From contig PBAU01000010.1 in NCBI GenBank assembly GCA_002716355.1, forward strand, positions 1 through 32,000: DNA of 32,000 nt, written 5' to 3'. Every line of letters starts with the position of its first letter. Positions within the stretch are counted from its first letter, which is position 1. This DNA comes from a bacterium (GTDB lineage Bacteria; UBP7; UBA6624). Under the pieces are notes generated by a model. The model was not told the DNA's origin. It did not search any database and saw only the letters and a list, made by a program, of their open reading frames with translations. This document shows positions 1 through 32,000 of this stretch, piece after piece. The translations under genes and the position numbers were made by a program.

Positions 1-107
1 AAGGACACAATAGCCACAGCAACCATGAAGGACACAATAGCCACAGCAACCATGAAGGACACAATAGCCACAGCAACCATGAAGGACATCATGACCATCA
101 ACATGGT
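1..107 (+). repeat. Perfect 27-nt tandem repeat (aaggacacaatagccacagcaaccatg) x3 plus one diverged copy
   Basis: Units 1-27, 28-54 and 55-81 are identical. 82-107 is a diverged copy. The period is a multiple of 3. Frame 3 reads (GHNSHSNHE)3-GHHDHQHG. Frame 1 reads (KDTIATATM)3-KDIMTINMV-stop. Frame 2 has stops. Confidence 0.95.
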
Positions 108-111
108 ATGA
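1..111 (+). CDS. Possible 3' end of an upstream gene (frame 1) ending in TGA at 109-111; alternative reading of the repeat
   Basis: Frame 1 is open from the window edge and stops at 109-111. That gives an ATGA overlap with the ATG at 108, the junction style used throughout this window. This reading competes with the frame-3 one, in which the 108..1064 ORF extends upstream. Confidence 0.3.
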   Translation, partial: KDTIATATMKDTIATATMKDTIATATMKDIMTINMV

Positions 112-1064
112 AAGAAAAAATAATATTTGACCATGGAGTAGACCCTTTAGAGGTTTATCTTGCCTTGATAATTGATGGTGACAAAATCAAAAAAGGAGAT
201 ATTGTTCCTCGTGACAGCAACCATATGCATTTTGGAAAAGAAGTTGAAACAACAATATTAAACCTTGATCCTGGAAGCCATACTTTAACGCTACAAGCAA
301 TCAATTCAAATCGTGAATCTCTTGGTCCTGAATTCTCATCACAAATAGAAATAGAAATCCTTGGTGAAACTGAAGAAAAAACAGTAGAAATAAAGCCAGT
401 TTCCTCTTATTCGATAAGAACAGCACTTTATGAGTCATGGGTCAAAAAAAATAGAGAGAAAACAGAAAAAGATTCAGAAGGCAAGCTTGGATATGTACAT
501 ATTCAAGGAATGAGCCAACCAAGTCTTGAAAGATTTGAAGCCGAGCTTTATTCAGTTGGGCATGACAAGGAAGCTTTAGTTATTGATGTTAGAGACAACG
601 GTGGTGGCTGGACAACAGATATGCTTCTTCAAATATTAATGGTTGAAAGGCATGCATACACCATTCCTAGAGGAGCAAAAGATGGAGAATTCGGATATCC
701 TCAAAACAGATTATCAATGTATTCTTGGACAAAGCCAATAATAGTGTTATGCAACCAAAACTCCTATAGTAATGCTGAGATATTCTCACATGCAATCAAA
801 ACACTAAAAAGAGGAAAGCTTGTTGGCGTTCCTACTAGAGGAGCAGTAATATCAACAGGTTCAAAAGGTCTTATAGACGGATCTTCAATGCGGTATCCAT
901 TTAGGGGCTGGTTTGTTGCTGATGGAGAGAAGCTTGGTCCAAATCAAGAGAATGGACCTGCGATACCTGATATCATTGTTGAAATCACACCAGAAGACGA
1001 AATAAGCGGAAACGACCCTCAGCTCAATGCAGCAATCAAGTCACTACTTAAGGATTTAAGGTGA
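108..1064 (+). CDS. S41-family (tricorn-core-like) serine peptidase domain protein with an N-terminal DUF4399-like segment; may be 5'-partial
   Basis: S41 motifs: VIDVRDNGGGW, and NQNSYSNAEIFSHAIK, which parallels SASASEIFAGAIQ in the Ctp at 8325..9590. The N-terminal LALIIDGD...HMHFGKEVETTILNLDPGSHTLTLQ resembles the DUF4399 pattern. The same frame has no stop back to nt 3. There is no signal peptide if translation starts at 108. Confidence 0.75.
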   Translation: MKEKIIFDHGVDPLEVYLALIIDGDKIKKGDIVPRDSNHMHFGKEVETTILNLDPGSHTLTLQAINSNRESLGPEFSSQIEIEILGETEEKTVEIKPVSSYSIRTALYESWVKKNREKTEKDSEGKLGYVHIQGMSQPSLERFEAELYSVGHDKEALVIDVRDNGGGWTTDMLLQILMVERHAYTIPRGAKDGEFGYPQNRLSMYSWTKPIIVLCNQNSYSNAEIFSHAIKTLKRGKLVGVPTRGAVISTGSKGLIDGSSMRYPFRGWFVADGEKLGPNQENGPAIPDIIVEITPEDEISGNDPQLNAAIKSLLKDLR

Positions 1065-1115
1065 AGCTTTTTGGACTTGGTATAACTTATTTGTGTTTGG
1101 GTCTTGCAACCAAAA

Positions 1116-2225
1116 ATGCCTCCAACGATGCCTAAGCCAAAAATATCACAACCCTACACCTTTCTGAAAGCAAGCAAGAAGATACAGAATCGTACTGTTC
1201 TGGCTGCCATGACAAACAAACAGAGTCATGATGATGGAATTATTTCTGATGATGAAATAAATTGGCTTTTAGAAAGGGCAAAAGGTGGTTTTGGAGTCAT
1301 AACAACAGCGGCAACTAATGTTTCAAAAGAGGGAAAGGCATGGGATGGAGAATTTGGTGTTTATGATGATTCCCATATACCAAGCTTAACAAAATTAACT
1401 TCAGCCATACATCAAACCAAAAGTCTTATTATTGCTCAGTTGTTTCATGGAGGAACAAAATCCGCTCAAAAAATAACGGGGTTTATTCCTGTGTCTGCAA
1501 GTGAATTGAATTGCGCAGAATCATTCACAGGCAAATCGAAGAAAGCTTCAGAGAAAGATATCAAAAAAATAATCAATGATTTCACAACCAGTGCAATCAG
1601 GTGTCATCAAGCAGGTTTTGATGGAATTGAACTACACGGTGCACATGGATACCTAATCTCTCAATTCTTAGGAAAAAAAACAAATTTAAGAAAGGATAGC
1701 TGGGGAGGAAGTTTAGAGAAAAGATCTAAATTGCTTATTGAAATATTCAAATCCATAAGAAAAAATGTTCCAGAGTCATTTATTGTTGGCGTTCGTATTT
1801 CACCTGAAATAAAAAGCTTGGGAGTTGAATTGAATGATTCAATAAACCTTATTGGCATTTTAAGAAAATTACCAATTGACTTCATTCACTTGTCATGCTG
1901 GGATGTTTTTTCCAAATCAAATTCAATCGCAAACAGCCAAAAGACATTAACCGAATTAATCACAGATAGCTATGAAAGTTTACCAACAATCATAAGCACC
2001 GGTAATGTTTGGTCAAGCCTCGATGCTCATAATTTGTTGAAGCAAGGTGCTGACTTGGTTGGTGTCGGCAGGGTAGCAATAGGCCATCCAAATTGGGCAC
2101 ACAATGTCTCTGATCTAAAATATTCACCCAAGAAACCTCCATTCAGCATTCATGAATTAAAAAAAGCAAAATTAAACAAAACATTCATCTCATACATGAA
2201 AAATTGGAATAATTTTGTAAAGTAA
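1116..2225 (+). CDS. NADH:flavin oxidoreductase, Old Yellow Enzyme family
   Basis: NRTVLAAMT, AQLFHGG and HGAHGYLISQFL motifs typical of OYE/NamA TIM-barrel flavoenzymes. The ATG at 1116 is preferred over the in-frame TTG at 1104. Confidence 0.85.
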   Translation: MPPTMPKPKISQPYTFLKASKKIQNRTVLAAMTNKQSHDDGIISDDEINWLLERAKGGFGVITTAATNVSKEGKAWDGEFGVYDDSHIPSLTKLTSAIHQTKSLIIAQLFHGGTKSAQKITGFIPVSASELNCAESFTGKSKKASEKDIKKIINDFTTSAIRCHQAGFDGIELHGAHGYLISQFLGKKTNLRKDSWGGSLEKRSKLLIEIFKSIRKNVPESFIVGVRISPEIKSLGVELNDSINLIGILRKLPIDFIHLSCWDVFSKSNSIANSQKTLTELITDSYESLPTIISTGNVWSSLDAHNLLKQGADLVGVGRVAIGHPNWAHNVSDLKYSPKKPPFSIHELKKAKLNKTFISYMKNWNNFVK

Positions 2226-2233
2226 ATAATTTA

Positions 2234-3076
2234 TTACTGAGGTCTTGAAAGATCAATGTTCTTAAACATTCTGTAACCTAAAAATATAAATAAGGCAGAC
2301 CAGACAATCGACTGCATTGCATAAATTGAAGCAATCTCTATTGCATCCTTGCCGGAAACAATGATTGGGAACCATAAACCTATTGTAGGCAAAGCAGGCC
2401 ATCCACCCTTTAAACCACCAAGAGTAACCAGCTCTGTAAAAACCTCATTCTCAACCTTGATAGGGAGTCTCCAAAACCAACTTATAAGCGGCCAACAACA
2501 AAAAGCTAATGCAATGGCAGCTTTTTGGTTAAACTTTGCGGAAAGGAAATAAAGAGCTGACATAACGACAAACATAAAAGATGAAAGCAAAGTCCAGAAA
2601 ACAGTTGCCAGTTCTTTTGCAGCCGGAAGGCCAATAGGTATTTCAAACTCAGGAAGTTGACGAGTTAAGAAAGCAACATTTTTGATGATTTCATAACCTT
2701 CAGTTCTTACAACACCATACTCAAACAAAAGCCAATATAAACCTGATAGAACTGCCCACCCCGGAACAAAAAGACCAAAAAATCTTCCTAAGCTATACTC
2801 AAGCCTGCTTATTGGGGATGTGATGATTGGGGTAAGTGTTTTTTTTCTTAAATCCTCCCTTAGCAAATCTGCTGCTTGATAAGAAATGACAAGAAAAAGA
2901 AAACCTATACCAGTCCATGTAAATGTAACAACTGTTGCATCTTGGTTCTGAGATAAAAGATAAGTTGAAAGGCCAAACAGAAGAGCACCTATAAAAACCA
3001 TCTTGAGAGCCTTTCTGTTGCCTACAACAGACTGAAAGGTCATTTTTCCAATAGTGAATATATTTTTAAACTTCAT
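2234..3076 (-). CDS. ABC-2 type transporter permease (NosY/GldF-like)
   Basis: Multi-TM protein with REDLRKKTLTPIITSPISRLEYSLGRFFG, matching the ABC-2 permease E..kTLe.l...P.sR motif. The ATG at 3076 overlaps the ATPase stop. The ORF track's longer start at 3100 is a TTG. Confidence 0.7.
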   Translation of the reverse strand: MKFKNIFTIGKMTFQSVVGNRKALKMVFIGALLFGLSTYLLSQNQDATVVTFTWTGIGFLFLVISYQAADLLREDLRKKTLTPIITSPISRLEYSLGRFFGLFVPGWAVLSGLYWLLFEYGVVRTEGYEIIKNVAFLTRQLPEFEIPIGLPAAKELATVFWTLLSSFMFVVMSALYFLSAKFNQKAAIALAFCCWPLISWFWRLPIKVENEVFTELVTLGGLKGGWPALPTIGLWFPIIVSGKDAIEIASIYAMQSIVWSALFIFLGYRMFKNIDLSRPQ

Positions 3077-3959
3077 CTTTTCTATCACTCTTAGAAACAA
3101 CCCAGTCGATCAAATCAGTCTTATTTTCAGAAACCTCTATTATCTTTGATCCTGATTTGATTAAATTCTGAATTTGTGATTCTCTATCCTTCTTATCAAC
3201 AAGAGCAAGCCAGCAACCATTCAACTGTTTGCTGCCTGGAATAACCTCTTTTTTGTTTTCATAAATTATCTTTACCTCATCCTCTATAGATAAATCCTCA
3301 TTGCTCCCCTCGACTTTGAGCTTTCCATTCTCTATAAAAACAAACCTGTCGCAAACGGTTTCAACCATTTCCATATTGTGACTGCATAATAAAAGTGTTT
3401 TTTTCTGCTTTTTAAGATCAAGCAAAATTTCATTAAGAGCTTTTCTGCCAAAAGGGTCCAAACCCCAAGCTGGTTCATCAAAAATGATCAAATCAGGATC
3501 ATGAAATAAACTTCTTACAATTCCTACTCTTCTTAAAAGCCCTTTCGAGAGCTTTCCAGAGAGTCTATCCATATGAGAATTTAAACCTAGCAAGGAGGTC
3601 AAATCTTTTGCAGCAGAAAGAGCTTGTTTTAAATCCATTCCATGCAAGGCCCCTACTTCTTTCAAATAAGAATTGGGGGTCAAGTAGTCTGGACAAAAGA
3701 AAAACTCTGGAAGATATCCGACTTTAGCCTTGCCTTGAATGTCTCCAGGGCTGAATCCAAACAATTTTGATTCGCCTCCTTGTAAGCCAACCAAGCCAAG
3801 CAGGGATCCAATTAATGTGCTTTTTCCTGCACCATTAGGACCAATTAGACCGACAAACTCACCCTGCTTTACGGTTAATGAAAAATCGTCTAATGCTTTT
3901 ATCTTTCCAAAGTGCCTTAAGGCGTTTTTAACAGATATTGGATATGTCTTGTTTGTCAA
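3066..3959 (-). CDS. ABC transporter ATP-binding protein (ABC-2 subfamily)
   Basis: Walker A GPNGAGKST, signature-like LSKGLLRR, Walker B LIIFDEP and H-loop CSHNM, plus a C-terminal extension of about 90 aa. TTG start in a TTGA overlap with the upstream gene. Confidence 0.9.
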   Translation of the reverse strand: MTNKTYPISVKNALRHFGKIKALDDFSLTVKQGEFVGLIGPNGAGKSTLIGSLLGLVGLQGGESKLFGFSPGDIQGKAKVGYLPEFFFCPDYLTPNSYLKEVGALHGMDLKQALSAAKDLTSLLGLNSHMDRLSGKLSKGLLRRVGIVRSLFHDPDLIIFDEPAWGLDPFGRKALNEILLDLKKQKKTLLLCSHNMEMVETVCDRFVFIENGKLKVEGSNEDLSIEDEVKIIYENKKEVIPGSKQLNGCWLALVDKKDRESQIQNLIKSGSKIIEVSENKTDLIDWVVSKSDRKDEV

Positions 3960-5077
3960 TTTAACTCTTCTGAAATGACAAGAGGGAAGTCCAATTTCAT
4001 CTCAACTCCAGCAGGTGACATTTCAGCAGGAAGATAACCTTCAAGATAAAAACCAAGGTTTATCGATCTTGAAACAAGCATGCCTGTTTTTGAATCTATA
4101 ACCATTTCACCCTCGCCTTTCATTGAAAGCGACATATCTAAAAGAGAACAATCATTACCAAGTTCAGCATCAACTCCATTTAATTCGATCTCCATTAAGG
4201 TTTCCATCGCTAAGCATGAATCTTCTAACGAAACATAACTATCTGCATTTATGGCAAAAACAAGGTTTCCATTTCTTACACCTAAAAGCTCTTGTGAGAC
4301 TTTTGCTTCAGGAATAAGGGCCTCAAGAAAATTTTTCATTTCTGAATATTCATCCTCTGTTGGTTTATTTTCAGATACATAATCTTCGTTATAGTAAAAG
4401 TCCATAACATCAAAAATATTTTTACTGCTCCATTCTTTCTTATAGCCTGAATCTATTGAACCTAAAGGTATGTATCCAAAAATCCATGGAACAACATTCC
4501 CCACACCAGATCCCAACATGTCATATCTGCTTTTTTCTATCTGTTCTCTATAATCTTGCCAATAAAGATCCTCTTGTGAAAATTCTTGATTGTCTTCAGC
4601 TATATCGAATGTCAAAATAGCACCCTTGTTATCAATAAGCATTGTGCCCAAATATCCCTGAATTGTATCTAAAGTTGAATCTATCGGATAACCAAACATC
4701 CTTGCCAAAGCAAGAGCATCTACAGGCTCTGTAGTTTGATTATCCTCAAAAGTCATGCTTAAATCAGAATCTTCAAGATGAACCTGAACCTGAAAATCGT
4801 CTTGATCCCTTGACATCTTTGTTCTGAATTTAGCCCAAAAGCTCATATCGACATTTAAATCTTGCTGCTCTTCAATTGGACCGAAACTAACCTCTAGGTT
4901 CCAATTCCATGTTTTTTCAAGATTGTCAACATCTAAAGTTAAATCTAAAGGAAAGATATCCTTTTCAATCATTTTTGATTTTGTATAACTTTTTTGAGCT
5001 GGTGCAGCAATAATGAAATACCCCACCACACAAAGAATCAAAAACAAAAAATTACCCTTGTTATTCTTTTTCATCAC
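3956..5077 (-). CDS. Hypothetical secreted or membrane-anchored, strongly acidic protein
   Basis: N-terminal MMKKNNKGNFLFLILCVVGYFIIAAPA is a signal or anchor sequence. The rest is D/E-rich and I recognise no motif. It overlaps the sdhB end by 17 nt and the ABC ATPase start by 4 nt. Confidence 0.6.
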   Translation of the reverse strand: MMKKNNKGNFLFLILCVVGYFIIAAPAQKSYTKSKMIEKDIFPLDLTLDVDNLEKTWNWNLEVSFGPIEEQQDLNVDMSFWAKFRTKMSRDQDDFQVQVHLEDSDLSMTFEDNQTTEPVDALALARMFGYPIDSTLDTIQGYLGTMLIDNKGAILTFDIAEDNQEFSQEDLYWQDYREQIEKSRYDMLGSGVGNVVPWIFGYIPLGSIDSGYKKEWSSKNIFDVMDFYYNEDYVSENKPTEDEYSEMKNFLEALIPEAKVSQELLGVRNGNLVFAINADSYVSLEDSCLAMETLMEIELNGVDAELGNDCSLLDMSLSMKGEGEMVIDSKTGMLVSRSINLGFYLEGYLPAEMSPAGVEMKLDFPLVISEELN

Positions 5078-5819
5078 CTTTCTCCCAAACTATATTGCTA
5101 AATTTATCCTCATTGTCAATCCCTTGAAGGAGAACTTTCTTAACGGCAGCTATAGCTCCTGTCACATCAATATCTCTAGGACATGCATCCGTACAATTAC
5201 CAATTGTATGACATCTAAAAACACCATCTAATCCACCAACTTTCTCTATTATCTTCTCAGCATCTTCATTCCTGGTGTCTAAAATAAACCTAGCAGCCAT
5301 AACCAAGGCCTGAGGGCCTAAATAATCAGAGTCAGACCATAATGAAGGACAAGAGGTAGTGCAGCATGAACACCAAATACATTTAGTCATATCTTCTATT
5401 TTTTCAAAATCCTCTTGAGACATTAAAAGCTCTCTTTCTCCGGCTTTATGTTCTTTAGCAACAACCCAAGGATTCACAGATTTAACCTTGTCCAAAAGTG
5501 GATCCATGTCTACAATCAAATCTTTTTCTACAGGAACACCTTTTAAAGGTGCTATATTTATAGGTTTTCTACCTGGGACATCACCAACGAAAGTCTGACA
5601 AGCCAAACGGTTCAAGCCATCAATCATCATCCCATCACTTCCACAAACTCCATGAGCACAAGAAGCTCGAAAACCTAATGTGGTGTCAACTTCATCCCTT
5701 ATTTTCAAAAGGATATCCAAGATTTTGTCATCTTCATTAACTTCCAGCGTATATTCATCCACCCATTGATTTGGTTCCCTTTCAGGATTGAATCTCTGTA
5801 TCCTAAAAACCCTTAACAT
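5061..5819 (-). CDS. sdhB: Succinate dehydrogenase / fumarate reductase iron-sulfur subunit
   Basis: 2Fe-2S motif SCAHGVCGSDGMMIDG...LACQ; 4Fe-4S/3Fe-4S motifs CIWCSCCTTSCP and CHTIGNCTDACP. The ATG at 5819 lies 1 nt after the sdhA stop. The longer track ORF to 5888 would overlap sdhA. Confidence 0.93.
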   Translation of the reverse strand: MLRVFRIQRFNPEREPNQWVDEYTLEVNEDDKILDILLKIRDEVDTTLGFRASCAHGVCGSDGMMIDGLNRLACQTFVGDVPGRKPINIAPLKGVPVEKDLIVDMDPLLDKVKSVNPWVVAKEHKAGERELLMSQEDFEKIEDMTKCIWCSCCTTSCPSLWSDSDYLGPQALVMAARFILDTRNEDAEKIIEKVGGLDGVFRCHTIGNCTDACPRDIDVTGAIAAVKKVLLQGIDNEDKFSNIVWEKGDEKE

Positions 5820-5820
5820 T

Positions 5821-7566
5821 TCAATAAACCCTTGCCTTGACCTCAAATTTACCAAGATTGACATTCTTGAATTTAAATGTTGGATCATTTCCTTTTTCTT
5901 GATAGCACAAAGTGTGTTTTAGCCAATCCTGATCATTTCTATCAGGATAATCTTCCCTGCTGTGAGCTCCTCTGCTTTCTTTTCTAAGCATTGCTCCATG
6001 CAATGTTGCTTCGCTAACATCAAGCATACAGGACAATTCAAAAGCAGCCATCATTTCATAATTATAAAAATTAGATTTATCCGAAATTGTAACCTTTTGA
6101 AAATCTTCTCTAAGCTCAGAAAGCAAAGAAGCACATTTTTTCATGCCTTCTTCATTTCTAAAAACAGAACAGTAATCCATCATGATTTCCTGCATTTTTT
6201 CTCTTATTTCGTAAACTTTAGGACCTCTAGTGTTCGATCTTACTTGCTGTAAGAAAGATTCAGAATCATAGCCAGCATCACTCGGCAATTCAGAAAGCTT
6301 GCTTGATTCTGAATAGATAGAAGCATGCTGTCCTGCTCTTTTTCCAAATACAACCAAATCCAAAAGTGAATTTGTACCTAGTCTATTTGCACCATGAACA
6401 GAAACACAGGCACATTCTCCAGAGGCATACAAGCCATGCATAATACTTCCGTCTGGATCAATAATTACTCTTCCATCAACATCAGTTGGTATCCCTCCCA
6501 TTGCATAATGTGTTGTGGGTTTGACTGGAATTGGCTCATCAGCAGGCTCGATATTTAAGTAGGTTCTTGCAAAACCTGTAACATCAGGCAATTTCTCATC
6601 TAAAAGCTTCCTGCCTAAATGAGTCAAATCTAAATGAACAAAATCTTTTGCATCTATTCCTCTTCCAGCTTTTATTTCTTCATAAATAGACCTGCTTACA
6701 ATATCCCTAGGAGCCAAATCTTTAATTGAAGGAGCGTATCTTTCCATAAACCTTTCGCCTCTAGAGTTTACAAGAATACCCCCTTCCCCTCTAGCTCCTT
6801 CAGTTATCAATATTCCTAAAGGATGCAATCCTGTAGGATGGAATTGAACAAATTCCATATCCTGAAGAGGTATTCCCTTTTGATAACATATAGCCATACC
6901 ATCTCCTGTCAAGGAAAGCGCATTACTTGTAACTTTAAAACATCTTCCATAACCACCTGTAGCAAGAATGACTGATTTGCTATGAAACACATGTCTCTCT
7001 CCAGTAGAAAGCTTTACGGCAACAACTCCACAACATGAATTATCTTTTGTTATTATCTCAACTACCTGAAACTCATCAAAAAAATTCGTCTCCCTTCTAA
7101 GAGCTTGCTGATAAAGAGTGTGCAGGATCATATGGCCAGTTCTGTCGGCAGAATGACAAGCCCTTCTCACAGGTGACTCTCCCCAATTTTTGGTATGACC
7201 ACCAAAAGGCCTTTGAGAAATTTTCCCATTACCAAGTCTTGAAAAAGGCAAACCTTTTCTCTCTAAGTCAAAAATAGCGTCAGGAGCATCATTGCACATT
7301 TGTATAATCGCATCCTGGTCACCAAGATAATCACTTCCTTTCACGGTATCGTAAGCATGCCAAAGTGGATTATCCTCTTCTAGATTTCCTAAAGCTGCGG
7401 AGATTCCACCTTGAGCGGCACCTGTATGACTTCTGAATGGAAAAAGTTTTGAAAGAACCGCAACCTTCAAACCTTTGGGTATTGCAGCAACAGCAGACAA
7501 CCCAGCGCCACCAGCGCCTATGACGATTACATCATATTGATGTTTATTCATGACTCCCTGACTCAT
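5821..7566 (-). CDS. sdhA: Succinate dehydrogenase flavoprotein subunit
   Basis: YDVIVIGAGGAGL dinucleotide fold, RSHTGAAQGG covalent-FAD His motif, HPTG, and GECACVSVHGANRLGTNSLLD. An alternative ATG lies at 7551. Confidence 0.95.
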   Translation of the reverse strand: MSQGVMNKHQYDVIVIGAGGAGLSAVAAIPKGLKVAVLSKLFPFRSHTGAAQGGISAALGNLEEDNPLWHAYDTVKGSDYLGDQDAIIQMCNDAPDAIFDLERKGLPFSRLGNGKISQRPFGGHTKNWGESPVRRACHSADRTGHMILHTLYQQALRRETNFFDEFQVVEIITKDNSCCGVVAVKLSTGERHVFHSKSVILATGGYGRCFKVTSNALSLTGDGMAICYQKGIPLQDMEFVQFHPTGLHPLGILITEGARGEGGILVNSRGERFMERYAPSIKDLAPRDIVSRSIYEEIKAGRGIDAKDFVHLDLTHLGRKLLDEKLPDVTGFARTYLNIEPADEPIPVKPTTHYAMGGIPTDVDGRVIIDPDGSIMHGLYASGECACVSVHGANRLGTNSLLDLVVFGKRAGQHASIYSESSKLSELPSDAGYDSESFLQQVRSNTRGPKVYEIREKMQEIMMDYCSVFRNEEGMKKCASLLSELREDFQKVTISDKSNFYNYEMMAAFELSCMLDVSEATLHGAMLRKESRGAHSREDYPDRNDQDWLKHTLCYQEKGNDPTFKFKNVNLGKFEVKARVY

Positions 7567-7963
7567 CTCGCATTTCAGCTACGGGACTTTCATATTTAGC
7601 TACACTGCCTTCTTCTGGTGAAAATGTAACAATAATCCATGAGCCAATAATAATAGTTACAGCTGATATCGCTCTTATGAAAAAAAACCAATAAGCTTTG
7701 TATTTTCTAATTTTCTTGTAATCCAAAAGTATTGATTCAATTCCATTTGCACCATGGATCATGCCAAAAACAAGCATCAATGCATCCATTATTCTCCAAA
7801 AAGGTTTGTTCCATTTTTCAGCAACTGTTTCATACTCTAAATTTTCAACACCAAAAATAAAATGAACATCTATAAAATGGATAAAAATAAGTATTATCAA
7901 AAAAGATCCGGATATCCTCTGAAACCACCATGCAAAAGTTCCTGGCACTTTCTTATAGCTCAT
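7544..7963 (-). CDS. sdhD: Succinate dehydrogenase membrane anchor subunit
   Basis: Three-TM small protein in the sdhC-D-A-B position. WWFQRISG...IHFIDVH...MIHGANG parallels the SdhC motifs. Confidence 0.7.
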   Translation of the reverse strand: MSYKKVPGTFAWWFQRISGSFLIILIFIHFIDVHFIFGVENLEYETVAEKWNKPFWRIMDALMLVFGMIHGANGIESILLDYKKIRKYKAYWFFFIRAISAVTIIIGSWIIVTFSPEEGSVAKYESPVAEMRDESGSHE

Positions 7964-8328
7964 CCGGCAACACCCTCAAATAAAGGTTTTAATAATATGT
8001 AAGTCCCAGGAAGCATCAATAAAATCGTTAAAAAAACAATTATCCAAAATAAAAATTTAGCAAAATGGCTTGTCCTTATTCCTGAAAAATCAATAATAAT
8101 AATTCTCAATCCATTTAAACCATGCCAGAGAATAGCACCCATTAAACCAACTTCAGCAACCCTGAAAAAAGGAGTATTGAACAATTCAACATGATGATTC
8201 CACTCTTCCGGGCCGATTTTCAAATAAATTGCTCCCATTACATGGATGATTAAAAAAATAAAAATTCCAATGCCTGTTAGCCTGTGCAGAAGCCAAGATA
8301 ACATTCCTTCCTTTATCGAATATCTCAT
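7960..8328 (-). CDS. sdhC: Succinate dehydrogenase cytochrome b subunit
   Basis: Three-TM protein. WLLHRLTGIGIF...IIHV...LWHGLNG supplies candidate heme-ligand histidines. It is the first gene of the sdh block. Confidence 0.75.
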   Translation of the reverse strand: MRYSIKEGMLSWLLHRLTGIGIFIFLIIHVMGAIYLKIGPEEWNHHVELFNTPFFRVAEVGLMGAILWHGLNGLRIIIIDFSGIRTSHFAKFLFWIIVFLTILLMLPGTYILLKPLFEGVAG

Positions 8329-9590
8329 TTTTTAGTTTCCTCAATAGCTTTTTCTAACATCAAATCACCTATCCTATCGCGAATATCTATCCTCAAAGCA
8401 GATATTTGGCCTTGAAGGCTTTCTATTTCTTCAAGAATCTGAATAACTTTCTCATCTTCAGAACTAGCAATTTCAAAATCAGGTTTTATTCCATTTCCAT
8501 TGACCTGATGACCATTAGGTGTTAAATAAACTGCTGTTGTAATAATTACCGAGCCACCACTGTCAAGATTTTCACCATGCTGAACTAAACCTTTGCCAAA
8601 AGTTCTATTACCTACAATCAAACCCCTTTCATGATCTTGGATAGCTCCAGCAAATATCTCACTTGCTGAAGCACTATATTCATCAACAAGAACTATCAAA
8701 TCTAAATCCTCACCAATTCCTCCAGGCTTAGCGGAAAAGCTTCTTTCATCATTTTTGAACTTAATGCTTACTATCAAACCTTTATCCAAAAACAAATCTA
8801 CTATTTCCAAACAAGAATACAATTCTCCTCCAGGGTTTCCTCTTAAATCCATAATGATATTTTCAGCACCTTTATCGATGACAGATGCTAACTCCTGCTT
8901 AAGCAATGAAGGCGTATTCTTGTTGAATTGAAGCAATTCTATAAAATAAGTTTTGTCACTTAGCTTCTCGACTTTTCCGATAGAAGGGACAACAACAACC
9001 TCACGAACAACTGAAATATTCATTGTCTCTGCTGTTGTTGAATCTATTATTTCTAATTCAACAGCCTTTCCTATCGGCCCTCTTACATAAGAAACAGACT
9101 CTTCATAACTTGAATCTTCAAAAGAGTTTCCATCTGCAGAAATGATAATGTCTCCATTTTTTATTTCTGATTTATAAGCAGGTCCACCCTTCACAACTGA
9201 TACGACTTGCAAAAATTTACCATAAGGAGCAATGGTTACGCCTATCCCCCCAAACTCGCCTTCTGTATTTTCCCATTCTATTTTTGATTTAGTCGGCGGA
9301 ACGAAACGACTATACCTGTCAAAAGAAGACATCATTCCCGATATAGCATTTTCAGTAATCTCCCTTTTCTTCTCCTCGCTTAAATCTTCAAAATATCTAT
9401 CCTGAACAACCCTCCAAGCCTCCTCCATATAAGACACACCTTCGAAAGAGCCATCGGAAACAGAAAAATCTTTCATTTTCGAAGGCTCGTTGCCAGGCGA
9501 TCCACCATAAGTTTCCAAAACAACAAAAACCAAAAAAACCACCAAGAAGAATTGGATTATTGTTAATGTTTTTTTTAAATTATTTTTCAT
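8325..9590 (-). CDS. ctpA: Carboxy-terminal processing protease (S41A, PDZ-containing)
   Basis: N-terminal anchor, PDZ-like GGIGVTI...VVKGGPAYKSEIKNGDIIISADG, LRGNPGG, nucleophile motif SASASEIFAGAIQ, and lysine motif TFGKGLVQ. Confidence 0.9.
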   Translation of the reverse strand: MKNNLKKTLTIIQFFLVVFLVFVVLETYGGSPGNEPSKMKDFSVSDGSFEGVSYMEEAWRVVQDRYFEDLSEEKKREITENAISGMMSSFDRYSRFVPPTKSKIEWENTEGEFGGIGVTIAPYGKFLQVVSVVKGGPAYKSEIKNGDIIISADGNSFEDSSYEESVSYVRGPIGKAVELEIIDSTTAETMNISVVREVVVVPSIGKVEKLSDKTYFIELLQFNKNTPSLLKQELASVIDKGAENIIMDLRGNPGGELYSCLEIVDLFLDKGLIVSIKFKNDERSFSAKPGGIGEDLDLIVLVDEYSASASEIFAGAIQDHERGLIVGNRTFGKGLVQHGENLDSGGSVIITTAVYLTPNGHQVNGNGIKPDFEIASSEDEKVIQILEEIESLQGQISALRIDIRDRIGDLMLEKAIEETKK

Positions 9591-10644
9591 TAGAGTTCAA
9601 ATAAGGGTAAGGGTCATAAGGAACATCATTTTTTCTTGTTTCAAAATGAAGATGAGGCCCTGTCGACAATCCGGTACTGCCAACCAGTCCTATAAGATCA
9701 CCTCTTTTAACTGCCTTTTCATTGTCTATTAATATTTTGCTTAAGTGAGCATATCTTGTTGTCCAACCTTCAGCATGCTGGATAATTATAAATTTACCTA
9801 AACCAGCCCAATTACCACTTTTTTCACCTACAAAAATAACCCTTCCTGTCTCAGCTGCATAAATAGGTGTACCTTTTGGAGCTGCAATATCCTGTCCATT
9901 ATGAGGCCTGACATAACCCAAAACCGGATGAAGCCTATTTGGATCAAAAGGGCTTGACAAACGACCTTCGCAAGGCTTGTATAAGGGCAATTCCCATCTT
10001 GCACCTCTATAAGTGAGTATTGTCTCTGCTTCAATCTCTAGCTCAAGTCGATTTCGTTCATTCCGAAGATCTATGATTTCCTGCTCATAAGTACTATTAA
10101 ATTCTTCTAAAGCATCAATGCTTTCAGAAAGTTCAAATTCTTTTTTGGCAAGGGTTTCGTAAAGCTTATCCTTTTTCGATAAAGAGCTGTTTAAAAGATC
10201 TTCAATTGCATTAATATCAATAGAAACTTTAGACAAAGAGGACTCCATGGAGGATATAGAACCCGTCAAGCCTTTAACCTTTTGCTGGTAAGCATCCAAA
10301 TGCTTATCATAGCCAAAAACCATAAACCACGAAGGGATTATTTGCTTATCTTTGAGAGAGTCATTTAAAACAGAAGAAAGTCTTGAGTATTGTTGTTCGA
10401 TCTCTTCTTCTAACTGGCTTCTTAAAGCAAAAAATTTAGTCTTCCTATTTGTTAAAGTCTCTATATCACTCTCAATAAAATTCACCTTTTCTTCAGACTC
10501 TTGAATAGATGTTTTTTTCTCTTCAACCATGTCCTTATGCAAATCCAAATCTATATAAATAGAATCAATTTCAGACCAAACCTCTTGTAACTCCTGTGGT
10601 ATCTTTTCCAGAAATAAAAAAAATAAAATATAAAAAATATTCAT
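9580..10644 (-). CDS. Coiled-coil M23 (LytM) metallopeptidase, EnvC-like architecture
   Basis: N-terminal anchor and a coiled coil of about 200 aa. The C-terminal M23 domain has intact HxxxD (HNGQD) and HxH (HLH) metal ligands. ATGA overlap with the upstream gene. Confidence 0.85.
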   Translation of the reverse strand: MNIFYILFFLFLEKIPQELQEVWSEIDSIYIDLDLHKDMVEEKKTSIQESEEKVNFIESDIETLTNRKTKFFALRSQLEEEIEQQYSRLSSVLNDSLKDKQIIPSWFMVFGYDKHLDAYQQKVKGLTGSISSMESSLSKVSIDINAIEDLLNSSLSKKDKLYETLAKKEFELSESIDALEEFNSTYEQEIIDLRNERNRLELEIEAETILTYRGARWELPLYKPCEGRLSSPFDPNRLHPVLGYVRPHNGQDIAAPKGTPIYAAETGRVIFVGEKSGNWAGLGKFIIIQHAEGWTTRYAHLSKILIDNEKAVKRGDLIGLVGSTGLSTGPHLHFETRKNDVPYDPYPYLNSNEK

Positions 10645-11315
10645 GCTTTCTTGAAAGTCCCCCTATTGCAAATCAAAAACAGGCAAATATTCATGACAAA
10701 AATATACAACCATAAATTTTGCAAAATTGAACGAATATCTGTTGATGAAACAAAATGTAAAAACCTCATAGAGAAAGCGCTAAAAACAATAGTCATAAAA
10801 CCACTGAAAACAAAAACAAAGGTTAATTTTTTAATTTTTTCACGCAGAAAAAACAACACAAAAAACAACCACAGAAAACCAAACAAAAAAGATAAATTTT
10901 TAAAATTAACAGCAATTTGATTGTAAAAATCAATATTGTCTAATCCAACCAAATTATCAGAAGGCATTAAGGTCTCTACTTTTTCTTTAAACCTGGAAAC
11001 ATCCTGTCCTCTTTCAGGGTAAATATTCACTGACCAAAAAATTTGATCTGAAGGAATGTTGCCAAAATCAACATTAAACCTAGAAGATGAAAATTCAAGA
11101 TTCATCTCAGGTGTAAAGATTTCAAAACTTGGAAAAAAATCTTTTGATCCTTCAATATATGTCAAGACATCTTGAAGCTCTTCTTCGGTGTTCAAATAAA
11201 CACTTAAGAACACATTTTTTTGAAAGTAAGAGGAAAAGGAAAAAAGCGCAATGAAAAAAATAAAAAAAAAGTTACAGCAAAAAAGATGTAAAGACTTGTT
11301 TATTTCTTTGTACAA
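10641..11315 (-). CDS. Putative FtsX-like membrane protein (short, divergent)
   Basis: TM1, then an extracytoplasmic loop of about 110 aa beginning VFLSVYLNTEEELQDVL (FtsX ECD-like), then three TMs. It sits directly upstream of the EnvC-like gene. The call rests only on topology and synteny. Confidence 0.4.
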   Translation of the reverse strand: MYKEINKSLHLFCCNFFFIFFIALFSFSSYFQKNVFLSVYLNTEEELQDVLTYIEGSKDFFPSFEIFTPEMNLEFSSSRFNVDFGNIPSDQIFWSVNIYPERGQDVSRFKEKVETLMPSDNLVGLDNIDFYNQIAVNFKNLSFLFGFLWLFFVLFFLREKIKKLTFVFVFSGFMTIVFSAFSMRFLHFVSSTDIRSILQNLWLYIFVMNICLFLICNRGTFKKA

Positions 11316-12010
11316 AATTTACTCCTCAAAACCTTGCTAAAAAATGCAGGATAACAATTTATTATTCTAATTAATCTTCTTGGCTCAAAAAAGATTCTCC
11401 ATAAAAATTCAAAACCAAATTTAACCATTATCAAAGGTGCTCTTGTTTTTTTCATTGAAAAAACATCTAAAGCCCCTCCAACACCAAAATAAACACAGGA
11501 GGTCTTTTTGGTTGCAATCTGCATAATCTCTCGCTCCTGCAGCCCTGCACCCTTGCCTACCAGGACAATTGCTTTTTTGGTTTTACTTATCAAGCCAATT
11601 ACTTCTTTTTGATTTTCAGAAAAGCCATCAAAAGCTTCAATTATTTTTGAATTAAAGTTTAAATAAACCCAATTGTTTTTCAAGCTTTTGCAATCTTGAT
11701 CATTGCCTCCCCAGCAAATAACATTAAAAAAATTTTCCTTCAACAAGCTGGAAACGAGATCTATCCCGGGCAACCTGCGAGCTTTAACACCTAAAAAGAT
11801 CATTGCATAATAAACAGCTATACTTTCAGGTATCCACAAAACATCATCACCAAAATCAAGATCTTTTGTTTTTAGCCAAGTTTCTGGATTTAAGGTAAAA
11901 ACCTTCAAATTTCTATTCTGCTTTGAACAAGATGAAATAAATTCTATTATTTGTTCTTTGTTGGAGATAACAATTTCTCTATCTAGAAAAAAAACTTTTT
12001 TTAAATCCAT
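11300..12010 (-). CDS. WecB/TagA/CpsF family glycosyltransferase (ManNAc-type transferase)
   Basis: VGGALDVFSMKKTRAP and GFEFLWRIFFEPRRLIR match the E. coli WecG motifs VGGTYDVFTGHVKRAP and GLEWLYRLLSQPSRIKR. Confidence 0.85.
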   Translation of the reverse strand: MDLKKVFFLDREIVISNKEQIIEFISSCSKQNRNLKVFTLNPETWLKTKDLDFGDDVLWIPESIAVYYAMIFLGVKARRLPGIDLVSSLLKENFFNVICWGGNDQDCKSLKNNWVYLNFNSKIIEAFDGFSENQKEVIGLISKTKKAIVLVGKGAGLQEREIMQIATKKTSCVYFGVGGALDVFSMKKTRAPLIMVKFGFEFLWRIFFEPRRLIRIINCYPAFFSKVLRSKFCTKK

Positions 12011-12774
12011 TTTGAATTAGCAAACTGAGGTTTTGGTAAATCTTCATTACTGGAAGAGTAAGGAAAACCAGCCCTTTTGCACAAATGATGAATTTTTCCA
12101 CCTTGAGGACCGATACCAAGACCTTTTTGACCATTCATCCATGCAAGCAAAAGAGGATGATACCTAGAGCTAATGATGGCATCTTTTCTTGACAAAAATA
12201 TAAAACTTTTTTTGATATCCTCTGTTTGATGATAAAAATGATTAAAATCACTAAAATTACAAAAATAATTTCTTTTATCTGAAATGAATACAGAATCCGC
12301 TAAAGCGGGAATGAATTGATCGGCTGGATAAGGACACCACACTACTCCCTGCCTGATGGAATTATTGATACAAGGGAGACAGACTGAATCTAAACCTTGT
12401 TTAAGCTTTAAAAAACTTGTTGCTGGCCTTAGTTCAAAAAAATCAAATTTTAAATTAATCAAAAAATTTAACAAAAACTTTTTAAAAGGGCTTTTTAATT
12501 CGGTTAAATCCATATCATAAGCCTGCGCCTTTCTTGAAAATAAAACCATAAAAAAATACCAATAAAAGGATGCGTTTGAAGTTCTATCTTGAAAAAGACC
12601 ACCTCCAGGAAGAATAATATTTTTTAAAAAAGAAAAAGAAAAATTACATTTCTTAGGAATAAAACCCTTGCTGCAAATTCGATTAGTTTCCCATTTTTTC
12701 ATGGCATCATTAAGAATCCAATCATCTCCAAAATTAGCTTGAGAAAAAGACCCTAGCAATATATTTTTATTCAT
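12001..12774 (-). CDS. Polysaccharide pyruvyl transferase family protein (CsaB-like)
   Basis: N-terminal GSFSQANFGDDWIL and C-terminal SSRYHPLLLAWMNGQKGLGI fit the PS_pyruv_trans pattern. It is shorter than a typical CsaB. Confidence 0.55.
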   Translation of the reverse strand: MNKNILLGSFSQANFGDDWILNDAMKKWETNRICSKGFIPKKCNFSFSFLKNIILPGGGLFQDRTSNASFYWYFFMVLFSRKAQAYDMDLTELKSPFKKFLLNFLINLKFDFFELRPATSFLKLKQGLDSVCLPCINNSIRQGVVWCPYPADQFIPALADSVFISDKRNYFCNFSDFNHFYHQTEDIKKSFIFLSRKDAIISSRYHPLLLAWMNGQKGLGIGPQGGKIHHLCKRAGFPYSSSNEDLPKPQFANSKWI

Positions 12775-12804
12775 ACCAAGTATGTTAAACTTGGAAAGCC
12801 GAAA

Positions 12805-13041
12805 ATGGAAAACAAAAAAAACAAAAATGAAAAACCTGTAATACCTGTAAGTTTTACAAAAGCAATTGCGATGCTTTTTCTTGGTTTTTTCATCTGGATT
12901 CTTATGAAGATATCGTCACAAGAAATAGAGTTTTCATTTTTGTTTCCAGAAGCTAAAAAAATCAAAGTTGGGTGGCTTTTGCTTTTTTCCTTTGCTTCTG
13001 GCTACATCTTTTCAAAACTACCTTTAAAATTGAAACTTTAA
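12805..13041 (+). CDS. Small two-TM membrane protein, LapA/DUF1049-like
   Basis: Layout is TM1, then QEIEFSFLF, then a TM2 ending GYIF, which resembles LapA-family proteins. Its stop abuts the trxB ATG. Preferred over the antisense ORF 12771..12965. Confidence 0.45.
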   Translation: MENKKNKNEKPVIPVSFTKAIAMLFLGFFIWILMKISSQEIEFSFLFPEAKKIKVGWLLLFSFASGYIFSKLPLKLKL

Positions 13042-13968
13042 ATGAATAAAATAGACCTAGCAATCGTTGGTGGTGGAGCAGCTGGCATGGCTGCTGCCCT
13101 ATATGCAGCAAGGTCAAATCTAAATGTTGTACTTTTCGAAGGGCAAAGCCCAGGGGGTCAAATCACATTAACAAACGAGGTAGAGAACTATCCTGGATTA
13201 GGTGTAGAAAACCCTATATCTGGACCAGAAATAGCAATGCTTTTTTTAAATCATGCTGAAAAATTTGGTTCAAAAACCGAATACACTTTTGTTGATTCAA
13301 TAGAAGGTACCGCAGGAAAATTTATCCTAAAAACCTCAAATGGAAGTTGGCTATCAAAAGCAATAATCCTAGCTCCAGGATCAAAAGCTAAAGAGATTGG
13401 CGTGCCTGGCGAAAGGGAGCTTATGGGTCTTGGTGTCTCAACATGCGCAACATGCGATGGAGCTTTCTTCAGGGATCAAGAAGTTGTCGTGATAGGTGGT
13501 GGAAATAGCGCAATTGAAGAAGGCTTATTTTTAACCAGGTTTGCAAAAAAAGTAACAATAGTGCATAGAAGACAAGAATTTAGAGCCACTCCAGTCATAC
13601 TGGAAAGAGCTAAAAAGAACAAAAAAATCGAATGGAAGCTTGACTGTGTTGTTGAAAAAATAAATGGAAAGAACAAAGTTGAAAATGTAGAAATAAAAAA
13701 TATTAAAAACAATCAAACTGAAACTTTTGAAACAAACGGTGTGTTTATTTTTATAGGCCATAACCCAAATACCAACTTTATAAAAAATACTGTTAATCTT
13801 GATGATCAAGGCTATATAGATGTTAACAACAAACAAGAAACAAGCATAAAAGGAATATGGTCTGCAGGAGACTGCTCTGATCATCATTACAAACAATTGA
13901 TAACAAGTGCTGGCGATGGCGTAAAAGCAGCACTTAATGCTATTCATTGGCTAGAAGAAAACAGCTAA
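13042..13968 (+). CDS. trxB: Thioredoxin-disulfide reductase
   Basis: GGGAAG FAD fold, redox-active CATCDG, GGGNSAIEE NADPH fold, and C-terminal GDCSD. Confidence 0.95.
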   Translation: MNKIDLAIVGGGAAGMAAALYAARSNLNVVLFEGQSPGGQITLTNEVENYPGLGVENPISGPEIAMLFLNHAEKFGSKTEYTFVDSIEGTAGKFILKTSNGSWLSKAIILAPGSKAKEIGVPGERELMGLGVSTCATCDGAFFRDQEVVVIGGGNSAIEEGLFLTRFAKKVTIVHRRQEFRATPVILERAKKNKKIEWKLDCVVEKINGKNKVENVEIKNIKNNQTETFETNGVFIFIGHNPNTNFIKNTVNLDDQGYIDVNNKQETSIKGIWSAGDCSDHHYKQLITSAGDGVKAALNAIHWLEENS

Positions 13969-13971
13969 AAA

Positions 13972-14931
13972 ATGCAAAAAATCTATTCAATTGATTTTAA
14001 AAAAGCTTTACAACGAATTGAAAAGCATATTGTAAAAACACCATTAATTGATTTTGAATCAGGCAACCCTAAAATCAAACTTAAATTAAAACTCGAATGC
14101 CTTCAGAAAACAAATTCATTCAAGGCAAGAGGCGCAATGAACCATATACTTCAATTAAGCAAAAGGCAAAAAAGAAAAGGTGTAGTTTCAACAAGTTCTG
14201 GAAATCATGGAAAAGCAGTTTCCTGGGCTGCAAAAAAATACTCTGTCCCTGCAACAATATGCATGGAAAAAAAAGCATATAAAAATAAAATCAAAGCTTG
14301 TCAAGACCTTGGTGCTAATGTGTTTCTTGGCTCCTCAAGAAAAGAAGCTGAAGACGAATGCACTAAACTCGTTGAACAGGGATTGACACTGATTCATCCG
14401 TACAACTCCGCAAAAACAATTGAAGGAGCTGGAACAATTGGGCTAGAAATAGCCGAACAATGGCCTGAAGTTGATGTTGTATGTGTGGCTTCAGGTGGAG
14501 GAGGCAGTATATCTGGAATCTCTTTAGCTTTAAAAAGAGCACTTGGTTCAAAAATTAAGATACTAGGAGTGGAACCAAAAGGCTCACCCAATCTAACAAA
14601 AGGTCTTGAAGCTGGGCATGAGTATTTTCTGAAAAAGATAGAAACAGAAATTCAAGGCTTATGTCCATTGAGCACAGGTGATATTAATGTGGATATCTGC
14701 AAAGAAAATGTTGAAAAAATCCTTCTTCTTGATGATTGTGACATATTTAAAACACAAAAAAAATTAATGGAAAATAACAATTGGATAGTTGAGCCAGCAG
14801 GAGCAGCGGCGGCAACTCCAATTTTCAACGATCTGTTTCCAAAATCATGGACAAAAAACAAAAAAGAATTGAATGTTGTTGCTATTGTTTCAGGAGGAAA
14901 TGCAGATCAATCACAAATTAGAAACCTCTAA
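13972..14931 (+). CDS. PLP-dependent serine/threonine dehydratase family enzyme (threonine ammonia-lyase / serine racemase-like)
   Basis: PLP-lysine motif NSFKARGA, SSGNHG, and glycine loop SGGGGSISG. At 319 aa it lacks an ACT regulatory domain. Confidence 0.85.
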   Translation: MQKIYSIDFKKALQRIEKHIVKTPLIDFESGNPKIKLKLKLECLQKTNSFKARGAMNHILQLSKRQKRKGVVSTSSGNHGKAVSWAAKKYSVPATICMEKKAYKNKIKACQDLGANVFLGSSRKEAEDECTKLVEQGLTLIHPYNSAKTIEGAGTIGLEIAEQWPEVDVVCVASGGGGSISGISLALKRALGSKIKILGVEPKGSPNLTKGLEAGHEYFLKKIETEIQGLCPLSTGDINVDICKENVEKILLLDDCDIFKTQKKLMENNNWIVEPAGAAAATPIFNDLFPKSWTKNKKELNVVAIVSGGNADQSQIRNL

Positions 14932-14934
14932 ACA

Positions 14935-15567
14935 CTAAAGATCGGCAAGTTTTTTTTGCTCTCGATCAATTCGTATCTTCCTTGAAAGAAACCAAAACAA
15001 CCATGATAAAAAACATAAATAAAAATAAGCAATATGCTCTTTAAAAAATAAATCAAAACAAAAACTCAACAAGAAAATAAAAGCCAAGCATGAAATTACA
15101 AAAAAACTAAACTTTAACCGCTTTCCAAGATTGAATACTACCGTGCCGCATATCCATGAAAAATAAGGAAAAAGAATTGGGATACACGCATTTATCAAAG
15201 CCATTTCACCGCTGCCTGATCGAGCAAGGTAAACAGCAAGAAATAAATAAGTATAAGAAACCAAGAAAGAAGCTCCGACACCCAGCATCAATCTACTGCC
15301 ATTATTCTCTCTATCAGGCTTAAATACAAAATGAGGAACAACAGCAAGTAAGAGTACAAAATAACTTGATAACGACAATATACTCTCTTTGAAAAACAAA
15401 ACAATAAGACCTGTCAGAAAACCAATAACTAAAGATTGAATTCTGGCGCCATCAGATAAGGCAACTTTTATATTCATCAAGTTGCCAAATAAAAAAATAG
15501 CAAGTATTTCAAAAAGAAGTAAAGGAGTTGTTCCCACAAAAGTATCATAAGACAATCTAGAATCCAA
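14935..15567 (-). CDS. Hypothetical polytopic membrane protein
   Basis: About 6 hydrophobic segments and no motif I recognise. The track start is a TTG only 3 nt from the divergent ammonia-lyase ATG, so the true start may be internal (for example the GTG at codon 11). Confidence 0.5.
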   Translation of the reverse strand: MDSRLSYDTFVGTTPLLLFEILAIFLFGNLMNIKVALSDGARIQSLVIGFLTGLIVLFFKESILSLSSYFVLLLAVVPHFVFKPDRENNGSRLMLGVGASFLVSYTYLFLAVYLARSGSGEMALINACIPILFPYFSWICGTVVFNLGKRLKFSFFVISCLAFIFLLSFCFDLFFKEHIAYFYLCFLSWLFWFLSRKIRIDREQKKLADL

Positions 15568-15570
15568 ATT

Positions 15571-17097
15571 ATGAAGAAATTTTATTTAAATGGCTACAAC
15601 CTAACAGCAAGAATGCTTACGAAGGTTTCTAGAGGGAAGGTAAGTCTCGCAATTGAAGACGAATGCTGGACTCGAATTAACAAATGCAGAAACATGGTTG
15701 AAGAAAAAATCGAAAAAAAAGAACCCATGTATGGAATAAATACAGGAATTGGAGAATTTTCTGAAGTAACATTAAATGAAGAACAAACTCGAAAATTCCA
15801 AAATCACCTTGTTTACTCTCATGCTGCAGGAATAGGAAAGGCAATGTCAAAAGAAATTGTTAGAGGTGCAATGTGTGGAAGAATAAACGTCCATTGCAAA
15901 GGTTTCTCTGGTGGCAGAAAAGAAATCACTGAAAAAATGATTGAAATCCTCAATAGCGATGTAATTCCTTATGTTTGTGAAAAAGGATCTGTAGGAGCAT
16001 GCGGAGACCTTGCTCCAATGAGTCAGATTGCTTTAACCATGATGGGTGAAGGTGATGCTTTCTATAAAGACAAACTAATGAAAGCAAAAGACGCTCTTGC
16101 CAAAGCAAAAATCAAGCCTTTGAAGCTAGAAGCAAGAGATGGCTTGTCAATAATCAATGGTTCAAATGTCCTTACAGCGCTTTCAGCTTTAATCCTCAAT
16201 GATGCAAAATTATGGCTAAAAACACACGACCTTTCAGCCTCAATGACGCTTGAAGCTCTTAATGCAAATATGAGACCCTACAAATCGAAACTTCACGAGC
16301 TAAGAGGTTTTACAGGCTCTAAAAAAGTAGCAAAAAATATCACTGCCTTAACAGAAGGATCAGAAATTCTAAATTCTAAAAATAAAAAACTACAAGATGC
16401 TTACTCTTTGAGATCCACTCCACAAGTAGCAGGAACGCTTAGAGATTCACTTTCATATGCATTGAAACAAGTTGAAATTGAATTAAATGGAGTTGGAGAT
16501 AATCCAATATTTCTGCCAGAAGAAAAAGAGGTTTTAACTGGAGCTAACTTTCAAGGAACTCCTGTAGCGCTACCAATGGAAATGATTGGAACTGGACTAT
16601 CTATGGTTGGAGTGCTTTCAGAAAGGAGAATGAATAGGCTTGTGAACCCAGCTCTTTCAGGGGGACTGCCTCCTTTCCTTACAGAGGATCCGGGTTTTAA
16701 TTCAGGATTAATGGTTAGTCAATACACTGCAGATGCTCTATGTGTAGAAAACAGAATACTCAGTCATCCTGCAGCAAATCAATCCATACCAGCAGCAGCA
16801 GATCAGGAAGATTTTGTTTCAATGGGCTTAACAACAGCGCAAAAAACAAAAAAAATTCTAGAAAACTGTTGGGGCATTCTTGCAATAGAGATGTTGGCAT
16901 CGGCACAAGCTATCGAATTAAGAAAGCCCGCAAAACCAAGTCCAATAATTACTGAAATTGTTAAAGAAATAAGAAAAAACATCAAACATTTAGATGATGA
17001 TAGACCATTGTTTGATGATCATAACAAAATGGTTGAAATTTTAAGAAGCGGCAAACTGGTTCAGATAATAGAAAAGAAACTTGGAAAACTTGAATGA
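15571..17097 (+). CDS. Histidine/aromatic amino-acid ammonia-lyase family enzyme (HutH-like) with Ala-Cys-Gly at the MIO position
   Basis: YGINTGIG, LVYSHAAGIG (Ser-His as in HAL), GSVGACGDLAPM (canonical GSVGASGDLAPL), DAYSLRSTPQ and NQEDFVSM. No hutU or hutI lies nearby. Confidence 0.88.
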   Translation: MKKFYLNGYNLTARMLTKVSRGKVSLAIEDECWTRINKCRNMVEEKIEKKEPMYGINTGIGEFSEVTLNEEQTRKFQNHLVYSHAAGIGKAMSKEIVRGAMCGRINVHCKGFSGGRKEITEKMIEILNSDVIPYVCEKGSVGACGDLAPMSQIALTMMGEGDAFYKDKLMKAKDALAKAKIKPLKLEARDGLSIINGSNVLTALSALILNDAKLWLKTHDLSASMTLEALNANMRPYKSKLHELRGFTGSKKVAKNITALTEGSEILNSKNKKLQDAYSLRSTPQVAGTLRDSLSYALKQVEIELNGVGDNPIFLPEEKEVLTGANFQGTPVALPMEMIGTGLSMVGVLSERRMNRLVNPALSGGLPPFLTEDPGFNSGLMVSQYTADALCVENRILSHPAANQSIPAAADQEDFVSMGLTTAQKTKKILENCWGILAIEMLASAQAIELRKPAKPSPIITEIVKEIRKNIKHLDDDRPLFDDHNKMVEILRSGKLVQIIEKKLGKLE

Positions 17098-17101
17098 CAA
17101 A

Positions 17102-18184
17102 ATGCAAAACTTAGATTCATTTAAAAAAGATTTAAAAAAATTCACAAAAGAAAAAATCAAAACAAGAGCTGAAAAAAACAATGAATCTGAAAAATATGAC
17201 ACGAAAACCGCAGTAGAAATATGCAAGAAAGGATGGCTTGGCATATCCGCTCCTGAAAAGTATGAAGGTGGTGGCAAGGATCCATTATGGACTTATGAAA
17301 TCATAAGAACATTTTCACAAGAAGATATAACAGCTGCAGCAATCATCACTGGTCAATTCACACTGGTTGCAGAAATATTGATTAACGAATGCCAAGAAGA
17401 TATCAAAAATAATTACGTACCTAGGATATTAAATGGTGAGATTAATGGCTGTTATGCATTGACAGAACCAGATGCTGGATCAAATCCTTCCGAAATGAAA
17501 TCAAGGGTTAAAAAAATAGAAAAAGGCTGGATTTTAAATGGTCAAAAAATGTGGATAACAAATGGAAACATAGCAGATTTAGCAATCGTATACGCCAAAG
17601 AAGACGATGCTGTAAGCTGCTTCTTAGTTGATATGAAATCAAAAGGAATATCAAAAACAAAAATACATGGAAAAATGGGATTTAAGTCAAGCGACACTGC
17701 AGAGATATCATTTGAGAACGTATTTATACCTGATCAAAATCGCATAGGCAAGAAAGGGAAAGGTTTAAGTGTTGCATTTAAAGCTTTAGATAATGGGAGG
17801 CTTGGTATATCAGTTATGGCATTGGGTGCAATTGAAGGCATACAAAAAAGATTAATTGAAATCGCAAAAAACAAACCAAGTCAAAAAAATATAGAAGATG
17901 TAGCCAAGGTGGAAGTGATAATCGAATCATGTAAATCACTAATATCAAAAGCAATAGATCTGAAATCAAATAAAAAAAATTTCACCAAATACGCATCTAT
18001 GGCAAAACTTAAATCAACAGAGGGAGCAACAAAAGCAGCAAATATGCTGACTGACAAATCAAGAGATAAGTTTGCAAATAGAGTTTGGAGGGATGTCAGA
18101 GTCATGGAGCTTTTTGAAGGAACTAGCGAAATTCAAAAACTTATAATTGGAAACATGATAACCGGGTTCAAAGCATTTAACTAA
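17102..18184 (+). CDS. Acyl-CoA dehydrogenase family protein, divergent C-terminal domain
   Basis: ALTEPDAGSNPS, WITNG and ELFEGTSEIQ (catalytic Glu position). The ATG at 17102 lies 4 nt after the lyase stop. An in-frame TTG at 17081 is an alternative start. Confidence 0.85.
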   Translation: MQNLDSFKKDLKKFTKEKIKTRAEKNNESEKYDTKTAVEICKKGWLGISAPEKYEGGGKDPLWTYEIIRTFSQEDITAAAIITGQFTLVAEILINECQEDIKNNYVPRILNGEINGCYALTEPDAGSNPSEMKSRVKKIEKGWILNGQKMWITNGNIADLAIVYAKEDDAVSCFLVDMKSKGISKTKIHGKMGFKSSDTAEISFENVFIPDQNRIGKKGKGLSVAFKALDNGRLGISVMALGAIEGIQKRLIEIAKNKPSQKNIEDVAKVEVIIESCKSLISKAIDLKSNKKNFTKYASMAKLKSTEGATKAANMLTDKSRDKFANRVWRDVRVMELFEGTSEIQKLIIGNMITGFKAFN

Positions 18185-19393
18185 TTGAAAAAAAACCAAT
18201 TTTACGAAGATTCATTTTCTATTCCTTATGTCAGAATATTAAACAGCATACTAGCATTCTTGCTTAAGAATAAAGCAAAAGTTAAAAAAATAGAATTTTC
18301 AGAAAGGGACAAAAAAAAACTAAAAAAAACTTTATCAAATGGAGCCCTGATCGCCTGCAATCACCCTACAGATTTTGACCCCCCTTCCCTATACTGCGCA
18401 TTGAGAAAACTAAATCTGGAATTCAGGATAATGACTGCAAGAGATGTAATGTCTAGAACCCCATATATTTTTAGAAAATTAATACAAATGGGTGGCTGCT
18501 TTTCAATAGACAGAACTAAACTTGATAGAAAATCCTTATCAAGGTCAATTGAAATCCTTTCCAGCAAAAAAAATTTGATTGTTTTTCCAGAAGGGAGAAC
18601 ACATGGACAAGGCAACAGAATTCTTGAATACCAGCCAGGCCCAATAAAAATTGCAACGCTTTCTTCCAGAAAAACAAAATCATCTATAAAAATTTTACCA
18701 ATTGCGATTTATTATTCAATAATTGGTGACAAAGATAAAATAATCCAAAAACGATTAGAGGAACTTGAAAAAATACTCAAAATTAAAGCCGATAAAGGAA
18801 ACGACATAGACCTTCGAATTAGCCAAATTGTGCATTTGACAATTAGAAAACTTGAAAAACAAGAAGGGTACGAGGAGCCAGAAAAAAAATACAAAAAATC
18901 TACAGCCAGATGGGAATGGCTAACTTCAAGGATTCAAAAACTGTGTGAAACCTCTATAAAAAATATTGAGATCAAGCTAAAAATAAGACTACTTGAAAAA
19001 GATACGCTTTCTAGCAGGGTGCAGAAAGCAAGAGAAGCAAACGATCTAACAAAAAACAAAAAAGAAAAAAATGCAAATACAAAAAAGATATTGATGCTCC
19101 ATTCATTATCATCCTTGAATTTCAAAAACTGGAAAGAATCACATGAATCAATTGAGGAAATATTGGCAATTTTTTCAAAAGAGATACATAGGCTTATGGA
19201 TAAAAAACATGTTATAAAAACTGAAAAAAAATGTCACTTTAAACTGGGTAAAATCATTGAAGTCAAAAATTTAAAACACTCTACTCCAAGCTCATCTAAA
19301 GAGCATGAAAAAAAATTATTAAACCTGCTCTGGAAATCAACTTGGCAACCTTTAAACGAACTTAAACAGGAGAACAGTACAATTATCAAATGA
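18185..19393 (+). CDS. PlsC/LPLAT-type acyltransferase with a Lys/Glu-rich C-terminal region of about 200 aa
   Basis: HX4D motif NHPTDFD, FPEGRT block and PIAIYY block. The TTG start comes immediately after the ACAD stop. The stop overlaps the next ATG (ATGA). Confidence 0.8.
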   Translation: MKKNQFYEDSFSIPYVRILNSILAFLLKNKAKVKKIEFSERDKKKLKKTLSNGALIACNHPTDFDPPSLYCALRKLNLEFRIMTARDVMSRTPYIFRKLIQMGGCFSIDRTKLDRKSLSRSIEILSSKKNLIVFPEGRTHGQGNRILEYQPGPIKIATLSSRKTKSSIKILPIAIYYSIIGDKDKIIQKRLEELEKILKIKADKGNDIDLRISQIVHLTIRKLEKQEGYEEPEKKYKKSTARWEWLTSRIQKLCETSIKNIEIKLKIRLLEKDTLSSRVQKAREANDLTKNKKEKNANTKKILMLHSLSSLNFKNWKESHESIEEILAIFSKEIHRLMDKKHVIKTEKKCHFKLGKIIEVKNLKHSTPSSSKEHEKKLLNLLWKSTWQPLNELKQENSTIIK

Positions 19394-21072
19394 TGGTTTG
19401 GATAAAAAAAATATTATCAAAAATTCTTTCATTCTCTTTAAAGCCTGAAAATAGCGATCATCTGGCACACCTTTTTGTCATTTCTTGGAAAAAAAACTTT
19501 AAAAAAACTGCAATAACAGAAAACAAAGATGGAAAATGGATCAATATTTCATATGGCGAATTAGGCTTGGCGGTTCATAAGGTTGCAGGATGGCTTAAAA
19601 ACCAAATAGGAAAATCAGAAAAAAGAATTGGCATTTTTCTTCCAAATTCAGCTGGTTTTGTCGTATCTTTTTTCTCATGTCAAATATTAGGCAAAACAGC
19701 AGTTCCTTTAAATTATGCGCTTTCCCCAAAAGAAGTAAAAGATGTTATAAACGATGCTCAAATAAAAACATTACTTACATTTCAAGCACCTGAAGGCAGA
19801 GCAACAAAAATATTCGGCAATACCTTGGACTACCTTCAAAAAGAGATAGATGATTTAAAAATACTAAAATTAAACAAACCTAAAAATCAAAAAGAAATCC
19901 AGAGGTCAAGTTTTCTAAAAAGCCTCCCAAAGCCAAATCCTGAAGACATATCTTGTTACATATACACTTCCGGCTCAACTGGAAAACCTAAAGGCGTAAT
20001 GCTTTCACATGGAAATTTATCTAGCAACCTTTCAGACTTTTGGAAAGTATTAGGAGATACAGAAAATCACACAATAAGCGGAGTCTTACCTCTTTTCCAT
20101 TCTTTTGGATTGACAGCAGGAATGCTTGCTGGAATGCTTTCTGGTGGTAGATTTGTTCCTGTGCCAGCATTTCAACCAAAAATAGTTCTTGACATAATCA
20201 AGTCTCAAAAAATAACCGTTCTTGAACTTGTTCCATCAATGTATAACTCTTTAATAAACGCTGCAAATAGATTAAAGAATCCTGAAAAAGACTTATCTTC
20301 AATACAGTTAGCTGTAGCTGGAGGAGCACCTCTGCCAAGAGAGGTAATTGAAAGATTTGAAAAAATTACAAAAATTCCAATATATGAAGGGTATGGAGCA
20401 AGTGAAACTAGTCCGGTAATTTCATTTAACAGGCCAGGGAAACCTCCAGTTTTTGGAACATGTGGTATTGCTTTTCCAAGTGTAAAAATTCAACTCAGAG
20501 ATGAAAATGGAGATGAAATTACAACTGCGTTAAGCCCTGAAGATAATTCCAAATCACCAATCAAACCAAAAGAAAATGCTGAAGGTGAAATATGGATCAA
20601 AGGACCAAATGTTTTCAAAGGCTACCATGGAAAAGAAAAAGAAACAAATGAAGTATTGATCAATGGGTGGTATCGAACAGGAGATATAGGAAAATTTGAC
20701 AAAAGGGGAAATCTAACAATTTGTGGAAGAGCAAAACACATGATCATAGTTGCTGGAGAAAATGTTTATCCAGCGGAAATTGAAGATGCCGTTATGAAGC
20801 ATCCAGAAGTTAAATCAGTTGTAGCCATTGGAATACCAGATAAAAAAACTGGAGAAAAAATAAAAGCATTCGTAGAGTTAGAAAACCAGAAAGACAACCA
20901 AGAAATAAAAAATAAAATTATTTCTTTCCTGAATCAAACAAAACTACTAGCAACATACAAAATGCCAAAAGAGATAGAAGTTGTCAAGGAAATCCCCATG
21001 CTGCCAACAGGAAAACCTGACATTCCTGCAATTAAGGGCGAAAGAGATCCTATAAAAAACAAAAACTTATAA
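19390..21072 (+). CDS. ANL-superfamily acyl-AMP-forming ligase (acyl-CoA or acyl-ACP synthetase, Aas-like)
   Basis: YIYTSGSTGKPKGVMLSH, GYGASETSP, YRTGDIG, and LPTGKPD (A10 Lys). AVPLNYALSPKE...AQIKTLLT resembles my memory of the E. coli Aas MLNYTAG...AEIKTIFT region. Confidence 0.88.
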   Translation: MMVWIKKILSKILSFSLKPENSDHLAHLFVISWKKNFKKTAITENKDGKWINISYGELGLAVHKVAGWLKNQIGKSEKRIGIFLPNSAGFVVSFFSCQILGKTAVPLNYALSPKEVKDVINDAQIKTLLTFQAPEGRATKIFGNTLDYLQKEIDDLKILKLNKPKNQKEIQRSSFLKSLPKPNPEDISCYIYTSGSTGKPKGVMLSHGNLSSNLSDFWKVLGDTENHTISGVLPLFHSFGLTAGMLAGMLSGGRFVPVPAFQPKIVLDIIKSQKITVLELVPSMYNSLINAANRLKNPEKDLSSIQLAVAGGAPLPREVIERFEKITKIPIYEGYGASETSPVISFNRPGKPPVFGTCGIAFPSVKIQLRDENGDEITTALSPEDNSKSPIKPKENAEGEIWIKGPNVFKGYHGKEKETNEVLINGWYRTGDIGKFDKRGNLTICGRAKHMIIVAGENVYPAEIEDAVMKHPEVKSVVAIGIPDKKTGEKIKAFVELENQKDNQEIKNKIISFLNQTKLLATYKMPKEIEVVKEIPMLPTGKPDIPAIKGERDPIKNKNL

Positions 21073-21074
21073 AC

Positions 21075-21206
21075 ATGAAAGAATTCTTTAAAAGAATCAT
21101 CAATCTGTTTAAACCCTTTTCATCAAATTTTGAAAAAGAGCTTAAACAAGAAATGGAAAAAGAAAAAAAAGAACAACTAAAAAGAGACAGGTTTAGAAAA
21201 AACTAA
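21075..21206 (+). CDS. Possible 43-aa basic small protein ([43 protein letters not shown])
   Basis: An ATG-to-TAA ORF fills the only sizeable gap between the convergent operons. Its stop overlaps the etfA stop. It is below the ORF-track length cutoff and no homolog is recognisable. Confidence 0.25.
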
Positions 21207-22084
21207 ACGCTAACCCACTTTTCAAGCACCTCTTTCCAGTCAGCAACAATTCCATAATCACATATATCAAATATCGGAGCATTTCTATCAGTGTTTATCG
21301 CAACTATCACAGAGGAATTCTGTATTCCTGCTCTATGCTGAACAGCTCCTGATATCCCAAAGGCAACATAAAGTTTAGGACTTACTGACTTTCCAGTTTG
21401 ACCAATCTGATGTGAATAATCAATCCAACCCATGTCAACAACAGCTCTTGAAGCCCCAACTGCTGCATCAAGCTTTCCTGCAAGCTTCTTCAGTGATTCA
21501 AAACCTTCTGGACCTTGTATACCTCTTCCTCCTGAAACAACCACATCTGCAGATGTTACATCCTTGTTCTCATCGCTACTTTCTACTGATTCAAGAATTT
21601 CAAATGAAACTGAATCCTGCCCATCAAGAGAGACCACTGAAGGATTTTTTGCTTCCCTAGCGCTTGAGTCAATTGCCTTGGAATTAAATTGAACACAACC
21701 GGAAGAAATCTTTGATGTATAAAGAACCTTTCCACCAAAACCGTATTTCTGCAAAACAATATCGCTATCATCCTTACAGTAATCAAAACCATGACAGCCC
21801 CAAACTACAGGCTCATAAGCACTAACAGAAAAAGAAGCCAATATTTCGCCAGTAAAACCATCATCCAAGCCAACAATAACAACCTGTTCATCAAAATGAT
21901 CAGACAGTCTCCTTCCTGATTTAATAGAGTTATTTGAATCTACATGTATCAAATCTTCAACACCGAAGAAATCAAAATCACATTTTTCACCTATCCAAAT
22001 AGCACCATCTGCTGAAATCTGATTTGACAATTTTGCACAAAGATCTTTATCACTGTGAGTATGAGCTAATATAAAAATCTTCAT
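21203..22084 (-). CDS. etfA: Electron transfer flavoprotein alpha (large) subunit
   Basis: C-terminal FAD domain motifs [43 protein letters not shown] and VAINTD. Confidence 0.9.
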
Positions 22085-22842
22085 CAGAAACCCTCCTTTT
22101 TCAACTCTGCATGAAAGTCAGAAAAGGACTCAATGCCTTCCCATATTTTATTTTTTCTCTCTTTTTTAACATTTTCAACATTAACAACCTCACATCTCTG
22201 ATCAAACTCAAGGGCTTTTTGGTTAATGTCTAAATCTGAAATGGCTAATTTTTCAGGCTGAGGCGCTGACAAAACAGCCATTACATCTGGTATCCTAGGT
22301 TCAGCAACAGTTTTATAAACCGACAAAACAGATGGGTTTTTTACTTTTGCTTTTGTTTTTTTCCCTTGATAGTTAAAAACAACAATTGGCTCAGATGAAA
22401 AATCCTCAACTGAAGAAACTTGATTTAAACAATCCCATCCCAAAAGAGACGCAATTGCAGAAGGCAACAATCCACCCTTTCCATCAGCAGCTGATGCACC
22501 GCATATAACCATTCCAGCATTAACCTTTTTTGCTAATGCAGCAAAAACATTAGCTGTAGCAACTAAATCAGCACCATTTAATGAATCATCAAAAATATGG
22601 CAACAAGAAGCACAACCCATTGCACCAAGTTCAGACAACATTTCAGAAGCCGACTCAGGACCCATTGTCGCAAGGACAACCTCACCAGAAACAGATTCAG
22701 CTATTTGGATTGCAAGCTCAACAGCAGATTCATCATCAGGATTAACAGTTTTTGGAACACTTTCTCTATTAACTATGCCATTTTTACCAAAAGTTAAATC
22801 GGTAGTAGCAGGGACTTGTTTTGCTAAAACTAATATTTTCAT
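22084..22842 (-). CDS. etfB: Electron transfer flavoprotein beta (small) subunit
   Basis: [11 protein letters not shown] and [11 protein letters not shown] match the EtfB N-terminal pattern. 1-nt overlap with etfA and ATGA overlap with the ACAD. The central [10 protein letters not shown] region diverges from the usual D.D..QVG motif. Confidence 0.85.
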
Positions 22843-24083
22843 TTTTTCACCTCATTTAATAATTCTTCAGGTATCCATTGATCTATTGTTGGTATGAAGG
22901 AATCAAGAAATTTGAGAGACGTAGCCTCACGTGCAACATGCCTGCTAACAACAAGTCTTTGGATTTGATTTGTTCCTTCGTAAATTTGAGTGATCTTTGC
23001 ATCTCTCATATACTTTTCAACTGGATAATCTTTCATAAAACCATATCCACCAAAAATCTGAACAGCTTCTGTTGTAACCCACATCGCTGTATCAGTTGCA
23101 AAAAGCTTACCCTGGGCAGCCATCTTGTTTGCCTTAGCCTTCAATGATGGATCTTTATCAGCAGCGTCAATCATTCTTGCAGATTCATAAACTAACTGCC
23201 TTGCTGCTTCAATTCTTGTAGACATATCAGCTAGAAGAAATCCTATTGATTGGTGATTTTGTATAGGTTGACCAAATTGTCTTCTTCTGGAAGCAAACCT
23301 AGAAGCATATTCAAATGCTCCTTGAGCACAGCCTAAAGCTTGAGCTGCAACACCAGGTCTTGCATGGTCAAGAGTCTCCATTGCAATCTTAAAACCTTTA
23401 CCTTCAGAATCGCCTAAAAGATTCCATTTTGGAACGGCACAATCTCTAAAATAGAGCTCTCTTACAGGAACACACCTAATCCCCATCTTGTCTTCTTCTT
23501 TTCCTAGCTCAAAACCGTCTGTTCCCTTTTCTACAACTACTGCTGAAATGGCAGAGGGTTTTCCAACCTGGCTTGGATTAGTGACTCCAAAAACTGAATA
23601 ATAATGTGCCACTCCACCATTTGTATTCCACTTTTTATCACCATTAATCACATACTCATCATCATTTTTAGAGATAAGAGTTTTTAAATCTGAAGCATTT
23701 GATCCAGCCATTTTTTCAGACAAAGCAAAAGAGATCAACCTTTCACCATTTGCAATTTCAGGTAACCACTTTTGCTTCTGCTCCTCTCTTCCCCCTAAAA
23801 TTATTGGGTAGGAGCCTAGAGCATTTACTGCAAACATAACACCTACTCCACCACATGCTCTAGATAATTCCTCAACAACCAAGCAAAGATTCAAGCTTCC
23901 AAGGCCATTGCCTCCATACTCTTTAGGTATCCAAGTTTTTAGCAAACCACTTTCTGCAAGAGCTTCTTTAACTTTCCATGGATACTCCTGTTTCCTGTCG
24001 TGCTCAGAAGCTAAAGGCCTTACAACGTTTTCTGCAACATGTTTCGCCTTTTCTTTAATTTCAAAATTTACACTATCTAACAT
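22839..24083 (-). CDS. Acyl-CoA dehydrogenase (canonical, short/medium-chain-like) with a C-terminal tail of about 30 aa
   Basis: ALSEKMAGSNAS, KWNTNG, RRQFGQPI, IFGGYGF and QIYEGTNQIQ. The start lies 1 nt after the fabF stop. Confidence 0.92.
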   Translation of the reverse strand: MLDSVNFEIKEKAKHVAENVVRPLASEHDRKQEYPWKVKEALAESGLLKTWIPKEYGGNGLGSLNLCLVVEELSRACGGVGVMFAVNALGSYPIILGGREEQKQKWLPEIANGERLISFALSEKMAGSNASDLKTLISKNDDEYVINGDKKWNTNGGVAHYYSVFGVTNPSQVGKPSAISAVVVEKGTDGFELGKEEDKMGIRCVPVRELYFRDCAVPKWNLLGDSEGKGFKIAMETLDHARPGVAAQALGCAQGAFEYASRFASRRRQFGQPIQNHQSIGFLLADMSTRIEAARQLVYESARMIDAADKDPSLKAKANKMAAQGKLFATDTAMWVTTEAVQIFGGYGFMKDYPVEKYMRDAKITQIYEGTNQIQRLVVSRHVAREATSLKFLDSFIPTIDQWIPEELLNEVKK

Positions 24084-24084
24084 A

Positions 24085-25320
24085 TCAAGATCTCCTTAAA
24101 ACTAAACAGGCATTATGCCCTCCAAATGCAAAAGAATTTGACATTGACACATTAACAACCGAATCCCTCGCATCATTAGGAGTATAGTCTAAATCACAAT
24201 CAGGATCATTCGTGTTGTAATTTATCGTTGGAGGCACAATATTTTCTCTCATTGAAACAACACAAGCAGCGCACTCTATTGCACCAGCAGCACCTAACAA
24301 ATGACCATGCATACCTTTTGTGCTTGAAATGTTCAATTTGCCAACATCTGAACCAAAAGTTAATTTAATTGCATTCGTTTCCATCAAGTCATTAAATTTT
24401 GTAGAAGTTCCATGAGCGTTAAGGTAATCAACTTCAGAAACAGGAATCTGAGCATCCCTTAAAGCAAATTCCATAGCCTTTGACGGGGATTCTCCGTTTA
24501 AGTTTGGTGATGTTATGTGGTAAGCGTCACTCGTGACAGCATAACCAGCAACCTCAGCTAAAGGAACACCTCCTCTCTTTTTTAAACTTTGCTCACTTTC
24601 AAGAATAAAAGCGACAGAACCCTCTCCCATTACAAAACCGCTTCTGTCCATGTCAAATGGTCGACTCGCTTCAGATGGATTATCATTAAAATTGCATGCC
24701 AATGCTTTCATGTTTGAAAAACCAGCTAAGGAAGTTGGTGCTATAGCTCCTTCGGCTCCTCCGGTAACCATTACATCCATAATTCCATTTCTAATCAAAT
24801 GAAAAGCTTCTCCTATTGCTATTGTTCCAGTAGCACAAGCTGCAACTGGAGCCGTCGAATAACCTTTTAATCCATATTTAATTGATATCCATCCAGGAGC
24901 TATATTGCATATATTTTTTGGGATGTAAAAAGGACTTATAAACCTGGGGCCCTTTTTAAAATATTTATCAAATTGAGTATGATGCTCCCACATTCCGCCT
25001 ATTCCGCTACTTAAATTAACGCCTACCCTATAAGGATCTATTTCTTCAAAATTGATATCTGAATTTTCTACAGCCTCCTGAGCTGCTGCCATTGAAAACT
25101 GTGTAAACCTATCCATTTGCCTTGAATCTTTTGGATTGATATGCTCTGTAGGGTCCCAATTAGGAACCTCACAAGCAACCTGGCATTTGTGATTGGCAAC
25201 ATCAAATAAAGAAATATTTCTAACAGTAGATTCACCTTTTAGCAAACCTTTCTGCAGGCTTGAAAAGCCATTACCAAACGGTGTCACTGCACCAATACCT
25301 GTAATAAAAACCCTTGTCAT
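24085..25320 (-). CDS. fabF: 3-oxoacyl-ACP synthase II
   Basis: Active-site ACATG, HGTSTKFND and GHLLGAAG. About 410 aa. ATGA overlap with fabG. Confidence 0.93.
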   Translation of the reverse strand: MTRVFITGIGAVTPFGNGFSSLQKGLLKGESTVRNISLFDVANHKCQVACEVPNWDPTEHINPKDSRQMDRFTQFSMAAAQEAVENSDINFEEIDPYRVGVNLSSGIGGMWEHHTQFDKYFKKGPRFISPFYIPKNICNIAPGWISIKYGLKGYSTAPVAACATGTIAIGEAFHLIRNGIMDVMVTGGAEGAIAPTSLAGFSNMKALACNFNDNPSEASRPFDMDRSGFVMGEGSVAFILESEQSLKKRGGVPLAEVAGYAVTSDAYHITSPNLNGESPSKAMEFALRDAQIPVSEVDYLNAHGTSTKFNDLMETNAIKLTFGSDVGKLNISSTKGMHGHLLGAAGAIECAACVVSMRENIVPPTINYNTNDPDCDLDYTPNDARDSVVNVSMSNSFAFGGHNACLVLRRS

Positions 25321-26072
25321 GAAACGTCCATACCTCCATTAACTTTTAAAATTTGGCCAGTTACATAAGAAGACTGATCAGAAGACAGAAAAGCAACTGC
25401 AGAGGCAACATCTTCAGGTTGGCCAAATTTCTTCATAGGTATAACACTTAAATAAAACTCCCTCATACTTTTGTTTATATCCTTAGACATATCAGTATCA
25501 ATCAAACCAGGACTAACACAATTGACTGTCACATTCCTATCTGCAAACTCTCTTGACATAACTCGCATCAAGCCTTCAATTCCAGATTTGCTTGCTGCAT
25601 AATTGGATTGTCCAGGCCCTCCAACTGAAGCTGAAACACTTGAGATAAACACAATTCTTCCAAACCTTTTCTTAAGCATTTTTTTTACAGCAATCCTAGA
25701 GCAATAAAATGCACTATTCAAATTTACATCTATAACTTTGTTCCAGCTATCATTTTTCATCATTGATGCAGGTGCATCTTGCCTAATTCCACAACAATGT
25801 ACAAAAATATCAATTCCTGAAAGGAAACTTAAAGATTCTTTCATGAAGCGATCACATTCATCTTGGGAAGAAAGATCAGCGCATAAAGCTTTCACCTTTG
25901 AATTACCAAGAGAAAATTCCGATTCTACAGATTCTGCCAGGTCATGATCACTTCTGTAACCTAAAACTATATTAGAAGAATAGGATGAAAATAATTTTGC
26001 AACTGAATAACCTATGCCTCTTATCCCTCCTGTGATAACAATATTCTTACCTGAAAAATCAAAATTCAACAC
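25317..26072 (-). CDS. fabG: 3-oxoacyl-ACP reductase
   Basis: TGGIRGIG, the NYAASKSG catalytic motif and VNCVSPGLIDTDM. Confidence 0.9.
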   Translation of the reverse strand: MLNFDFSGKNIVITGGIRGIGYSVAKLFSSYSSNIVLGYRSDHDLAESVESEFSLGNSKVKALCADLSSQDECDRFMKESLSFLSGIDIFVHCCGIRQDAPASMMKNDSWNKVIDVNLNSAFYCSRIAVKKMLKKRFGRIVFISSVSASVGGPGQSNYAASKSGIEGLMRVMSREFADRNVTVNCVSPGLIDTDMSKDINKSMREFYLSVIPMKKFGQPEDVASAVAFLSSDQSSYVTGQILKVNGGMDVS

Positions 26073-26078
26073 AAACGA

Positions 26079-26987
26079 TTACCCCTCTTTACCCATACCA
26101 AATTGCAAATAATTAACCTTAGGTCTATTGTCCTCCCTAGGAATCATATTAAATAAAATTTTTCCAGGACCAACGTCAACCCAAGAATCAAAACTAAACC
26201 TGGAAAGCTCCTTTAAATTTTGCACCCATCTGACAGCTCCTTCAATTTGGTTTATCAAATTATCTTTAATAGAAGAAGGATTGTCTTCATGCATGCAGCC
26301 AGTGAAATTCGAAGCGACTGGCCATGCTGAAGATTTAAATTCAACATCTTTCATAAAATGTTTCATTCTTTCCTTTGCCTCTTTCATTAAAGGAGAATGA
26401 AAAGGTGCTGAAACCTTAAGTTCAACGGCTTTTAGATATCCAAAATCCCTTGCTGTCTCAACGGCTCTTTTTATAGCCTGCATATCACCCGAAAGCACAG
26501 TTTGTTTTTGAGTATTAAAATTAGCAGGGACAAGACAAAAATCACCCTTGCAAGCCTCAAGTAAATCATCAAGATTACCAGAGCCAAGAAGAGCAACCAT
26601 TCCACCTTGACCTTCTTTGACAGCCTCCTGCATTGCTTTTCCTCTTTCCCTCACAAGCCTTAACCCATTCTCATAAGATATTACACCTGATGAAACCAAG
26701 GCTGTATACTCACCTAAAGAATGTCCTGCTGCTGCAACAGGGCTCAACTCATAAATATTTACCAAATATTTATGGGCTGCATAACCGACTGCCAAAAGAG
26801 CCGGTTGAGCGTTTTCAGTTAAGGTTAAATCATCCATAGGCCCTTCAAAAATTAATTTTGAAAGATTGAACCCTAAAATTTGATCAGCTTCATAAATAAG
26901 CTTAATTGATTCTTCACTACCTTTCAAAAAATCAGCCATACCGACTTTTTGAGCACCTTGACCAGGGTACAAAAAGCAATAACTCAT
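26079..26987 (-). CDS. fabD: Malonyl-CoA:ACP transacylase
   Basis: FLYPGQGAQKVGM and GHSLGEYTAL. The ATG at 26987 forms an ATGA overlap with the fabH stop. The longer track ORF to 27056 would run inside fabH. Confidence 0.92.
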   Translation of the reverse strand: MSYCFLYPGQGAQKVGMADFLKGSEESIKLIYEADQILGFNLSKLIFEGPMDDLTLTENAQPALLAVGYAAHKYLVNIYELSPVAAAGHSLGEYTALVSSGVISYENGLRLVRERGKAMQEAVKEGQGGMVALLGSGNLDDLLEACKGDFCLVPANFNTQKQTVLSGDMQAIKRAVETARDFGYLKAVELKVSAPFHSPLMKEAKERMKHFMKDVEFKSSAWPVASNFTGCMHEDNPSSIKDNLINQIEGAVRWVQNLKELSRFSFDSWVDVGPGKILFNMIPREDNRPKVNYLQFGMGKEG

Positions 26988-27973
26988 ATCTTTTTCCATT
27001 TGATCAAGACAGAACCCCATGCAAAACCTGCACCAAAGCTTGTCATCAAAACCCAATCCCCATCCTTAAGCATATTCTTATTGTTTGCATCTTCAGCCAA
27101 TATAGGAATTGTTCCATTTGTAGTATTGGCATATTTGTCAATATTAATAGGACATTTACTTTTATCAAGTTTTAACCTTTTTGCAATCGCCTCAATCATG
27201 ACCCCATTTGCCTGATGAAAGAGATGACAACCTATATCAGAAGGATCAAGAGAATTCTTTTCGCAAATATCCTTAACCATTTGAACAAATCTTCTTATCC
27301 CAACTTTATAAACCTTGCTTCCATCCATCCTTACAAAGTGCTCTTTCTTGCTTACTGTTTCTTTTGTTGCGGGGCTTATGGAACCTCCAGAAGGCATATA
27401 TAAATATTTACCACCAGAACCATCAGAACCCAACAAAACATCATGGACACCGTAGTCACCCTCTTCACCTTCCAGCAAAACAGCTCCTGCCCCATCACCA
27501 AAAAGAACAGCTGTTGAACGGTCCTCCATGTCAAGTATAGAACTCATGATGTCACCACCACAAACCAGTATTTTTTTATGAAGTCCAGAAGATATCATTC
27601 CGGAAGCCATTGAAACACCGTAAACAAAACCAGGACATGCATTCACTAAGTCAAAAGCACCTGCATTAACAGCTCCAAGTTTATCTTGAACCAAATTAGC
27701 TGTATTTGGAAACATCATATCTGGAGTAACAGTTGCAACAATTATTAAATCTAATTCCTCAGCCGACACGCCCCTTTTCTTCAAAGCCTTTTCAGCAGCG
27801 CTTACACAATACTTACTTAAACCTTCACCTTTGTCTGCAAATCTTCTTTCTCCAATCATTGATCTTTCTCTTATCCATTCGTCACTAGTGTCCATAACTT
27901 TAGACAAATCATCATTTGTGTAAACTTTATCAGGAACAGATGTCCCAATCGATGTGATAACAGCTCTAATCAT
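26984..27973 (-). CDS. fabH: 3-oxoacyl-ACP synthase III
   Basis: NACPGFVYG (active Cys), HQAN and GNTTNG-like NTTNGT motifs. The ATG at 27973 has GGAG 8 nt upstream. An alternative ATG lies at 27985. Confidence 0.92.
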   Translation of the reverse strand: MIRAVITSIGTSVPDKVYTNDDLSKVMDTSDEWIRERSMIGERRFADKGEGLSKYCVSAAEKALKKRGVSAEELDLIIVATVTPDMMFPNTANLVQDKLGAVNAGAFDLVNACPGFVYGVSMASGMISSGLHKKILVCGGDIMSSILDMEDRSTAVLFGDGAGAVLLEGEEGDYGVHDVLLGSDGSGGKYLYMPSGGSISPATKETVSKKEHFVRMDGSKVYKVGIRRFVQMVKDICEKNSLDPSDIGCHLFHQANGVMIEAIAKRLKLDKSKCPINIDKYANTTNGTIPILAEDANNKNMLKDGDWVLMTSFGAGFAWGSVLIKWKKI

Positions 27974-28958
27974 TTTTTTCTCCATTTTGTCTCATTATTA
28001 AATTTTTCATATGTTTGATTGCATTAAAAATCGCCTTTGGATTTGAAGAGCCATGACATATGAAAAAAGGTTTCTTCAAGCCAAGCAACGGCGCTCCTCC
28101 ATACTCAGAATAATCCAATCTTTTTTTAACACTTTTTAATGATTTTTTTATTCCACCTTTAGCCAAGGGTATAAAAATATTACTTCTTGCAGATTCCTTA
28201 AGCCCTGAAGCAAGCATTTCCATCAAAGAAACAGCTATACCTTCAGCAAATTTCAAAATAACATTTCCTACAAAACCATCACAAACAACAACATTTATCT
28301 CTTTACCCTGACCTCCAACCTGTCTCCCTTCAATGTTTCCTACAAAATTAAACAATCCTTCTGATGACGCTTCATCCATCAGGTCGTAAGCTTTTATGGA
28401 CTCCCTATCACCCTTGCCTTTTTCAGATCCAATATTTAACAATCCAACTGTTGGATTTTTTTTACCTGACCAAAAACTATAAAACTCACTGCCTAACTTC
28501 GCAAACATTAAAAGATCTTCTGCTTTTGTGTCTACATTTGCACCAACATCAAGCAAAAAAACTGGATTTTCACTTGTGGGTATAAATGTTCCTAAAACTG
28601 GTTTTCTGACATCTTTCCTCTTGAGGTACTTGGAAGCAGCAACAACAGAGGCTCCTGAATGACCTGCTGAAATTGTCCCATGCGAAAGGTCATCTCCAGA
28701 AAATTTAGTCGCAAGCCCTAATGAGGTCATTTTTAACTTCTTAAGAAAAGAGATAGGTTTTTCACTCATGCTAACCTCCTCTTCTGTGTGTTTAATAGTT
28801 ATGTGTCCAGCCTTTCTGTTGTTTAAAAGTTTATTGATTTTTGTTTCATCACCAAATAAAACTAAATTGACATTAAGTTCAGATGCCAATAAAGCACCTT
28901 CAACTATAGACTCAGGTGCATCATCTCCACCCATGGCATCCAAAGATATAGTTATCAC
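27966..28958 (-). CDS. plsX: Phosphate acyltransferase
   Basis: MITISLDAMGGDDAP N-terminus, VVCDGFVGNVILK and HGSSN motifs. Confidence 0.92.
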   Translation of the reverse strand: MITISLDAMGGDDAPESIVEGALLASELNVNLVLFGDETKINKLLNNRKAGHITIKHTEEEVSMSEKPISFLKKLKMTSLGLATKFSGDDLSHGTISAGHSGASVVAASKYLKRKDVRKPVLGTFIPTSENPVFLLDVGANVDTKAEDLLMFAKLGSEFYSFWSGKKNPTVGLLNIGSEKGKGDRESIKAYDLMDEASSEGLFNFVGNIEGRQVGGQGKEINVVVCDGFVGNVILKFAEGIAVSLMEMLASGLKESARSNIFIPLAKGGIKKSLKSVKKRLDYSEYGGAPLLGLKKPFFICHGSSNPKAIFNAIKHMKNLIMRQNGEKND

Positions 28959-29005
28959 TAGAAACCTTATTTTAAACTAATGGTGGCAATAAGAGAATGT
29001 AAACC

Positions 29006-29479
29006 TTACGAGGAAGAGTTTGGGCTAAAAGGAAGAGAAGAATGGTGAATGTCAATTTTTAAACTTCCATCAACAAGCTTATAGCCAAACGTATACTCCA
29101 CCTTAACCTCAACACCTTCCAAACTAGTAAAAAAATAATTCCCCATTGCGATAGCTCTGTCTTCCTCCAGGATAAAACTTAAATTTTGAAATCTTATATT
29201 ACTCCAGGGCTCTAATGCAAACCCTTTGTCCTCGGCACAGTGCTTGTTTTCACCTGCGATGAAATAAGAAAGTGCTTGTAATTTTGTGGTTCTAAACTGC
29301 TCTTCTGCACATTTTGTAGGCTTAAACAACAAGGGGCCTAATTCAAAAGCGTATCTTTTATCTAAAAATTCATTTGCAAAAGATTCACATTCCAACCTGC
29401 TCTCTTTTAATGAGCCGATCTTTATTACGCCTTCTGCCCATTTGCTTTGAGCATCTAATACCTGATCTTTACTAATCAT
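29006..29479 (-). CDS. Hypothetical protein, probably NTF2/SnoaL-like fold
   Basis: 157 aa. The W..G pattern near the N-terminus and a C-terminal GSLKIDIHHSSLP resemble NTF2-like/CaMKII-association-type domains. The fold call is weak. Confidence 0.4.
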   Translation of the reverse strand: MISKDQVLDAQSKWAEGVIKIGSLKESRLECESFANEFLDKRYAFELGPLLFKPTKCAEEQFRTTKLQALSYFIAGENKHCAEDKGFALEPWSNIRFQNLSFILEEDRAIAMGNYFFTSLEGVEVKVEYTFGYKLVDGSLKIDIHHSSLPFSPNSSS

Positions 29480-29486
29480 AATTCAA

Positions 29487-29558
29487 CAGCCCGTAGGGGA
29501 ATCGAACCCCTATTTCCACCTTGAGAGGGTGGCGTCCTATCCGTTAGACGAACGGGCC
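29487..29558 (-). tRNA. tRNA-Glu (anticodon CUC)
   Basis: The reverse complement GGCCCGTTCGTCTAACGGATAGGACGCCACCCTCTCAAGGTGGAAATAGGGGTTCGATTCCCCTACGGGCTG folds as a cloverleaf. Acceptor is 7 bp (G1-U72 wobble), D stem GTCT/GGAC, anticodon stem CCACC/GGTGG with loop CTCTCAA, T arm AGGGG-TTCGATT-CCCCT. No CCA is encoded. It is similar in layout to E. coli tRNA-Glu. Confidence 0.9.
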
Positions 29559-29604
29559 TAAACAATGCAAACAAAACACAAAACCAATATTATGATTGTT
29601 TACT

Positions 29605-30876
29605 ATGTCTAAAAATTCTAAAAGATACAGCAAAGAATCTAGATTAATTCATGGCGAAATGAAAACATCAGTATGGGATTATTCTCATAATGTTGTACCA
29701 CCGCTATCATCAAACAGTACATTCAGGCTCGATTCAAGCGAAAGAGGCTCAATGGGTTTTGAAGAATACGCAAATAACAAAAACAATAAGCCAATCTATA
29801 TCTACGACAGGCTAGAAGAGCCAACAACCATGATGCTTGAACAAAGACTTGCTGAAGCAGAAGGTGGAGACCAAGCTCTTACGTTTGCAAGCGGCATGGC
29901 TGCAATATCAACAACATTACTTGCATTGATAAAATCAGGACAAAGAATCATTACTCATCACATACTTTACGGATGTACCGACTCTTTGCTGAGAGACAGT
30001 TTTGCAGATTTAAAAATAGATGTCACAAGGGTCAATATGTGCAACATAAAAGAAATCCAAAAAAACATAACAAAGGAAACAAGGATAATATATCTAGAAA
30101 CTCCTTTAAACCCTACTCTTGAAATGATGGATATACCATCAATATCATCAATTGTTAAAAAAGAAAATGCCAAAAGGGATGGTGGAAACAAAATTTACCT
30201 AATAGTTGATAACACTTTCATGACACCTTGGGGACAAAGGCCAATCCATCATGGAGCAGATATTGTTGTGCATAGTCTCACAAAGGCAATTGGAGGATAT
30301 GGAACAGATACAGCTGGAGCAGCTATTGTTCCAAATGAAATCTATTCCAAATTACAAATTAAAAGAAAAGATTTCGGAGGAATGCTTAGTTCAAGATCAG
30401 CATGGAGTATTCTTACTTATGGAATTCCAACACTTCCATTAAGAGTGAAAAAACAGCAAGAAAGCGCTAAGAAAATTGCAGAATATCTCGAATCACACCC
30501 TAAGGTTAAGAATGTAAAATGGCCAGGGTTAAGGAGTTTCAAGGGTCAAAAAATCGCAAAAAAACAAATGCAAGATCCTGAAGGCAACTTCTTTCCAGGA
30601 TTTATGATTTATTTTGAAATCAAAAGCAATAAGCAAAACATAGGTTCAAAATTCGTAAACTTTATAGCAAAAAATTCATACTCAATAACATTGGCAGTTT
30701 CACTAGGCAACATAAAAACGCTTATAGAGTGTCCATTCTCGATGACTCATTCAGTAATACCTGAAGAAGAAAAGCTAGAAAATAACCTTGATCAAAATGG
30801 AATTAGATTATCTGTAGGGTTGGAATCTCCTGAAGATTTAAAAAAAGATCTTGAAGCTGCTTTTAGTTCAATATAA
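29605..30876 (+). CDS. Cys/Met-metabolism PLP-dependent enzyme (methionine gamma-lyase / O-acylhomoserine sulfhydrylase / cystathionine synthase family)
   Basis: FASGMAAI, DNTF, and HSLTKAIGG (PLP lysine), with a C-terminal RLSVGLE motif. The ATG at 29605 is preferred over the in-frame TTG at 29596. Confidence 0.85.
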   Translation: MSKNSKRYSKESRLIHGEMKTSVWDYSHNVVPPLSSNSTFRLDSSERGSMGFEEYANNKNNKPIYIYDRLEEPTTMMLEQRLAEAEGGDQALTFASGMAAISTTLLALIKSGQRIITHHILYGCTDSLLRDSFADLKIDVTRVNMCNIKEIQKNITKETRIIYLETPLNPTLEMMDIPSISSIVKKENAKRDGGNKIYLIVDNTFMTPWGQRPIHHGADIVVHSLTKAIGGYGTDTAGAAIVPNEIYSKLQIKRKDFGGMLSSRSAWSILTYGIPTLPLRVKKQQESAKKIAEYLESHPKVKNVKWPGLRSFKGQKIAKKQMQDPEGNFFPGFMIYFEIKSNKQNIGSKFVNFIAKNSYSITLAVSLGNIKTLIECPFSMTHSVIPEEEKLENNLDQNGIRLSVGLESPEDLKKDLEAAFSSI

Positions 30877-30927
30877 AAAAACCCTTGGTTAGCATATTTA
30901 TATGCTAGACTTTAAACTGGGTTTTTT
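30875..30927 (+). terminator. Putative intrinsic (bidirectional-looking) terminator
   Basis: The outer pairing AAAAAAACCC (30875-30884) with GGGTTTTTT (30919-30927) encloses a perfect 8-bp inverted repeat, tagcatat-tt-atatgcta (30890-30907). A T-run follows the 3' arm. Confidence 0.5.
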
Positions 30928-30930
30928 ATT

Positions 30931-31680
30931 ATGCTAGGTGATTTTTTAGTCGAGCAAAAATTAATTTCTTCAGCGCAACTGTCGGAAGTTTTATCTGAGC
31001 TACCGAGATCCGGAAGAAAAATTGGACAACTTTTAATTGAAAAAGGCTATGTCGAGGAAAAAAAACTAAAAGAAGCCTTAGAGGTTCTGTTAAACCAAAA
31101 AAATGTTGATATCTACGAAGGAGACACAACTCTTTTAGATAAAAACGGGGTTGTCATAACCAGGACAAGGATTCTCAACAGAGGAAAAACATATCCTGTT
31201 AAACCAACGAGCAGTGCTAGAAGGACTCAAAAAAACTACAAAAGAATACATCAGTCCCCGGACTCATCAAAAGGTGGAATCATGATTGCATGTGGACTTT
31301 TAACCGCAATAGCTGGAATGCTTTTAGGGCCCTCAGCCCAAGATGGACAAGCTTCATTACCTATAATTGCCTGGATCGGATTAAGCTTATGCCTTCTTGG
31401 AATAATCACCTATCGAAAAAAGGTTGTTACCACTTATACAAGGCATTATTTGGAACTTTTTGAACATGGCTTAACAGGTGTTAGAGTTTTTAAAGATTCT
31501 CAGCCAGAATTCATAGATGAAGCAGTTGCTGTAATAAACAAAAATATTGCCTCTTTTGAAAATTGGGAAGACAGAAAAGAGCAGTATAAGGTAAGCACAA
31601 AAGATTTAGAAAGAGCAAGAGTGGAAATGAACAAACTAAGAGAATCCAGAGGCCAAAAACCTATTGACCATCAAGATTAG
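30931..31680 (+). CDS. Membrane protein with an N-terminal MshEN/T2SSE_N-like tandem motif and two central TM helices
   Basis: Residues 1-53 form two 24-residue LG..L(I/V)..(G/K)(L/Y)(I/V)....L...L repeats separated by a 5-residue spacer (PRSGR). TM helices are GGIMIACGLLTAIAGMLLG and LPIIAWIGLSLCLLGIITY. The C-terminal tail is charged. Confidence 0.6.
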   Translation: MLGDFLVEQKLISSAQLSEVLSELPRSGRKIGQLLIEKGYVEEKKLKEALEVLLNQKNVDIYEGDTTLLDKNGVVITRTRILNRGKTYPVKPTSSARRTQKNYKRIHQSPDSSKGGIMIACGLLTAIAGMLLGPSAQDGQASLPIIAWIGLSLCLLGIITYRKKVVTTYTRHYLELFEHGLTGVRVFKDSQPEFIDEAVAVINKNIASFENWEDRKEQYKVSTKDLERARVEMNKLRESRGQKPIDHQD

Positions 31681-32000
31681 TTTAACAATACCGAAAAATC
31701 CAAAAGCCAGCTAAAGAACCTTTTTAGCAAATTCCATATAAACAACAAAGATGCTATTGGCAAAATTATTGCATCTAGTAAAAAAATAGCAGCTAAAAGC
31801 ATGGTGTGTTTCACTATCTGGGAAGAATACTCTTGCCAAAAAGATGCATCATGACTTTTGAACCAAGTTGAAATCTGGTTATATTTTTCAATTGGATCTG
31901 CTGTTGAATTGTAAACTTCGCTTAATCCATTTAACTCTTGGACCTTGGTATCTAAAACCTCTTGTGAACTTAGAAGACTTCCCTCAGTCAAAGTATTAGA
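31677..32000 (-). CDS. Hypothetical membrane protein, 5'-partial at the window edge
   Basis: The frame is open from 32000. The track's M at 31991 is a TTG. C-terminal TM segment MLLAAIFLLDAIILPIASLLFIW. Its stop overlaps the convergent gene's stop. Confidence 0.45.
   Translation of the reverse strand, partial: SNTLTEGSLLSSQEVLDTKVQELNGLSEVYNSTADPIEKYNQISTWFKSHDASFWQEYSSQIVKHTMLLAAIFLLDAIILPIASLLFIWNLLKRFFSWLLDFSVLLN

Follow-up and report, generated by a model that had tools for sequence, protein, structure and literature searches.

A tightly packed histidine ammonia-lyase, acyl-CoA dehydrogenase, acyltransferase and ligase gene string that may juxtapose housekeeping functions in a gene-dense genome

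The 32,000-nt stretch of DNA analyzed here (the window, in whose positions all coordinates are given) contains four plus-strand genes that follow each other at spacings of +4, 0 and -4 nt (15571-21072), which raises the question whether their products act in one pathway. The initial annotation had proposed a linear route, in which an unsaturated acid from the lyase would pass to the ligase, to the acyl-CoA dehydrogenase (ACAD) with its electron-transferring flavoprotein (ETF), and finally to the acyltransferase. The spacings were confirmed from the open reading frames (ORFs), and the assignments as a HutH-like lyase, a divergent ACAD (ACAD1), an acyltransferase and an ANL ligase are correct by Pfam and NCBIfam (Table 1). 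The +4 spacing is counted from the ATG at 17102, the start favored by the 360-aa homologues, and the 0-nt junction of ACAD1 and acyltransferase hinges on the TTG start at 18185. The four genes are probably co-transcribed. Their packing is no more than expected by chance, because the whole window is this dense: its coding density is 97.5%, same-strand gaps have a median of -4 nt and are ≤5 nt at 84% of same-strand junctions, and clearly unrelated genes (sdh and an S41 protease gene, trxB and a PALP dehydratase gene) lie equally close together. The spacing of the four genes is thus not distinctive compared to the rest of the window. Our preferred reading, to which we assign a probability of roughly 50%, is that they are housekeeping functions lying side by side in a genome with extremely dense gene packing, and not one linear pathway.

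Table 1. Features of the locus, with coordinates in the window.
Feature	Position	Strand	Size and start	Basis
Conserved multi-helix membrane protein	14935-15567	-	206-210 aa	ORF, conserved position
Histidine ammonia-lyase, HutH-type MIO enzyme, Ala-Cys-Gly triad	15571-17097	+	508 aa	Pfam, NCBIfam, PpHAL residues
ACAD1, divergent SCAD/Bcd-like acyl-CoA dehydrogenase	17081/17102-18184	+	367/360 aa	Pfam, PDB matches
HX4D acyltransferase with ~220-aa helical C-terminal domain	18185-19393	+	402 aa, TTG start	Pfam, model, family alignment
ANL-family acyl-CoA (or acyl-ACP) ligase, FadD-like	19390-21072	+	560 aa	Pfam, NCBIfam, PDB
Conserved ORF in convergent gap	21075-21206	+	43 aa	Public gene callers
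etfA	21203-22084	-		Pfam ETF_alpha
etfB	22084-22842	-		Pfam ETF
ACAD2, Bcd-like	22839-24083	-		Pfam ACAD domains
fabF, fabG, fabD, fabH, plsX	24085-28958	-		Pfam on identical contigs; operon-like with ACAD2-etfBA

The lyase contains a Lyase_aromatic domain (PF00221, 555 bits), passes the cut-off of the histidine ammonia-lyase (HAL) subfamily NF006871 (555 bits, cut-off 524) and falls just under the equivalog cut-off of TIGR01225 (527.6 bits against 539.15). It aligns over its full length with P. putida HAL (PpHAL; PDB 1B8F/1GKM, 320 bits), and the catalytic and imidazole-binding residues are the same, with Y53, S82-H83, N195, Q277, Y280, R283, F329 and E414 all retained. In contrast to PpHAL, the MIO triad is Ala-Cys-Gly and not Ala-Ser-Gly, its Cys aligning with S143; the former triad is also present in 119 of the 120 best homologues. 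The nearest relatives are enzymes of marine group II/III archaea (64-69% identity). In the four archaeal contexts examined, one relative (66% identical) adjoins a divergently oriented urocanase gene with an amidohydrolase gene nearby and three stand alone, and an ACAD, acyltransferase or ligase gene is found beside none of them. By its active-site residues and its closest relatives, the lyase is a plain HAL. The initial annotation had left the product as urocanate or an arylacrylate; because of this assignment the arylacrylate (TAL/PAL) branch is excluded: the Ser-His pair and Glu414 match those of HAL, and the score with the FlxA TAL model is 340 bits (cut-off 700). As in the TAL and CoA-ligase pairs for flexirubin/aryl-polyene and the PYP chromophore, one string unites the gene of an MIO lyase with that of an ANL ligase, but the selectivity residues here are those of HAL and not TAL, and ketosynthase, DarAB and polyene genes are absent from the cassette.

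Unlike in HutH systems, hutU, hutI and hutG are found neither in the window nor in 10 kb beyond each side (~52 kb in total), in agreement with their reported absence nearby. Half of the refuting alternative, a plain HutH with hutUI elsewhere and a ligase that takes only ordinary fatty acids, is supported, in that the enzyme is a plain HAL and one relative lies beside urocanase.

For ACAD1, the Pfam domains Acyl-CoA_dh_N, _M and _1 were identified. Its top NCBIfam match is AcrC (210 bits, far under the cut-off), and its top PDB matches are T. thermophilus ACAD, rat SCAD, CarC (160 bits) and Bcd (152-167 bits overall). The catalytic Glu is retained in the motif FEGTSEIQ and the FAD/CoA motifs are intact, and from these residues the enzyme looks functional. 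A search of 5.8 billion proteins returned just 8 close clusters (46-99% identity), followed by generic ACADs at ~36%, and the subfamily is confined to this lineage and this gene context. Such a restriction is what one would more typically expect of an enzyme with a dedicated role, and speaks against our preferred reading. As in the FadD/FadE/EtfAB systems that activate exogenous fatty acids for entry into beta-oxidation, a FadD-like ligase, EtfAB and ACADs that retain the catalytic Glu are present within 8 kb; however, ACAD1 is short and lineage-restricted, and genes for an enoyl-CoA hydratase, a hydroxyacyl-CoA dehydrogenase and a thiolase to finish beta-oxidation are not found near the four genes (window and flanks). 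The lack of further beta-oxidation genes nearby, like that of hutU/hutI, also weighs against the preferred reading.

The acyltransferase has a PF01553 domain (58 bits), with the HX4D motif at N59-H60...D65 and FPEG at 134-137, and scores 47 bits with TIGR00530 (cut-off 103). Its TTG start is backed by N-terminal conservation in relatives and in the wider family. Public gene callers begin the protein at Met83 (320 aa), a start that is wrong, as it would delete the HX4D motif. The full-length family (~410 aa) is broad: 118 representatives were found at E<1e-30, and 714 with the threshold relaxed to E<1e-10. No PDB chain is matched at the sequence level; with the structure model (pLDDT 91.9), the best Foldseek match in the PDB is human GPAT1 (8e4y, E 2.4e-5, TMq 0.36), followed by PatA. 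The GPAT1 match spans ~450 aligned columns with probability 1.0, and as in GPAT1/PlsB the HX4D domain is followed by a helical C-terminal domain, although at 402 aa compared to 650-800, a TM-score of 0.36 and 13% identity it is a weak fold match. Other family members adjoin genes for a CDP-alcohol phosphatidyltransferase, an alpha/beta hydrolase or ShlB, and lyase, ACAD1 and ligase are absent at these other loci (8 loci; tblastn, E≤1e-5).

The ligase comprises AMP-binding (278 bits) and AMP-binding_C domains, and going by its best NCBIfam match, the long-chain-fatty-acid-CoA ligase PRK06187 (372 bits, cut-off 476), it looks fatty-acid-directed. Its PDB matches (~160-200 bits) include feruloyl-/fatty-acyl-CoA synthetase, oxalyl-CoA synthetase, FadD13 and 4CL. 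Like ACAD1 among SCAD/Bcd-like enzymes, it is a generic member of its FadD-like type. Both activities of E. coli Aas (PRK08633, a fused acyl-ACP synthetase and lysophospholipid acyltransferase) are represented here in the same order by separate genes, the HX4D acyltransferase gene overlapping the immediately following ligase gene. However, the acyltransferase gives no match to the Aas model and carries an extra 220-aa C-terminal domain, other members of its family lack a ligase neighbor, and the ligase scores 272 bits with the Aas model NF006386 (cut-off 1221).

The reported convergent ETF operon was likewise confirmed, with etfA ending 130 nt downstream of the ligase gene on the opposite strand. 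Together, etfA, etfB and the ACAD2 gene form the 3' end of a fab operon; their top NCBIfam matches are AcrA, AcrB and AcrC-like, all under the cut-off. ACAD2 is 25% identical to ACAD1, best matches the Bcd of the C. difficile Bcd-EtfAB complex in the PDB (350 bits) and is 72-97% identical among relatives. Precomputed Pfam domains of the fab block are ketoacyl-synt, adh_short, Acyl_transf_1, ACP_syn_III and FA_synthesis; acpP, fabZ and fabI are not present in it, and the block is collinear in five relatives (L006, L009, L011, L013 and L028). The 43-aa ORF ends in a 4-nt overlap with the etfA stop, and its peptide (MK.F(F/L)K.II.(L/F)FKPFSS.FEK...[12 protein letters not shown].) is kept in L009, L011 and L013. 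On the other side, the membrane-protein gene is divergent from the lyase gene (start codons 3-15 nt apart) and keeps its place and orientation in L005, L008, L009, L010, L012, L013 and L028; the protein has no Pfam or NCBIfam match, and its single-sequence model (pLDDT 53), with nothing but helices, is uninformative.

Conservation of the string is limited to a single rare, uncultured lineage with a GC range of 36-73%. ACAD1, acyltransferase and ligase genes are contiguous in every relative, including all four divergent contigs, at ~46-52% identity for ACAD1 and ligase and 27-41% for the acyltransferase. The lyase heads the string in L005, L006 and L028, and the fourth contig, L014, ends before reaching it. 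In L005 the head position is taken by a different HAL (33% identical, ASG-type), and retention of even a xenologous HAL could reflect selection for this enzyme in the transcription unit. That a HAL is found there wherever contigs reach is a further observation against our preferred reading. The three deeper relatives with a lyase encode a two-subunit 2-oxoacid:acceptor oxidoreductase (KorAB-type) between lyase and ACAD1, with its beta-subunit gene (OFOR-beta) overlapping ACAD1 by 4 nt; two tandem acyltransferases of the same family are found in L005 and L006, and 197 nt separate the lyase from the remaining string in L006. Co-conservation, proposed as a check of the pathway, does hold for the set but is not specific to the four genes, because the ~20-kb surroundings are largely collinear in the same relatives (36, 53, 71 and 73% GC), comprising, as far as contigs reach, WecG, a 257-aa unknown, TrxB, the membrane protein, etfAB, ACAD2 and fabFGDH-plsX.

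No specific support was thus found for one linear pathway. It is disfavored because tight spacing is the norm, the neighborhood is collinear and the lyase is a plain HAL; because of the KorAB-type insert in deeper relatives and the 197-nt gap; because the lyase subfamily and the acyltransferase family occur elsewhere without the other components; and because the ETF genes share a separate operon with a Bcd-like ACAD of their own, ACAD2.

It is conceivable, though we consider it improbable, that ACAD1, acyltransferase(s) and ligase form a lineage-specific lipid-tailoring module with the lyase as a mere neighbor, to which deeper relatives add the 2-oxoacid oxidoreductase. By analogy with the acyl-AMP ligase, ACAD and acyltransferase tail modules of mycobactin and lipopeptides, it would equip a glycerolipid with an unusual acyl chain of its own making, of the 2-enoyl kind or, if built from a 2-oxoacid, short/branched. 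The unbroken contiguity of the three genes, the 4-nt OFOR-beta/ACAD1 overlap, the confinement of the ACAD1 subfamily, the tandem acyltransferases and the detached lyase of L006 are consistent with such a module, but genes for a carrier protein, a thioesterase or other tailoring steps are lacking, the MbtN model scores 24 bits (cut-off 700), and overlapping junctions are usual in these genomes. Ordinary fatty-acid recycling fits equally, and nothing tells the two apart.

What survives of the proposed route is an imidazole lipid, for which urocanate would be activated to urocanoyl-CoA, reduced by ACAD1/EtfAB (or left unsaturated) and transferred to a glycerolipid. The constant strand and order of the four genes wherever contigs reach, even with a xenologous HAL, the missing hut genes, a nearest solved ligase structure annotated as feruloyl-CoA synthetase and the kinship of ACAD1 to CarC, an Etf-linked enoyl-CoA reductase, are in line with it. 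We nonetheless regard it as very unlikely, with the arylacrylate variant excluded, close lyase relatives in ordinary contexts, a widespread GPAT1-like acyltransferase family without these partners, a KorAB-type enzyme that breaks the chain in deeper relatives, the ETF in another operon, non-specific packing and no precedent from a literature search. Still less credible is a reduction of urocanate via ligase and ACAD1/EtfAB to imidazolepropionyl-CoA as an electron sink, with the acyltransferase unrelated: EtfAB, a ligase and an enzyme of the ACAD family do lie close together as in caffeate respiration by CarABCDE (Acetobacterium woodii) and arylacrylyl-CoA reduction by AcdA-EtfAB (Clostridium sporogenes), CarC is a close structural relative of ACAD1, and the deeper relatives with a ferredoxin-linked 2-oxoacid oxidoreductase include a Black Sea MAG, but a CarA-like CoA transferase for thioester recycling is absent, the ETF is operonic with ACAD2 and not ACAD1, ordinary SCADs are equally close to ACAD1, the window organism has Sdh and was detected in samples from the sunlit, oxic ocean, and to our knowledge no such route has been described for urocanate (nor did a literature search give a match).

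Under the preferred reading of juxtaposed housekeeping functions, the lyase would convert L-histidine to urocanate and ammonia via its Ala-Cys-Gly MIO, as its active site suggests. Going by families and catalytic motifs, the ligase would turn fatty acids, free or scavenged, into acyl-CoA (or acyl-ACP), the acyltransferase of GPAT/PlsB-like type would transfer acyl groups to glycerol-phosphate or a lysolipid, and ACAD1 would oxidize acyl-CoA to 2-enoyl-CoA, passing electrons to the ETF. In deeper relatives, the KorAB-type oxidoreductase would feed acyl-CoA or succinyl-CoA at the same spot. With the trio placed tail-to-tail with plsX-fabHDGF-ACAD2-etfBA, the whole region would be a lipid-metabolism neighborhood, and the lyase a long-standing neighbor at its 5' edge. 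In the low-GC pelagic lineage the block no longer contains KorAB, DUF6895 and the second acyltransferase, which were lost, but the four genes were kept, a retention under streamlining that fits a role in core metabolism.

All four cassette genes belong to known protein families, either as members or as divergent relatives, and their arrangement is unusual and lineage-restricted. In the window, which has a GC content of about 36% and is identical in sequence to metagenome scaffolds (154-244 kb) from Tara Oceans, the four open reading frames lie exactly where the initial annotation had placed them, and its four family assignments are borne out by Pfam and NCBIfam. The junctions within the cassette measure +4, 0 and -4 nt, and a convergent ETF operon follows on the opposite strand, with the end of etfA 130 nt downstream of the ligase, both as previously described.

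Cassette genes and neighbouring features in the window (ACAD1, acyl-CoA dehydrogenase of the cassette; ACAD2, Bcd-like acyl-CoA dehydrogenase of the fab/etf operon)
Feature	Position	Strand	Basis or remark
Old-Yellow-Enzyme-family NADH:flavin oxidoreductase	1104-2225	+	373 aa; 13 kb upstream of the cassette
PLP threonine/serine dehydratase-like gene	13972-14931	+	Stand-alone; no regulatory domain
Membrane protein	14935-15567	-	206-210 aa
Lyase	15571-17097	+	ORF; Pfam and NCBIfam
ACAD1	17102-18184	+	ORF; Pfam and NCBIfam
Acyltransferase	18185-19393	+	ORF, TTG start; Pfam and NCBIfam
False 'intergenic' gap left by public gene calls	18185-18430		246 nt
Ligase	19390-21072	+	ORF; Pfam and NCBIfam
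Small ORF	21075-21206	+	43 aa
plsX-fab-ACAD2-etfBA operon	21203-28958	-	
tRNA-Glu	29487-29558		Rfam and tRNA scan

The 0-nt junction between ACAD1 and the acyltransferase depends on the TTG start of the latter, which is backed by N-terminal conservation in the relatives and in the wider family. Public gene calls place the start of the acyltransferase at Met83 (320 aa) and so create a false gap behind ACAD1; this start is wrong, because it removes the HX4D catalytic motif (H60...D65). For ACAD1, a TTG at position 17081 is a possible upstream start, and the 360-aa homologues favor the start at 17102.

The initial annotation had presented the cassette as translationally coupled; junctions in the style of translational coupling are the default of this genome. 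The 33 genes of the window cover it to 97.5% with coding sequence, same-strand gaps have a median of -4 nt, and 84% of the same-strand junctions are ≤5 nt. Unrelated pairs are equally tight (succinate dehydrogenase/S41 protease, -4 nt; S41/M23 peptidase, -11 nt; thioredoxin reductase/PLP dehydratase, +3 nt), and the packing of the cassette is therefore nothing specific. A promoter and terminator scan of positions 12700-21400 gave counts at or below the shuffled expectation and yielded no operon boundaries. No riboswitch or leader was found near the cassette in an Rfam and tRNA scan of the window, the sole match being the tRNA-Glu.

Judged by its sequence, the lyase is a histidine ammonia-lyase (HAL, HutH). 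It scores 555.1 bits against the HAL subfamily model NF006871, above the cut-off of 524, and 527.6 bits against the stricter hutH equivalog TIGR01225, narrowly below the cut-off of 539.15. In a phmmer alignment with the HAL of P. putida (PpHAL; 1GKM/1GKJ), residues Y53, S82-H83, N195, Q277, Y280, R283, F329, and E414 are all kept. These are residues of catalysis and imidazole binding in PpHAL, and the Ser-His pair and Glu414 are the histidine-specific positions among HAL, TAL, and PAL. An identity as TAL or PAL, which form arylacrylates, was rejected: the selectivity pair is Ser-His (YSHAAG), not His-Leu (TAL) or Phe-Leu (PAL), and the TAL, PAL, and aminomutase models stayed far below cut-off (FlxA TAL 340 vs. 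700, BagA 244 vs. 1000, PAL 240 vs. 519). As the lyase carries the histidine-specific Ser-His pair and Glu414, the arylacrylate branch of the pathway proposed in the initial annotation is unsupported.

In place of the canonical Ala-Ser-Gly (ASG) triad, which cyclizes to the MIO prosthetic group, the lyase has Ala-Cys-Gly (ACG, in GSVGACGDL), with the Cys aligned to S143 of PpHAL. This triad is common to 119 of the 120 closest database homologues (an observation made on the window lyase and the protein set P0129, P0191-P0309). The S143C mutant of PpHAL was reported to be active by Langer et al. in 1994. A literature search on the Ala-Cys-Gly triad, S143C and urocanate in marine group II (MGII) found nothing relevant. 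Outside its own lineage, the closest relatives of the lyase are from marine group II/III archaea (64-69% identity), and those named are Poseidoniales, Thermoplasmatota, and 'Marine Group III euryarchaeote'. The homologues point to a large, natural Cys-type HAL subfamily, common to this bacterial lineage and the MGII/III archaea. In a rough neighbor-joining tree, bacterial and archaeal ACG-type lyases are intermixed at 61-69% identity, which indicates transfer of the gene between the two domains.

In agreement with the initial annotation, neither hutU, hutI nor hutG is present near the lyase in the window and 10 kb on each side (about 52 kb). Such orphan placement is also usual among the archaeal relatives: in three of the four contexts the lyase stands alone, convergent with an aminotransferase, and in the fourth (66% identical) it is transcribed divergently from a urocanase gene, close to an amidohydrolase. 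None of the four contexts places the lyase beside an ACAD, an acyltransferase or a ligase. In the related contig L005 the lyase position (L005:5837-7378) is occupied by a different HAL-family protein of 33% identity, which carries the canonical ASG triad and stays under both HAL cut-offs, suggesting that the lyase has been replaced in situ.

ACAD1 matches PF02771, PF02770, and PF00441 above cut-off, and its catalytic Glu, within a C-terminal YEGT-type motif, is intact (FEGTSEIQ aligns with IYEGTSEIQ of 2DVL). Against NCBIfam no equivalog was reached (best AcrC, 210 bits vs. 640), and the nearest proteins are a T. thermophilus ACAD, rat SCAD, CarC, and Bcd. The earlier description of this protein as divergent was confirmed: a search of 5.8 billion proteins yielded a short, divergent subfamily of eight clusters at 46-99% identity, followed by generic ACADs at ~36%. 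Its identity to the neighboring ACAD2 is 25%. The ligase scores best with PRK06187, a subfamily of long-chain-fatty-acid-CoA ligases, where its 372 bits fall short of the 476-bit cut-off, and it has matches in many further ANL families. Its relatives of solved structure are feruloyl-/fatty-acyl-CoA synthetase, oxalyl-CoA synthetase, FadD13, and 4CL.

The designation of the third gene as a PlsC-type acyltransferase holds for the motifs, HX4D and FPEG (F134-P-E-G137). It does not hold for the family, as a PlsC/LPAAT identity was rejected on the basis of TIGR00530 (47.4 bits vs. a cut-off of 102.95) and an extra C-terminal domain of 220 aa. The protein belongs to a broad family of ~410 aa that matches end to end, for which an exhaustive profile search gave 118 representative clusters at E<1e-30, a number that rises to 714 at E<1e-10; a word-indexed search with the same profile gave just 8 proteins, and the wider family is visible only in the exhaustive representative search. 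The structural model (pLDDT 91.9) comprises the acyltransferase domain and a helical domain of ~220 aa. Its best Foldseek match in the PDB is human GPAT1 (8e4y; E 2.4e-5, probability 1.0), at a low TMq of 0.36 and an rmsd of 21.8 Å, and the next is PatA, for the acyltransferase domain only; the profile had no match among PDB sequences. The match to the GPAT1 fold is a weak one. Elsewhere, family members adjoin a CDP-alcohol phosphatidyltransferase, an alpha/beta hydrolase or a ShlB-type transporter, and lyase, ACAD1, and ligase are absent from those loci (tblastn, E<=1e-5). A metagenome scan with a sub-alignment of the family returned seven loci, none of them with cassette partners.

The string of four genes is present in 6 of 185,579 GTDB species representatives and in some metagenome contigs. 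The initial annotation had named genome neighborhoods as a check on the set, and the four-gene order is indeed kept in close relatives and, where the contig reaches, in deeper lineages. All four genes recur in close relatives (ACAD1 74-88% identical), where the junctions measure 2-7, 0, and 1-3 nt (ORFs of contigs L008 and L013, tblastn coordinates of L009). The order is also kept in four far more divergent contigs, L005, L006, L014, and L028, which represent at least three deeper lineages; L014 and L028, which do not differ in their matches to ACAD1, acyltransferase, and ligase, probably belong to a single lineage. Identity of these four to the window is 46-49% for ACAD1, 48-52% for the ligase, and 27-41% for the acyltransferase. 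Besides the ASG-type protein of L005 (GC 73%), the lyase is present as a C-terminal fragment of the ACG type in L006 (GC 71%) and as a 62% identical ACG-type protein in L028 (GC 53%); it was not seen in L014 (GC 54%), where the contig is cut upstream.

In the deeper relatives, lyase and ACAD1 are separated by an inserted two-subunit 2-oxoacid:acceptor oxidoreductase (OFOR; TIGR03710, 588 bits). A second tandem acyltransferase is present in L005 and L006, a DUF6895 gene follows the ligase in L005 and L028, and in L006 197 nt separate the lyase from the next gene. The rest of the block is mostly collinear where the contigs reach, comprising WecG, an unknown protein of 257 aa, TrxB, and the divergent membrane protein, as well as etfA, etfB, ACAD2, fabF, fabG, fabD, fabH, and plsX. 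Since most of the surrounding block is also collinear, the four-gene order is part of a lineage-wide macro-synteny with single-gene indels, and the string is neither a mobile nor a separately conserved cassette.

Beyond etfA, the minus strand carries etfB, ACAD2, fabF, fabG, fabD, fabH, and plsX in this order. The plsX-fabH-fabD-fabG-fabF genes run directly into ACAD2 and etfB-etfA, and the operon contains neither acpP nor fabZ nor fabI. No gene of the region is more conserved than ACAD2, at 72-97% identity in relatives; among PDB entries it best matches Bcd of the C. difficile Bcd-EtfAB complex. ACAD and ETF may have a role in the fatty-acid synthesis or turnover of this lineage. The ~18-gene block from WecG to plsX is largely collinear between the window and L005, L006, L014, L028, and L029, at a GC content of the relatives of 36% to 73% and with proteins that are often just 30-60% identical, an unusually deep macro-synteny for bacteria.

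Several smaller features flank the cassette. The 43-aa ORF occupies the space between the convergent ligase and etfA genes and overlaps the etfA stop by 4 nt at its end; its peptide is conserved in L009, L011, and L013 and is also called by public gene callers. The membrane protein divergent from the lyase is helical and has no family match; its single-sequence AlphaFold model has a pLDDT of 53. The start codons of this pair are 3-15 nt apart, so both promoters must lie inside coding sequence, and relatives spanning 36% to 73% GC retain the divergent arrangement. The PLP dehydratase-like gene begins 3 nt after trxB and ends 3 nt before the convergent membrane protein gene; L005 has a GNAT acetyltransferase at this position instead. 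The Old-Yellow-Enzyme-family protein could in principle reduce enoates, and no link between its gene and the cassette was seen.

By curated criteria the string qualifies neither as Aas or PlsC nor as CarABCDE, an Mbt tail module or a flexirubin TAL system. The ligase remains below the cut-offs of both Aas models (NF006386, 272 vs. 1221; NF005291, 236 vs. 1349), and the acyltransferase matches neither. CarABCDE unites a CoA transferase, a ligase, an ACAD reductase, and EtfAB in one operon, whereas the window has no CoA transferase and its etfAB are co-operonic with ACAD2 on the opposite strand. MbtK-N consists of an acyl-AMP ligase, a carrier protein, an acyl-ACP dehydrogenase, and an acyltransferase; in contrast, the cassette has no carrier protein gene, the MbtN model reached 24 bits vs. 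700, and the acyltransferase is of the HX4D type and not a GNAT. Despite the low GC and a TAL-like lyase, a flexirubin or aryl-polyene cluster was rejected, as the lyase residues are those of HAL and the cassette contains no polyene genes. In function the string comes closest to a HutH next to a fatty-acid entry set of the FadD/PlsB/FadE type, or to a split Aas. No paper describing the four-gene combination was found in a literature search.

We favor, with a probability of about one half, the reading that the cassette genes are juxtaposed housekeeping functions. Gene identities, motifs, distribution, and synteny are established by the analysis, and every substrate, like the direction in which ACAD1 works, is inferred: the lyase, as HutH, would convert histidine to urocanate and NH3, the ligase would activate fatty acids to thioesters, the GPAT-like acyltransferase would transfer acyl groups to a glycerolipid acceptor, and ACAD1 would perform an alpha,beta-dehydrogenation with ETF. 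ACAD1, acyltransferase, and ligase meet the plsX-fab-ACAD2-etfBA operon tail-to-tail, which makes the region a lipid-metabolism neighborhood. In the low-GC pelagic branch the KorAB-type OFOR, one acyltransferase, and DUF6895 were lost from the block and the four cassette genes were retained, which fits core metabolism. Against this reading, other beta-oxidation genes and hut genes are not nearby.

ACAD1 is known only from this gene context, which also counts against housekeeping; a dedicated lipid-tailoring module of ACAD1, acyltransferase, and ligase (with the OFOR), from which the lyase is excluded, is unlikely. A further point against housekeeping is that the lyase heads the string in every checkable relative, even with the distant HAL of L005. 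The pathway of the initial annotation, limited to the route from urocanate to an imidazole-acyl lipid, is very improbable. Very improbable, too, is the reading that the lyase keeps its leading place in the string because histidine-derived urocanate is the substrate of the cassette: after thioesterification by the ligase, optional reduction by ACAD1/ETF, and esterification by the GPAT-like acyltransferase, the product would be a glycerolipid that bears an imidazole and is peculiar to one uncultured marine lineage of global distribution. A CoA-dependent reduction of urocanate in the style of caffeate respiration is likewise very improbable.

Of value in their own right are the ACG-type HAL subfamily, the ~410-aa GPAT-like acyltransferase family, the presence of Bcd/Etf inside a fab operon, and the public gene calls that truncate an active site; the first three, together with the 43-aa ORF, are more concrete than the proposed pathway. 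Should the imidazole-lipid reading be true, this abundant, uncultured bacterium of the ocean would make a new class of membrane lipid, one derived from an amino acid. If the housekeeping reading is right, the chief lesson is methodological: start/stop overlap and within-lineage gene order would not be evidence of a shared pathway at the coding density of about 97% of streamlined marine genomes.

Follow-up and report, generated by a model that had tools for sequence, protein, structure and literature searches.

The eight genes from plsX to etfA on the minus strand of the window (the whole stretch of 32,000 nucleotides analysed, from genome G000) are one real transcription unit, in which genes of fatty acid synthesis (FAS) are followed by an acyl-CoA dehydrogenase (ACAD) and both Etf subunits. 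The ACAD/Etf pair is tentatively explained as a de-bifurcated relic of a FAS-linked module of anaerobes that now runs oxidatively (probability about 0.45). The module would descend from a cassette, ACAD-EtfB-(ferredoxin-)EtfA, that many anaerobic phyla have within the plsX-fabHDG-acpP-fabF operon or at its end, and that plausibly serves them as a Car/Bcd-type enoyl-thioester reductase. In an uncultured, aerobic and streamlined marine lineage the cassette would have stayed in place while shedding the ferredoxin domain and the majority of the residues typical of a bifurcating (NADH/second-FAD) Etf. Enoyl-ACP reduction in G000 would then be carried out by FabI. Electrons would pass from acyl-CoA to the ACAD, the alpha-FAD of the ETF, a FixCX-type ETF:quinone oxidoreductase and the respiratory chain, and the same ETF would also serve three other ACADs.

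Operon structure and genome background

The genes were assigned from the open reading frame list and family profiles:

27966-28958, minus: plsX, phosphate acyltransferase, first gene of the operon (TIGR00182, 260.6 bits, above the cut-off of 243.4; PF02504)
26984-27985, minus: fabH, beta-ketoacyl-ACP synthase III (NF006829, 369.9 bits, above the cut-off of 249)
26079-~26987, minus: fabD, malonyl-CoA:ACP transacylase (TIGR00128, 248.2 bits, just under the cut-off of 260.9; alignment from residue 25)
25317-26072, minus: fabG, 3-oxoacyl-ACP reductase (NF009466, 252.6 bits, above the cut-off of 222)
24085-25320, minus: fabF, beta-ketoacyl-ACP synthase II (TIGR03150, 542.3 bits, above the cut-off of 493.75)
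22839-24083, minus: ACAD, 414 aa (PF02771, PF02770 and PF00441)
22084-22842, minus: etfB, small Etf subunit, 252 aa (PF01012)
21203-22084, minus: etfA, large Etf subunit, 293 aa (PF00766)

The longest fabD frame reaches 27056, and translation probably begins at the ATG at 26987, immediately past the fabH stop. The gene order and the three junctions given in the preliminary description are confirmed in the sequence: a 1-nt gap between fabF and the ACAD (TGA-T-ATG), an ATGA overlap between the ACAD and etfB, and a 1-nt overlap between etfB and etfA (TGATG). The fabG/fabF junction is also an ATGA overlap. The operon contains no enoyl-ACP reductase, as had been noted, and no acpP, which is missing after fabG. 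A binning artefact is ruled out, since the same fabF-ACAD-etfB-etfA joins appear in independent marine metagenome assemblies (TARA Oceans). All eight genes are under purifying selection (dN/dS 0.026-0.24), and the ACAD (0.026-0.036) is the most constrained, beyond FabF or FabH.

The gap-free junctions are not above the genome background and prove nothing alone, because tight packing is the rule in G000: it has a coding density of ~96%, a median distance of -1 nt between neighboring genes of one strand, gaps of 5 nt or less in 68% of cases, and 18 runs of at least 8 tightly packed genes. This background favors an explanation in which an ordinary catabolic ACAD-etfBA came to lie beside the FAS genes independently, by compaction, with no descent from or functional tie to the modules of anaerobes. 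The other ACADs of G000, placed among unrelated housekeeping genes (tsaB, glyS, thyX, rnd), fit this explanation, as does the joining of hutH into a run with unrelated lipid genes within the window. We consider it unlikely on the comparative evidence given in the next section.

The neighbors of the operon in the window are the following:

29487-29558, minus: tRNA-Glu(CTC) (ARAGORN), upstream of the 157-aa gene and upstream limit of the protein-coding run
29006-29479, minus: 157-aa protein just upstream of plsX, metal-independent carbonic anhydrase homologue (NF047901, E 5.6e-29, below the cut-off)
15571-21072, plus: convergent four-gene run, composed of the next four entries
15571-17097, plus: hutH (NF006871, 555 bits, above the cut-off for HAL)
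17081-18184, plus: second ACAD (ACAD matches)
18185-19393, plus: PlsC-type acyltransferase (PF01553)
19390-21072, plus: acyl-CoA/ACP ligase (NF004837, 372 bits; Aas-like match, 272 bits)

The carbonic anhydrase-like gene precedes plsX only in the genus of the window (in G005, not in G006 or G007) and is probably outside the conserved unit. The convergent cassette, from hutH to the ligase, is kept in G005, and its ACAD is a likely further client of the single ETF. The earlier proposal that the ACAD/ETF links FAS to this lyase cassette finds no support: by its score the lyase is an ordinary histidine ammonia-lyase, and urocanase is encoded in the genome.

Conservation of the linkage

What goes beyond chance is that relatives keep the linkage and that it recurs in other phyla. 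The six remaining genomes of the family all have the order fabF-ACAD-etfB-etfA, so that both genera are covered, with the whole operon displayed for G005 and G006. In the other family of the phylum, represented by G007 (2.1 Mb, less compact, 93% complete), the order is plsX-fabH-fabD-fabG-fabF-etfB-etfA, so that fabF-etfB-etfA is retained. EtfB is only ~30% identical between the two families, and the FAS-etfBA adjacency persists though the flanking genes changed. An adjacency that outlasts such deep divergence, beyond simple inertia, hints at selection for co-expression with FAS. Outside the phylum, 13 of 80 related loci show FAS-ACAD-etfB-etfA in this order on one strand; they come from Omnitrophota, Ratteibacteria, Hyd24-12, Aegiribacteria, Nitrospirota and further MAGs. 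At locus L142 the ACAD-Etf module sits inside the FAS operon, between fabH and fabD.

The linkage thus was not lost in related genomes, a loss that the preliminary description, together with a conventional FabI and a group 1 Etf, would have taken as a sign of streamlining. It looks inherited, and streamlining alone does not account for the adjacency, because it is kept in relatives and recurs across phyla. Independent compaction is further opposed by the identity of order and strand with Omnitrophota and others, by the retention of fabF-etfB-etfA in the less compact G007, by Etf subunits whose nearest solved relatives are bifurcating Car/Bcd/EtfABCX types that are FAS-linked elsewhere, and by acpP and rnc, which separate these blocks elsewhere and have moved out together (rpmF-acp-rnc in G004; acp-rnc adjacent in G007). 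We infer that the arrangement descends from the FAS-linked module of anaerobes and is not an independent juxtaposition. No description of the ACAD-EtfB-(Fd)EtfA module of anaerobic phyla as FAS-linked was found in the literature searched; in the nearest work such genes are interpreted as Bcd/EtfAB (Matheus Carnevali 2019, PMC6349859).

The dehydrogenase and the Etf subunits

The operon ACAD is Bcd/SCAD/MCAD-like, with a C-terminal extension of ~25 aa and a 6-aa insert. Its best solved relative is the C. difficile Bcd (5OL2_C, 350 bits), and the catalytic IYEGT motif is kept. In the tree it falls in clade B, sister to the clade of FAS-linked modules (clade A). In other phyla, clade B ACADs have neither FAS nor ETF genes linked to them, and the closest relatives (57-63% identical; Planctomycetota, Acidobacteriota, Gemmatimonadota, Eisenbacteria) are stand-alone, which again favors compaction. 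With the ACAD in clade B, it is not proven that the linkage descends from the clade A arrangement.

The Etf signatures were scored against the published markers of group 2, the bifurcating Etfs (PMC10734219; PMC12630350). Three of the five fail, a fourth is altered and only Gly123 is kept, a position described as invariant among bifurcating Etfs and occupied by a bulky residue in canonical ETFs (PMC12630350). The earlier remark that the central EtfB motif departs from the norm was correct, and motif alignment makes it diagnostic: the nucleotide-site motif DGDTAQVG is rewritten to DGKGGLLP. The EtfB segment cited in the preliminary description is confirmed in the sequence (14 residues). The GxxSPTxV motif is absent from the alignment of the operon Etf, and in EtfA RPxFGG became KYGFGG, with Lys in place of Arg. 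Arg140 of RPxFGG and GxxSPTxV were shown to be critical for bifurcation (PMC10734219). The FAD domain II of EtfA is intact; domain I is shortened and goes unrecognised by PF01012, PF00766 being the sole match, even at E<=0.01. Alignment with the ferredoxin-fused EtfAs of 394-414 aa shows that the ferredoxin domain is absent. The FAS-linked Etf of G021 retains all these motifs.

The nearest solved relatives of both subunits are all bifurcating Etfs (for EtfB: CarD, T. maritima EtfABCX and C. difficile EtfB). On whether the Etf is group 1 or bifurcating, the answer is therefore divided: it is not group 1 by descent, but the missing ferredoxin domain and the mostly failed group 2 signatures make a clostridial-type reduction coupled to NADH and ferredoxin, as previously hypothesized, unlikely on sequence grounds.

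Enoyl reduction and catabolic setting

A canonical FabI is encoded at G000:C5:111750-112556 (269 aa, 367 bits to the FabI model, Tyr-x6-Lys motif kept), and FabI is present in four other genomes of the family. The idea that the ACAD/ETF supplies the enoyl-reduction step is weakened accordingly in G000, where this is probably not its function. Because a normal FabI lies elsewhere in the genome, the most likely role predicted for the ACAD/ETF is the ordinary oxidative one, burning fatty acids. We infer this direction of electron flow and the cofactor content of EtfB, neither of which is readable from sequence.

The catabolic equipment is consistent with oxidation. A single PF01012 Etf locus was found in each of G000, G005, G004 and G006, and G000 encodes four ACADs, four enoyl-CoA hydratases, an Hbd-type 3-hydroxyacyl-CoA dehydrogenase, three thiolases and a heme-copper oxidase subunit I, besides the acyl-CoA ligase within the window. 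G000:C5 also encodes a FixC-like flavoprotein, which has the quinone-binding domain of ETF-QO, and a FixX whose Cys ligands are intact; they are not beside etfBA, being placed after pntAB on another contig.

The ACAD/ETF might instead still act in the FAS of the phylum as a second or alternative enoyl-thioester reductase, and as the sole one in G007. Its donor would be an ETF reduced by other dehydrogenases, or menaquinol via reversed FixCX, with no bifurcation from NADH. This is improbable, if somewhat less so than independent compaction. FabI and FabK were not found in G007, and of 17 genomes from other phyla that carry the FAS-linked module, none encodes a true FabI, none FabV and only six a full-length FabK-like protein. 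The arrangement FAS-(ACAD)-etfBA is common to both families, whereas the flanks are not, and the strong constraint on the ACAD points the same way. The canonical ETF of F. nucleatum drives Bcd reductively (PMC12630350). Against such a role stand the FabI of the window's family, the loss of the NADH/beta-FAD signatures and of the ferredoxin domain, the dependence of four ACADs on a sole ETF in an aerobe whose beta-oxidation set is complete, and the possibility of FabL-type SDR reductases in genomes seemingly devoid of an enoyl reductase. A gene close to fabI, read by eye as a futalosine-pathway (Mqn-like) one, hints at menaquinone, which would favor the reductase role; the menaquinone potential would permit enoyl reduction.

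The dehydratases FabZ/FabA, MaoC and PS-DH were not found in any of the eight genomes of the phylum, and the FabZ absence shows that its FAS is non-canonical in some way. This absence could be tied to an acyl-ACP dehydrogenase function, converting saturated acyl-ACP into trans-2-enoyl-ACP for unsaturated or 3-hydroxy-acyl synthesis. The Helicobacter FabX (PMC8626469), a flavin dehydrogenase that works in this way within FAS, is a precedent. ACAD-family acyl-ACP dehydrogenases exist (MbtN, prolyl-ACP dehydrogenases) and are among the weaker matches, and the acyl carrier protein, relocated elsewhere in the genome, is divergent. Such a function is nevertheless very improbable: a dehydratase is not chemically replaceable by an ACAD, the enzymes nearest to the protein are the CoA-dependent Bcd, SCAD and MCAD, it matches the models of acyl-ACP dehydrogenases weakly (MbtN, 65 bits for a cut-off of 700), and an isomerase partner was not identified.

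Several observations speak against the relic reading: the deep persistence of FAS-etfBA, G007 without FabI/FabK, the high conservation of the ACAD, its place in clade B, the retained Gly123 and the absent FabZ.

Comparison with known systems

The electron-bifurcating Bcd-EtfAB (C. difficile 5OL2; A. fermentans 4KPU/4L1F) has the same gene order, ACAD-etfB-etfA. It provides the best solved match of the ACAD, catalytic Glu motif included, and both Etf subunits of the window match those of 5OL2 and 4KPU. The window Etf differs in the rewritten EtfB motif, the missing GxxSPTxV, the Lys for the RPxFGG Arg and the shortened domain I, and it belongs to an aerobe that has FixCX and an oxidase and in which FAS, not crotonase/Hbd/thiolase, is the operon partner.

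The caffeyl-CoA reductase-Etf complex of Acetobacterium woodii (CarCDE, 6FAH) gives the best solved Etf matches (CarD, 90 bits; CarE, 149.7 bits, covering the C-terminal part of EtfA), and CarC is a mid-ranking match of the ACAD (243 bits). The N-terminal two-cluster ferredoxin domain of CarE, common to the FAS-linked modules of other phyla, is absent from the window EtfA. Those FAS-embedded modules share position and order, directly after fabF on the same strand, and their ACAD clade is sister to that of the window. In the lineage of the window, on the other hand, the ACAD is of clade B with a C-terminal extension, the Etf bifurcation signatures are lost, acpP and rnc left the locus, FabI is present and oxygen is respired.

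As for EtfABCX/FixABCX (T. maritima 7KOE; Azotobacter Fix), the T. maritima Etf ranks second among the solved matches of both subunits and G000 has FixC- and FixX-like genes, but these lie away from etfBA and the bifurcation-critical Arg140 and GxxSPTxV are lost. The proposed working mode is that of the canonical group 1 ETF with ETF:quinone oxidoreductase (mitochondria, Paracoccus) and of the F. nucleatum ETF-Bcd (PMC12630350), in which one electron-transferring FAD would serve several ACADs and deliver to a quinone reductase. The window EtfB scores only 33-52 bits against 1EFV, 1EFP and 1O94, keeps the small Gly where canonical ETFs have a bulky residue, and is altered in the shared AMP/FAD phosphate-binding motif itself.

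The operon and its surroundings

Eight closely packed genes lie on the minus strand of the window: plsX, fabH, fabD, fabG, fabF, an acyl-CoA dehydrogenase (ACAD), etfB and etfA. The assignments come from NCBIfam and Pfam models. The five genes of type II fatty-acid synthesis (FAS) are all recognisable and stand in the canonical order. Four of them exceed the curated cut-offs and fabD falls just under; its start is most likely the ATG at 26987, right behind the fabH stop. The remaining genes of the operon and its upstream neighbours are:

21203-22084, minus strand: etfA (293 aa)
22084-22842, minus strand: etfB (252 aa)
22839-24083, minus strand: ACAD (414 aa)
29006-29479, minus strand: metal-independent carbonic anhydrase homologue (157 aa; E 5.6e-29, under the curated cut-off)
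29487-29558, minus strand: tRNA-Glu(CTC)

The junctions are those reported in the preliminary description: a 1-nt gap between fabF and the ACAD gene (TGA-T-ATG), an ATGA overlap between the ACAD gene and etfB, and a 1-nt overlap between etfB and etfA (TGATG). The fabG/fabF junction is also an ATGA overlap, and the operon is therefore without acpP. The joins from fabF to etfA recur in independent TARA Oceans assemblies. Consensus scans inside the operon, looking for promoters or terminators that might break it up, gave fewer promoters than shuffled sequence and about as many terminators. The genome to which the window belongs (G000) is a MAG of 1.26 Mb, 86.6% complete and about 96% coding, with a median same-strand gap of -1 nt and 68% of the gaps at 5 nt or less. 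Because it is so tightly packed, gap-free junctions are nothing unusual and do not argue for functional coupling. Purifying selection acts on all eight genes; the ACAD is the most tightly constrained (dN/dS 0.026-0.036) and the Etf subunits are the loosest (0.085-0.24).

The carbonic anhydrase homologue lies between tRNA-Glu and plsX and occupies this upstream position in the window's genus only. It could serve as a bicarbonate source for malonyl-CoA synthesis. Elsewhere on the minus strand, twelve ORFs follow one another in an overlapping or abutting run (2234-12774), and the G+C content falls to about 31% around 10-13 kb.

A second gene group converges on the operon:

15571-21072, plus strand: hutH-ACAD2-acyltransferase-ligase cassette, conserved in G005 (another genome of the family)

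Four translationally coupled genes make it up, encoding HutH, ACAD2 (367 aa), an acyltransferase (402 aa, PlsC-type domain) and an AMP-ligase, which has a further match to the acyl-ACP synthetase portion of Aas-type proteins. The acyltransferase and the ligase look like a split Aas for lysophospholipid acylation. The suggestion that FAS and the ACAD/Etf pair are linked to this lyase cassette is not supported, since by its score the lyase is an ordinary histidine ammonia-lyase and urocanase occurs in 5/5 genomes tested. A Car-like aryl-acrylate pathway made of ammonia-lyase, ligase, ACAD and Etf was rejected on the same grounds, the lyase passing the histidine ammonia-lyase subfamily cut-off. 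The other ACADs of G000 likewise sit amid unrelated genes. We see no specific tie between cassette and FAS beyond ACAD2 as a further client of the single ETF.

Enoyl reductase, dehydratase and acyl carrier protein

The GTDB phylum holds eight species genomes only, all of them MAGs with a completeness of 71-93%: seven in the window's family (G000-G006) and one (G007) in a second family. The enoyl reductase absent from the operon is encoded elsewhere, and a canonical FabI of 269 aa with the Tyr-x6-Lys motif was found on contig C5 of G000. It scores 367 bits to NF006266, which is below the equivalog cut-off of 441, and its top matches are 12 FabI models. This rules out a genome without enoyl reductase. 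Within the family, FabI turned up in five genomes out of seven; it was not found in G007 (93% complete). FabK was found neither in G000 nor in G001, G003, G004, G006 and G007.

FabH, FabD, FabG and FabF are kept throughout the phylum; for FabI, conservation holds in the window's family. FabZ/FabA (PF07977) was detected in none of the eight genomes, and a custom FabZ HMM, applied to every six-frame ORF of G000, gave nothing below E=2. Neither of the usual fabZ sites has the gene: lpxD abuts lpxA directly (contig C8, 29129-30852), and LpxC (263 aa; contig C13, 25688-26476) is unfused and stand-alone, unlike the LpxC-FabZ fusions of distant comparison genomes. MaoC and PS-DH dehydratases are likewise missing from the eight genomes. 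A 3-hydroxyacyl-ACP dehydratase is considered a universal enzyme of type II FAS. Its phylum-wide absence in recognisable form, with FabH, FabD, FabG and FabF conserved, points to some replacement enzyme.

Three candidates for this role were discarded. The only hotdog protein that the 4HBT model detected is a conserved protein (G000, contig C5, 136754-137449) whose two 4HBT domains read as an acyl-CoA thioesterase. The 157-aa protein upstream of plsX is the carbonic anhydrase homologue of restricted distribution. The genes behind etfA in G007, considered as crotonase-type dehydratases, encode AIRC- and PAP2-family proteins instead.

The acyl carrier protein (ACP) is also unusual. PF00550 has no match in G000, from whose assembly the ACP-like gene is missing. 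The only ACP-like gene of the phylum is divergent, with about 23-30 bits to PF00550 and DLQMGSLEM in place of DLGADSLDT. It lies away from the FAS operon, next to rnc in G004 and G007:

L037, 1387-1692: ACP-like gene of G004, in the order rpmF-acp-rnc
L036, 1462-1731: ACP-like gene of G007, in the order acp-rnc
L038 and L039: ACP-like genes of G001 and G006

The RNase III beside the ACP of G004 (L037, 1699-2703; 334 aa) ends in a tail made of TTTRKVVKTTGTPSK-like repeats, some of which the record masks.

Class of the electron transfer flavoprotein

The preliminary description had left the class of the Etf undecided, and the signatures, scored against the motifs that PMC10734219 and PMC12630350 give, yield a mixed answer: most of those for bifurcation are gone, yet the closest solved relatives are bifurcating and Gly123 is kept. 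For both subunits these relatives are CarDE, EtfABCX of T. maritima and Bcd-Etf of C. difficile. Structures of the canonical group-1 ETF rank under all the bifurcating ones for the window's EtfB, which differs from that group in lacking the bulky residue and keeping the glycine. Gly123 of EtfB (A. fermentans numbering) is reported to be invariant in bifurcating Etfs, where it leaves space for the second FAD (PMC12630350). The corresponding ADG is kept in every EtfB of the phylum that was aligned (window, G004, G005, G006 and G007).

Most of the other sites have eroded. The departure of the EtfB central motif from the norm, noted at first sight, is real: the window has DGKGGLLP against the consensus DGDTAQVG. 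The G(R/K)QAIDGDTAQVG phosphate motif is not matched by the window's EtfB, and the sequence reads GASSADGKSGMVP in G006 and GLRSADGNAGQMG in G007. The erosion is progressive inside the phylum, from DGNAGQMG (G007) through DGKSGMVP (G006) to the window. The GxxSPTxV loop of the small subunit, which wraps the bifurcating FAD (PMC10734219), is not present in the C-terminal part of EtfB in the same five genomes. Both features differ in the FAS-linked Etf of G021, a genome of another phylum, whose EtfB keeps the consensus motif and has the loop as GSPTVV. At the RxGV site of the small subunit, where mutants keep partial activity (PMC10734219), the window has RESV, G006 REGV and G007 REKA. In the large subunit, RPxFGG contains an Arg without which ferredoxin is not reduced (PMC10734219); this site reads KYGFGG in the window, KQGMGG in G006 and KSNFGG in G007, whereas RPAFGG or RPAYGG occurs in the EtfAs that are FAS-linked in other phyla.

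The window's EtfA is also without a ferredoxin or Cys-cluster domain, at 293 aa against about 394-414 aa in ferredoxin-fused EtfA. Its domain I has deletions, and at E<=0.01 PF01012 still fails to recognise it. Both FAD domain II and the loop for partner recognition are well conserved in the Etf. Because the relatives are bifurcating and yet most other signatures are gone, the Etf derives from bifurcating stock but has most likely lost the ability.

Linkage in relatives and in other phyla

The fabF-ACAD-etfB-etfA linkage extends to the relatives, being present in 6/6 other genomes of the family; the whole operon is displayed in G005 and G006. The second family has plsX-fabH-fabD-fabG-fabF-etfB-etfA, with the ACAD orthologue on another contig and operon flanks that bear no relation to the ones in G000 or G006.

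The ACAD has the three domains PF02771, PF02770 and PF00441 and the catalytic Glu motif (I)YEGT ('kitqiyegtnqiqr', aligned to 5OL2_C). It falls in no named equivalog: AcrC comes closest with 398.7 bits (cut-off 640), and the scores for others such as cyclohexane-carbonyl-CoA dehydrogenase and FadE are also below their cut-offs. An ACAD-profile scan of species genomes returned 80 loci, in 13 of which the ACAD adjoins FAS genes. These belong to Omnitrophota, Ratteibacteria, Hyd24-12, Aegiribacteria, Nitrospirota and others:

FAS-linked loci of other phyla: L112, L115, L116, L118, L119, L124, L130, L139, L142, L143, L144, L146, L148

Four more cases were found by genome search (G009, G011, G018 and G021). 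The usual layout elsewhere has the ACAD right behind fabF or fabF-rnc, then usually etfB and a ferredoxin-fused etfA. Same-strand ACAD-etfB-etfA after or inside the FAS operon is common to the window and L112, L115, L119, L130, L139 and L142, the last with the triad between fabH and fabD. True FabI is absent from all 17 FAS-linked genomes of other phyla (best matches 24-31% identity). A full-length FabK-like protein occurs in six and is lacking in 11, and FabL-type reductases may be present. FabV was found in none of the 17, a search uninformative as a control, with the control genomes likewise silent. The literature searched contained nothing relevant on an Etf-dependent enoyl-ACP reductase or on ACAD-Etf modules built into FAS operons; the nearest paper describes Bcd beside EtfAB in Margulisbacteria and Saganbacteria simply as Bcd/EtfAB, without a FAS link (Matheus Carnevali 2019, PMC6349859).

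A quick maximum-likelihood tree of 96 ACAD sequences has two sister clades, A (43 rows) and B (49 rows). Clade A comes mostly from anaerobic phyla and contains every FAS-linked and Etf-linked case from other phyla. The ACADs of clade B (SH-aLRT 100) are longer, and most of them are extended at the C-terminus; they come from Planctomycetota, Acidobacteriota, Gemmatimonadota, Eisenbacteria and the window's phylum. In this quick tree the ACAD of the window's family belongs to clade B, not to clade A with the other FAS-linked members; the remaining members of clade B sit amid unrelated housekeeping genes. At three of the seven mapped clade-B loci (five with annotated neighbours) a stand-alone ACAD lies beside lipoate or glycine-cleavage genes, which may be coincidence:

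L100, 6214-6957; L105, 9830-10822; L102, 8179-11178: LplA/LipB-type ligase, LipA-like radical SAM protein and GcvP

Since the window's family alone is linked within clade B, the linkage either goes back to the ancestor that the two clades share or arose a second time. Retention is favoured because clade A has the very same order and strand, because the Etf is of bifurcating lineage and because acpP and rnc, which elsewhere come between these gene blocks, are here joined at the relocated ACP loci of G004 and G007.

Electron flow and function

G000 is an aerobe, with a heme-copper oxidase subunit I. Its beta-oxidation-type set is complete and consists of four ACADs, four enoyl-CoA hydratases, an Hbd-type 3-hydroxyacyl-CoA dehydrogenase, three thiolases and the acyl-CoA ligase within the window. 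The Etf locus is single in each of G000, G004, G005 and G006, and this Etf must therefore serve all four ACADs. An ETF:quinone oxidoreductase of the FixC/FixX type is present, made up of a FixC-like protein with PF21162 and a FixX-like protein with PF05187, with the Cys ligands of the cluster intact. Their genes (contig C5, L057, 6898-11477, minus strand) lie directly behind pntA-pntAB-pntB on the same strand; pntA-pntAB-pntB encode the proton-translocating transhydrogenase.

The best-supported reading has the ACAD/ETF pair working oxidatively, at a position within the FAS operon that it inherited. Electrons would pass from acyl-CoA to quinone, with the single Etf serving four ACADs and delivering to the FixC/FixX-type oxidoreductase. 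FabI, the oxidase, FixC/FixX, the single Etf and the loss of the NADH and second-FAD signatures together argue for this direction, which, like the cofactor content, is deduced from gene content and motifs. Of the reductive, clostridial-like enoyl step proposed initially, the inherited linkage stands; the presence of FabI and the loss of those signatures speak against the rest.

A continuing role of the module in the FAS of the phylum appears unlikely. In its favour, the FAS-etfBA block persists down to about 30% EtfB identity while the flanks changed, no known enoyl reductase was found in G007, and the FAS of the phylum is non-canonical in lacking FabZ and having a divergent ACP. Slightly less likely again is a more specific form: a substantially non-canonical FAS of this small marine phylum, with no FabZ-type dehydratase and a relocated divergent ACP, in which the operon's ACAD/ETF would work as a non-bifurcating enoyl-thioester reductase, the sole one in the G007 lineage. 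If true, the FAS-embedded Car/Bcd-type reductase of anaerobes would have given rise here to an aerobic form that spares iron.

The FAS-embedded ACAD-Etf modules of anaerobes may be an energy-conserving enoyl reductase. The window offers the natural comparison, an oxygen-respiring and streamlined lineage in which the linkage was kept, FabI was gained or kept, and the ferredoxin domain and most bifurcation residues were lost. It shows either the fate of such a module once bifurcation is useless or a simpler, iron-poor version of it that would be easier for biochemistry.
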